The position numbers and the translations under genes were made by a program. The notes under the pieces are model-generated. The model was not told where the DNA came from. It searched no databases and worked only from the letters and a program-made list of their open reading frames with translations. A stretch of DNA of 61,607 nucleotides, the filler included, from Hausera hauseri (taxonomy: Eukaryota): NCBI GenBank assembly GCA_046269625.1. It is 12 parts of 12 records of this genome, joined end to end, with 100 filler letters (N's around TTAATTAATTAA, not from the genome) between each part and the next. Parts side by side here need not be neighbours in the genome. Positions count along the whole stretch, not along the records: positions 36,904 to 40,984 come from JBJURY010773649.1; 11 more parts are not named here. One strand, written 5' to 3'. This document shows, one piece after another, positions 1-61,607 of the stretch; the first letter of the stretch is position 1, and the number at the start of each line of letters is the position of its first letter.

Positions 1-1748
1 TTGTGGTCAGTCCAGACCAAGAAAGGAAACCTGGAGCCCTCCAACCAATGTCTCCACTCCTCCAGAGCAAGCTTGACGGCCAGCAGCTCCCGATCCCCAA
101 TGTCGTAGTTTCTCTCTGCCTCGGAGAGACCCTTAGAAAAGAAAGCACAGGGGTGAAGGCGTCCCTCCGGGCTGCGCTGGCTAAGAACGGCCCCCACCCC
201 AGTACTGGAGGCGTCCACCTCAACGACAAAGGACTCGTCGGGGTTAGGGGTCCGGAGGATGGGAGCTGAAGAGAACAAAGTTTTAAGGTCGTCAAAAGCT
301 TTGGCTGCTGCGGTGGACCAAACAAAGCGTGACTTAGAAGACGTAAGTTCATGGAGTGGTTTTGCAATTTGACTATAACCCTTAATAAAACGTCTGTAAA
401 AATTGGCAAACCCCAGAAAGCGTTGTAATTGTTTCCGATCCTTGGGGGGAGGCCAGTCCACCACAGCAGCCACCTTGCAGGAATCCATAGAAACAGAGTC
501 TGGGGAAACAACAAAACCTAAAAAAGTGGTGGAGGTGGTGTGAAACTCACACTTCTCAGCTTTTACATATAGTCCATTTTGCAGTAGCCGGGTCAATACA
601 GATCTTACATGTTTTTTATGTGAGTCAATGTCCTTGGAAAAAATCAAAATATCATCTAAATACACGAAAACGAATTTGTTGACCATGTCTCTGAGCACAT
701 CGTTAACTAATGACTGAAAAACAGCTGGTGCGTTGGTGAGCCCGAAAGGTATCACCAAATACTCGTAATGTCCAGTAGGTGTATTGAAAGCGGTCTTCCA
801 CTCGTCCCCCTCTCTGATACGGACCAAATGGTAGGCGTTACGGAGGTCGAGTTTAGTGAAGACCTTGGAACCTTGTAGGAGGTCAAACGCTGTATTCATT
901 AACGGCAGAGGATATCTATTTTTAACTGTGATCTTGTTTAAACCCCTAAAATCAATGCAGGGACGAAGTGACTGGTCCTTCTTTTTAACAAAAAAGAAAC
1001 CGGCCCCTGCTGGAGAAACTGAAGGTCTAATAATCCCTGCTTGCAGGGACTCCTGAATGTAGGTTCTCATGGCCTCTTGCTCTGGTGCAGATAATGAATA
1101 AAGTCCCCCTCTGGGAGGTGTGGTTCCGGGTAAAAGATCAATGGGACAGTCATAAGGGCGATGTGGTGGTAATGACGTGGCCTTAACTTTATTAAATACC
1201 TCCTTGAGGTCATGATATTCAGTGGGCACCTTGGCGAGGTCAGGATAATAGTTCGAGGATCGAGTCACAGAGTCCGTAGGCACCACAGCGTCATAAAGAC
1301 AGGTAGAGAGACACTCCTCAGACCAGCCCAAAATCTCCCTCCGCCTCCAATCTAAGTGAGGGTTATGTTTCGCAAGCCAGGTGGCACCTAAGACCACAGG
1401 AGTCTCCGGAGAGTTTATTATTAAGAATTCAATGACCTCTTTGTGATTGCCACCTAAGCATAATGTGACGGGTTCTGAGACCTGGGAGGAGGAGTTGAGA
1501 GGATGACCGTCGAGCGCGACCACGGAGTGATTCTTAGATGACTGCAGGATCTTAATTCCAGCAGTCACAGCAAAGTCATGATCCAGGAACTCAGTGTCTG
1601 CTCCAGAGTCAATAAAAACTTTAATAGTAGAACGGGTCTTACCAGGAATGCTGATGTCAGCGGAGATGACAAATGGTGAGGAGAATGCGGAAGTAGATGC
1701 ACGACTCAATAAACATCTCCTCTCGTTTATTGAGCCGCCCCTTTTACC
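1..1748 (-). CDS. pol: Ty3/Gypsy (sushi/chromovirus-like) pol: aspartic protease + reverse transcriptase, runs off the window start
   Basis: Manual translation of the -1 frame relative to gag gives [14 protein letters not shown] (protease), then [33 protein letters not shown] and VYLDDIL (RT). No stop seen in the segments I translated; the ORF track probably omits it because it is open-ended. Confidence 0.93.
1678..1748 (-). promoter_or_regulatory. -1 programmed ribosomal frameshift signal (G GUA AAA + H-type pseudoknot)
   Basis: Slippery-like GGTAAAA, then a stem GCGGCTCAATAAAC/GTTTATTGAGTCGT. The loop GAGGAGA is complementary to downstream TCTCCTC. pol lies in the -1 frame. Confidence 0.75.
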
Positions 1749-2276
1749 GGACAAGAGTAAACAGCGTGTCCGGCGTCGCCACAATAGAAACATAGGTGAT
1801 TTCTTCGCCGGTGGTCCCGCTCAGCCGGCGTGAGTTTGCTCCGTCCCAACTGCATAGGTTCCTCCGCTGGATGTGATGTTTGTTGCTGGTGCTCCGCTGC
1901 TGGGCGTGATGACAAAACCGGAGGTGAGTCGAACGTCTTCGTGCGAGTTCCAAACTCACCGCGTTGTCTGAAAGGAGATGACGTCACGGTCCTCCGCTCT
2001 CGTGAACGTTCAGCCAATCGGAGGTCGAGTCTCGTGGCCACGTCCTCCAATTCCTGCAAAGTCTCGGGGAGTCTCTGGGTTGCCAGACCGTCCTTGATGG
2101 CGTCGTTTAAACCTCGATAAAATGCATCAGTTAGTGCTTCGTCATTCCAGTGACTGCCAGACGAAACTGCATGAAAGTCTATGATGTAGTCTGTGACGCG
2201 TCGGTTACCTTGTTTGATGTCAAACAGTCGTCTGGCAGCCTCACGTTCTGGAAGAACCGGGTCAAAAACTCTGCAT
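1727..2276 (-). CDS. gag: Ty3/Gypsy gag C-terminal part (5' end interrupted)
   Basis: [37 protein letters not shown] and a CCHC knuckle [14 protein letters not shown], typical of fish sushi-like gag. Confidence 0.92.
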
Positions 2277-2553
2277 GCAGAGGAGAGGAGGTGCAATGAG
2301 CTGCTGCTGAAGAAACAAAAAAAACTGTGCGTAAGTATTATGATAAAGCTCTTGGTAAGTCTATATTTATTTATTTAAATAAAATTTATATATATATTTA
2401 ATATATATTTAAAAAAAACAAAAAAAAACTTTATGTTTAGGTAATTTAAGAAAGTAGTAAAATTAACAACAGATTTATTTTCAAAACAAGCTGGACGGGG
2501 AAACTTTGGGGAGCCTTGAATCATTTGTTGACGAGTGTTTTGAACGCTTAGTC

Positions 2554-3354
2554 ATGAGCAAAGTTACATCCGGCGCTGCAAACGATTCGGCTAGCACTAG
2601 CACCCCAAATGCTAAGCGTCATCGACAGGGGAGCTCGGATAGCGCTTCTTCACCATCTTCGGATAACTCGGGCTTTACGGCAATTCTGGAGTCAATAGAT
2701 CAGAAGTTATCCAGCTTAGACACCCGTCTGGCTTTAATGGAGGTGCTACATAGCGAGTTTAAAGATCTGAGGGAGTCATTGGAATTTACTCATCAGCTAG
2801 TAGCATCTCTGGCTAGCGAAAACACGGAGCTAAAGGGAACGGTGAAAGAACTTACCGACAAGATGACACTGCTATCCGGTGAGAATAAAAAAATGAAAGA
2901 ATCAATATTAGATATTCAATCTAGGAGCATGCGAGATAATCTTGTTTTCTCTGGAATCCCGGAGCAGGCAGAAGAAGATTCAGAGGCCTCGGTTCGTGCC
3001 TTCATTAAAAACCAGCTAAAGTTGCCGAGTGAGACGGTTAATTCAATCACTTTTCACCGAGTTCATCGGCTAGGAGGTAAAAGAGCCGGGGCCACTAGGC
3101 CGCGGCCGATTGTTGCTAAGTTTGAACATTTCAAGCAAAAGGAGCAGGTTAAGAGTCGAGGTAGAGAGCTGCGTGATACAAATTATAGCATGAATGATCA
3201 ATTCCCTGCAGAAATTCTCAGCAGAAGACGCGTTCTCTTCCCAATTAGAAAGGAAAATATAAAAGACGGCAACAGAGCAACAATTTCGGTGGATAAACTT
3301 TACATCAACGGCCAGCTGTTTCGGGACCCAGAAGCTACTCCGTGGCTTTATTAA
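2554..3354 (+). CDS. LINE-1/Tx1-type ORF1p (coiled coil + RRM + CTD)
   Basis: Heptad coiled coil, then RSMRDNLVFSGIPE, FHRVHRLG, RPRPIVAKF, DQFPAEI..RR and VDKLYING. Start chosen at ATG 2554 (ORF opens at 2506). Confidence 0.9.
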   Translation: MSKVTSGAANDSASTSTPNAKRHRQGSSDSASSPSSDNSGFTAILESIDQKLSSLDTRLALMEVLHSEFKDLRESLEFTHQLVASLASENTELKGTVKELTDKMTLLSGENKKMKESILDIQSRSMRDNLVFSGIPEQAEEDSEASVRAFIKNQLKLPSETVNSITFHRVHRLGGKRAGATRPRPIVAKFEHFKQKEQVKSRGRELRDTNYSMNDQFPAEILSRRRVLFPIRKENIKDGNRATISVDKLYINGQLFRDPEATPWLY

Positions 3355-3813
3355 AATAAGGTAAGAACTGTTTCAGTTGTTAATAATAATTAATATTATT
3401 AAATATAATATTTGTTAATATTACTTACCAGATATATGTACTTTTTCAGCACAGCTCGGTTGGTGGGTTACACAGTGGTGATACACAAGGTGGATGGCAC
3501 TTGATGTGGTGAGAGAGTTCTTTTGTTTTTTGTTTTTGTTTTTCTTCTTATCTCAATTTTTTTTTAGTATCTTCCATTTCTCTCTCTTTTCTTATTTCTA
3601 TTTTTCTAACTCAACATTTATCAGAGCACAAGCACAAGGGGTCACATACATCCTGATATATCCATACAATCACTTTAGACATGAAAACTTACATGACTCA
3701 TTTTCAAATACAGCACTTACTTTATTTATAAATATGTTTTTGTCTGGATCTACTATTATCTCTTATATTGGAGATAATGGGTGTGGTTTGGCTATATTTT
3801 CAATGGTGAAAGT

Positions 3814-3995
3814 ATGGGTTCCTTAAGGTATGTCACATGGAATATTAATGGGGCCGGTAGCCAACATAAAAAATATAGAATTTTTAATAAGATTAATAGA
3901 TTAAAGGCAGATGTTGTATTACTCCAAGAAATTCATAAATTACCCTCAACTGTGGATGAGCTAAAATCTCCTGAGTTTCCTAATGTATTTTCAGC
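3814..3995 (+). CDS. LINE ORF2 N-terminus, APE endonuclease (truncated by contig end)
   Basis: VTWNING and ADVVLLQE motifs. Confidence 0.85.
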
Positions 3996-4095
3996 NNNNN
4001 NNNNNNNNNNNNNNNNNNNNNNNNNNNNNNNNNNNNNNNTTAATTAATTAANNNNNNNNNNNNNNNNNNNNNNNNNNNNNNNNNNNNNNNNNNNN
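3996..4095. other. Artificial contig linker (first of 11)
   Basis: A 100-nt N-run with central TTAATTAATTAA (stops in all six frames), repeated at 8777, 13308, 20916, 25457, 31450, 36804, 40985, 46368, 51031 and 56787. Confidence 0.99.
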
Positions 4096-5234
4096 CGTTG
4101 TGAGTCTTACAGAAATGAAGTTCTAAGGAGACACAAAGTGTAATGTGCAAATAAAAGAAACCAAGCAGCCGGGCAGAGACGAGGTGAAGAACAGAGAAGG
4201 TTAGGGACATTTAGATGGAAAAGAGGAAAAAAAAAAGCAACTGAGTAGAGGTAACAGCGGCGTGGAAGATCAATATAATCATAAGGAAGTGGAGGGAGAT
4301 GAAAAGCTGCAGAGTAGCATTACACAGATGAAGCACAAGGAAAAAAAATGATTGCAGCTTACAGCACATGTCTTGGGCTCTAAACCAATGAAAACTCCAT
4401 TGATATTCAGGACCAAGCTAAAACATGACCCAGCACTTCTGCTTTTAATCAGCACACTGGGGTTTATAATAAGAAATCTAGTTTATACTTTGTACAGAAC
4501 AGATAAATGTGCTGACAAAGCCTCAGCATTTATTTATTTTTATTAGTCGCATGCTTAATAATTCAGTTTCCTCTCAACGAAAGCTGCATTTTCTGACAAA
4601 TTTTAACAAGTTGTTAGATCTGCAGAACTATGTGTGTGTATGGGTGTTTCCTACATTCCCCAGGCATCAGTATCTTGATTGGAGCCAGGTGGGGTTCATT
4701 ACCTTCATCAGCAGCAGCTTTAAGAAGGAGCAGCTCCCCTGAGGCAGATGCCACCCAGAGTGGTATTTGGCTTACAACTGGGTTCTGGACTCACCTCCAG
4801 TGCATTCTGCCTCCTGCTAATTTGTTGGCTCCTCTTGGCTCCATCTGTGGTTCTCCAGCTCAAACCCATCCCAGCATACCGGTCAGCTGCCTGTCACCCT
4901 CCATCGTGTTCACACTCCCTCACGGACCTGGTGGAAACCCAACCTGAACTCAAGATCTCTGCACCCTGTCTGTACTTCATCTGCAGGCCTATGTCTCCCC
5001 TCCAAGACTTCCTCACTGGTACCGGACTGTAAGTTTGATTTTATCACTTAACACCATCAAACAATACCTAACTGTGGAATAATCATTACCATCCCCTTCT
5101 TCAGTGCTGCTCCTGACCCAAGGACATTCCCCCACGGGATCGTTCTTTACTTTTCGTTTCAATATATCATTTAAACCTGCTCTTGTGTCCGCAGTTGTTC
5201 CCTGCTTAAGAGTCTTGAGTTTTCATCATGACAC

Positions 5235-5345
5235 TATATATCTACCAACAAATAAACCGCAGTTTGTGAGAATGGAGGACTGTTTGTCTAACCAGGTCGT
5301 CAGCAGTACAGAAGCACCACATGGAACTGTACTATCACCACTTTA
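5235..5345 (+). mobile_element. Rex1/Babar-like LINE RT fragment (degenerate)
   Basis: YLPTNKPQFVRMEDCLSNQVVSSTEAPHGTVLSPL resembles the teleost Rex1 pattern YLTNRPQYVR..VSSTGAPQGTVLSP. Confidence 0.7.
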
Positions 5346-5421
5346 ATTTTTTTATTCTCTCTGAGCTATTTAGTTTGAACTACTGTTGCTTACTGAATCT
5401 CTCCACCATTTGCCACTCACC

Positions 5422-7633
5422 CAAGGCCGGATTATCATATGGGCATTCTGGGCACAGGCCCAGGGGCCCACCGCCCAATAGGGGCCCACGAAGTAAGAAA
5501 AAAAATGGCGCTTTTTATTACTTGGCAAAATAACATGGGCGTAACAGATGCAGGGCGCACTTCTCATGTCTGTGGTTCTGTCCACGCACTTTTTAAATTG
5601 ATTATTTCCGTTTAATTTGTCAACATGTTTTTTTCGAGCCGTCTTTAAACGCACCATAAGTGTGCGTGTGTAAACACCGGTGTACCTGCTGCACCGCGGA
5701 GGGAGAAGTCTGCTGAGCAGAGCTTCATCATGAGAGTCAGAAACCAGCCAGAGCCAGCAAAACATAAAAACTTTGCATTTCATTTTGTTCAAACAAACGG
5801 TGAGTTTGGTGAAGCTGTTTAACACTAAAGTCCGCTCTGGGTTTTCCTGGTTTCCTACAAGTCACCGCAGCAGCAGGTAGGAACAGGTGAGGATCAGCTG
5901 CTGTGCTTGTTTTCAATGCCTGCTCCCTCCAGACATTATGGCCATTAAAAGATTCTTTACAAAGAAGGAAAAAGTAAGTCAAAGTCTCTCCACAGGATAG
6001 TTTTCTTCCCTGTGTGAAGTTAGTGCAGTTAGCTGCAGGCTACAGCTAGCTTAGTTAGCTATCATGCATGAAGTGAACATTTAATCCTAAGATTTACAGA
6101 ATCTGCTAACGTGCACAGAGATCAGCTGGTATTCTTATTATCAGCAAGAATAAAACATCAGAAAGGTTTGTTGGTTCTTTTTATCAAAGTTTAAAAGGAC
6201 TGCATCCTAAAATGTACTGTGGGTTTAGTAGTTTTAAAACTGTGTAAAACAGAGCTGAGTTCATAAATTGAATTTTTAATAATTTGATCAGACGATGAGA
6301 CGGCTAGGATCACAACCACTAATAAAACAAGGCCAAAGAGTTATCTGTTATTTATTGGTTATTTTATTATAATTTTTAAAGCTGGCTGACTTCAGGTGGC
6401 AGTAAAACAAAAGTGAATCCATCTTTATGTCTTATAATGAAGCAGTTTGATACAGACTCAGCTGCAGCTCAGGGACACTGATGTGAGAGAAGATGATCAA
6501 AGTGCTGCTGGACAATTATCGAATCTAAAATGTTTATTCAAATCATTATTTTTTAATACATTCTGGTCAGTTGTGTAATATTCATGAAAGACATTAAGGA
6601 TTTAAAAGCATAATCTATTATCTTATGTTGGCCAGTATAAAATGATGCTTATTTATGTGTATATTTTAACTTTAATTTGTAAATGGTAAACAGCTTGAAC
6701 TTAAATAGCACCTTATCAAGTCCACTTGGAGCCCAAGATGCTTTACACTTCAGACATTCATCCATTCATACACACCTTCACACACTGATGGTGTACAGAT
6801 GGCAAGTACTAGTAGAAATTGTTGTACCAAGGTAGGAAGGAACTTGTAGACCTATTTTATTTTAATAATTACGTGCAGTTTGATAAAAATGAAAAAAGTT
6901 ATTATTTTTAAGTCTATTATTTGGCAAAGTGTTATTATATGTTCTGAAGGCTGAATGATGTCAGTCAGTTTATTATGAGACCTTTAACTAAATCAGAAAA
7001 AATATTCCCCTTAAATTCACTGTTGGTGCTTATATAAGTTGCATCTGTTCATTGGATAAAACTATTAATATTCTTATTTTTAAACATGCGGGTGAGTGTC
7101 ATCATTGTTTTGCACATTAACATGTTACCAATAAAACTAAATAAAAACTCAACAAAATAAAAGTAAAATGGACCCTTAAAGTCATTGTGATAAATTATCA
7201 CGTTAATGTAATCGTTTCAGCCACAGAAGTGAGTTAGAGTGAGAGAAACAGACAGGTGTGAGTATCTGAAAAAATCTACATGAAAACAGCATAATCAATT
7301 TAATAAACATATTAACATTATTATGATTATTATTATGTGAAAGTAAATTATTTTGTTTTATTTGGATTTACCTCGCATTTATTTTCTTCTTTTGCTTTAA
7401 GGTTTTTGTGAAGTTTACATTAACTGATTCCACATTTTTAACCAGAAAATAGGAGGGAGACAAGCAGAGACAAAAAGGGCAGCATTGAAGAGCCGAGAAG
7501 CCAAACAACTGAAAGAGCACTGTGAGACAGGAAAGGGTTGAGGCAGGAGACGAGTGAGGCAGGAGAGGAGTGAGACAGGAGGGGCTAAAAGCACATTGTG
7601 CCCAGGGGCCCCTGAAATGATAATCCGGCCCTG
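5422..7633. mobile_element. Non-autonomous hAT-like DNA transposon (~2.2 kb) defined by TIRs
   Basis: CAAGGCCGGATTATCA at 5422 and TGATAATCCGGCCCTG ending at 7633 (15/16 inverted match). GCCCAGGGGCCC subterminal motif at both ends. No clear TSD. Confidence 0.65.
6679..6795 (-). mobile_element. Teleost SINE/L2-type 3' tail fragment
   Basis: Reverse complement ends in TTTACCATTTAC, preceded by AGTGTAAAGCATCTTG...GGTGCTATTTAAGT, a common fish SINE tail pattern. Confidence 0.55.
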
Positions 7634-8199
7634 ATTACAGTGTGATAATGTTACCCTTAAAGAGAACACAAAAAAACAAGCTGTCTGTGTTTGAGAACAT
7701 TTAATTTAGTGTCTTTGAAGTGAAGCCACTAAAATCTAATAAAATGAACTGATAAAAGCAAAATCTATAACAATTTACTCATCATTTTATTCCAAATACA
7801 AATAACTTCTATGTTAGTAACAAGAGTTTTACTTCATTAGTCTTATTAATTTTTCGCTGTTCTCTTTGCAAGGATTTAAATCCCGAACGGTGACTGTGAC
7901 TTCTGTAACTATCCAGGAAATGACACATAAGCTGACAGACAGGCATCTCTGTTAAAGTTGTTAGAGTTTATTAGATATCCGAATGACACATTAAAGGCAA
8001 AAGAACAAAAATGCACGACTTCAAAATGTATTTGTTATTGTTAAGCATTATTTTGTTTTACATATTGGTATTGGCATTATTTGTTATGTATCTGTCTGTT
8101 ATCTGTTTGTCTGGAACCAAATGTGATTTGGCTTTCGGCGACTAAATAGTCGTCCGTCTGTCACAACATGAGGGCTGGTGTTTCGAAAAAAAGGTCAAT

Positions 8200-8776
8200 A
8201 CCAAGGAAATGAGCAACCAGTCAATACAAATGCTTTGCTAGTGGAGGAAGCCAAAGAATGTACATATCGTGACAGCAAAGGACACGAGAATGTAGACAGC
8301 AATACTTAACAAGAGACTTAACAGAGACTTAACAAGAGCTGATGCTCGATGACTGTGGATCAAAGGAATAACAAAGGTATGCAAGCGTTTGAATCACTTA
8401 CAAACATCGGGAAATACAAGACGATAAGCTTGAAAACCAACTTTAGAATATTTAGAAGCAATGTTTTGCGTATACTGCTGTATGGAGGCAAAAGTTTGGA
8501 AAATGACAAAGAAAACGGAACAGGAATTAAATACTTTCAGAACGAAGTGGTATCTGAGAAGGGTCAAACGTATATTATGGCCTAAAAGAATAACCATAAA
8601 GAAAAAAAAAATACAGACAGTCAACAGTGGTTGAAGAAAGAATGTTTCGGTGGGTAGAACATGTGACGAGAAAGACTCACTACTCAATACCACTGATAAC
8701 ACTACAATGGACTCCACATGGTAAAAGAAATCGAAGACACGGAGGAGCCAAAGGCTGTCAGCGAGGGGTTTGACAT
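8200..8776 (+). mobile_element. RTE-clade LINE 3' remnant (degenerate)
   Basis: ISLKTNFRIFRSNVLRILLYG and downstream W.P.GKR-type motifs with frameshifts. Confidence 0.65.
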
Positions 8777-8876
8777 NNNNNNNNNNNNNNNNNNNNNNNN
8801 NNNNNNNNNNNNNNNNNNNNTTAATTAATTAANNNNNNNNNNNNNNNNNNNNNNNNNNNNNNNNNNNNNNNNNNNN

Positions 8877-8926
<50 letters not shown>

Positions 8927-8968
8927 AATGATGATGATGATGATGATGATGATAATGATAATGATGAT
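8877..8968 (+). repeat. (ATG)n microsatellite
   Basis: About 30 ATG/ATA units at the contig start. Confidence 0.95.
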
Positions 8969-9039
8969 ACGGGTTCGGTTAAATTCTTTGACATATTAAG
9001 TCGATGGAATGCTCAATATTGTCGTAGTTTGTATTTAGC

Positions 9040-9800
9040 CACAATAGATTAGCCGACGCCGATTTACCGAATTCCCTTTTTTGAAGCGCAGATTCCGTTG
9101 CAATAGTTAATGAGAGGAAAAGTGTGTAACAGTATCGTGCAGTGTAAACGAAATGGGATCGTCAGAGTTTAATTGAAATGTCTTGACTACCAATTCGACT
9201 GCTGCCTTGATTGTTATACAAGATTCTGTTTCCGTTTTCGTAAGGAAACCATTTCCTGTTGTACAAAAGTAAAAGAATGATTCAGTCTTCTGCCAATTCA
9301 CTATAATATTGGAGGTTTTCATGGTGTTTTCGGAAATGTTCAATTAAACTATGCTCACTTATCTGTGGACCTTTCGAGAGCACATTGACAGATTGAAAAC
9401 TCCATGCCTGAGCGTCGGCTAGCAATTTATATTGAAACTCAATTGGATGTTCTTCTTTTAAAGCTAAAGGATTCTTTGAAAAAAATATATACCGGGCAGT
9501 ATTGCCGCTTGTAATTGCGAAAGTAAAATCCAATAGAGTCTCGGACTAACTGCAAACGACTAGATGCAGGAGATTGTCTTAGTAGAGTATAGTGAATTCT
9601 ACTGAACTCACGTATTATTATTGGTGAAAAGGTAAATGTGAATTCCGCCAAAACCACTTCCCAAGCTCAGTGGCTTAAATCGAGCGGTTGGTCCAATTCC
9701 ATCGTAAATTGTTCAGCTTTATTGTTGTTGTTGTTGTTATTGTTGTTGTCGTCATGTTGTGATAATCTATTGCTATCAAGTACCCAATAAATGCTCATCA
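9040..9800 (-). pseudogene. Polinton/Maverick minor capsid (penton, PX)-like pseudogene
   Basis: IYWVLDSN...AEQFTMELDQPLDLSH*AWEVVLAEF matches the F.V.L..PL.L...WEV.L.E start of the Maverick penton. Stops and frameshifts present; context is integrase + ATPase. Confidence 0.6.
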
Positions 9801-9849
9801 TTAAATTTGTGATGAAAATATCCATCTTGGTGTAGTGTATCCATGCCAT

Positions 9850-10820
9850 TTGACGATATATTATTTATTAGAACCTTTGCCGCGTGAACGTAGAATTTCC
9901 TAAATACGATACATCAGGTTTTTTCAGTAGTACTTTCAGTTCCTGTTAGTAAAATTTGCCACATATTTCACAGCAATTTTTATCTTCTCAAACGTACATA
10001 ACATGTGTTTTTTTGTGTTGATTGCCTAAATGCAGGAAACCTCATCACTCATGTTCTGATTGAAATTCTTAATGAATGGCGTCGTACTTGTTTTGGAAAT
10101 ACGTGCGGAAGCACCGATTTTATATTTTGAGAGTTCAGTTGCCTATTGTTGTGTTTGGTTTTGATTAAGCCTCATGTCCAAATTATCGATTACGTCAGCC
10201 AGTTGTAACCCATTTATGTCGCGATGTGTCGAATAATTGTATGCATGAATAATATTCGGTAGTACATCTACGCAGCATTTACTGACCTGTATGGGAAAGA
10301 ATATATTCGGTTAGCCGCGTAGGGTTCGATTAAATCAGCCTTGTATTGGTAAAACACATAGTAGTGTTTATACCAAACCGAGTCAAGACCGATGCGACAT
10401 GCGAGTTGTAGAATTCTTTACCAAAGTCCGTTTGTAAATTCTTCGGTGGGGGTTGTTGCTGTTGTTGTTGTTGGCTTATTAGTGTATTACAGCGTTGGCA
10501 ATCTCTTTACCGAATTTAGATTTTACGGCAATTGCCTGTGAAAAACAACTAAATACATTAATACAATTAAGCACGTACCGATACCCATCTTTATGACGGC
10601 GTACGGAATCATTTTCATCAGATCCATTTGCCATACATTATTTACGCCTGCAGCACGGTAAGCACGAGTTGGAAATTGTTTCTTATCGGCTTGGGAAGTC
10701 TGTATGCCAACTGTTTCCCAAGCCAATGTTGGGTTTGTGACCGACTCTGTTTTTCAGTCTTTGTCAGTTTATCGACGCCAGCATACCCGAAGGAATGACG
10801 TGAATCGAACTACTGTCCAT
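9850..10820 (-). pseudogene. Polinton retroviral-like (rve) integrase pseudogene
   Basis: Across frameshifts: FPTRAYRAAGVNNVWQMDL, GYRYVLNCINVFS, PPKNLQTDFGKEFYNS and VLPNIIHAYNYSTHR. Confidence 0.85.
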
Positions 10821-10967
10821 CTTTGTGGGTGTTGTCGATGTTGTTTGTGTTTGCATTGCAGCAATTAGAAGGAAACTTTAATGAAATATTCGGTAAAGTG
10901 GGACAAAATGATAAAAATCATGCACACATACCGTCAAAACATAGCATTCTTGCATTCATTGTTTAAA

Positions 10968-11299
10968 CTATATGCTGCTGATGTTTTCACCGATAATACA
11001 ACCCAGTAATGACATGACAACCGCTAGAATTGTGCTAAGGAATCCGCCGTCTTGTTGGCACATGACTTCGCGTTTTAGGCGTTTACTACGAGTGTTCACA
11101 AGGCCAATGATTCGTTTTCGATACTTATTAAATCCCGCTTTCAGCTACCAATGTCAACATGACCCACAACAATATTGTACAAGATTTCCATTAAATCGTC
11201 TACTACAAATTGCGGGAATGATCGTAGCATGAATCTTTTACATCTCGACGGTGCTTTAAGCAAAGCAATAAAGTACGGTTGACTACATTTGAAACGCAT
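10968..11299 (-). pseudogene. Maverick/adintovirus small virion protein with xxGG|F cleavage-like site and amphipathic C-terminus
   Basis: LLKAPSRCKRFML..DLMEILYNIVVGHVDI, then a frameshift, then KYRKRIIGL..KREVMCQQDGGFLSTILAVVMSLLG. Confidence 0.6.
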
Positions 11300-11339
11300 G
11301 TTTCGTCAGTGCATATTGATGCAGTGACGACGTAGTTGC

Positions 11340-11519
11340 TTATAATCGTTGCCACTTTGTGGGTGATTTGCGTCTCACTGATGATGCTGCTGTTTGAAGC
11401 ACAGAATTGATTAATCGCTTAACTGTAGCATTACATTTTGTTGTACTTAACACACGTTTCTTTTTGGACACCCGTTTGGTAGGTTTACGTTTAAAAATTG
11501 TTTTTCGGAAATTCTTCAT
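11340..11519 (-). CDS. 59-aa very basic ORF, possible Polinton core/DNA-condensing protein
   Basis: MKNFRKTIFKRKPTKRVSKKKRVLSTTK...RRKSPTKWQRL*, intact, between the ATPase and the GGF protein. Confidence 0.45.
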   Translation of the reverse strand: MKNFRKTIFKRKPTKRVSKKKRVLSTTKCNATVKRLINSVLQTAASSVRRKSPTKWQRL

Positions 11520-11539
11520 TTTGTTTCACTATTACTATC

Positions 11540-12170
11540 ATGTCGATTTTCGAATTTGTTTATAGACATACACGCCTTTCGGATTGAAAATATCTGTTTG
11601 TACACGCATGTCATCTGAACACTGTTGTGTAAAGTCTATAAACAGATATCTATGTGGCTTACTCGTAGCATTATGGTATGCATCGATTAACTAGGTCCGG
11701 TTGTGAAGAAAATGCTTGTCACGCAACATAATCTGTAATAGTCAGATCACGGAGATTTTTGAACAACACCAAATAGTGTACGTTTAGATTTCTTGTTCGA
11801 TGCTGTCCGTCCTGGTGGAACATGTTTTACATAATGAAAATAACCGTCACATCACGGTGTCGTGCAATCTTCGTGAACACGTTGTTGAGGTCGGTTTGTT
11901 TCGCGGTTTCCTGGAATAAATCATCAATGACAATAACGTCACTGCTGTGTAATCGTCTGGACCAGTTTTTATCAAACTCATCAATTACCGTTATCGATTT
12001 TAATTTACAAAATTCCAGTTGTGTCAGACTGGACTCTCCATCATGATGGCTGTTTTCCTATTTGGAATCAAAAAGAAGAAAAAACAATTTTGCCAATTCT
12101 GATGAGTTGAACGATTTCTTCCGCAATACCATCGGGTGTATTGATAAGGAGTAATTTATGCACCAATGTG
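11540..12170 (-). pseudogene. A32/FtsK-HerA-type packaging ATPase pseudogene (Polinton)
   Basis: Walker B VIVIDDLF, FTKIARHRDVTVIFI, RTRNLNVHYLVLFKNLRD and PHRYLFIDF, with in-frame stops. Confidence 0.85.
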
Positions 12171-12540
12171 ATCGACTGTTAATGGATTTATCACTAATTA
12201 TTGACTCAAACGGCTGTTACATTAATGCTTAAACCTAATTTAGCATGTAAATATATTTGCTTTTTCTGTTGTTATTTTTCTCAAAACTTTTTGAATTATC
12301 TAAGTAGATTAGTTGCAAGGAAGACTATTCGTTTGAATGTGAATATTACAGATTTGGAATCATACAATAATCTTGATATTCTTATTTTGATAACTCTACG
12401 CCAATCTGAAATACACTGTATTTTATTGTCATATTGACCTTTGACCTATTGTTATACACACTTCATTAATTTGACCAATTGTATTTCGAATTTAACTAAT
12501 CTCATTAGAACTTTTATAATCAACATAACGAATTCATTCC

Positions 12541-13307
12541 ATGTTATCTGCCAGGATCCTTACAACAAAAGAACAATTCGATACTGCTGCGCAGTGGAAA
12601 TTTGGTAATTTTTACCTGACGCGATCTCGCTACTTGAATTCGTTGTTAACAAGTTTTACTTTCCATTTCATCGGGCTAACGTCTGGATTATTGATTTCAG
12701 TATATTTCAATGTTTCTTATCTCATTCCTAATTTTTTATGTTACTGTTTGACATTAACATTTGCTACTATTTTTATTCGACTTAATCGAAAATCGCAAAT
12801 CATCAATCGAACTAACATGAATGAAATTCAGTACCGAACTGATTGGGGGTACATTTTAATCGGAGTTCTTGGGGTTATCTATTTGAATCCTGCATTTTTC
12901 ATTTTGGTCTTAATTTCTAACATCATTCTGGCGGTTTATGTTGTCGGATCTGTTCATTTTGTGTGGTACATCGCCATGAGGGCAGAATTAGACGCAAATT
13001 CCTTCAATGAATTTTGGTATCGTCCTGGGAATTTTATGATTGGATTGTATGTTTCGGGTGAACAGAGAAATAAGCTTATTGGTATTGGTGGGTTGATGCG
13101 TACCAGTGAGCCGAATGTTGGAGAAATCAAACGAATATGGATTGCAGAAAATCAAAGGAGACAAGGATGTGGAATGTATCTTTTAAATGCAATTGTTGAA
13201 GAAGCGAAAAGACGGGGATACAAAACATTAGTTTTGACTTCTAGTACAGGTTTGTATGAAGCGTTTGGTTTGTACATTAAAGCCGGATTTCAAGTAACGA
13301 AGCGTAC
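12541..13307 (+). CDS. Membrane-anchored GNAT N-acetyltransferase (NAT8/camello-like), 3' truncated
   Basis: Several hydrophobic segments, then LIGIGGL..GEIKRIWI..QRRQGCG (acetyl-CoA motif A) and A.GLY.K.GF. Confidence 0.8.
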
Positions 13308-13407
13308 NNNNNNNNNNNNNNNNNNNNNNNNNNNNNNNNNNNNNNNNNNNNTTAATTAATTAANNNNNNNNNNNNNNNNNNNNNNNNNNNNNNNNNNNNN
13401 NNNNNNN

Positions 13408-13996
13408 AATCATATTTTATCAGTGATATTTCAGATCCTGTATCTATTAGTGCATAAACCTCCCAATCTTCCAATTGAATCTTTGCAAAAGGCCTGCCTT
13501 CGATCACTGTACCGTAATAGCTTGGTGCTATTTTGGGTTGTCGTATGGTAGACACCTTGTAACCGTTAATGGTAACTTCAGTGGTCCCAACTGGCTGCTC
13601 GACCATCTGTCTTAACTTCCCAGTTGGGTATAGTGCATTATTCGTTTCATTCGCGTTTTCCACTCTCTGGTTTCTAACCGTCGGTTGAACATCTGAGGTT
13701 TCGAGATTTCGTGCTTTATGGCGTCGAGTAAGTATCAATTGCATTTTGTTTGATTTAGGTATTCTGGGCGAATAAATTATACTGTGGTCGTCGACTGCTG
13801 ATCTATGGTGTGGAATCGAGGTTTTCTCCATTTCATGGATCTTACGCAGTATCCCATAACGTTTTGTTCCTTTGTAAGGATCCTCTAAACTAAACCGCTT
13901 CCGATAGAGGTCTGTCTGGCACGAACTCATAGACTGTTTCTCACAATCTTCATATATAGGCGCCGTTGGCGGCAATATGAGTAATGGTAGTTTCAT
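13408..13996 (-). CDS. Linker + retropepsin aspartic protease (start of pol), truncated by contig end
   Basis: GRPFAKIQLEDWEVYALIDTGSEISLIK. Confidence 0.85.
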
Positions 13997-14099
13997 AACG
14001 GAGTAATTTTTGTGCCTGTTTGACCTGAAAGGAACATCTCCTCCCTTAGGCTAATCATCATAATTATTTCTTCGTGTCTTGCTATCTAAGAATTTTTGC

Positions 14100-16003
14100 C
14101 TGTAATATATTAGGCGTCTTTTACGTTTCTTATTGTGATAACCAACATGTCGTTCTACATTTGTTTTCCATTTATTCTCTTCGTAAGTCTTTAAGAATTT
14201 GCCGAAAGGAGTAATAATAGCCGTTAGAAATTTTCATAAAAATCCTGTCAAGGTAAATATCTCATATCCATTTATGATTGACTGAATTATAGCTTTTACC
14301 CTTTGAATTAGAAATATATTGCTAGAAATCCTGACGCGGCTTGCCCGAATATTAGGAATCTTCTCCAAATTTTGTATAATATTTTTGTAGTTACTTTTTT
14401 ATAATATCCAACACCAAGTAATGACTCCCATTTTGCCTGGTAACGTGAGTCCTCTAGTATTGTATGCATCGCTCTATTCAATTCATGTGTGCGCTGACGA
14501 GGAAAAGCGAGAAATTGTCTAAACGCCTTTACTTCTTTTGGTCGGTAAATACCCTTCGCGGCCGTATCTTGAAACTTATCATCGGTTATTCCTTTTATTA
14601 GATTTGTACCTGTTAGCTTGGTAGGTAGTGCAATAATACCACCATTGGGTAAACTTACCCAGTCAGTTTCGCTGCATCTAAACATCGGCTCTCCTAAACT
14701 AGTATCTTAAAATGGTTGGTTGAGTGGCGTTCGTCAACAATACTCTGGTAATTGGTGTTGCTAACCTTGGTATGTCTTGATAGATTACCGGAAACTCTTG
14801 TATACACCTCTTCTCTTCCACATTAATCTGTACATCTTTCTTCTCGCACTCATACGTCAATAACACTTCTCCGGTTACTCGTCCAAAAACACTTTCCTTT
14901 ATCGGAATTATTGGTGATGCCAACTCGGGGTTTGCGTATATTAGAGCTAATTTAGTTCTCATGATTTCCAGATCCAATTTACAGTCGTTTTTTATCATTT
15001 TACGGTATAATTCGGCTATTCCGGCTTGTCCCTTATAGTAGAAATAGTCGTCTCTGTTCTTCAAATAGTCTTCAATCCGGATGTCTTGAGTCTCGAGTTT
15101 GAACGTTCTGGCGTTTATTTCTGTCTCGGCTATAAAAAATGCTTCGTAGTTGGTGGCATACATTACGACGTCGCATCTAGAGAGCATGTCTTTCTTTATA
15201 AATTTTAATCCATGAAAATCAGAAATCAGTATTGTAGGTGTGGACTGTTCGGCTACATCCTCTCGCGTTTTAGAGTTAGTTTCTTGGCTACTTATGTACC
15301 GTTTTCCCGTTGTCTCGTTGAATTTTAGTTCTTTAATTCGGATAAAATTACAATCAGTCTTGGCTAAAGGTTCCTAAATTACTACTGAACTACGAAATGG
15401 ACATGTGCCATCCTGAATGTGGCATTTGTAATTCTCGGTGTAATGCTTAGTAACGCTATGGAACATCACTTTCTGCATACGCATTTCGGTTTCGTAAAAA
15501 TCTACTACTACGACGTTCGGCTCCAATCCTTTTTCGGTATCGTATTCCGCACCTTGGCAATGTCTCGTGTGCATGTCTAGCCTTCCGGCCCCTATTTTGT
15601 ACACTCTGACTATTTTTCCTTGCTGTATCTTTAGTTTCATACCATCCCACTTTATTCTTCCCGTCTCTCTTGCTTGCTTACAATGTTGACATTCTAAATT
15701 CATCGGAATTGATGGGGTTCTCGGCTTTATTACTGACGAGTGCCCATGTATCAGTCCACAATGAAAAATGCTGCGAGATCGCCTCAACATACATTCTACT
15801 CCGTCTAATGCAATTAGTTCACGTTGTTGGTATAATACGTAACTCTTTTCTTTTGTTTCTAATTTGTGTGGTCTGTAGTCTTCACACATTTCCAAGTCCA
15901 TTAGTGAGTATTTTTGGCCAAGTCTAAATTTGTCACAATCATATACTGTGACTGCACCCATTTGTTTTATCAACATCATCATGGTCAGAAAGTTTATTAG
16001 CCA
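14100..16003 (-). pseudogene. env: Chuvirus/gB-like (class III) envelope glycoprotein, frameshifted
   Basis: Hydrophobic signal, then AVTVYDC...SLMDLEMC...YQQ...ECMLRRSRSIFHCGLIHGHSS, GEVLLTYEC, CIQEFPVIY, PITRVL, GIY, and a C-terminal TM FLIFGQAASGFLAIYF. This is the Cys/motif pattern of chuvirus-type G proteins. Confidence 0.8.
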
Positions 16004-19000
16004 ATTCGATTCGTTTCCTCTACGATTTCCAGCTATATTTCGTAGCAATTCTTCGAATATATTGTTATCGAAGGGGAATCCACTCTGATTTTCTTCCTCT
16101 TTTTTGAATAACTTAGACCAATTCACTTCTCGGGATAACTTTCTGGCAGCCTTCCTTGCCAAGCTAGTAGCCTTGATGAACTCATTTTCCAGATTTGGAT
16201 TGGTTTTGATGGCCAGGTATAGCAACACCTTTCTCAGTTCCTCTATAGTATTTTCTACCATAATTTTCTCGATTATCATTTCATCACTTAAAGTGCTCTT
16301 AGTTGATTTACAGCGCAGGTTCTTCATAACCTTTGCGGCGTTCGCTATGGTCTTCTCCTTCTCATCTAATATGTCACTGCTGAGGCTAGAGTAGTTTACT
16401 ATTCGTATCAAATCTTTCATCAGTTCGTTCAGTTCTTCATTATCTGCGCCAACGGTCGGTATGAACATCTGCCTCAATTCTCTAATCGAGTCTCCATTAT
16501 AATCGATTTCATTTCGTTTTATCCGTAGCCTACCAACAGGACGTTTCTGTTTTGTTACCACGGTTATATTGCCATCGATTGGTACTAAATTCTTATCATA
16601 CTGCTCGTTATCTTCATCCGTTTGTAAATACTTAAAATACACTGCTGCACCCCGGACTCCCATTATTCGTCCTACCTGTTGTTCTGCTTTAGCCTTTTTT
16701 ATAGCCTCCTCCTTTATCTCGTCGTTAGCGGTGGTTACCACCAACCGATTTACTTCCTCTTGAATAATTCCAACTTCTATTCATGGTTCCGTCTCGTCTA
16801 GTATCCTTCTTCGGAAATAAAGCCTATAGATCAACTCATGGGCATATCCGTTGTTCTTCATCCACAGTAATACATCCTTTACAAGGGAACGCGTAGTGAA
16901 CTCTTGTTCCTTCTCGTCCATCCAATCTGATGCTGTTTTTACTAGAATCGTTTCTTCTGCCTTTGCCTTTAAAATTTTGGTATATACTTTGAGTAAAAGC
17001 TTAGGTACTGTACTAAAAATCGTACCTTCACTAGCCAATTTAGTTAGAGTGGGGACTAGCTGTCTTAATTGAATTTCAGCAAGATTTATTTCTATCAGCT
17101 GAGTTAAATCCTTCTCAGTTTGCGCTGGGTCCAGAAGCATTTCTTTGTTGAACCTTTGTTTAGGAGAATACATTTCCATTTAGCTTAAGTGTATTGGGTT
17201 TTTCAGATTTCCCGCAATCATTGCATCTAAATAGGCTTCCCAATCTGGTTCATTTTCATTATCTGGCAGTTGATAGTTCTTCAACGGTGAATCGGTTGGC
17301 CTACCTACCACTGTGGGCCACGTAGTTGCTCGGAGTACTTGTAATTTCTGTTGCATCTGGACCATTTGGCGGACGTTTGGTGGAGCAGTGTTAAGAATGA
17401 ACATAATTCTTCGGGTGAAATTAGACTCTTTTCTTGGTATTTCGTTAGTTCGGACGTGACATCTATTTGCCATCTTTGACTGAATTGTGACTTGTCAGCT
17501 TTTTAGGCTTCTGTAAGGACGTATTGGTTTTTGTAAACTTCGAGTTCTCTAGCTAGTTCGTCCAACCTTATTGCTCTCTGTTTCGTCTTAATGCAAGTTT
17601 CTTCGACTTGCTGTATCTGCTGCAACAATTGTCTTAGTTTCTCATCACTAATTTCTGCCATTTCGGCCATCAATAGCGCTAGTTCGGACATCTCATTAAT
17701 GTTCTTTGAATTCGGATCTATCGCATCTATTAGTTTTTTTACGAACTTAATATCTTCGAAGTTAAGGTGGCGGTCGTTCATTATTTTAGTTAATTCGGCA
17801 TGAAGTCTTTGGTCTGTTCCATCTCTCCACTCTTGTGGACGATGTAAGAACTTAACTGCTTCTTTAACAACTGATCGGTATTCGGGACAAAAGTCCAAGG
17901 TTTTAAAATCTTGTGACGAGATTTCTTCGATGGGTTTGGCTGTCAACCAGCGTATTCCTTTCAAGCAGATATCTCTTAGTCGTGGGTAGAAATCGCAAGT
18001 CACGTTTCGCTTTCGCGTGAAATTAGTTTCTTCAATCATTTTATATATACCGTTTAGCACCATCATCTCTCCTTTCTTTTCCATGAAGTTTAATTGACGT
18101 AGTGCTTCGAATTGGGTTCGGATGTCAATCTCTGCTTTCATCGTATCTAGGTTTTGGGCGTCTTCTTCCAGCTGCTTCTTAACTGTAGGTTCACTTTCTG
18201 AAAATTCCTTTTTTCGATCGGCCACTAATTCACTCAGCCTCGTTATTACTCCTGACTATTCTTTCAACTGGTTAGCGATTTCTGGCTTTGCCAGTATCGC
18301 TTTATTTAACATTTTGCGGGCGTCATTTAGCTCGTCATCTGGACCTCTAATAAAATCGATGATCCGGTAGGCACAGTCAAACTCATCTTTATATTCATCT
18401 AATTCGAAGAGACAAGTATGAATTATTTTCTGTGTTTTTATATCAGCTGGGTGCATGATCCTATTCCTTAGACTATATATCTGCGACCGCTTTTCGACTT
18501 CTATTTTAAGACGGTTTTCCAAACTAGTATATTGCCTTGTCGCAGTAGAAGCGATTTTTATCATTTCCGTTAATGGCGGAATATCCAATACGTCTATGCC
18601 TAACATCTCTAAGTCGTTTGCATCTCGTTCTTTGTCCGGCTTCTTTCTTAGTTGTTCGACTATGATGAATCTAAATTCGTCCATGACACGCTCCAAATTA
18701 CATGCTGCTCTTTTTCATTTCGGGTTGGCTTCTAATGTAGCTAATAACGACTGAGCCTGGTTGACCCTAGTTTCAATGTTTTGGGTAGTTTTATCCCATG
18801 TCTCCGGAAGTTTTGTCTTACTTCTGATCCACCGTTCTAACTCACGTTTCAACTAAACTAGGGTTTCTTTTGCCACTTCTTCTGGTTGATCCAAATCTAT
18901 AGCTTCACTTAGTTTCCCTTTGCTACATAGTTTCATATTTTTATATAATCTTTCTGCAAACTGCTGTTCTTTACCATAAATATCCACTTGTTCGCTCACT

Positions 19001-19548
19001 GCTTTAAGCTTCTCTAGATTTTGTCGTAATACTTCTGGGTTACGATAGTTTATCCTTATTCTTTTTAACTCTTCTGCATTTTTCTACGAGCGCCTAATTT
19101 TCCACTTTTTAGGATCAAGTTTGTCTTCTCGTTTTGTTTTCTCTTCGCTCGTAAGTAAGGGACATACATTATTTATTTTATCTATAGATTTCATCAGCTC
19201 ACCCATTTTGCTAGTCGTAACTAAATTAATTTTCAAAATGTGCGAGGCACACTCCGTTTCACTGTATAATGCGAATTCTGAATCTCACTTGGTCCTTGAT
19301 TTCTCTTTAATCATTGGGGATCTAGAACGATCCTTCCGTTTCCGTCACAATGATGGGCTACAGCCTCTATTCTTGGTGATTTTAAGAATAAGCGGTTCGA
19401 GAAATTCTTCTTTTTCGTCAGGCTCTGCCTCCTTGGTTACCTTTTCTATAGTATGCTCAGGTTCCGAATCTGCCTTATCCGGAGTCTGAGGCCTCCCTGA
19501 GTCGATTGGTTCTTTGTTTATCGTAGAAGCGTTCTTTTTCCGAGCCAT
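16004..19548 (-). pseudogene. Long unknown helical leader (~1200 aa, fragmented) with a ubiquitin-like domain
   Basis: Consecutive ORF fragments 19548, 18696, 18225, 17473, 17179 and 16744. The last runs without a stop into the glycoprotein. The part from ~18200 downward is conserved in copy 2. Confidence 0.65.
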
Positions 19549-19694
19549 ATTAGTTAGTCTTGGTGGGGCAGTGGAATGTTCCTATTCCGTTTCTGGTTTA
19601 CGCAGGCCATGGTAAACTTGCATTAGGCGTAATTTATGCTCATATTCATTTCTAGCCACTAAGTCTTTTGGGTCATTAGTTTGAGGCTGTGCTT

Positions 19695-20864
19695 TTAAAA
19701 AAGCCGTAAATTCTGTATCTCAATAATCATTCCTGTGTCTTTACAAACACCGTAAATTACTTCTAAATTTTCGTTTTTAATTACATTGGTTTTATTAGGC
19801 TCCACAAACGAGACACTTCGCGGATTCGGATAGGACCTCGCTATGTGTCCTTCTTGTCCACATGTGAAACAGATCAAATTGCCATTTCTTCCAACCCTTT
19901 GTCTACCATCCTCGTTTAACGGAGATTTCGATCTACTCGGATTTATATTGTAACCTTGCTGCGGTGGAGTCTGTCTAGGGTCTCCATATTGACAATTATC
20001 GTAACTCCGGTTGTCATTTTGTCGACTAAAGTTTTTGGAGCCATCTAGGCGTTTATCTGTCTGGTAATTTGGTTTATTAGACAAACTATTTCGACTATTA
20101 TCAAACTTCTGATTGCTGTATCGATCGTTTCGGTGATCATAATTACCGTTTCTGTTCCTATCTCCATAATTCTTGTTAAGTCGTCTATCGGTTCTATTGT
20201 GGCGATTTCTATCGCTCCGATCGCCTTGATCATTATTTCTATCATTATTTCTAGTATATCTGGCCAACGCCATTTCTATATCTTGAGCTAATTGCAATGT
20301 CATATCAAAATTCTCTGGACGTGCTAGAATCAATTGCTTCACTATGTCTTTAGACCAAATCCCATTTATTAATTTCGTCATTATCATGACGTCTAAATTA
20401 GGAGGGCTTGCCTTTTTTGCGGCCTCACGTTCTGCTTAGATTTTAGCCTTTGCTATGTTTGCTATCCTTCAGGTACTTACATAGCTGTTTGTCAACTTCT
20501 TTAATGCAGAAGCGAATTGGGTTATCGATTCACCCTTTTGTTGTACTTGATTCTGGAAAGCCATGAGCTTTTGTTGCGGAGTTACAGTCGGCAATAATTT
20601 TCGATTCAAGGCTCCTACCAGGGAGGACCAAGTTTTATTTTCATCATCCGTGAGTTCACTATAGGCATCAGCGGCCAGATTCTTTAGATACAGGGACAGA
20701 CGTTTGATAATTACGTTAGCTGCTAATCCATCACCTTCTGCATGTAACTTATATGTTCTTAAAAATTCATTAAGTCCATCCGGGTTTCCAACGTACGCCG
20801 GCAGATTAAGAGAGTTAAATGTGAAAATGTCCAACTTTTGCGCTACTGCCTGATTTTCAACCAT
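19695..20864 (-). pseudogene. gag: Gag (capsid + NC) with premature stops
   Basis: LSLYLKNLAADAY..W..L, QQKGESITQFASALKKL (major-homology-like), an R/N-rich NC region and a degenerate knuckle CFTCGQEGHIARSY. Confidence 0.85.
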
Positions 20865-21015
20865 ATTTTTAAAGTTTAATAGATTTTGCTTTACTATCCT
20901 ACGAGCTCTAATTTTNNNNNNNNNNNNNNNNNNNNNNNNNNNNNNNNNNNNNNNNNNNNTTAATTAATTAANNNNNNNNNNNNNNNNNNNNNNNNNNNNN
21001 NNNNNNNNNNNNNNN

Positions 21016-22180
21016 ATACAGCAAAAGAAATGTGTCGGCTATCTTTTTGTAGGTTGTTGCCTTTGCTAGAACTTGCCGTGTGTCCTAGCGGCTAAATCAG
21101 TATTTTTGTAGCTGGTGAGTTTGGCCTACTATGTTGTGTGAGTTTAGTGGTGTTGATTTTATTGTGCGTGTTGTAGTTACAGCAAGGTAGGCATTTTTGT
21201 GTTTTTGTTTCAAATTTTGAGTGATAGATGCAAACGATGTTGCTTGCATTAAAATTGGGGAGTAAAATTTACAACCAATGCAGCATTTCTGCGCATTGTT
21301 ACCAAATTTGTTGTGATAGTAGCAAATAGACGACTGCGCGGGCGAAGACAACCGTCTTCGTCGTTGATGAAATATATTAGGGGAAGCAGCCCTAGAAAAA
21401 CCTCGTCGAGGTGGCATTAACTCATTTAATTTCTCGTTTATGTTATTAATTTTCTTTTGTAACATATCATTGTCTGTGCGTAATTGCGCAATTTGTTGCT
21501 ACAGCATTGCATTTTGTTGTTGGTGGTTTGTTATTAATGCCGCAGAAACAGTTGGTGTTGTGTATGAGTGCAGCACTTCATAGGCTTTGTCCGCCAGTTC
21601 GGCCAACTTTTCCAGTGCCGTGGAGTCTTCGACCACAGTTAGCAAAGCTCTTATTTGAAGGGGCAATACGTTTAGGAAGTAACGACGAAGAAGTTCTGGA
21701 CTATGCTCAGATGTTATGCCAAGGGTTTTGAGGTGAGACAAAGATGTGCGCAAGAATTCAGAAGGCTTCTGAAGGTCCATGGCGTTGTCGTTGAAGAATC
21801 TTTGCATGATAAAGTCAATTGACGGCTCAGTGAGCTTAAGAACGGCATTATAAAGTTGAGAATATGGATCGGTGTGGTGAAGGATGTCCATGATGTTTGT
21901 AATTTTAGTTTTGATGGAAGCAGGTAAATGAAAAAACAGGCTGTTGGCTTTGGATAAGGGGTCGATGACGTTTTGTGATTGGAGCCAGAATTGGAGAATT
22001 TTTAGCCATGTTTGGGTAGAATTTTGGCTGTCATATAAGTATTCTGTGAAGGTTGAATGAACAAGGAGTGTGTGCTGTGTCAGAGTGTTTGAAGTACTTT
22101 GTTTGGGTAAGTATGTGATAGAAATCGGTGGTTTGGTGGGTTTGTCCGTGGTATCAATAGTGTGTAGTGAATCCATGCCA
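21016..22180 (-). pseudogene. gag: CsRn1-like Ty3/Gypsy gag (same family as 51235-52236)
   Basis: DPYSQLYNAVL, KPSEFLR, FLNVLPLQIRALL, LAELADK and a CYYHNKFGNNAQKC..GC (CHCC) motif. Directly alignable with the 51235 ORF. Confidence 0.85.
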
Positions 22181-23102
22181 CCACGGATGAAGAAGTTTAT
22201 GTGAAGGTGAATATAGATGGAAGAGGGTTGCAGATTCCCAAAGAGATGTAACGTGGCGCCGTAATGTGTGAGGTAAAAGTCTGGTGTGCGAAAAAGAGTG
22301 GAGATGAAGTTATAAATTGCCGTCGTGTTTAAATGCGTTACAGCATTTGTGCAAATGTGTTTGTTATTTAAGAAAAAATAGGAAATGAGAAGAGGTCGTG
22401 TAGCCGGGGCATGTCGCGGAGCGACAACGAAGGGTGCCGTCCGACCCAATGGTATAGGGTGGGCGGCCGCGGTTTTAGCTTCGCCGCGGCGGGTCGCAAA
22501 CTAAGGGGTAACCGATATCTTACCAGTCTTGGTGTAGAATGTATCCAAACCTACAACCATAGTCGGACTAAGCTTTAAATCAATGTCCCACGGGTCATAA
22601 TCAATTTTAGCAAACATATGCACTACGGTTTTATTAGCAACAAATATCAAAGTAATATTCATTTTATTCACCTGGATTTGTTTGATGATGGTGCTAGCCA
22701 CAATGGCTTTGTTGTCCTTTCTTCGTTTCTGTTCATTTTCGACGAGTGGTAATTCTTCAGGTCGTGCCATTCAAGAAGTCATAGTTCGGTGGAACCTGCT
22801 TAGAGCTGGAGCGTTCAGATCTTTTAAATTATCCTCGATTGCTTCTTGGAATAGCCGGATTTATTCGGCTTTTGCTCGCTCTGTGCTAGGATCGCCTAAA
22901 ATCGGCGAACGAGTCTATCGGATACTCCTGGCGACACAATCAATGGAAATATGCGGTATAAAAATTTTGTTGAAACCCGTTTTATTTGTAATTGCGCAAT
23001 AGTGCATGTCTGCGAACGCCATACTCTAACTGTACTCACCGACTATTTCATTGTTAACGAGATCTCGATTGTGCTTCAATAACAAAGAGGCTAAGAATTT
23101 CT

Positions 23103-24167
23103 TTACGTCCGACTGATAACTCTCCATGACGTTTTGAGTGCCATGTTCAGTAGACCACGAATACCATTAATGCTTTTGTTGTTGCTGTCGTCAAATCTCG
23201 CGTCAGTGCGGATAGCCATGTCGTTGTATGGATACAAATATCGACCCTCAGAGTCAACACCGAGTTCACATCGTAATTCGGTGTATCTGGTGTGATCATG
23301 ATCAGTGACAAGGTCTGCGGATGGAGTAAAAATAAGGGCCATGATAAGCGGAAGTCCGGGAATGTATGGCATTAGATTACAGTTTCGTAACATCAAGTCG
23401 TTACCCTGTTCACCGACCGTACATGACTGAACACAGCCGGCTACTGACAAACGAGTCAATTGAATTTGTGGTTCTGGTTCGATTAAAATAGAACAGACAG
23501 AATGGGGAGCAATGCTAACGGGTCGTTTGCTAGACTCCTTTACACCGTGGAATTTCATCAAGAATGGATGATGAGGTGCTCTCAACGTAATGGTTTCAAA
23601 AGATAGTTTATGTTTAACCGACTCCATCAGTATATTCAACTTATTTGTCGTGACAATGTCATCGCCAAAATCATCAATGTCAATGTCCGATTCGCTATCG
23701 TTCAGTCCCAAGCTTTTTACGAAGTTTGGTTTTGTCATTACTGTTTCTCCGGAGAATAAATCTATTTGTCGTTTATTGCTACACTTGACCCACTAAACAT
23801 TATCCCGTCGACTGCTAAAACCTTCTTCAGCATACTCGGCAATTCCCATGATTATGAGTTCTTCATTGAGTATTCGGTTGTTATGATCGACCATGTGCAC
23901 TGTCACTCGGTCGACATTATCTACAACCAAATAGACTTTACACAAAAATGGTGCATTTATGTATGCATTTATATATTTGAAAAACACATCCCGATCCTTA
24001 CTAGTCCATGGGTCGTCGTGACATGCAGCACTTGGTTTGATTTCACTGAGTGAAAATTTCACGGCTAAGAAGAGGCAAATCTTCAACAGCCGTTCCGAAA
24101 GTTCATACGTATATATAGATCGTACACTGTACGTATTTCCGTAGTCGACAAAATACACCGTCATCAA
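23103..24167 (-). pseudogene. TDRD9: TDRD9/spindle-E Tudor and C-terminal region fragment
   Basis: Tudor VYFVDYGN..LSEIKP, then LMPYIPGLPLIMALIFTP..YTELRCELG..YPYNDM..FD..INGIR, matching the spn-E C-terminus. Stops and frameshifts present. Confidence 0.75.
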
Positions 24168-24730
24168 ATCAGCCTTTTCCCAATGATTTCTACGCGATTA
24201 GTGTAATTTCTGTGAGTGACGCACTTAGTCATCAAACCTGTGTTAATGGTAAAGGCTATATCTCGACTGTAAGCTCCGTAATCATTAACAAATATCAACG
24301 CAATATGAATTTTATTAACCTGGATTTGTTCACTTGAAACATTTTTAGTTTCATTGCTTCGACAGGGAATGACTATTTTGACGGAAGCACTAGCTCCCCA
24401 TTTGCCAAACTCTCTTTGAACAGTTTCCATCAATGTTATAAAATAGACGTTGTAAAAATGTTTAAAATTTGCATTGAATAGATATAGCGGCATTACCTTT
24501 GAATGATGTATCCATAAATAATGTGTGAAGAAAATATCCATGCCCAAGGGCCGCGAATTTTTCTGACACCAACTATCGGATTCCATTGGATCATTGAAAT
24601 CAATTTTGATGATGTTGTCATGAATACATAAAGCAACAGAATCCGTTTCAACAATCTCCGCTAAACGTCTCTGATTTCGTAATAATTCCGTCTTGATATC
24701 CATTGCTTCAAACTCAATTTTGCACTTCAA
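24164..24730 (-). other. Unassigned ORF (188 aa) upstream of the Tudor fragment
   Basis: Coding-like ORF with no recognised family; shares a ~45-bp segment with 22640-22685. Confidence 0.3.
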
Positions 24731-25556
24731 AATATATAGTTAAATCCCAAAAAATTTCATGACAAAATATCTAAGATACTGAAAATGCCAATATGGCTAG
24801 AGCAATTTTTTAATTTAAAAACCAAAAAAATTTATTTATTTTTAAACACTAATATTTTTGCATATCAAAACAATAATATTCTACATATATCAAAAGAAAA
24901 GGTTGGTCAAATCTGACGCATATTCCATAAAACCACTGGAAGCATTAATCGTCAATTCATGATTATTAAGAACTGGTGAACAATGTAAAAATCTACGTTT
25001 CTGCAATTGGGCTACAAAATTATCAGTAATCAAAAAGAGTTTCATTTGTAGATCATCCAGAATGTTGGTACAGTCTCCGAATGTGGTATATAAAACGTAT
25101 TATTAATTGACCCATATTTTTAATGCATTTGAAGGTAAGACAGAGAGTCTTGTCTGGTAAAACTGAAGAACTTTCTGACTTCATTGAGTACATCCAATCC
25201 GCCAAAAGCAGAAAAGAATTCTGATCCGTATTTAAAATCAGGTGGTGACAATTTTTTGTTTCATGAGCAGAAATCTTTTTTGTAGAAATTCGGATAACAA
25301 ATTACATGTCATTTTAATTCCAGAAAGTGTAATATTTTCAGAATTTTAATAGCAATGACTGATAAACGTAGGATTCCAACATTGAATAAGATTCTTTTGG
25401 GTGAAATATTCGATTGGTAACTGGTACAACGCTGAAGGATTATCGGTCTTTGAACANNNNNNNNNNNNNNNNNNNNNNNNNNNNNNNNNNNNNNNNNNNN
25501 TTAATTAATTAANNNNNNNNNNNNNNNNNNNNNNNNNNNNNNNNNNNNNNNNNNNN

Positions 25557-25859
<303 letters not shown>

Positions 25860-25887
25860 GTCTTCCCCCGGTAGCCCTAACATCAAC

Positions 25888-25903
25888 GGTCCTTTTTAGG
25901 ACC
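25888..25903 (+). terminator. Histone 3' stem-loop (H3)
   Basis: GGTCCTTTTTAGGACC. Confidence 0.95.
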
Positions 25904-26826
25904 ACTCACTACTCTCGTTTAACGCCTTTTTTTTTTAATCACAAGAGTTTCAATATTTGTTGGCTTGCATAGTTTCTCTGATTGTTTGTCTGACAAGTTT
26001 TACGAGGCTGCGTACCCCATAAATATCATGTGGAGCTGTTGTAATATCTGACAGCACGCACAATAAGGTAGCCCACTCAAGGAAAGAAAAAAAAAATCCA
26101 CTCAGTTTTAGCGCTAACGTGTGTGAGTGTGTTATGTACGTATGCATGACGTTCGCTTGCATTTACTGTGTCTGCCTGAATGGGGTAGTAGACAAGGCTG
26201 TTTCCATCCTCCCCCTCGACAGAGTGGTGCATTTTCAATTAAATAAAACGCCGCCTGGCCGCGAGCCACTAGCACTAACCAAAAGTGGGCACATGTTCGT
26301 GACTTGAGTTGCTTGATCTTAGTCAAAAGGCTACCGAGGGGTGCTTGTCTGTCGAAATTACCACAGTTCGTCTTTTAAATGGACATTTAGCAAAATGTGA
26401 GACCAGAGGAGTGTTTAGCTATTGTCTCTTCGGTATCATTAAGTTGGACGAGGAGCGTATCAAGCGGCTGTGGTCAGGTAACATGATACCGAGTTCACTA
26501 GTTCATCTGACCTGTCGCTTTTATTGTGTAATGGCCAAAGCCTGTTAAAAATGGCCAGAATCACGAAATGGCCAAAATGACAACCCCGCACCAAACCATC
26601 TCGTTCAAGTTTAACAGGAAGGCCGCTTGCGGCAAACCGAATTATTTGCGCCGTCCCTGTCGCCACTCGTCTCTCAGACAAGAGAACCAATCGCCGTGGG
26701 CCTGCAGTCGGCCATATTGCGGGAGAAGTGAGAAATCGCACCCGGGTGCATATAAAAGGTAGCTGCTGGTGGCTGATTGTAGCTTGTTCAAAAACTCTCC
26801 AGACCCGGTAGTTTTATTTTACTTAA

Positions 26827-27156
<330 letters not shown>

Positions 27157-27182
27157 AATAGCAGCCCCTTTTACACCTTACC

Positions 27183-27198
27183 GGCCCTTTTTAGGGCC
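27183..27198 (+). terminator. Histone 3' stem-loop (H4)
   Basis: GGCCCTTTTTAGGGCC. Confidence 0.95.
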
Positions 27199-28087
27199 CA
27201 TACATTATCCCTTGATTGGCATTCCTTCATAGATGTCGCCAAGAGTTCACTGTTATGTTTTTGTTATGTCGTACATTCGAGCATGCACATTCTACGTTCC
27301 CACCTATACGGGTTTGTCCATGTGCGCGCGCATTAGCAGCAAGCGTTCACCGTATCACCCAGTCGCCCTCTTCCCCACCGGTGGCCAAGCATGCTGCTAG
27401 TTTTCTTACCCTTATGTGGAGTGAGCAGTGCGAGTGATTTAAAAGATAATTCAGATCTCTTGAAAAGGCACTGTAAGTAATACATTTTGGTTTACTTTTG
27501 ACCTTTATATTAATTTCATTGTTTTGTTTAGCAGAACAGGACCAGAGACCTTAAGCGGGCCACCAGGGTCTGTTGCTGATTCGGTAACCACCTCCTGGTA
27601 GGTGTAACTGAATCAACCTGGCTGAGGGCTGTAGACGAGCCACTTTGTTGGTTAAAGGTCTCGGACCAGGAAAGAAACGCACATGAGATTAGTGGACACT
27701 TGTGAACTATAACTATCATAACTGTTACATGACTTTTTTTTTTTTTTTTTTTTGCCTTACCTTTGTGATTATGATTTGATATTTTGATGGTTATAAGTTT
27801 ATTAACCACTTCTGTCTGTTGCAGTCACGTCACTTATTCGCCTCGAAACACTGTCACAGTGCTGCTATTATATATCACCCATATGTGTATACTCATAGCA
27901 GCACATCGTCAACAATGACGTCGACACCAGGTGAAGAGCTGGCGCTCTGACCGGTTCTAGTGGTAGTAACATTTCACGTGAGGGTAGAAAAACTCATCTG
28001 CACAATGCGAATCCATAACGCATTCGTGCAATGTCAACTTGGCCGCTGTACGATCTGCTATTTAAGTCTGTCGCAACCACAACCTCC

Positions 28088-28206
28088 GTCTACGGCCATA
28101 CCACGTTGAAAATACCGGTTCTCGTCCGATCACCGAAGTCAAGCAACGTCGGGCGTGGTTAGTACTTAGATGGGTGACCGCTTGGGAACACCACGTGTTG
28201 TAGACT
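28088..28206 (+). rRNA. 5S: 5S rRNA gene
   Basis: GTCTACGGCCATACCACGTTGAA...AGTACTTAGATGGGTGACC...GTTGTAGACT, about 119 nt, with paired ends and a poly-T Pol III terminator. Confidence 0.97.
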
Positions 28207-28626
28207 TTTTTTTTTTTTCCCCCACTCACCAGTTGCTGTTAAATCTGTGCATGGGTTTTCTTACCCGTATTTATCTGGCCGAACCTCCTCTACCCTGTCA
28301 CAAACACGACCACAAAACGTGTAATCAAACATGGAACTTCCGCCGCCAAGGCTGGCTTTTTAAAAAAATTAACCAGCCTCGTTTCTGCACCCTGTATATA
28401 TTGTATGGTGTTTGTTGTTGTGAGCAATGAAAAAGTTTGTTGCTGTCCAACAAACAAAAGGTTTACTGGCGCTGCGGTGGTGTTTAGATGAACATGCATA
28501 TGAATGTAATCGTGCGTGTGATGTGATTAATTGTGAGAACTCGTCTGAGAGACAGAAGAGCACATATAATGACAAATCAAACTCTTGTACAGGCTCAGAA
28601 GCATTGTTAAATGGGAGCGGTTGTAT

Positions 28627-28642
28627 GGCCCTTAAAAGGGCC
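28627..28642 (-). terminator. Histone 3' stem-loop (H2B)
   Basis: GGCCCTTTTAAGGGCC on the minus strand. Confidence 0.95.
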
Positions 28643-28665
28643 GGTGACTTCAAGTTGGCGCGAGA

Positions 28666-29034
28666 TTACTTGCTGGTGGTGTACTTGGTAACAGCCTTGG
28701 TACCTTCACTCACGGCGTGTTTAGCAAGCTCACCAGGCAGCAGGAGGCGGACAGCGGTCTGAATCTCACGAGATGTGATGGTGCTGCGCTTGTTGTAATG
28801 GGCCAGGCGGCTGGCTTCGGCAGAAATTCGCTCGAAGATGTCGTTGACGAAGGAATTCATGATGGACATGGCCTTGGACGAGATGCCTGTGTCGGGGTGC
28901 ACCTGCTTCAGCACCTTATAGATGTAGATGCTGTAACTCTCCTTTCTCCTGCGCTTCTTCTTTTTGTCACCCGTGCGCACGGCTTTAGCCTTTCCGGCTT
29001 TCTTGGCCCCTTTTGAAGAGACTTTTGGCGGCAT
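28666..29034 (-). CDS. H2B: Histone H2B
   Basis: [15 protein letters not shown]...[10 protein letters not shown]; true ATG at 29034 (122 aa). Confidence 0.99.
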
Positions 29035-29252
29035 GGTTGTTTTCGGGACGCACCGATCGCAAGCCTTATATCTGACGGCGCCGAGTAAAACCGCGAGGAC
29101 GAATTTGCCACCAGCCAATCAAATCGCTCGCTCTACTCTAACCGTGATCACGGGCCAATCGAGAGGCAGCGTATTTTCTACTCGGGCCAGACATATTTAA
29201 GCGCTGTACTGGAGGCAAACAAGAAAATTCACAAATCCAAAAAAGAACAGAA
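29035..29252. promoter_or_regulatory. Divergent H2B/H2A promoter
   Basis: Two CCAAT boxes (~29116, ~29155) with TATA-like elements facing each gene. Confidence 0.8.
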
Positions 29253-29636
29253 ATGTCCGGACGTGGCAAGGGCGGAAAAGTTAAGGGCAAGTCCAAGTCC
29301 CGCTCATCTAGGGCTGGGCTGCAGTTCCCAGTGGGTCGTATTCACCGTTTGCTGAGGAAAGGAAACTACGCAGAACGTGTCGGTGCTGGCGCCCCAGTAT
29401 ACCTAGCTGCCGTCCTCGAGTACCTGGCCGCTGAAGTGCTCGAACTGGCAGGTAACGCCGCCAGAGACAACAAGAAGACTAGGATCATCCCTCGTCATTT
29501 GCAGCTGGCCATTCGCAACGATGAGGAATTGAACAAGCTCCTGTCTGGCGTCACCATCGCACAAGGCGGTGTCCTGCCCAACATTCAGGCAGTTTTGCTT
29601 CCCAAGAAGTCACAGAAGGCCACGGGCAAGAGTTAA
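29253..29636 (+). CDS. H2A: Histone H2A
   Basis: Canonical H2A core, C-tail [10 protein letters not shown] (no terminal SQEY). Confidence 0.99.
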
Positions 29637-29666
29637 GTTAAGCCGGCTCTCCTCCCTCTCCACCAC

Positions 29667-29682
29667 TGTCCTTTTCAGGACA
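29667..29682 (+). terminator. Histone 3' stem-loop (H2A), T-A basal pair
   Basis: TGTCCTTTTCAGGACA. Confidence 0.85.
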
Positions 29683-29984
29683 ACCTCCCGACTTCCAGTT
29701 AACGGTCCATGATTGCCAAGAGTTTGTGTGTTGTGTTTCTCTTCTTCTTTCAGTGCTATTTATAACATGGATAGCTCGGCTACCCTTCTTCGCAGTCTGT
29801 CTTCGGACTATAACGACCTTTCTCCGGGCTCATCCCAAAGAGCTGACGCTAGGTGATGTGGTGACCAATAAATAGCAATTTGATACTTGCATACAACACT
29901 ACGGCTAGTGCTATATGAATGTTGGTTATTGTGGCTAGAAGGTCAAAGGGATATAAAGTCCTTTATATTCCCCCTCCCTTTCTA

Positions 29985-30505
29985 CCTTGACCATAGCAAG
30001 GAGCACAGGAGATTGACCATAGCAATGCAAAGATTAACTAGTATGAAGAATCTGTGGCAAGACACCAACTCAATCAAAATAAATCTTCTGAGAACATGTA
30101 TTTTTCTTGTGGCTACCTATGCAAGTGAATCCTGGACTATCACACAATCAATAAAGAAAAAGATAAACGCATTTGAATTAAAATGTTACAGAACAGACCT
30201 AAGAACATCATGGACAAAAAATAACAAAGATATACTCAAAGAACTGAACATCATGAACAACTGGCTCATCAACAGTATCATGTCTAGAAAACTGCAATAT
30301 TTTGGCCACATTAAACATCACAATGACCTGGAGAAACTGGTATTGGAAGGTACTTTTCCTGGAGAGAGGCAAGGGAAGACCAAGATGACGCTGGACAGAA
30401 GACATCAAGGAAACTTTGAATGTGAACTTGGCTGACAAGAAACAATCCTTCAGAAGGGCTGTGATGAGGGTGACGTTCTGCAAAGGACAGGCCACATGAT
30501 GATTA
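29985..30505 (+). mobile_element. 5'-truncated RTE LINE in the histone spacer
   Basis: KINLLRTCIFLVATYASESWT..INAFELKCYR..RKLQYFGHI..LEKLVLEG, ending in a short ATGATGATT tail. Confidence 0.8.
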
Positions 30506-31669
30506 TTCAACATTTTGTGCAACACACCAGATATTATTTAGTCTGAATAAAATATGTAGAGGGACCCTCAGCAAACATCATCCAGACAGCTTGTCAGGAA
30601 TGATCATGAAACGTATGTAAACAAAACCTGAAGCAGGATTTACAAAACACACACACACACACACGCACACACACCCCCACCCCAAAAAAAAAAAAAAAAA
30701 ACACCTTTGATGAAGTACAAAGTGTGTGTTGCTAGTGTCAAAATGAGTGAAACAAGAAATTTTGTGATTACTGTGGTGCACCATTGCATGCAGATTAATG
30801 TTTCGTCACGTACTAAAGGGATGGTTCGAAGTGAGACCGCTTCGAGCTCTCGTCAGGACCAAGAATCAACATACTGGCCTAGACCTCCCAACACCTCCTG
30901 AATCCGTCCTGGCCAACGTTGGAAAGGTCACCCACGGTCAGGATGTTGAGACGTGGATCATTCATGGGAGGCCAATCATAGCACTAAATCCCGGAGGACC
31001 CTGGTCCACCCTACTATACTCCACTGGGACAGAAGAAATGCTCAACAAAACTACTACTCTAGACTTTTTTTTTAGGACTACAGCCCTTATCAGGGCTCAC
31101 CACAAGGTCTGACGCTCGACGATGAGATCAAACAACCAAACCATCAGTACTAAAACAAGACAAAATGGATACACAATTTTCCAACTGTTATTAAGCCATT
31201 GTAACTTTACAGTGTTTGGCCCAAAATGGCTGGGAACAGGGGGAAGTTGAGGGTAAACAACCGGTGTCCTCAGTGTGTTAACTCTGTACGTGATTCATAA
31301 CCGACAAAATGTCACTGCAATCCGCCGCTGCATTTCCAAGCTACCCCGATAAACAAACTTCCCCGCGGCCTAGCCAACCAGAAAGAAGCGCAAAGAGTTT
31401 CTACCAATCAGCGCAGACCACGGTCCCATTTATACGCGTGTTGCTCGGTNNNNNNNNNNNNNNNNNNNNNNNNNNNNNNNNNNNNNNNNNNNNTTAATTA
31501 ATTAANNNNNNNNNNNNNNNNNNNNNNNNNNNNNNNNNNNNNNNNNNNNTGAAAATCACAATTTGTCCATAATCTGGCTGGACTAAATTGCATATTTGAA
31601 CTGGTTTGTCGGTACCTGTTTTATTTCAAACGCCAATGCCCATACGCCCAACCCGTATTTTGCCCCGCC

Positions 31670-34330
31670 CACTTTCGCTTATCTTCGTTGCATGACAAAG
31701 CAACCTTTTTATTTGTGATGGGATACAGCTGGTGCTCAATCTATTGTATGGTCGTTTGAGACACAACAGCCTTTCTTTCTTATTCTTGCCCATCATAGAC
31801 ACGGCGATAATCACATTGATTTATTTCCGTCTGTTTCAGCTGCATGCCTTTTACCCGCATTTTTGGCCCACAATCTGTCAGAAGACTGTAACACTTTGGA
31901 CGCAAAAATATTCATTCCCTGTATTGAACCCGGTCTTCACTTTCGTCCTTGAAGCAGCCGATTTTGTTTATTATCGCCCTGCTGTACAGTTGATGGTTCT
32001 GTAGGTAGTTGGACGTGTTCAGTAGTCCATCTGACACCATTTCTCGGAGCAGATGGTCTCGATTGATGTTTTTCAACTCAAGGCAAAAGCTCTCTGTGTC
32101 ACCGGCAACGATACTGATCTCACAGTGGCCCCCGTAAAAACATTTTCCGGTAACGTGCCAAGTCACGATACTGGAGTTCGTACATTCGCAACTTCCTCAG
32201 GTCCAATACCACTTGTCCGATGTAGCTTGGCCGGTCCAGTACGACTTCTTTTTTGTTTAAAAGCATGGCGACCAATCCATCGGCAATGTGCATTGACCGC
32301 TTAAACTGAGGCTTCCTGTTGTACGTAATCAGTCGTTTTTCACTGTTGTACAGGCGCACATTGAGCCGCTTCTTCAGATTTTCCACTGTTTTTCCGTACA
32401 ATGAATTGTTTTTGAGCTTGTAATAGTCCTTTTCAAAATTTGTACAATCTGCGACTCGTTTTTCTAAATTTCCATCAATGTACGCCTTGAATATCGGCGC
32501 CTAATTGAATTGGTTTGCACGATGCACCTGTGTGACGCGTACACCCAGCTGCATGTAAAACTGCAGTAGACGCCAATGAACCACGTAATTTGACTTGGGT
32601 TTATGTGCCATGAGCAGCTTCTTTACTTTTGAGCCACCGGGCGGACATTGGCTAATTGGTGCGACCGGCAGTTCATCCAGAAAGTAATGCAGCTCATCTG
32701 GTACCACGAGATCGACCTCCATCAGGTATCCGATTAAGCTGCTTTCTATTGTTGTTGTGCCTGGTGCCCTCGTCAGATTTCCTAGTATTGTGCTCAGGTC
32801 TTGTTTGTCGACTATCCATTCGAATGAACCGTATGGCAAGAATTGTGAAAGCGCCTAGCCGTACAGTTTATTAATATTGATGTGCAACATTGACCTTGTA
32901 TCATCGTCATCATCGTCATCACTGGTTACGTGATGTTTTTTGACAGATGTCATGCCGCCACGAATACCAACATCAAATAATTGGTACATTTTCGTGTCTT
33001 GCAACAGCTCAATTTTCCTGTTCAGCGATATTAGTGCCGATTCCAAAGTCATCCCGGTATGGAGTAAAAGTTTAGCGGCTCCAGCCTATCTTCCGCCAAC
33101 GCTTTAGCTCGAAATGTCTGAAACAAATCGGCTAATAAGTACACGTCCAGTTTCAGGTACTGGAGCATGTACTCCAACAGGTTTCAGCAGCCGAGATTTG
33201 TCCACTATTTCTATGCTTTGTGGTACTCGTCCTCTGTGATTCCGGCTCACTGTGGTGGCAATTCATCCGTTGTTTGAAGCCTCTCGTACGACACAGCAAA
33301 GTCATATGGGAATATTCCTTTGCTGAGTGCAATATTCGTGGAGAACTGTGTCAGTATTAGCGGAACATCCGGCAAGGCATTTACAAGCTTTGCTAGAGAC
33401 TCACTGAGGAACTGCAGTGAGTCAAGAAATCGTACCTGAAACCGGTTTATAAATGCCGATAAGAACAGATACTTCTCCATCGTTGTTAGGATTATGGATA
33501 GCTACCATTGTGGAAATCCTTTGATGGTCCATATCAGAATATGGTGACAGTCATAACCCCTGAAGTTATGAAATATTACTGGCAGAAATGGCCGCACACG
33601 TCTTGCCAAATAGAATGAATGGCATGCTGCTCCCAAGTATCGACCATTAAAATAATCGTGATCTGGTACGAGCCGTTCCTGTGCATCGAACAACAATATT
33701 TTGTGGCATAGGTAAAATTCGTCAGTGGCAGCGAAAAGCAGTGGTTCATATTCGTCTGCCCAGACCAAGGTTTAGTGCTATTATTCCAATACCACGGCGC
33801 GATTTCCGTTTCCACTATTGTCTCCCACTAATGCAGGAAATCGCGGACACAGTTTCATCCGTAAAAAGCGTAGTATTGTGGTTGTCCGTCGGCTTTAATT
33901 GACACAACCAGTATGCCGACGGCGATTGGAACATGCTTTTGGTCGTAGATGTTGTGCCGTGGTAAAATTGCCTTGATATCGGCATATACCACATACGCCG
34001 AACTGTTGATTTTTGACCAGTCACTGAATATCAGTTTCTTTTTGACTAACATGACATACATTGTTGTTCCTGTTGCATTTTTCCTGCACAGCGCCACATG
34101 ATTTTCCCATGTCTCTTCTGACCTAAAGCCATGTAGACATATGGGACACCATTTGTAGCGTATGCGTTTTTGGACAAACTGATCATGGTCCATGTTTAAT
34201 AGTCTATCCAAATTTGTTACTGCCACATAACGAAAGTTTTCTGCATTTTCCAATAACAATAAATTTACTGGGCGTTTATTTGGGTTCCGACTGCGGTAGA
34301 TTATGTCTACAAGGGGACTTTTGTCTCAAT
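31670..34330 (-). pseudogene. polB: Polinton protein-primed DNA polymerase B (copy A), fragmented
   Basis: Zn finger CPICLHGF, ExoI VVYADI, EndoVII DHDYFNGRYLGAAC, ExoII FHNFRGYD, KGIFPY, DVYLLADLF, IRGG, NKLYG, KLKNNSLYGKTVEN, GDTES and IGCFKDE. Confidence 0.92.
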
Positions 34331-35506
34331 TGCATTGTTGTTGTTGTTGTCGTTGTCGCTGACATGTCCCCCTTCATGTACAAGTACGATCTGTTTAGAT
34401 CGTACTTGACGGTAATGTGTGGTTCCTGCTGGTCATATTGCTGCTGCTGCTGTTGCATACTGCTGCTGCTTTGTGCGTATTCGTCAAGGCTTGTGGATGC
34501 TTGACTTTTCCTACTGGTTGTTGTTGTTGTTGACGGGATGCTTCTTTTTGTTGAGTCCATGACTAGTTGCTTTTTGGACCGCTTAAACTGGTTTAAGTGG
34601 TCCTTATGTTGATTATAGAATTGTTCATAGTTGATTTGATCATCATCAATTATAGAACAACAACAACCGAGACTGTGCAGGATTGTGGTGATGCCACAGT
34701 GCTGTTCCACTGCAGTATGGCAACCATCAACGTTATGCACTCTACTAGTACAGTATTGTGGTTATGTGGGGCAATGTGCAAGCATCATCTTAGTGGACCG
34801 CGTAAAGGGCCCGAGATGATGCATGTGCATATCGTAAAAGTTGGCGTACGGGCACTGGGTTGAAGTATTGCATGTGAGACGTAGATATGTGTTTGTCCCC
34901 ACAGCGTAATACATCGCCATCTGCTGATGGCACTGCTCCTGACCTACGTGTATGCGTGATACGCAGTACACGGGATAATGTTTGCATTTCTGAATGAGAA
35001 ACAAATTAAAGTAAGCGTAAAATGAACACAACTTCTACGGTGGGGTGGTGGTGGTAGTGGTCTAAGGACGACTATAAATATTTGTCACTCAATGTCACAA
35101 GTAAACGAGATGGAAGAGTACATAGAAGGTGAGATTCACAGATTGACCGATGACATTTTGACCGGCCATGTGTTTGATGTTCAGTACCTTTGTGAGCTGT
35201 CAGAAACCAGAATAATGAGCAGGCGAGAATATATTGAATTGATATTCAGATCTCTGTTCGTAAAACGTATCAAGGATGAAATGAGACGAAAATGACAACA
35301 ACAACAACAACAAGGTCAAATTAATTTCCTCTTTGGACTTGTATTTACTGCTTCGCTTGGTATTTTAGTGAAAAAGTTGATTGTCCATATTAACCCCACA
35401 TAAATATATAATTTCGCAACATATTTGTTTTTATTTTGTGTGTGTGTTCAAGCTACATTGCAGTATAAACACTTGTGCTTCTTCTTTCTTTCCATAAAAT
35501 TATACA

Positions 35507-36016
35507 ATGTCTCACTTGACTACACAACTCATTAGCTTATACCACTCATTCGACGGATTCCGGAACCACCTGTACAATCTCGATCGACCTTTGGACAATG
35601 CTCGATATTTGCCTCCGGGAGAGCTACTTCTACTTGCTGAGCAGAATTGGAAAGCACGAGAACCCTACTTACGTCATATGAAGCAGGTTGTTTGTGATAT
35701 GGAATTTTTATTCCGTAAGATTTTTTGCATATATGGAAAAATGACGACGTTGGACGATAATCCTCGTCAAGTACGTCAGTTTATGACCGATTTTGTCAAA
35801 CGTGGTAGTAGTGGTAGTCAGACGAATTACATTCCTACGTGTCAGTCAGCAGATGAAATTTTCTTGAAGCAATATTGCAATATGATTAATTCCGATAGTC
35901 TAGATCATTCTTCTTCTTCGAATTGGTTAATCTCTGTGGTTTGTGTAATCCGAATTGACTCGAACAATTTAGTAGCAGTAGCATTACTTGTACAAAAAAA
36001 TAAAAGTTTGATGTAA
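35507..36016 (+). CDS. Hypothetical Polinton-associated protein
   Basis: 169-aa ATG ORF preceded by TATAAA at ~35464, divergent from polB; no family recognised. Confidence 0.35.
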   Translation: MSHLTTQLISLYHSFDGFRNHLYNLDRPLDNARYLPPGELLLLAEQNWKAREPYLRHMKQVVCDMEFLFRKIFCIYGKMTTLDDNPRQVRQFMTDFVKRGSSGSQTNYIPTCQSADEIFLKQYCNMINSDSLDHSSSSNWLISVVCVIRIDSNNLVAVALLVQKNKSLM

Positions 36017-36072
36017 AGTTCGTTTTTTCGTTACTCAAAACGATCATTATAGTGAGGTAGGTGGGAAATGGT

Positions 36073-36720
36073 GTTGTCCGAAAACTAGGTTATTACAAAA
36101 ATTTTTCCGACTGAACTCATCTTGCTGAGTCTAAATATGCAGGTGTCCAGAACTAGGTCAGTCTACAAATTTTTCAGACTCAACCCACCTTGCTGAGTTA
36201 AAATATGCAGGTGTCCAGAACTAGGTCAGTCTAAAAATTTTTTCGACTCACCTCATCTTACTGAGTTCAAATATTTAGGTGTCCAAGACTGGGTCAGTCT
36301 AAAAATTTTCCCGACTCAACTCACCTTGCAGAGTTCAAATATGCAGGTGTCCAGAACTAGGTCAGTTTAAAAATTTTTTCCACTCACCTCACCTTACTGA
36401 GTTCAAATATTCAGGTGTCCAAAACTGGGTCAGTCCAAAAATCTGTCCGACTCAACTCACCTTTCTTCGTTTAAATATGTAGGTGTCTAGAACTGGGTCA
36501 GTCTAAAAATATTTTCGACTCACTTCACCTTTCTGCGTTCAAATATGCAAGTGTCCAAAACTGGGTCGGTCCAAAAATTTTCCCGGCCAAACTCAACTTG
36601 CTAAGTTCAAATATGTAGATGGCCAAAACTGGGTCAGTCTAAAAAATTTTTTTGACTCAACCCATCTTACCGAGTTCAAATATGCAGGTGTCCAACCTGG
36701 GTCAGTCAAAAAAATTTCCC
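36073..36720 (+). repeat. 68-bp tandem minisatellite, about 9.5 copies
   Basis: The unit GGTGTCCAGAACTAGGTCAGTCTAAAAATTTTTTCGACTCAACTCACCTTGCTGAGTTCAAATATGCA recurs at 36142, 36210, 36278, 36346, 36414, 36482, 36550, 36618 and 36687. Confidence 0.95.
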
Positions 36721-36903
36721 AACCCCACTCAGTCAACCCAACACAATGCCACAATAACAAAAGAAATTAAATAAATAAATAAATAAAATAAAATAAAACA
36801 ATANNNNNNNNNNNNNNNNNNNNNNNNNNNNNNNNNNNNNNNNNNNNTTAATTAATTAANNNNNNNNNNNNNNNNNNNNNNNNNNNNNNNNNNNNNNNNN
36901 NNN

Positions 36904-39900
36904 CATAAACAAGGGCCTTCCTTTCGTTTACGATTATAGTAACCGATATAGCGTTCTACGTCCGATTTCCATCTATTTATTTTGTATGCTTTTAAGAATT
37001 TTCCAAAAGTCGTTATGATTGCAGTCAGTATTTTACATGAAAATCCTGCCAATGTAAATATTTCATACAGATTATTATTACTGCTTGGATGACTGCCTTA
37101 ATCATTTGTATCAGAAAATATATTGCTAAAAATCCGGATGCGGCTTGACGAAAAATCAAAAATCTTCCCCAAATTTTGTAGAGTATTTCTGTGGTTACTC
37201 GTTGATAATGATTTACGCGCAGCAGGGATTCCCATTTAGACTGATACCGAGTACAGTCTACTACGGAGGCCATGGCTCGGTTTAATTCGTGTGTCCACTG
37301 TCGCAGAAAAGCGAGGAATTGTCTGAAGGCTTCGATTTCTTTAGGTCTATATATGCCTTTTGACGAGGTGCCTTGAAATTTATCGTCTGTAATTTCTTTT
37401 GCAAGATTTGTTTTTGTTAATTTATTTGGGGCGGCGGTAATGCCTCCATTTGGCAAACTAACCCAATCCGTTTCACGACATCTGAACATAGGTTCTCCTA
37501 AACTTGCTTTACAATCCTTAAGGATTGTCGGTTCAGTTGCGTTGTCTAATAGCATTCTAGTGAGTGGCATAGCTAACCTTGGAATATTCTGGTAAATAAC
37601 GGGAAGTTCCTGCATGCAGCGTTTTTCTTCAACGTTGATTGGTACATCTCCTTTCTCACATTCGTAGGTCAGCAGTACTTTACCGGCAACTCGACCGAAA
37701 ATTCCTTCTCTCATAGAAATTATTGGGGATGCCAACTCGGGATTAGCGTAAATAAGAGCTAGTTTTGTCCTCATAATTTCCATATCCAATTTGCAATCAT
37801 TTGTTATAATTTTGTAATATAACTCGGTTATTCCAACCTGCCCTTTGTAATAGAAATAATCGTCTGTATTTTTTCAGGTAATCCTCGATTCGGATATCTT
37901 GCGTTTCTAACTTGTAAGTCTTCGCACTTATTTCTGTCTCGGCGACGAAAAACGCCTCGTAGTTAGTAGCGAACATCACTATTTCACAACGAGAAATCAT
38001 TTCTTTCTTAATAATTTTTAGCCCATGCTGATCAGAGATTAATATAGTGGGCGTAGGATGTTCTGCTACATCTTCGCTTGTCCTTGAGTTGGTATAAGAT
38101 TTATCCGCATATCGCTTTCCAGTAGTTTTAATAAACTTTAATTCCTTAATTCTGATAAAATTACAGCTTCTTCCATAGGGAGGTTCCCATATTATAACCG
38201 AACTTCTGAAAGTACAGGTGCCGTCCTGTAAATGACATTTTTGATTCTGGGTTTATAGTTTAATGACACTATGGAACATTACTTTCTGTGCTCGAATCTC
38301 TCATTCATAGAAATCCACGACCACTACGTTTGCTTGTAATCCTTTTTCGGTGTCGTATTCCGCCCCGATACAATGTCCGTTATGCATACCTAACCTTCCG
38401 ACCACTACCTTATATGCCTGATTATCTTTCCTAGTTTCATTTTTAATTCCATACTGTCCTATTGTACCCTTCCGGTCTCCTTAGCCTGTTTGCAGTTCTG
38501 GCGTTCTAAATTTATTGGAATTGGAGGAGTTGTTGGTTTGATTATTGAAGAATGTCCATGTACTAATCCACAGTAAGAAACGCTACGAGATCGCCTCAGA
38601 AAACATTCCATTCCATCTAAGGTTATCAATTCTTGCTGTTGATACAGAAGATAATTTTTCTGTATTGTTTCTAACTTGTGCGGCCTGGAATCTTCGCACA
38701 CTTCCAAATCAATTAGGGAATATCTCTGACCTAGTTTAAACTTTTCGCAGTCGTAGACAGTAATAGCGTTTATGCGCTTTATTTGCATCATCAAGGGGAG
38801 TAAGTTGATTAGCCAATTTGATTCGTTTTCCTTGTTATTATTATCGGTTGTTACCAAATTACGTAACATATCCTCGAATCTATTACTATTACCCAACCGT
38901 TTTTCTTCTTCCTTGTCGAATAGTATTAACCAATTTACTTCGCAGGGCAGCTTTCTCGCCGCTCTTCGTGCTAAGCTTGTAGCTCTATTAATTTCATTTT
39001 CTCGATTAAGATTTACTTTGATAGCTAAGTATAATAATACCTTTCTTAATTCTTCGGTGGTGTTTTTTACCATGATCTTTTCGACTACCGATTCGTCGGT
39101 TAAGTTAGTTTTCAATATTTTGAAACGTAAACTTTTCATCATTCTAGCTGCATTGAATATTGTTTTTTCTTTATCATCTAATGTGTCATCACGAAGGCTT
39201 GAATAATTTACAATACGTATTAAATTCTTCATTAATTTGTTTAATTATTCATTGTCTGTGCTGAAAGTAGGAATCGACATTTGTCTCAATTCTCTAATCA
39301 ATTCTCCATTATAGTCAACTTCTCGTGTCTTCTTAGGCCTTTCGACCGGACGTTTTTGTCTTGGGACATTGGCATTCACTCAGCGGCACTAATTTCTTAC
39401 CGTATTGTTCCTTGTCCTCATCCGTTTGTAAATACTTGAAATATATTGCAGCATCTCGCACTCCTATGATTTGTCCTACGCATTGTTCTGTCTTGGCCTT
39501 ACGCGTGGCTCCTTCTTTTGTCTGTTCATTGGCTATTATTACTACTATTCGATTTGTTTCGTCGGGGATAATCCCTACATCTATTAATTGTTCTAAATCG
39601 TCGAGTATCCTACCTCTAAAGTAAAACCTATATTTTAGCTCATTTCTTCCGCCATTATTTAATAACCATTCTCTTACGTCCCTTACATAGGAATGTGTAG
39701 TTAACTCACATTTTTTTTCGTCTATCCACTCGGATGATACCATGACTTTCATCGTTACCTCAGGTTTGGTCCTCAACATTTTAGCCTATTTCCTTATCAG
39801 AAGTTTCGGCATCGTACTATAAATTGTATTTTCACTAGATAATTTAGTTAAGGTCGGAATAAGTTGTCTTAACTTACCTTCAGTAATATTTACGTTAATT

Positions 39901-40984
39901 AGTTCAATTAAATCTTTTTCAGTTATCGCTGAATCTAGGAGCATCTGCACATTGAATCTCTTGTTCTGGGCACGCGTTTTTATTTCATTTAGTTGTACTG
40001 GAGTCGCAGGATTTTCGGCCGTTATCGCATCTAAGTACGCATCCCATTCTGGTTCATTTCCAACATCTGGAAGTCCATAGTCTACTAAGGCTGTATTCGT
40101 TCACTGCACATTTTTTCGAATTTCCTTCAATCTTGGTTGTATTTCTTTCATCTGCGTAGTTCAGAAACTTATTCCGTTTTCGCATGCATACTAAATCATT
40201 TTCAGTAATTCGCCTAATTCATTATAATTGATGAATCCCTTTTGGTGATAATCAGTTAGTTCGATAATTACATTTCTTTGCCATATCTGTACAAATTCTC
40301 GCTTATTTTTGATTTCTGATTCGGTAAAAGCATATTTGTTCCGGTAGGTTCCGAGCTCTTTTACTAATTCATCTAACCTCGTTGCTCTTTGTTTAGTTTT
40401 AATGCACGTTTCTTCTACCTGTCTTATTTTAGGTATCAATTGCCTCATCTTCTCATCATTAATTTCCGCCATTTCTACTAATAGAAGGCTAACGCATACG
40501 TCTCATTTATGACTTTTGAGTCGGGATCTATCGCATCAAGCAATTTCTTTACGAACTTAGATTCTACGAGGCTAAGATGTTGGTTGTCTCTTATTTTTGT
40601 CAATTCCGTATGGCAATTCTGATCTGTTCCGGCCATCCACTCTTGTGGTTTATGCAAGAATTTCATTGTTTCCACTAGGGTTTCGATATCCTGGATTGAA
40701 ATCTCGTTGATAGGTCTATCTGTTAAATGTTGGACCCCTTATAGTCGGATGTTTCTTAATCTTAGATAAAAATTGCAAGTCATATTTCGATTTTTTGTAA
40801 AGTTTGTCTGTTCGATCATTTTATAAGTCTCTTCCAATATTATTACATCTTGTTTCTTCTTCATAAATTTTAGCTGTCGTAGTGCTTCGAATGGAGTTCG
40901 GATATCTATTTTCGCTTTTATCGTATCTAAATTACGTGCACTTTCTTCTAATTGCCTTTTTATAGATGGTTCCTTTCTGGAAAT
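36904..40984 (-). mobile_element. Env-bearing retroelement, diverged copy 2 (leader, UBL, glycoprotein, TM, tail)
   Basis: Collinear peptide matches to 14100-18200, e.g. IRIVNYSSL, EELRKVLLYLAIK, TVYDC, CGLVHGHSS, TKLALIYANPELASPII and AASGFLAIYF. Confidence 0.9.
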
Positions 40985-41394
40985 NNNNNNNNNNNNNNNN
41001 NNNNNNNNNNNNNNNNNNNNNNNNNNNNTTAATTAATTAANNNNNNNNNNNNNNNNNNNNNNNNNNNNNNNNNNNNNNNNNNNNTCTACTGATAAGACCA
41101 AGTTACATCTGCAGGCTGTGAGCATCCTACTGTTTTTTCTTTTACTGTGATGATCAATCATGGATATAGTTCTACTTGAGACAGGAATGAGGCTGTCCTT
41201 TGCAGGTTGTCAGGACTCTCTAATAAATGTCTGAAGAACTCGTGTTTGTGGATCATGCTTTTTTGGTCGAGATCTAGCAGCTTATGACAGTTCTGCAATA
41301 TGTGGAATCAAGAACAATTATTGGTGACACACACACACACAAACAATGGGTTGCTAGCAATGCCCTGCAGCAGAAAATAATTGTGCCCATTTAT

Positions 41395-41625
41395 ACCTAA
41401 AGGCCTAAAGGGAATGTGAAGTTGGCGTCCTAATTTTTCAAATGGTTATCATTATGCTAGGCTGCCTTTCCTTCCCAGAGAATTTCTTGGTAACCAATTG
41501 TTGAAGCTGGGTGGACCTCTAAGCCATTTGAAAGAACTGAACCCACCACTGCTGGGAGCTGAACAGTATAACATTGCCATGTGACTGGCAAGTGAGTCCA
41601 ATAACCACTACACTACCGTGGCTCC
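41395..41625 (-). mobile_element. tRNA-derived SINE (degenerate)
   Basis: Minus strand begins GGAGCCACGGTAGTGTAGTGGTT (A-box-like), then a degenerate B-box GTTCAGCTCC and a core-like CCACCCAGC...GGTTACC. Confidence 0.5.
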
Positions 41626-42207
41626 ATGATCTGCACTACTGTGTGACATGTGACTGATTTGGTTCAAAACAACAGACTTGCAGAAAAGGATTCACATAGA
41701 CGGACAGATTATTTCTGATGTATTTTCTTATCAGACTTTACAATTGTTGATACTAAATCAAATTCCTTTACGTACATGTTGAACGTGTTCTGAGCATCTT
41801 TGCTGTTTGTTTTTTGGTTCTAGCTTTCAACTAAATAAATTAGGATTTTAAAATCTGTTTTAATTTTTGAAAAGGAACGGAAAAAACTAACAAAGAAACA
41901 AAGGAATTTAAAAGTCAGTTTTTTGATACCGTAAAATGTAGAAATGAATTATTATCTATTCAGCAGGATTTAAAAGATGAAATGGCCTTTAACGCTTTAC
42001 TGCGTAAACATAATACAAAAGTTTTTTATTATATTTCTTTATTGATATTTATTGATATTTATCCGTTAGAAAATGTATATGAAGCATTTATTGCCACGAT
42101 GAATGAAATTGGTGTTCTTCAGTTGTTGGGATATTTTAATACAACCGAAAATCATCCGGATGAAAAATCAGCTATGACGTACGTTCAGAATGCGTTCAGT
42201 GGATTAT

Positions 42208-45200
42208 GGGAAGAAAAATTAGTATCCATGAATGGAATTATCGATGTTTGGCTCAAAGTTCAAGCAACATGGCTATATCTGGAACCTATTTTTAGTTCGG
42301 AAGATATTTTGGCTCAAATGCCCGAAGAAGGCAGAAAATTTGACATTGTTGACGTGAACTGGAAAGAGATAATGTCTGAAACCCTTAAAAATTCTAGTTG
42401 TTTAGCAGCTACTGGTCAACGAGACATGTTGAAAAGGCTTACTGAATCTCACAATCTTCTTGAAGAAATTCAAAAGGGTCTAAATGACTATTTGGAGAAG
42501 AAGCGATTGTATTTCCCTCGATTTTTCTTCTTGTCAAATGACGAATTACTGGAAATTTTATCAGAAACTAAAGATCCACAAAGAGTACAACCTCATTTGA
42601 AGAAATGTTTCGAAGGCATTCATCGTCTCGAATTTACTGAACAGATGGAGATTATTGGTATGATTTCTGCTGAATCAGAAACTGTCACGTTTGTCACTAA
42701 AATTTATCCAGCAAAGGCAAAAGGCATGGTCGAGAAATGGCTTTTGCAAGTGGAAAACGTAATGATCAACAGTGTGAAAAAAGTTATTAACGATAGCTGT
42801 GAAAACTATAAGGTATCAAATCGCAATAGATGGGTTCTTGATTGGCCCGGTCAGGTATGTGTTTCTAAATGTAGTAATATTAGAGTAATCCATACAATAA
42901 AGATGAACTAATAAAATCATGGTTTTCAGTAAGTGGACGTTCTTTCGGTGCAGCATTTCCAAATGTAGCCTTTTCATACCTCTTGTTGCTATGTGGCAAC
43001 ACAATGAATAGTAAACAGTGCTAAAGTGAGTGACAACAGACGGTGGTGCTTGTTTATCTGATCACTAACTCTATGGATATGATATTGTTTCTTGCGTATC
43101 TCTTGCTATAGTGACCGCGAACGAGCAATCTAGGAAACAAAAGCCACGACAGAAAAGAACTTTATAACCTGTATTTTTGTTAGAGATTCGGATAGACAAT
43201 GTTAGACATCTACAGTATCACAAGAATGACACGCGGCACTGACAACATAAGTTAAAACTTCAGATTTTTTACTTTAACAACCTCTATGAATATTAGTTTG
43301 TTTAGAAAACATATGTTCTTAAGAAGTGTTTTGCTGTTCTCTCTTCGATATCTGTTTTTGTAAGTACTAATGAAATGTTACATGTTCAATTGATTGTTAT
43401 ATCCCCGAGTATTATGCTACTCGTCGCAATATTATGTTGCATTATCTTAACTGATTATCAGCCACTGACAAGTTTACTTGTCAACCAAATGCAATAGTTC
43501 TGCGCCAGTGACGAGTATTGTTTTTATGCTATCTCAGAAATTTTCACATTGTACTTCGTTTATTGGTGTCTGGAGTTGCTGTAAATATGAAATACCCAAC
43601 TTGCCTAAATTTTTAATTAATTTTGCGGTTTTCGTTGGCGTCTGGGTAATTTTTCTGGTGACGGTCAATGCATTAAAGAACATTTTTGCTGTTAAATCAT
43701 TCGCGTTATTTGTGTGCATATACCTATTAAATTTGCATTATTGAGATATTTTTTTCATATGTAAAAAGCGTAGTTTACCAACGTAAGGTTGTATATGCAT
43801 ACTTTGAAATTTCAGGGTTTTTTAAGACTGTGTAGTTCCAATAATTTATTTTTGTGCTTACAGTTCGTGAATGTGTAAAATGATTGTGAGTGTGCATTCG
43901 TGTAATAATGTTATGCATTTGTAGATGTGTAATAATGTCTAATTAAATTTCAATATTACATATACACAAAAACATGGCCTTCGTTGCTATGCAAATTTCA
44001 AATATGAAAAATATGTAAATTTGCGTTACTAAGTCTTCAAAAATACACCTTGTATTGGTCATGTTTACTAGGTATATGAACTAAACTTTTTTTTTTCTTT
44101 TAATATCCAAAAACTGCATTGATTTTTGTCCAAAACATTGTTTTTTTCTTTCATCGGAGCAAAAATTGAGTTATTCAAAGAAATTAATAGTCAAATGTTC
44201 CACGCATTGAACATATTATTTTACTAATAACTGTATATAACTGTCCTACAACTAATGGAATTTAGATTGTTATTTGTGTGTCGTGCATTATGTGGACTAA
44301 GGAGGTAACTGAAGCAATTTCTACGCCAAGCGGTCTTTCCGAATATCTCCAAATTTGCAACACTCAAATCGAAGATATCGTAAAACTTGTAAGAGGTAAT
44401 TTAGCAAGTGGAGAACGTATAACGTTGGGAGCTCTGACTGTAATAGACGTCCATGCAAGAGACGTTGTAGCGCAAATGGAAAAACTTAAAGTCTCTTCTG
44501 TTAATGATTTTGAATGGTTGAGCCAGTTACGATACTATGACAGAGGTGGTGACGTAATTGTATGTCAAGTAACAACAGAACTTCCATATGGTTGTGAATA
44601 TTTGGGAAATACCCCTCGACTAGTTATTACACCATTAACTGATCGATGTTATAGAACTTTGATGAGTGCTTTAAAACTCAATCTTGGTGGTGCCCCAGAA
44701 GGTCCATCCGGTACAGGGAAAACGGAAACATGCAAAGATTTAGCAAAGGCTATTGCCAAACAATGTGTTGTATTTAATTGTTCGGATGGATTGGATTATA
44801 AAGCCATGGGGAAATTTTTCAAAGGTTTAGCCCAAGCCGGTGCGTGGGCATGTTTTGATGAATTCAATCGTATTGAACTCGAAGTATTGTCTGTTGTTGC
44901 ACAGCAGATTCAGAGCATTCAAATTGCCATTGCTCAAGGTCTGAAAAGATTTGTGTTTGAGGGTACTGAACTCAGTTTGAATCCAACATGCACTATATTT
45001 ATCACCATGAATCCGGGTTACGCCGGTCGACAGGAGTTGCCAGATAATTTAAAGGTTTTATTCAGGAGTGTAGCTATGATGGTTCCAGATTATGCTCTTA
45101 TCGGAGAAATTTCTCTATATTCAATGGGATTTGTTGACGCTCGGACCTTGGCCAGCAAGATCGTTGCCACATACCGGTTATGTTCAGAACAGTTATCTTC

Positions 45201-45369
45201 ACAACACCATTACTACTACGGTATGCGAGCAGTAAAGAGCGTTCTTACTGCTGCTGGAAATCTTCGTCAGAAGTATCCGGAAACCGACAACGAAGCAGTA
45301 TTACTTCTAAAAGCCATTAACGACGTTAATTTACCAAAATTTTTATCACAAGACATTCTGCTATTTGAA
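42208..45369 (+). CDS. Axonemal inner-arm dynein heavy chain fragment (DNAH3/7/12-like linker + AAA1), two exons (to 42854; from 44266)
   Basis: [64 protein letters not shown], Walker A GPSGTGKT and Walker B CFDEFNR. Phase-0 GT-AG intron 42855-44265 joins WPGQ to IVICVS. Confidence 0.93.
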
Positions 45370-46367
45370 GAAATCGATTACCCATATGACCGATTTAACT
45401 TGGCTTTTAAAACGGACTACAACATAACATCGGGGTGTGTGTTAAACTTCGATGATCATATTCAGTTTGTTGTGTCTTCCAATGACGGAAGACTCGGCCT
45501 GCTTTTCAGTGAAATGGAATATGTCATTCATAATGAAGCTTTGAAGGATTTAGAATATTCAGTGCATCCAATATTTGGTTACTTAACATTATCACCAGCG
45601 TATATTGGTACAGCATTTAGCATTAGAATTTTGGGTAAGTTTCCTTTTATTAGTCGATTGGTGGATGTTAATAGTTTAATTAAAGATACCGATGTGATTG
45701 TGACGAAGGAAGTTAAAAATGATAACACCGGATTGATATTCATTACTAATAGAGAGACACTGAATAAAACCGGGATCGAAATATTTCAGGATATTTTAAA
45801 AGCTTATAACAGGTTATCTATAATCGAAGACGAATTTGAGATAACAACGCCGCTATCAGTTCAAGAAGACAATATGGGTGTGGAGAAACTTGCAAGGATA
45901 TACGATAAAATTGTTGAAACACTGTCAAAATCATATATGAAAAAGTATTTGACTCCAACTGTGATGAACCAATACCGATATGTTAGATCATATTTTGGAG
46001 CGACTTTGATGCACTGTATTAGACACAATGCCAGTCATCCGGAATCCTTGTTTCCAAGAGCATGTGATGCTGATTGCTACACAAAATTTCCCAATTTCTT
46101 TAATCCAATTTTAATGGAGTTAAACTGTATAAAGCATATTAATCATCACAAGGCGCCGTTCTATGGTAATATTTCTGGTGACAAACGGTACCAACTTCGT
46201 CATCCGGATATCGTTAGTTATCGGGTTCGATTTTCAAGGAATTTTGAAAAATATCCTTTTCCAAATAGGATGTCAGTTGAAGGAGAGAATGAGGGTGTTC
46301 CAATGAAACCCGAAGATTTGAAATATTTTCATGAATTGTTTGAAGAGAAAGATGCGAGTCTTTTAAC
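45370..46367 (+). CDS. Tandem phosphagen (arginine/taurocyamine) kinase-like domains, in frame with the dynein fragment
   Basis: NFDDH (cf. NEEDH) and [13 protein letters not shown] (cf. GFLTFCPTNLGT), then a second domain [39 protein letters not shown]. Confidence 0.8.
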
Positions 46368-47431
46368 NNNNNNNNNNNNNNNNNNNNNNNNNNNNNNNNN
46401 NNNNNNNNNNNTTAATTAATTAANNNNNNNNNNNNNNNNNNNNNNNNNNNNNNNNNNNNNNNNNNNNGCAAAATTCAATAATTTCGGAATTTCGAAGAAC
46501 CATCAGACGGTAAATAAACAATCGTCATCTAAACAAACCAACCATTATTACTCTTAAATTCTTATTAAGAAATTCATACCATAATTATTACGAAATTTTC
46601 TGCAAAATTCAGGCAGTTTCTCCGATAATCCTAGTGGTGATTTCAGGTATCACTACTTATTGAATAATTATTATTAATACTGCTTGAATCAGTGAACACT
46701 GCTCGATTGGCCATTGTACAAGAGTTTACACAACTTCACCGGATATTCAGAACCGAGACGTCAACGATTTCTGCCATCAAACGATAACAATTAAATATTT
46801 AACAACTGACTATCAAGTGGAAACGAAGTATCAATAACCGTCTTAGAAATCATTTGACAAATCAGCAAAATTGAGAACATTAACAACCTAATTGAATACG
46901 GAGACGCTATGAACCAAGCTAATACTACAAACGATGTTATGAATAATGAGGCCACAGCTGGTAACTAATTATATTCGTATTATTATATAATCACGATTAT
47001 TGATGTTCCGAATTGAAGTGTAATTAAAGTTCACCTAATATGTCGATGATTATTCTGCAGAAACCTGTGATAACAACAAATTTTACAACTACAAAATTTG
47101 AATAGTTTGTGTATTATGCGATTGATGCGAGATGTGATTGTTACGAGATCCAGCAATTCGCGAGGCTCTATCGGACCGTCATCGAACCTGCGAATAGAAT
47201 GATACTCGAAAAAAAACGAATAATTGTGACATACGTGCGGTACATTTCATTCACAGTAACATTTTAATACTTTTTGGAGGGTGTATAATAAATAAGTTCN
47301 NNNNNNNNNAGTAAACACCTGCCTCATTTATACGAGTTAGTAAATATCTGATAATGTGGGACAGACTCTGTGTGTGTGTGACATAAAATGTAGTTTTGAT
47401 AATTGAAGTCAACATATGAAAAATTGACATT

Positions 47432-50133
47432 TCACTTGTCTGCAAATGTTCAATAAAATGACAGAGGACAGGAGATATCAGAAATAGAAATACTCGATTA
47501 CCTGCAGCTGAAACATTTGTATCAGATGACACATTTCGTGGTCGTAGAAAAAGTGACCTATTCGACACAGTTCTCTCTTCATCACAAAATTGTTCGTCAT
47601 CCATAAATGGTACATCATAAACTGCCAAATTAGACAAACTATGTTCAACCTTTGTTGGCGTAACCGAATCCGGAAACATGTAGTCGTCATTAACGATCAA
47701 ACTCTTTCCATCTGTGGGAAATTCCGGCTTTTTAATAGCCTTATTGTCTTTAGTTTCATCGAATTTATTCCGATCCGAGATTTTAATTGATAGCTCTTTA
47801 TTCGGTCTGGTTTTTTCGGCTTTTTTCTCCACTGTTTTTTTCTCAGATTTCGGTTTTGTTTGAACGTCATCAGATATTGACTTTTCAACTTTTTTGATCG
47901 GTTCAGATGGTTTTAGTTTTTCATCAGTTATCCCAATTGAGCTGTTCTCGATGATGATCGAAACTGGCGGAATTTCCGGTGAAGATTCCGCCGATTTTAC
48001 TTCACTTTTAACAGTAATCGATTCAATTGGGGTTTCTTTAGAGATGACCTCAAATTGTTCGACAATTCGCGAAACTCGAGGTTGATCGTCCATTTCCAAA
48101 TTGGGTTTCGTTGGTGAAACGGCATTGTTTTCTTCCAACTGACCCGTTTCCCATTTTTGAATTATTGCAGAAACCCGAGGACTTGATGCTTTGTTGTTTT
48201 CAACGTCTAAATCGATTTTTCCAGTCGGAACAACAGTGGTCGTCTCCGATACACCGAATTGCAACTTTTGAACGATATCATGAACTTTCGGACTGGTATC
48301 TGTTGGTTGGATAAACTCGTCCGATGTTTTCGTTGGATAGGGTTTTGATGATTCGGCTGAATTTTTTTCGAGCATCTGAATAATATCTGATACTTTTGGA
48401 ACGGGGTTCGTTTCGGTTGTTTCTAGAATATTTTCATCATTTTGAGATAACTTATATTCGATTGGAGTGGCTTTATTTAATGTTGCAGTGTGCAAATCCA
48501 ATTCAGGATGCTCAGAAGTAACTGCTGTGTCAGAATCTATGATGTCATTTTGATCGACAGTTCCTTCATAGAAAGATTCTTGGACAATAGTTGGAAGCAT
48601 GTGGATTTTATAATCATTCATCAAATGCTGTTCATCATGTTCCACAATCTGACTTACACTTTCAGTAGCTGGAATTTGATCAACGATTTCTTCTATTAAT
48701 TCTTCAAGAACTCGAGGTTCACTCATCCGCACAATGCTAGATTCATCGACCTTTGTTATATCGGATTGGAACTCAGTTGGAATTTCGACTTCTTTGTTGT
48801 CAATTTCACCATCTTTGATTAATTTCTGTTTTGAAGATCCTTTGAGTTCTCGTTTTCGAACTTTATCGAGTTCACTTTTTACACCGAATATCGATTGTAT
48901 CTTCGTGAGTAAGACGGCTTTCCTTTGTTTTTTGTCTTTCGGTACTTTCTTGGTTTGTATATTAGAATTGTCGTTCAGATCTTCAATGACATCTTCAGTT
49001 GATTCTAGCACTTCGTCTGCTCTTTCACATTTTTTTACGAAAGGTGTTGGTGGCTCTACTTCATTGCTTGTAACGTCTTCCAAATTCGTATGATCCCGTA
49101 TTTCCGGTACTGAAGAATCGTCCTCTACTTCCTTTACTAATTCCTCATTTGCAATTTCTTCCAATTCTGGATGACCTATAACTTCCGGTGCTGCAGTATC
49201 GTCATCTATTTTCTTTACTTCTTCCAGTTGCATATGATCAACTATTTCCGGCACCGAATGTTCTTTTACTTCATCAGTCAAATCTCTATCCGATGGAACT
49301 TCTTCTATAGGAGTAGCATCATATTCAGCCTTGTCGATTTGTGGAATAGTCAAATTCAATTCATTTGGTAGATTGTGATTAATAAATTCATTATCATCTG
49401 CTGGTTTAATATCATCAATCGATTTCGCAATGATTTTATTTTCTTCCACGTTTTCATTTTCAGTCTCATCACCATCGTCAATGTTTCGTTCTGATTCATC
49501 GCTTTCAATTTTTTCACCTTCTGCCAGAGAATCAATCAAAGAAACCTCAGCTTCCTCATGGTACTCCGTAATTGGTTCCAATGACATAAAAGCATGATCT
49601 GAAATAAACGGTGGTGTGTCATTTTCCACCAAATTCTGATGTTCATAATGGGACTTTATTAGACTCTCATCCATGGCAAACAACTCCGTTTGCGTTGTTG
49701 TATACGTGCTGTGCGGACTATTCCAATCCATATTAACAACAAATACCTCATTTTGCTGCACAGGCTCCGTTTGAATTTTCCTGGAACCCATAACATCTTC
49801 CGACCTGGGAAAAAATATCAGTCGATATACTTTAAACAAAACTCCCTACATTTTCACGTCAAATGTTTCCGTATCACCAACGACTATTTGGAACTCGAAT
49901 GTTTCATTCGGCACAACATTGGTACAGAACAACCATTGGCTCTTAGAAAATACGGCAACGTTTTCAGATGATGGAAAGAATCCGGTTCTTTCACTCAGAA
50001 CAAATATTGCCAAAGAAGCTTCCATGAAATCTTCTATTTGCGGACCGAAATATTCGTTAACATTCTTAAATAGTTCCTTAGGAATGTTCGTCGTACTGAC
50101 TAAAAACGCGATTGAAATAAACTCGTCAGCCAT
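47432..50133 (-). CDS. Acidic low-complexity protein with repeated P-[KR]-V-S-x-I-[IV]-[QE] motifs; short introns
   Basis: An exon from ATG 50133 joins the 862-aa ORF via a 45-nt GT-AG intron (49849-49805) in frame. A probable 62-nt intron (47501-47440) is followed by a stop. Confidence 0.6.
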
Positions 50134-53100
50134 CGAAAGTTTGAAAGAAAACAAAACCAGAAAAATTATAAGAAAACGGCTACTGTTCAGTAAACATGAG
50201 TCAAGTTCAAAAAATGCTAGCGAGTATTGGAGAATTTAATCTTGACACACGAATCATTCTAGGCACGAAATTTATTGATTTTTCCGTACAAGTCTATGTA
50301 TTTGTAATTTAAATGGGCGTTCACACTAGCAGTATTCCTTTGGTCGACAATGATTTCATTGTGCAGTCGATATTCATTAACGTGCTGCTCTTGGTGAATA
50401 ATAACACCTTTACTACTGTCTACTGACTAATAAGGGAAATATGGTATTTTCTACTTTATTCAACAACAATAACCACAAAAATTTTGGCAAATGTTTAGTT
50501 CATTATTGTATCAATTAAAAAGGATTGATTTTTTGTGTAATGGCGCCAGCAATAGCAAAATAAGCAAAACCAAACTATTTTGTCTAAGTCAAATATCTGA
50601 AGGTCGTTAACAACTTGAAAAATGACAAAATCGACTAGTTATTTACATGCGGTGACGAGCTGTTTGATTTAAGTTACCATAGAAATTAATATTATTTAAG
50701 TAAAAACGATTTGGATTTTCGTTAGTCATTTTGTCCACTACCACATTTTATCTATATAGTTACAATTGACCAAATGTGTATGTGAACGTCATATTTATGG
50801 ACTACCAGCTAAAGTTCCACAGTTAGGCAGAAATATTGGAATTCTTCAACCGACGAAATATCAAATCAGTGACCACTGAAAATTGTTATGTCTGTTCAGA
50901 CCATAAAATAACAACAGGGGAGACTATTAGCTTTTGGTTTTGCTGCTCCAAGAAAGAACGTAAACAAAGCCACAGTGAAAAAGGTTCATTATTATACTTG
51001 TAAATATTATTTTCATCTTTTTTTAACAACNNNNNNNNNNNNNNNNNNNNNNNNNNNNNNNNNNNNNNNNNNNNTTAATTAATTAANNNNNNNNNNNNNN
51101 NNNNNNNNNNNNNNNNNNNNNNNNNNNNNNTTATTCTCAGTCATCACGGCCTCATACTGTCCACTCTTGCCGAATTCTTTTCTTCAGTACAGTCTTTCTT
51201 CATTATTCACGTTCACCCCCGTGTCCGTGGTGGCATGAATTCCTCCCCCACCATAGACATTAAGGACAAAGCCACCAAACCACCAATCTTTATCACTTAC
51301 CTACCCAAACAAAGTGCTTCAAACACTCCGACATATCACACACTCCCCACTCATTCACCCTGCACAGAATACTTCCTCGACAGCCAAAATTCTACCCAAA
51401 CTTGGTTAAAACTGCATCAGTTCTGGCTGCAATCACAAAACGTCGTCGACCCCTTATCCAAAGTCAATAACCTGTTTTTCCAATTACCTACTTCTATCAA
51501 AACCAAAATTACAAACATCATCAACATCCTTCACCACACCGACCCATATGCTCAACTTTATAATGCCGTTCTTAAGCTCACTCAGCCGTCTTTGTCTCAC
51601 CTCAATACCCTTGGCGTAACATGTGAGCATAGTCCAGAACTTCTTCGGCGTTACTTTTTAAACCCATTGTCTCTTCAAATAAGAGCTGTTCTAACTGTGG
51701 TCGAAGACTCCACGGCACTGGAAAGGTTAGCCAAACTGGCGGACAAAGCCTATGAAGTGCTGCACTCACACACAGCACCAACTGTCTCTGCGGCATTAAC
51801 TACAAACCAACAACAACAAAATGCAATGCTACAGCAACAAATTTCGCAATTAAGCACAGAAAACGAAATGTTTCAAAAAACAATTAATAATATAAATGAG
51901 AAATTAAATGAATTAACTCTGCCTCGACGAAGTTTTTCTAGGGCTGCTTCCCCTGATGTATTTAGTCAACGACAAAGACGGTCGCCTTTGCCTGCGCGGT
52001 CGTCTATCTGCTACTATCACAGCAAATTTTGCAGCAATGATCAGAAATGCTGCATCGGTTGTAAATTTTACACCCCTGATTTTAACACAAGTAACATCGT
52101 TTGCATCTCGCACGCAAAATTTAGAACAAAAGCACAAAAATGCCTACCTGGTTGCAACTACAACACACACAATAAAGCCAACACTATTAAACTCACACAA
52201 AATAGTAGGCCTAACTCACCAACTACAAAAAACTGATTTCGCCGTTAGGACATACGGCAAGTTCTAGCAAAGGCAACAATCTACGAAAAGCTGGCCGACA
52301 CATTTCTTTTGCTGTATTGACGTTGGAAGCCTCAGTCGTCACTCCAACAAAGAAAAACATTAATTTTCTCAGACACCGGTGCAGCAATCTCTTTACTACC
52401 ACCAACACAACACATCCAAAATAATTTTGATTCTAGCAAGCAGCTGTTCACTGCGTCGGTGAACCTTTACAAATTTTTGGTATTACTAAATTAACTTTTA
52501 CCCTATCAAATTTCCCAAACACATTCACCTGGAAATTCACAGTAGCCAATGTGCTCACACCTATATTGGGTTCAGACTTTCTGTCCCACTATAATTTACT
52601 TGTGGATTACAAACGATGTTCCTTAAAGAAGGGAAATAATATTAATCAAATTATCAGCATTTCGGTGACCGCGCGGGCGACCGCTGCCAGGAAGTAAATA
52701 CTGAAAAAAACGACTACCGATTTGAATTATTTTTATACTCACTCATTATTTAGAATTTTTTATTACGGTGACAAATACGATATTGCGTGGCACCCATTAC
52801 TGATAGTATATCTTCAAACACTATCTTCAACACAAACATCCTGCACCTAATACCACCTTGTCATACCACCTCGTCTACAACTCATACTTTAACTGCATCC
52901 AGTCACGATGCATAGATACCATCGGATAACTTTTCATCGTTGCCTTCTTATCTACAACAATACATTTCGTCCTCATGCACGCGTGTGCTGCAAAAGGACA
53001 AATCATTCTTACCACCTCAATCCACCTTCCATCACATAGTAACAGCACATCAAAGATCAATACGTCAAAAGGTCCGGCCACTGTCGCCTTGCCGCAGACA

Positions 53101-54103
53101 GGCAGTGGAGGCTGAGTTTCTCGAACTGGAAAAATCAGGAATAATCAGAAGATCCAAATCCCCTTAATCTTCACCACTACATGTGGTTTCAAAAAAGATG
53201 GTACCTTTCTCCCATTCAGTGATTACCGCCAACTCAACACTATAACAATAATGGATGCCTATCCTCTGCCACTAATCAACGACATCCTTCACAGGCTCCA
53301 TGGTTCCACCATTTTTTCTTGCATTGATTTGCACAAAGCCACCAAATTCCGGTGGCCCCAGCAGACATTCCAAAAACGGCTGTCATTACACCTTTCGGCC
53401 TTTTCGAATATCTTTTCATGCTCTTTGGACTCCGTAGCACTTCTAAGACATTACAAAGGCATATTGATGCAGTTCTCTCAGGTTTAGACTTTGTTTATCC
53501 CTATATAGATGATATCCTAATTGCATCATCTTCATCGAAACAACACTCCGAACACTTAAGTTTAATCTTCAAGCGCTTTCACCAAAACCATTTGCAAATT
53601 AATTTCTCCAAATGCTCCTTTTTTCAACATAAGGTCAACTTCCTAGGACATGTTCTTAGCCCCTCAGGACATTCACCTCAGCCAGAGCGCATCACAGTTC
53701 AAAAACATACAGCTACCAAGTATAAAAACAGATGCGTTCTTTCCTCGGATCCTTGCACTTTATTTTCCATACTGCTCCAGTCTAGCCGCTCCATTTGCGT
53801 CACTAAGCTCTGGCAAAAAAAAACAGCCTATTCAATGGACAGCCGAGCTAGTCAACGTTTTCGATCACCTCAAAGACAATCTAAAAACCGTGGAAATCCT
53901 GGCCTATCCCGACTCCCATGCAGAACTCTACTTAACCACGGATACATTTACAACAGCTGCAGGTGCTGTCCTCCATCAGTTTAAAAATGAATCCCATGAG
54001 CCATTAGAATTCTTCTCTCGAAAATTCACAGCACAAGAGCAAAAGTATTCCACCTTTGACAGACAGCTGCTTGCAATGGTCCTTGCCGTAAAACACTAAG
54101 CAT

Positions 54104-55213
54104 TTGCTAACCGCACGAACCTTCATAATACAAACGGGCCACAAGCCCTTGCTTCAGATTCTTACCATGAAATCAACTTCTCCACGTCTGCAGAGGCAAA
54201 TATCGTATTTGTCCACATTTAATTTTGAAATTAAGCACTTAAACGGAATCGACAATTTGATAGCTGACTTTCTGTTCCGATCGGTCAGCTGGATTGATTT
54301 TACAACAAATTTCTCTCAATCCAGACTTCAACAAAACCAGCCATTTCCTGACATCCTTAAATCTTTTAAATCGTGCAAAAGCATCAACGGTGTGGCCTTT
54401 GACACGTCCAAACCTAATAACCTTAAAGTTATCCTTTCAGAATCGCTTCAAAAAGAAGCATTCAACAACATCCATTCGTTGCATCATCCCGGTACCAAGG
54501 CCACCTTTCGACTCTTACAACGCCAAGTAGTATTGCCGTCAATGCGCTCTGACATACAGGCATGGGCTAGGCAATGTGTGGCATGCCAAAAATACAAAGG
54601 TACTAAGCATTTAAAGCCACCATTATATCATTTTCCCTGCACGTCTCGTTTTGAATCTGTTCACATTGACTTAGTAGGCCCACTACCCATGGACAACGGC
54701 CATCAGTTCATCCTCACTATAATGGACCGTGCCTCGCGATGGCCAGAGGCTGTCCCGCTTCGGAGCACCAACACAAAAACAATCGCAGACGTTTTCATCC
54801 GCAAATGGATCAGCAGGTTTGGATCAACTCGCCACATCATCTCAAACCCAGGCCCACAGTTTGAATCCAACCTGTTTAAAGCTCTTGTTAATCAATTGGG
54901 AATTAACCATATATACACGTCATCCTATCATCCTCAATCGAATGGCCTTCACGAACGCTTCCACCGAACGATGAAAACGTCTCTTAAAATCCTCGCTGAG
55001 TCCAATCGCAGTTGGACCACACTCCTTCCGTACGTTCTGCTTGGCTGGCGGAACACACCATCAACTTCTACAGGCTGTTCACCTGCAGAAGCATTACTTG
55101 GTACTTCTATCAGGCCTTTATTCGAGCTGATTGAGCTGGATAATATTCCTACAGACGAAACCATTCAAGCGGCCCAGAAACACTGTTGCGATCAGCAAAG
55201 ACTCATATTGTAG
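54104..55213 (+). pseudogene. RNase H end + integrase
   Basis: HHCC zinc motif and DDE core; the second Asp is replaced (ISNPGPQF). Confidence 0.9.
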
Positions 55214-56237
55214 ACTCTTACACGGCAATAAACCCTACATACCCGACGACTTATATACAGCTAAGTTCGTATTGCTAAAGAATCAGACGCGGTGTGGTTT
55301 TCAACCTCAGTATGTTGGCCTTTATAAAGTAATTCGTTTACATTCCCACAACGTCATCATCCTCAAGGACGACAAATTAGTGACAGCCCACATAAACAAC
55401 GCTAAGCCGGCCTTCTTCGTTGACGATACGTCCACCATCGAGACCATTTCTCCACCAACATCTTTACGCGACGCACAGAAATCAAAAACTCACCCCCTAT
55501 TTCTGTTCAATCATTTAATACACTTTCCCCTACGTTTTCTATCAATCCTACTTCTACTTTTCCTGACAGTTCATCCCCTTTTCCTCATCCGATTCAGCTC
55601 TTTCAAGCCTCTTACAGCCTCCTTCATCCACTGGTGACAACCTGCTTTCTTCAACTACCAGATTTTCTCCGCCAATCACAACTTCTACTTCACCAATCTC
55701 TCCATCTACGCCTTTCATCATTCCAACCTCTTGCATGTGACCTTCCAACTTCTCTGCTTCACCTTCTTCATCTTCTTACTCTCTTTCATCTTGCTACTCT
55801 TCAGCGTCCCCTCTCTCCCTCTTTCTCCTTCCACACCTTCGTCATCTCCGGCGCCGTCTTTCTTCCTTCTTCCTATCACACCATCTTCTATTCCTTTCAT
55901 TTCCACTTCGCAACTTCCGTCTCTCTCAAACTCTAGTCCTTCTTATCCTTCGTCTCATTCTCCTTTGACAACTTTTACTTCTTCACTTCGACCTTCAATC
56001 AACACAATACCAAAACCAACATCGGTTTTACACCAAATCCAACTGCAAACAAACAAACCACGTATACGAGCAAGTAAAACCGTATGATTCAACAAATATT
56101 GCAGAGTAAAATACCGACAAGGAACTGAACGACTTGAAACAGTCCACTTTTAAATATACTTCACCCTTTCGGGCTTCTGCATCTCCTTTTGTCCTGCTTT
56201 ACAGTTCTTCAACTCAGCCACGAGGGGTGGGGGTTGA

Positions 56238-56513
56238 TGTGGTGCCAACATGGGTTTCCCCTTGGCCGGACGAGATCGGGGATTTGTTGTTCCCTGGGCG
56301 GCGCGCAATTCCGGGACCAAACGATTCCCCTTTCCCCGAGTTTTGTTTCGCGGTCTTGGAGTGGTGAAAAGTGCTATATGAAGAAGAAGCAGGATCTCGG
56401 ATTTCTGAACAGCAGTAATTCCTCGGGCACAACTTGATCTGATCACGTGTAAAACCGACACGATTTATGTCTATTATTTTGCGTTTTGCACGAGAGAGTG
56501 GCAGGGCAACACA
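56238..56513 (+). repeat. Putative 3' LTR preceded by a polypurine tract
   Basis: G-rich GAGGGGTGGGGG at 56222-56233; LTR ends TGTGGTGCC...GGCAACACA form an 8/9 inverted match. Confidence 0.55.
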
Positions 56514-57049
56514 CGTGGCAGTAGGTGTGCATTCATTGTTGTACATGTGCATATATAGATGTACTATATTTTTTTAGTTTTAGTTCTTTTTTCTTTTTGG
56601 TTAGAACACTACTTTTGTTTTTCTGTGCCAAGTATGATAAAAAAAATTTGTGACGAAATTTTAATAAATATGCATCAGTTGACTCTATTATGGTATTTGA
56701 AAATTACAGTATAGAATGTCTAAAGCTAAATTATCGAAAGCTGATTCTTTTAAGAAATTGATGGATTCTGTTAAGGAATTAGTTTCNNNNNNNNNNNNNN
56801 NNNNNNNNNNNNNNNNNNNNNNNNNNNNNNTTAATTAATTAANNNNNNNNNNNNNNNNNNNNNNNNNNNNNNNNNNNNNNNNNNNNGATGAAACAAAATT
56901 CTGTCAAGAATGTCAAAAAACTGAAATTTGGCGATGGACAAAAATAGAAACTCGTTATCAAATCTGCGATTTGTAATAATTATGCAAATCTGTGTTTCGA
57001 TATTGCTTCTGACCAACTGGTTTCTGCTCGTCCACCTCAAGAGATTTTG

Positions 57050-60000
57050 TCTACTTTAGATCTGTACGCTTCTCGCTTCTCATTTTGTAAGGTACAGTAC
57101 GGTTTGGAAATTCTTTTTTAGAATGCTGAAGGTAACTTTAAGGAGGCCTATATTTCTCATAGAGCAGTCCCTTATGGGCAGACGTATTCCCAATCTGTTG
57201 CAGATAGTTTACGTGAGCAAACAAAGAGAATTTTGGTGAAATGGTCAGTGGATGAAAAATAGTTAATACTTTAAAATACTGCTTTCACATATTAAAAACT
57301 AGCCCATTGCCTTATTTGTCCGGAAAGTCGTATCTGCCAACACCTGATGCCTTAAATAATGCCATGGCCGTTATCAATGTACAGAATGATACCAGTTTGT
57401 GTTTCTTGTACTCAGTTCTGGCAGTGATCAAGTATTCTTCTATTGACAGTAATAGATTTTGAGTTAGTAATTACTCTCCTTACTTATGAGCTGAAATATT
57501 ATTTGGACGAAATGCATATGAAAATATGTAACATAGGTAAATTTGAGAGACAGAATACGCAGCTTTCCATTAATGTATTTCTGTTTCATCAGGAGAATGA
57601 TGTAGACTTTGATGAGGACATAGTAAAAAATCCATTTGTTGATATTTTGCATCGCAGCAAGAATCCGAGTGGTTCTGTAGTGAATTTCTTGCTTTTGGAA
57701 ATGATGATAGGTTTCACTACATTGCAGTTTCCAATCTTGAACGACTATTGAATATGGACTGTAAGAAAATCCGTATTCAGTGTAAATATTGGTGTGAAAA
57801 ATGTTTGAATGGCCTTAGGCTTGACGCTGCATATTTTAAGAATTTGCTAATGTGTCTTCCTCCAACTGTAATACGTTGTACAAAATGCCGGAAAATAAGT
57901 TTTACGAGTTTAAGGATTGGTCCAAGTCAATAAGTCCACCTTTTGTTGTATATGCTGATTTTGAGTCGGTTCTGTGCCCTGACTATAAGGTGATACATAT
58001 TCATTTGTCTGATGCTGCTGGCCTTTTGCTAGTTTCATCAACTGATATTAAATACAGCCAATTCATAGGTGAAAATTGTATAGTTGAATTTCTGTCTTCG
58101 TTGGAGAAAATTGTAAAAACGTCAGTTTTCCCATGGTATCAAAATGCTAAGAAGCCTATGATTCCATTAACCTCTGTTGAATGGTATCTGTTTAAAAAGG
58201 CCACAGCATGTTATCTTTGTCGTGAAAATGGTTCTCAGTTTGTTCGTAACCACTGTCATGTTATGGGTAAATTCTTAGGCCCAGCGTGTAATAAATGTAA
58301 TTTGGCCCGTCAGATTAGGTATAATTTACCTGTAGATTTTGACAATTTGCGTGGATATGATCTTCATCATATCTTAAAACACGCATTAAGTAAGTTCAGT
58401 AGTTGGGAATTAAGTGTTATTCCTCAAACAACAGAGGAATTCTTAACTATGCAGGCAAAGTTACACTGTTCAGCTAAAAGGTCTGTATACATTCGGTTTC
58501 TGGAATCCTTGCAGTTTTTACCAGCTTCACTAAAAACTTTAGCTTACAGCTTAGATAGCTATCGTTTTACTTAGTCCGCCTTTCCTTCTGACATCATTAA
58601 GGGAAAAGGCACCTTTCCATATACTGCAGATAAAACATTTAGTGACTTGCAGTCTATTAAGGAGTTACCACCAAAATGGGATGGCACTAGTGACAGCGAC
58701 TATGACGAAGCATAATTGGCTTGGTCGAGATACAGTGCAACTGTCTTTTAGATTATATGTTGGTATATATGAAGCTCGATGTGTATTTGTTAGGTGATGT
58801 CTTTGAATGGTTTAGAAAGGAGGTTAAATTTCAGGATAATTTAGAGACAGTTAATTTCCTTTCAATTCCTGGTTTATCATGGGCAACTGCTCTGAAAACT
58901 AGTCCATGTCGAATAGAACTTATTTAAGACCCTGATATGTACAATTTGTTTCAATCGTGTATTCGCGGTGGCATGATGATTGTGAATAAACATAGGGTTG
59001 TAACAGATGATAGCAGCAGTCTCTTGTATATAGATGAAAATAATTTGTACGGCTGGGCTTTATCTCAACCTCTGCCATTTGTGAATTTGACATGAATTTA
59101 TGATGAGGAAAAATTAAAGTCTTATCGAACAGTTGCCCTTTATTGACACTGTTAGGGAAAAGCGAGGCCTAGATTTTGAAGTTGATTTAAGCATTCCGGC
59201 TGACAAACATGATAAATTGGACCAACTGGCTTTAGCTCCAATTAATAAATATCCTCCTGATTCGAAAGTCAAAAAATTATTGCTGACATATGAGCGTAAG
59301 ACCAACTATGTTGTTCACTATCGGCTCTTACAGTTGTACATGGAGTTATGTATTGTAGTTGAAAAGGTACATCGGGCTGTTGAGTTTGACCATGGGTACG
59401 TCTTTAAGGATTATATCGATCTAAGGACTGCAGAGGGCTGCAGCAAATAATCCTTTTGAAAAAGGCTTTTTTAAGCTTATGAATAACAGCTTGTATGGCA
59501 AAACAGTTGAAAATTTGCTAAGTAGGTTAAACCTCAGATTGTGTAATAATGCTAAATAGCTAATTACGTGTTAGTAAGGCCTAATTTAAAGAGTGTATTA
59601 TTGTAGCCGATGATCTGGTTGCCGTTCTCCTCCATAAAAACATGGTCACCTTAGACAGGCCCTTATAGATCGGTCAGGCCGTACTTAATCTATACAAGTT
59701 ACGGATGTATGAGCTGAATTACATCGACTTGGAGACGTATGGGCACTAGCTTAACTGCGAACTTAATATTGTTTCTGGTGATACGGACAGCTTCTTCCTT
59801 GAACGCCGTGGTCTTGACTTAAAATCGCAACTCTTACCGGCAATGATAGCAAACGATCAGTTAGATACGTCAAACTATGACAAGAGTGATCCGCTGTATT
59901 CAACTCATTTCGCTTCTGTAATAGGAAAATTTAAAGACAAGAGTAAGGGCTGTGTTCAGTTTCAAGAGCACATGCCTCAAAACCCAAAGCAAACCAGTCC

Positions 60001-60227
60001 TCAAATGCAAGGGCATAAATGTCAAGCACACAGACTTGCACTTGGACGGCTACCTACAAGCTTATGAAACCGGTTGTGGGACCATGGTGGACCAGGAGCG
60101 AATTGGGACTAAAAACCAACAGTTAATGACAATAAACACAAACAAGAAGACATTGGACCCATTTGACGACAAGAGGAAATGGATAGAGAAAAACAGTTCA
60201 ATTGCTTATGGACATTACTTCATATAA
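57050..60227 (+). pseudogene. polB: Polinton protein-primed DNA polymerase B (copy B), fragmented
   Basis: AVINVQND..CFLYSVLA, VVYADFES, RNHCH.MG.FLG.ACNKCNL, DNLRGYD, DVYLLGDVFE, IRGG, YIDENNLYG, FKLMNNSLYGKTVEN, SGDTDSF, IGKFKD and FDDKR. Confidence 0.93.
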
Positions 60228-61607
60228 TTTTATATTAATGCTGTAATTGTGTTGTACATATTTTGGATTGAAAAGGTTGTTAATAAATATTTTAATCAGC
60301 CTCATTTGTTTTGATTTGATAGTTTAAATTTACTAATACGATATTTAGTAATTATAACATATTAATTTGATCTAATTAATTTTGATTTATGGTTATAAGA
60401 TTTTAGTAATTATATGAAATCATAAGAAAGAAAAAGTTTTAACACATGGGGTCGTTCCTTGTCCACCAAAATAAATTTGGCGGTCGTTCACCAAAAATTA
60501 GAGGGTCGTTCTTTGTTCTACCAAAATTTAGGTGACCAATTATCTTCCATGGGGTTAATGTCGTTGTCCCAGTCACAGATTCATCCAATGGAAACCAATT
60601 TGAGGAGTTGCCTTTGCTTTTTGTGGTTTTGTTTTAATGAAGAGGGGGTTGTGCCCATACGCTCACTTCCTACTATTCAGCGGACTCCGCATGATGCTGG
60701 ATGAGCGTTATGTCAGTAACTCAAAAGATTTATTGTAGAAACCTGATAAGGAATTGATTTTAAAAGAGATGCATCAGAATCAGAAGACAAAATTGAAATG
60801 AATTTTGAACGTGTTGATGATCAAGTTGTAGATGTTATATTCAGTTTTACCGATGCGGATGTGTTACGTGCTGTTCAAGATTTCAGTGAAATTTTTGCTC
60901 CGAACAAAACGAGAAATGGGATAGATCCTGTGGAAATTAGAACGTTTTTAATATGCTTCTGATTGCTGGAGCTTTTTATGCATAAAGCAAACAATACTCG
61001 AAGTGTGGATAACAGACAAATCATTCGTCGTGCGGTTTCTGTTACGCACATAGTACAAAACATGTTTCTGCTCATCCTTCAGCTATGAGCTTTGACGATA
61101 AACCACCGCGCATTCAACAAACGATAAATGATAAACTTGCAGCTATATGTGACTGTTAAAACTTCTGTCCAACTCAGGATTATTCGGTAAACAAGAAAGT
61201 AACCGCTATTCCATATTAAATGATAGTGTGAGTATCAACTTCTGCATTTCATTCATTCAGCAACATATAGACATAATATAATATATTATATAACATATTG
61301 TTCAATCCTCAGTAATTCCGCTTGGGCGACTTATTAATCACGTAAATTAGAATTAATGGAGCGAACACGTTTACCCCTTTTTACTTTAAGGGCGTAAAAA
61401 GGACGAGACAGATACAAGAACCTTACCTAACCGTATCCTCTATAGTGATGTGTAGGGGTCAGTGGCCGTGAAATCTGATTTTGACTTTACTTCCTAATGT
61501 ATTAATTGACATTCAGTTAGTTATTTAGACAGGCTGCCGTCAGGTAGGTTTGACCTGCTCGTCGAGGAATCCAAATTAATTTCGACAATTACTTATTAAT
61601 ACTTAAG

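Follow-up and report, generated by a model that had tools for sequence, protein, structure and literature searches.

A decayed, probably Burro-like Ty3/gypsy retrotransposon of Hausera hauseri with a class III fusion glycoprotein between gag and protease

Genes and domains of the contig

We describe a broken retroelement in a 61,607-nucleotide window (the whole stretch of DNA analysed, 12 joined parts of the Hausera hauseri assembly GCA_046269625.1, along which all positions are counted). The element (copy 1, 13408-20915) occupies a single whole contig of 7.5 kb (JBJURY010010123.1) flanked by N/TTAATTAATTAA linkers. On its minus strand the order is gag, a 3.7-kb stretch, a class III glycoprotein, a membrane anchor, a tail and the start of a protease, with ~2470 codons from the gag start to the protease motif. 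The contig begins ~50 bases ahead of gag and terminates inside the protease, so that RT, RNase H, integrase, LTRs and primer site lie off it; copy 1 carries 15 in-frame stops and several frame breaks. The features, with a second copy found on another contig of the window, are as follows.

19695..20864, minus strand: gag, decayed, with internal stops (20471, 20438) and a terminal TAA; its frame differs from that of the next segment
19830..19871, minus strand: single zinc knuckle, its last ligand lost in copy 1
17401..19713, minus strand: leader part A, decayed coding sequence; 34% E/K/Q/R, likely helical/coiled-coil
16004..17314, minus strand: leader part B, sharing one frame with the signal segment and the glycoprotein's first part; stops at 17182 and 16783
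16718..16963, minus strand: ubiquitin/SUMO-like domain (weak), from sub-threshold Pfam in copy 2 and relative P0011, and VIA
16118..16453, minus strand: Bcl-2-like helical domain (moderate), model residues 177-288, pLDDT mostly 68-83
15953..16003, minus strand: internal hydrophobic signal segment (Kyte-Doolittle 19-mer 1.49), aligning with relatives' hydrophobic segments; cleavage predicted
14711..15952, minus strand: class III fusion glycoprotein, first part (PF24664 E 9e-35); stop at 15376, frame break near 14710
14311..14706, minus strand: last part of the glycoprotein and start of the anchor, in a second frame (PF24664 E 3e-9); frame break near 14311
about 14273..14358, minus strand: transmembrane anchor, split by the frame break in copy 1, from the hydropathy of copy 2 and relatives
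13454..14272, minus strand: tail (predicted cytoplasmic), sharing the protease's frame and interrupted by stops at 14236 and 14053
14204..14260, minus strand: second hydrophobic segment, in the tail
13958..13969, minus strand: PTAP motif, late-domain-like
13613..13633, minus strand: LYPx3L motif, late-domain-like, ~60 residues before the protease motif
13409..13516, minus strand: aspartic protease start, cut by the contig end; ALIDTGSEISL at 13453-13421, profile E 3.2e-5
36904..40984, minus strand: copy 2, diverged and separately decayed, from leader to start of tail, on the other contig

A sequence-only reading of this DNA had proposed the same order of gag, leader, signal, glycoprotein, transmembrane segment, tail and protease, and Pfam, hydropathy and the protease profile bear it out. 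Gag matches zf-CCHC (E 1.8e-4) and Retrotrans_gag (E 1.3e-3, under the curated cut-off) in Pfam, and by tblastn the relatives P0011 (E 1e-15) and P0007 (E 4e-7). What had been called a long leader between gag and signal peptide keeps its position, while the label gives way: it is decayed coding sequence under purifying selection. The reading frame of part A contains 8 stops over 771 codons, where the other two contain 72 and 73, and 131 of its 253 differences from copy 2 (18215-17400) fall at third positions. A frame break absent from the sequence-only reading lies between ~17400 and ~17320.

Part B contains, with moderate confidence, a predicted Bcl-2-like domain. In VIA the best 16 of 50 listed rows for its model are of the Bcl-2 family (Z 6.1-7.5, rmsd 3.5-5.2), a Z below 8 for a helical domain and a fold predicted from an alignment that included Bcl-2-like relatives. 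Relatives match Pfam Bcl-2 at the same position (E 2.4e-5, 0.007 and 0.009); the window's own piece gave no Pfam Bcl-2 match. Upstream of it, weak evidence suggests a ubiquitin/SUMO-like domain: Pfam ubiquitin reaches E 0.095 in the copy-2 equivalent and E 0.046 in P0011, with no match for the window piece, and VIA pairs the region, a low-pLDDT part of the model, with SUMO/ubiquitin-like chains (Z 4.0-4.3, rmsd 2.5-2.9). The leader profile against PDB sequences brought up Bcl-xL and ubiquitin-like chains at E 0.5-2.6 only; Foldseek with the leader model gave nothing at E<=0.001, the word-indexed search no leader homologs, a protein atlas no match to the leader's last 258 residues, and Pfam no match in part A.

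The glycoprotein (Env) scores 120 bits with PF24664 (Monjiviricetes_fusion), against a curated cut-off of 27. A model of its first 416 residues (pLDDT 93.5) has a 48-residue helix and by Foldseek resembles herpesvirus gB in the PDB (E 2.5e-12; all 39 rows listed are herpesvirus gB) and, in BFVD, glycoproteins of invertebrate negative-strand RNA viruses, chu-like ones included (E 8e-27 to 1e-25, TMq at most 0.74). This structure check agrees with PF24664 on the chuvirus/gB-type identity that had been proposed, and by family and predicted fold Env is a class III fusogen, with fusion activity predicted. The word-indexed search found no Env homologs among longer proteins, a PDB sequence search with Env gave no match, and scans of metagenome and viral contigs yielded no loci related to the element. 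In place of a claimed single frameshift at ~14311, Env has two breaks, near 14710 and near 14311, and the stop at 15376. The hydropathy of the anchor is 1.45 in copy 2, 2.25 in P0001 and 1.99 in P0002.

Of the three frames between 14314 and the contig end, the others have 22 and 24 stops and one has 2 over 302 codons. These two are a TGA (14236-14234) and a TAG (14053-14051), and the tail reads in the protease's frame with those two interruptions alone, as had been stated. Against a profile built from 11 relatives the protease start reaches 20.2 bits, where 2000 shuffles gave at most 6.1; Pfam gave no match on the truncated piece.

Copy 2, 65-69% identical to copy 1, is a real second copy. It is open in one frame across both Env breaks (37873-37028), and all five copy-1 stops within its coverage are sense codons there. 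Between the copies, purifying selection is seen in 8/8 segments (pN 0.13-0.28, pS 0.65 to saturated), a signal lost in shifted frames. In run X1, 14,708 contig pieces matched over all 30 bins, only 585 of them at >=99%, which fits many diverged copies; the run may itself be the source, and its depth is not copy number.

Relatives, reading frames and decay

Family placement rests on relatives, because RT, integrase and LTRs lie off the contig. In a 128-row tree (127 of 152 proteins kept, those with <380 aligned residues being dropped) the window Env falls in a 21-row clade with FastTree local support of 99, at ~30% identity to its nearest database relatives. Among the clade's 20 database proteins, 12 continue after Env, in one ORF, into a protease, 6 into an RT and 5 into an integrase, and four have Pfam gag/CCHC before Env; in P0016 a single ORF runs from CCHC through Env, protease, RT and RNase H to integrase. 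Eight of the 20 end inside Env or just past the anchor. Outside the clade, none of 107 proteins has a protease or RT motif. Five clade relatives show the PR-RT-RH-IN order with gypsy-type Pfam families, and the contig itself carries the Gag and aspartic protease expected of a Ty3/gypsy element. The sequence-only reading had looked to BEL/Pao elements, which is the wrong family: the relatives carry the Ty3/gypsy-type Pfam set, and those scanned in the clade have none of the Pfam families that mark the BEL/Pao Anakin elements. An RT elsewhere in the window, on the contig at 1-3995, was considered as the element's pol and rejected; its identity to the relatives' RTs is 42-48%, and a protease of its own accompanies it. 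The relatives' RTs are 49-82% alike mutually, one near-identical pair apart.

The arrangement might instead be accidental: either the contig is misassembled, or a chuvirus-type glycoprotein EVE or Anakin-type BEL/Pao fragment has inserted into a gypsy element to which it is unrelated. In the published accounts at hand BEL/Pao elements commonly carry chuvirus G, and no X1 contig spans the whole stretch. Yet the order leader, Env, tail recurs in copy 2, which lies on another contig and shows purifying selection, the nearest relatives keep the same order in single ORFs, and P0068, which bears DUF5641, a BEL/Pao-type marker, lies outside the clade (E 5e-11, against 3e-65 for the best clade match). 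We regard this reading as largely refuted and its truth as extremely improbable. Pfam, Foldseek, the relatives' ORFs and the tree support the claim that this is an LTR-type retroelement with an envelope, its class III fusogen being encoded between gag and pol.

The sequence-only reading left the link from Env to Pol as either a polyprotein or readthrough at the TAG. The first part stands, since 12 of 20 clade relatives are open from Env into the protease; the second does not. If Env ended at the TAG, with Pol made by programmed readthrough, a stop in frame with the protease would solve the Env:Pol stoichiometry, and P0025, a protein outside the tree, does end after a short tail without a protease. 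Copy 2 stops ~50 bases short of the TAG position and therefore offers no test of it; among the X1 matches listed, none covered it. Against readthrough, the frame is uninterrupted from Env to the protease in those 12 relatives, both the PTAP and the YP motif (the latter usually found close to the terminus of stand-alone G tails) lie downstream of the TAG, and copy 1 has 14 further in-frame stops, of which all 5 testable ones are copy-specific. Readthrough is thus very unlikely, and post-insertion decay most likely accounts for every stop and frame break in copy 1, the TAG included.

A frame change also separates gag from leader at ~19700, a junction outside copy 2 coverage. Programmed -1 frameshifting to make excess Gag is a common strategy, widespread among LTR elements, and here the leader is in the -1 frame relative to gag and shares gag's last codons at a T-run. 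Gag would then be a separate ORF, and the leader-Env-Pol frame would be reached by the shift. The T-run heptamer is, however, out of the gag frame; beyond the sole in-frame heptamer, at 19770, the -1 frame runs into stops; and no downstream stimulatory structure was found (z +1.12). A search of the end of gag for signals of programmed -1 shifting found none. Gag is in frame with Env in the four relatives noted above, and Burro, as described in the relevant section of PMC6431247, has a single ORF, so a programmed shift near 19700 seems unlikely.

The contig is a broken copy of an animal LTR element that was likely translated as a single long protein. More specifically, it probably derives by decay from a Burro-like LTR retrotransposon of the Ty3/gypsy type, and intact members would encode one long polyprotein.

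Comparison with published elements

Burro and GYPSM1 are giant planarian Ty3/gypsy elements. By the published section on it, Burro comes from a dugesiid host, exceeds 30 kb with LTRs and has a ~5000-aa single ORF in which Gag, Ubi/SUMO-like and BCL2-like domains and an env related to mononegavirus fusion glycoproteins stand in frame before pol; decayed fragments with stops and frameshifts are reported (Arkhipova & Yushenova 2019, PMC6431247). By that description the window element is alike in its CCHC Gag, long accessory region, and Bcl-2-like and Env parts, which with the weakly indicated ubiquitin-like domain would stand in Burro's order: the Bcl-2-like domain, moderately supported, is in frame with the signal and Env start, the tail is in frame with the protease, and the Env breaks are absent from copy 2. 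It differs in having one degenerate zinc knuckle, where Burro is described with 2-3, and we therefore call it Burro-like and do not file it as Burro. In copy 1, moreover, gag and leader do not share a frame. The leader has no Pfam match to the Smc-like, AIR1 or MATH accessory domains, its charged composition alone being seen; the same section describes a D. tigrina element also without MATH in ORF1. Burro's dUTPase, BIR and ankyrin parts would lie beyond the contig's extent, the sequence data point only weakly to a flatworm host, and that section makes no mention of late-domain motifs like those in the window tail.

The gB-type class III env between gag and pol is also that of the GAG-ENV-POL "ancient errantiviruses" with HSV/gB-type ENV of Nematoda, Bryozoa and Platyhelminthes (Chary & Hayashi, eLife 2026, PMC13524379), whose supplementary file 1 has at least 9 flatworm rows, with loci of ~12-18 kb including flanks. 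In the parts of that paper at hand GAG, ENV and POL are treated as ORFs and no fused polyprotein is discussed; the window element has its Env tail in frame with the protease start. Those elements are defined by intact ORFs and multiple near-identical copies; copy 1 departs from this in its 15 in-frame stops and several frame breaks, a property of the copy and not of the family. Nematode hosts provide a further case. Nematode elements reportedly have a continuous gag-env-pro-pol ORF, and we know of no long ubiquitin-like/Bcl-2-like leader in nematode endogenous retroviruses. As in the window element, their env precedes pol, an RNA-virus glycoprotein having been captured by a metavirus (Sacco et al. 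2022, as presented in PMC13524379). Anakin elements likewise took up the same glycoprotein family, differing in being BEL/Pao elements of mosquitoes (Dezordi et al., bioRxiv 10.1101/2020.02.15.950899, by its available description). With Burro's in-frame env (2019) and gB-type GAG-ENV-POL elements from three phyla already published, the novelty implied for the architecture falls away, and the contig is a new example of a published layout, not a new kind.

Tail motifs and a possible assembly route

The PTAP and LYPx3L motifs of the tail have the form of late domains, in the sense given in the accessible part of PMC12789967. A hydrophobic-YP motif occurs in 10 of 13 tails against 0.76 expected, a pattern chosen after seeing the data and in relatives that are not independent (P0006 and P0151 fall in one cluster). 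P[TS]AP occurs in 2 of 12 tails (0.04 expected), a set with boundaries set by hand and P0006 left out as a near-duplicate. Among stand-alone chuvirus-type G tails, 36 of 85 have hydrophobic-YP against 6.6 expected, mostly near the C-terminus. This enrichment, in relatives' and stand-alone tails alike, suggests Env-driven ESCRT budding. Titles and abstract openings, the scope of our literature search (subscription papers, Sacco 2022 and Grohme 2018 among them, lay outside it), held no Env-tail late domains in such elements.

Retroviral proteases cut aromatic-Pro bonds, and the conserved Tyr-Pro, 28-90 residues ahead of the protease motif in relatives, could be the protease's own N-terminal cleavage site and not a budding signal. 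We think this distinctly unlikely: YP is also enriched in stand-alone G tails with no protease behind, its spacing to the protease motif varies, and an L/I downstream of YP is common (8 of 12 tails).

In intact members, a polyprotein ordered Gag, accessory leader, Env, protease, RT, RNase H, integrase would be synthesised at the ER, its Gag and leader portions remaining cytosolic. The internal hydrophobic segment would act as the signal and be cut by signal peptidase; the glycoprotein would enter the lumen until the anchor stopped transfer, leaving tail and Pol cytosolic on a trimeric spike. PTAP and LYPxnL in the tail may then recruit TSG101/ALIX for budding, and the protease, concentrated at the membrane, would free itself, RT and integrase, while the Bcl-2-like and ubiquitin-like domains might modulate host cell death or protein turnover. 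We put forward tentatively, as a possibility that we rate below an even chance, that these Gag-Env-Pol elements, and chuvirus-type glycoproteins in general, bear their budding signals (YPxnL, P[T/S]AP) in the Env tail and not in Gag, with Pol fused right behind the captured glycoprotein's original end; the spike would both recruit ESCRT and carry the enzymes into the particle, and the Bcl-2-like domain would keep the producing cell alive. If true, such assembly would differ from the routes of both retroviruses and insect errantiviruses.

As the headline architecture is in print and copy 1 is broken and incomplete, the contig adds little as a discovery. It does place in a divergent family a cassette of the Burro type, made up of a weakly supported ubiquitin-like domain, a Bcl-2-like domain and a class III Env in frame, and the conserved late-domain-like motifs in the Env tail are a cheap, testable lead on budding.

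Gene order and coding status

The window consists of short contigs strung on N-TTAATTAATTAA-N linkers, one of which is filled entirely by the element (13408-20915). The element is real and its outline had been correctly recognised in the sequence-only reading; this copy is decayed and truncated. The order of gag, leader, glycoprotein (Env), anchor, tail and protease is confirmed on the minus strand of that contig:

20864-19695, minus: gag, the start of the order
between gag and the hydrophobic segment, minus: 3.7-kb leader stretch
16003-15953, minus: hydrophobic segment preceding the glycoprotein
about 14358-14273, minus: membrane anchor, after the glycoprotein and before the tail
13969-13958, minus: PTAP in the tail, past the TAG
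13633-13613, minus: LYPx3L in the tail, past the TAG
13453-13421, minus: protease motif ALIDTGSEISL, with the contig ending just beyond

Tail and protease lie, as had been proposed, in one frame broken by two stops only (TGA 14236 and TAG 14053), and the protease start is real, scoring 20.2 bits against a profile of 11 relatives compared with at most 6.1 in 2000 shuffles. The glycoprotein had been credited with a single frameshift at ~14311; it has an additional frame break near 14710. Also overlooked were a stop at 15376 in the glycoprotein, two internal stops in gag, and a leader frame break lying between roughly 17400 and 17320.

The supposed long leader is a gene, as shown by stop counts and by third-position divergence from copy 2, a second, decayed copy on another contig. 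Across the 771 codons of its first part, the coding frame contains 8 stops, versus 72 and 73 in the other two frames. The copies are 65-69% identical, and in all eight segments compared (18215 to 14100) differences fall mostly at third positions (pN 0.13-0.28; pS 0.65 to saturated), a signal lost when frames are shifted. Because all five copy-1 stops within the coverage of copy 2 are sense codons there, and copy 2 continues uninterrupted through both glycoprotein breaks, we infer that the breaks are copy-specific decay; the two copies also suggest that a single frame once ran from the leader through Env into the beginning of the tail. Gag may be joined to the downstream frame by a -1 shift. 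At about 19700 gag and leader are in different frames, yet a search of the gag end revealed neither a usable slippery site nor a structure downstream of it, and relatives carry gag in frame.

The last part of the leader, folded from a 10-row alignment, gave a mean pLDDT of 45.8 (residues 181-280 mostly 68-83). Bcl-2-family chains are the top 16 of the 50 structural matches listed (rmsd 3.5-5.2, 94-109 residues aligned), at Z 6.1-7.5, which is below 8 for a helical domain; Foldseek returned nothing at E<=0.001. Pfam Bcl-2 matches the equivalent place in three of four relatives' stretches tested (E 2.4e-5, 0.007 and 0.009), and does not match the window's own leader piece. A ubiquitin/SUMO-like domain upstream of the Bcl-2-like candidate is weak (Pfam E 0.095 in copy 2 and 0.046 in P0011, an Env-related database protein; VIA Z 4.0-4.3).

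Env and its fusion to Pol

Env matches PF24664 (Pfam, E 9e-35), and its model has a pLDDT of 93.5 over the first 416 residues. Among the PDB matches listed, 39 of 39 are herpesvirus gB (best E 2.5e-12), with TM-scores of just 0.27-0.51. Among predicted viral structures, the top matches (E 8e-27, TMq up to 0.74) come from invertebrate viruses with negative-strand RNA genomes, whose glycoproteins include several of chu-like type. These matches bear out the gB/chuvirus-type fold that had been suggested and identify Env as a class III fusogen.

Searching 1.84 billion representatives with Env yielded 397 matches at E<=0.001, the best 150 of which were listed. A FastTree phylogeny with 128 rows places the element's Env in a clade of 21 rows (local support 99), together with 20 database proteins. 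Env is followed in the same ORF by protease in 12/20, RT in 6/20 and integrase in 5/20, and is preceded by a Pfam gag or CCHC match in 4/20; the remaining eight stop within Env or directly past the anchor. Outside the clade, 0/107 proteins have a protease or RT motif. Env-Pol fusion is therefore the rule in the clade, and readthrough, which had been entertained at the TAG, is unnecessary.

In several Env-related database proteins (P0001, P0003, P0005, P0006, P0015, P0017 and P0151), Env is followed by two to six protease-like domains in tandem; P0151, at 4844 aa, additionally matches ankyrin and C2H2 zinc-finger families and has a protease-like motif beyond integrase. P0002, an Env-PR-RT-RH-IN polyprotein deposited under a Flavobacteriaceae MAG name, is probably eukaryotic contamination of a bacterial bin.

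This kind of element is already published: PMC13524379 describes Ty3/gypsy elements of GAG-ENV-POL order with a gB-type Env in Nematoda, Bryozoa and Platyhelminthes, crediting the nematode ones to Sacco et al. 2022. The Anakin preprint concerns BEL/Pao. The element works like the planarian Burro elements; we call it Burro-like, not Burro, because it has one knuckle, the likeness comes from description, and its size and pol lie beyond the contig.

Other features of the window

Other contigs hold dynein, further gypsy-type pol pieces and copy 2 (36904-40984, minus). The host is a eukaryote and likely an animal. A dynein piece on a neighbouring contig shares 80% identity with a liver-fluke protein, compared with at most 70% for 10 further named proteins aligned to that stretch; this hints only weakly at a flatworm, because paralogues vary and the contigs could be of mixed origin. 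At 44266-46365 (plus), an open frame of 700 codons begins with dynein heavy chain AAA_6 (residues 108-370) and passes directly into phosphagen-kinase-like domains whose order is reversed, ATP-gua_Ptrans (360-521, Pfam E 2e-9) preceding the N-terminal domain (554-615, Pfam E 4e-14). A chimeric contig, a nested gene and a true fusion are all conceivable; in the protein atlas this frame matched dynein clusters only.

Gypsy-type regions include PR-RT-RH on the first contig (1-1820, minus), 51131-56087 (plus) with RT-RH-IN pieces at 53030-55210, and 21097-22500 (minus), whose gag-like stretch (21103-22187) has an inverted copy at 51224-52231 (85-88%). An Endonuclease VII-like match with a weak DNA_pol_B_2 match at 57840-58574 (plus) suggests a Polinton/Maverick-like fragment. 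We also note an intronless frame with hydrophobic segments and then, by eye, an acetyltransferase-like motif (12529-13307, plus), a tandem array of period 68 bases (36015-36762), and an acidic low-complexity open frame of 845 codons without a Pfam match (47310-49845, minus).

Env tail motifs and proposed mechanism

PTAP and LYPx3L-type motifs are described in PMC12789967 as retroviral late domains binding TSG101 and ALIX. Of 13 tails, 10 have a hydrophobic-YP pattern, picked post hoc from inspected tails, 20-110 residues ahead of the protease motif (shuffles predict 0.76), and the 12 re-bounded tails include five with YPxL (0.51 expected) and two with P[TS]AP (0.04 expected). As a control, in 85 stand-alone chuvirus-type G tails outside the clade we found hydrophobic-YP in 36 (6.6 expected), 5-39 residues from the C-terminus in the 25 cases listed, together with P[TS]AP in seven (1.0 expected) and PPxY in 10 (2.9 expected). 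Because it is also enriched in stand-alone tails, hydrophobic-YP must have arrived with the captured glycoprotein, whose former end it likely marks. This points to trafficking or budding as its role rather than to a protease cut site, and puts the TAG within the Env tail.

Domain order, Env fold and coding status are established for the element, and fusion for its relatives. In the mechanism we propose, the polyprotein would be inserted co-translationally via an internal signal, leaving the ectodomain lumenal and the tail and Pol cytosolic; the tail is predicted to recruit ESCRT for budding, the element's own protease would free the enzymes, and accessory domains might modulate the host. A literature search at title and abstract level found no paper on Env-tail late-domain motifs in such elements, and this late-domain lead is the part of the element worth pursuing.

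Follow-up and report, generated by a model that had tools for sequence, protein, structure and literature searches.

A probable ubiquitin-like domain ahead of env in an apparently Burro-like retrotransposon of Hausera hauseri

Burro, related elements and the layout of the Hausera copies

The polyprotein of the planarian retrotransposon Burro contains Gag, CCHC knuckles, a MATH domain, a Ubi2/SUMO-like domain (PF11976) placed before BCL-2, an in-frame env, protease and pol, as described in PMC6431247. The env of Burro lies in frame between BCL2 and the protease and is related to mononegavirus fusion proteins; ORF1 is 4,873-5,140 aa in length, and the element exceeds 25 kb (PMC6431247). Burro elements are giant gypsy-like LTR retrotransposons and have a dUTPase between PR and RT. 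Errantiviruses with the gene order GAG-ENV-POL and an env of the HSV/gB type have been described in nematodes, bryozoans and flatworms (PMC13524379), and cytopathic pestiviruses carry a domain of the ubiquitin type within their polyprotein (PMC8310069). The class of domain considered here and its place before env are already published for Burro (PMC6431247), and the arrangement itself is not new; in this respect, the novelty seen in the domain by the first-pass annotation was overrated.

The analysed window is a stretch of 61,607 nucleotides from the Hausera hauseri assembly GCA_046269625.1, in which 12 pieces are linked by spacers of N. It contains two copies of the retroelement region with the ubiquitin-like domain (UBL), copy 1 on 13408-20915 and copy 2 on 36904-40984. 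Since each copy is located on a different contig and the pieces are joined by spacers, the spacing between them is meaningless. The UBL of copy 2 (39540..39752, minus strand) is unbroken, has no C-terminal GG and lies within a 150-codon stop-to-stop frame. The UBL of copy 1 (16736..16948, minus strand) shows 57% identity to it in an ungapped alignment (39 of 69 aligned residues) and contains an internal stop codon at 16783-16781. UBL matches in the window are limited to these two places (the second match has an E-value of 8e-22; all others, E > 5). The first-pass annotation placed a peptide of 72 aa at 39540..39752 and a homologous segment in copy 1. The peptide is encoded there, on the minus strand, which was left unstated, and its length is 71 aa; the copy 1 segment is present at 16948-16736 (minus), ungapped and with one internal stop. 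The claimed position in a retroelement leader is wrong, because ~1,250 codons separate the gag match from the UBL that lies downstream of it.

The order of features on the minus strand of copy 1 begins with the Gag capsid region (20487..20696; PF03732, E 0.00048, 20.7 bits, below the cut-off of 24.1) and a degenerate zinc knuckle (19836..19871; PF00098, E 9.5e-05, above the cut-off). A long helical, likely coiled-coil region follows between gag and the UBL (copy 1, 17506..18714; copy 2, ~40194-40984), with weak sub-threshold matches to helical families only. Just upstream of the UBL, there is a conserved 98-aa module (39789..40082 in copy 2; 16985..17278, with one stop, in copy 1) with 56% identity between the copies. 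By eye, the pattern of this module resembles SAM; no SAM match was obtained in database searches. The UBL is directly followed by a conserved stretch of ~50 aa (39381..39539 in copy 2; 16577-16735 in copy 1), which shows 69% identity and has no family match; it gave no ubiquitin match that would indicate a tandem second UBL. Next comes a helical region with a VNW motif (16040..16441 in copy 1; 38837-39244 in copy 2), a candidate for the BCL-2 place of Burro by position only. Searches gave no support to a Bcl-2 identity for it, with an ESM Atlas recognition of 1668, Atlas matches below 0.9 and unrelated, and no Bcl-2 match in Pfam or PDB. The gB-type viral fusion glycoprotein (env) occupies 14311..16000 in copy 1, where PF24664 matches three pieces (E 1.6e-15, 9.6e-18 and 2.9e-09) interrupted by stops and frameshifts, and 37028..38803 in copy 2, where it is also broken (E 2e-10 and 9.9e-32). 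A single PTAP motif of the late-domain type is located between env and protease in copy 1 (13958..13969); the contig of copy 2 ends before this point. The start of a retroviral-type aspartic protease (13408..13498, with DTGS at 13444; PF00077, E 0.19) closes the contig of copy 1, and RT and integrase of the element are absent from its contigs. The distance from the UBL to the env start is about 250-260 codons, and that from the gag start to the protease motif in copy 1 is about 7.4 kb, or ~2,470 codons.

In copy 1, the frame of the UBL has four stops from 17494 to 14701, runs into env and carries the protease motif again. Over 14200-17494, this frame contains 13 stops, whereas the two others have 110 and 80. 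In copy 2, the upstream helical region is in the same frame as the UBL. Both copies are decayed, and copy 1 has apparent frameshifts between gag and the UBL; that intact elements encode one precursor is therefore something that we infer rather than read directly.

In common with Burro/GYPSM1, the Hausera element has a Gag with a CCHC knuckle, a long accessory region, a domain of the Ubi2/SUMO-like class, an env between gag and pol, and a protease. The Gag is N-terminal (PF03732, sub-threshold, and PF00098), with one knuckle seen; the env stands between gag and protease; and the Ubi2/SUMO-like domain upstream of env is sub-threshold by HMM. Unlike Burro, the element measures only ~7.4 kb from the gag start to the protease, which suggests a smaller element, its ends lying outside the window. 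The MATH, BIR and ankyrin cargo of Burro gave no match on the ORF pieces scanned, which come from decayed copies on partial contigs, and the BCL-2 place is taken by the VNW helical region. In view of what partial, decayed copies show of its size, MATH/BIR cargo, BCL-2 and host, we do not class the element as Burro proper; it is apparently a new and more compact Burro-like element.

The gene order and env class are also those of the GAG-ENV-POL errantiviruses of the gB type, with PF24664 found on five pieces here. The motif Y[AE]TNY of the window env occurs in only four rows of supplement file 3 of PMC13524379, all of them Schmidtea elements, and by eye, in a motif look-up rather than an alignment, it matches the Schmidtea C1a rows. 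This suggests that the UBL-bearing element may be of flatworm type. The word "ubiquitin" is present in none of the seven supplement files of PMC13524379, and the main text contains only "ubiquitously".

Other retroelement sequences in the window are an ordinary gag-protease-RT element at 1-2374 (minus), an RT-integrase piece at 53328-55213 (plus) and two stretches that are 85-88% similar to each other, at 21499-22500 (minus) and 51079-52236 (plus), with weak DUF7041 matches. The region 57840-58574 (plus) has an Endonuclease VII match and a weak hint of protein-primed DNA polymerase B, and is possibly a Polinton-like fragment. A single frame of 717 codons at 44266-46419 (plus) encodes a dynein heavy chain AAA region and then ATP:guanido phosphotransferase domains, a possible fusion or misassembly; a dynein N2 frame neighbours it at 41871-42911 (plus). 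The window also contains a GNAT acetyltransferase frame at a contig end (12529-13359, plus), a tandem array with a 68-nt period (36015-36762) and an acidic low-complexity frame of 864 codons without a Pfam match (47251-49845, minus).

Likeness of the domain to ubiquitin

We consider it very probable that the UBL segment is a domain of the ubiquitin family. Ten of the 14 identities to ubiquitin listed in the first-pass annotation fall within residues 30-69, and all ten recur in the phmmer alignment, which has no gaps and 10 identities over 40 positions; the other four, in residues 1-29, agree with the ubiquitin sequence. Copy 1 keeps only 7 of 15 positions counted as ubiquitin identities. When the copy 2 segment, trimmed to the domain, was compared with the 24,736 families of Pfam, ubiquitin (PF00240) was the sole match (E 0.077), with residues 22-64 aligned to profile positions 20-62 and a score of 13.2 bits, below the curated cut-off of 25.4. 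The UBL of copy 1 had no Pfam match, and the untrimmed 150-aa ORF of copy 2 had none at E 0.05. By our own arithmetic for the trimmed segment, this E-value corresponds to ~3e-6 for one family named in advance, and the chance estimate is ~0.005 after allowing for ~1,700 six-frame segments of similar size in the window. The likeness thus appears to be more than chance.

A sequence search of the PDB with E up to 10 returned five weak matches, all of them polyubiquitins aligned without gaps over residues 30-69; they are below threshold, with a per-domain score of 0.5 bits and totals summed over the repeats. A profile of the two copies had no PDB match. The feature search of the ESM Atlas gave a recognition of 3156 for the UBL (threshold 2300). 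Unnamed clusters made up 23 of the 30 matches, the three shown being 74-76 aa in length at 0.93-0.94, and all seven named matches were ubiquitin or Rad60 SUMO-like (PF00240, PF11976 or PF14560) at 0.90-0.92, the best with 174 shared features; shuffled proteins attain 0.9 in 4-10 of 100 cases.

This background, together with the fact that every sequence match is sub-threshold and that copy 1 in Pfam and the two-copy profile in the PDB give none, is what would be expected if the segment did not have the ubiquitin fold and were a small alpha/beta domain resembling it by chance. We regard that as improbable: the three libraries name the same family in an ungapped register, and Burro has the same class of domain at the matching place (PMC6431247). 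Judged from sequence, the likeness of the UBL to ubiquitin is real and very remote.

Searches for proteins homologous to the UBL region found none: phmmer returned no matches when 1.84 billion representatives were searched with a 498-aa read-through, and scans of viral and metagenome contigs revealed no homologues, so that no deep alignment was possible. A single-sequence AlphaFold model of 84 aa had a pTM of 0.56 and low confidence, with pLDDT below 60 in the second half. Its first 46 residues form a hairpin, a helix and a strand at pLDDT of about 70-80, which is the beta-grasp order; a strand stands where ubiquitin has its short second helix. Among the 50 matches listed by the VIA fold search with this model there was no ubiquitin-type chain, and the best match was a designed protein (Z 6.1, rmsd 2.4, 58 aligned). 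Foldseek with the same model, likewise limited by its low-confidence second half, listed no ubiquitin-type chain and no match at E 0.001. A 327-aa model from a three-row alignment was unusable (pLDDT 42, pTM 0.30). In the structure check proposed in the first-pass annotation, the order of strands and helix in the first half is beta-grasp-like, but the models are of low confidence and leave the fold unconfirmed. The annotation's description of a ubiquitin-like, non-conjugatable domain is supported, short of the fold itself, by the Pfam, PDB and Atlas matches and by the absent GG.

Conjugation, binding face and possible role

The lack of a C-terminal GG was borne out in both copies, where the residues next after the UBL are IIANEQ and TTANDE. 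Without GG, the UBL cannot be conjugated. The UBL resembles integral (type II) ubiquitin-like domains (PF00240, PF11976 Rad60-SLD) in its ungapped residues 30-69, its hydrophobic core pattern and its lack of a conjugation tail; it differs from them in its score below the Pfam cut-off, its altered Ile44 patch and the non-lysine residues at positions 48 and 63.

Deubiquitinases of the UCH kind cut after Gly-Gly. In cytopathic pestiviruses, UCH enzymes cut between the inserted ubiquitin and NS3 (PMC8310069), and by this precedent the UBL could be a cleavage signal for host deubiquitinases, freeing the downstream protein. However, the pestivirus insertions are recent cellular ubiquitin cut by a host hydrolase, whereas the UBL here is highly diverged, neither copy has GG or a basic tail after it, and the env start is some 250-260 codons further on. 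This explanation is already largely refuted, and we give it very little credence. For the same reasons, namely the lack of a di-glycine end and the distance of about 250 codons, the UBL is unlikely to be the processing site upstream of env suggested in the first-pass annotation, a suggestion that is unsupported.

Position 8 of ubiquitin is Leu, a part of the Leu8-Ile44-His68-Val70 patch, and the Ile44-type patch is used by UIM, UEV and Rpn10/Rpn13 receptors. In the ungapped alignment of copy 2 with ubiquitin, Ile44 is replaced by Tyr, Lys48 by Arg, Lys63 by Pro and His68 by Arg, and both copies have an acidic residue at position 8 (E/D). The patch therefore reads E/D8, Y44, R68 and V70. These changes make it less likely that the partners are the classical receptors of ubiquitin. 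The residues Arg42, Tyr44, Arg48, Arg68 and Val70 are identical in both copies, weakly suggesting that the UBL may keep a binding face of new specificity; five shared surface residues at a background identity of 57% have, by our own arithmetic, a chance probability of about 0.06, which is weak.

The same residues bear on the recruitment of ESCRT or proteasome factors proposed in the first-pass annotation, according to which the UBL would mimic ubiquitin or a UBL of the Rad23/Dsk2 type, either recruiting ubiquitin receptors of ESCRT so that budding can occur, or engaging receptors of the proteasome so that the precursor is turned over or processed. In favour of this, the residue at position 44 remains hydrophobic, both copies retain Arg42 and Val70, and the env of the element makes budding plausible. 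However, the canonical Ile44 patch is altered (Ile44 to Tyr, His68 to Arg, an acidic position 8 in both copies), Lys48 is Arg, and the separate PTAP of copy 1, near the protease, provides a way to ESCRT that bypasses the UBL. The proposal is weakened by these points, and we consider it unlikely.

As in the UBL of Ddi1 and the Ubl domains of coronavirus nsp3, the domain could also act only within the element, as a folding aid, a spacer or a regulator of the precursor or the protease. The UBL is in frame with the structural and protease regions and ranks with the less conserved modules, as such a role would allow; against it, Env and two membrane crossings would separate the UBL from the protease, and Burro places such a domain among ubiquitin and apoptosis cargo (PMC6431247). 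We give this role a small share of the probability.

With confidence a little above even, we favour the reading that the UBL is an integral, non-conjugated protein-binding module of the ubiquitin fold in the Gag-side precursor of a Burro-like Ty3/gypsy retrotransposon. This reading starts from the domain order, the frame common to the pieces, the absent GG and the purifying selection. The UBL would be an integral domain of the Gag-side part in a probable single Gag-Env-Pol precursor and would be cytosolic, preceding a stretch of only weak hydrophobicity (13 residues with a mean of 1.15 in copy 2) that may lead Env into the membrane. The protease of the element could release it, and its sheet face may be the docking site for a ubiquitin/SUMO or cell-death factor of the host, or for another domain of the element. 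In that case, the UBL would belong to the host-like regulatory cargo that is typical of Burro-like elements.

Selection, copy number and significance

Between copies 1 and 2, dN is 0.35 and dS is 1.34 in the UBL, 0.30 and 1.87 upstream of it, and 0.21 and 2.63 downstream, with dS near saturation. In the public run X1, 1,935 contig records cover 39420-39779 at >= 80% identity, with no indels among the variants listed (40 of 163). No RNA run was listed as containing the sequence, which does not bear on expression. Among these listed variants, 27 are within the UBL, 18 of them at third positions; 17 of the 27 are synonymous versus 20% expected, an expectation taken over all single changes that leaves out transition bias. 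The UBL frame is under purifying selection, and the X1 records show a large, diverse family whose frame is kept under constraint. With 57% identity between the copies, the UBL belongs with the less conserved modules, along with the one just upstream (56%); elsewhere, the identity is 66-79%.

A more specific picture is speculative, and we doubt that it will hold as a whole. The element may represent a compact, very abundant Burro-like lineage, possibly of a non-planarian (parasitic) flatworm, in which a membrane-tethered cassette of SAM-like, ubiquitin-like and Bcl-2-like domains stands ahead of Env; the rewired sheet face of the UBL would have a specific factor of the host, or Gag itself, as its partner, and the UBL would serve as a matrix-like adaptor between capsid and envelope in one precursor.

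Literature searches returned no functional study of the UBL and only a one-line mention in PMC6431247; Sacco 2022, Grohme 2018 and Lee 2026 may say more. For another cargo protein, the IAP of Burro1, protection of planarian stem cells is reported (a 2026 study cited in PMC13465017). The 71-aa UBL of copy 2, being unbroken, lends itself directly to structure determination and to a screen for partners. With this element, the flatworm-type enveloped retrotransposons that bear host-like regulatory domains gain a further family, which is divergent and high in copy number.
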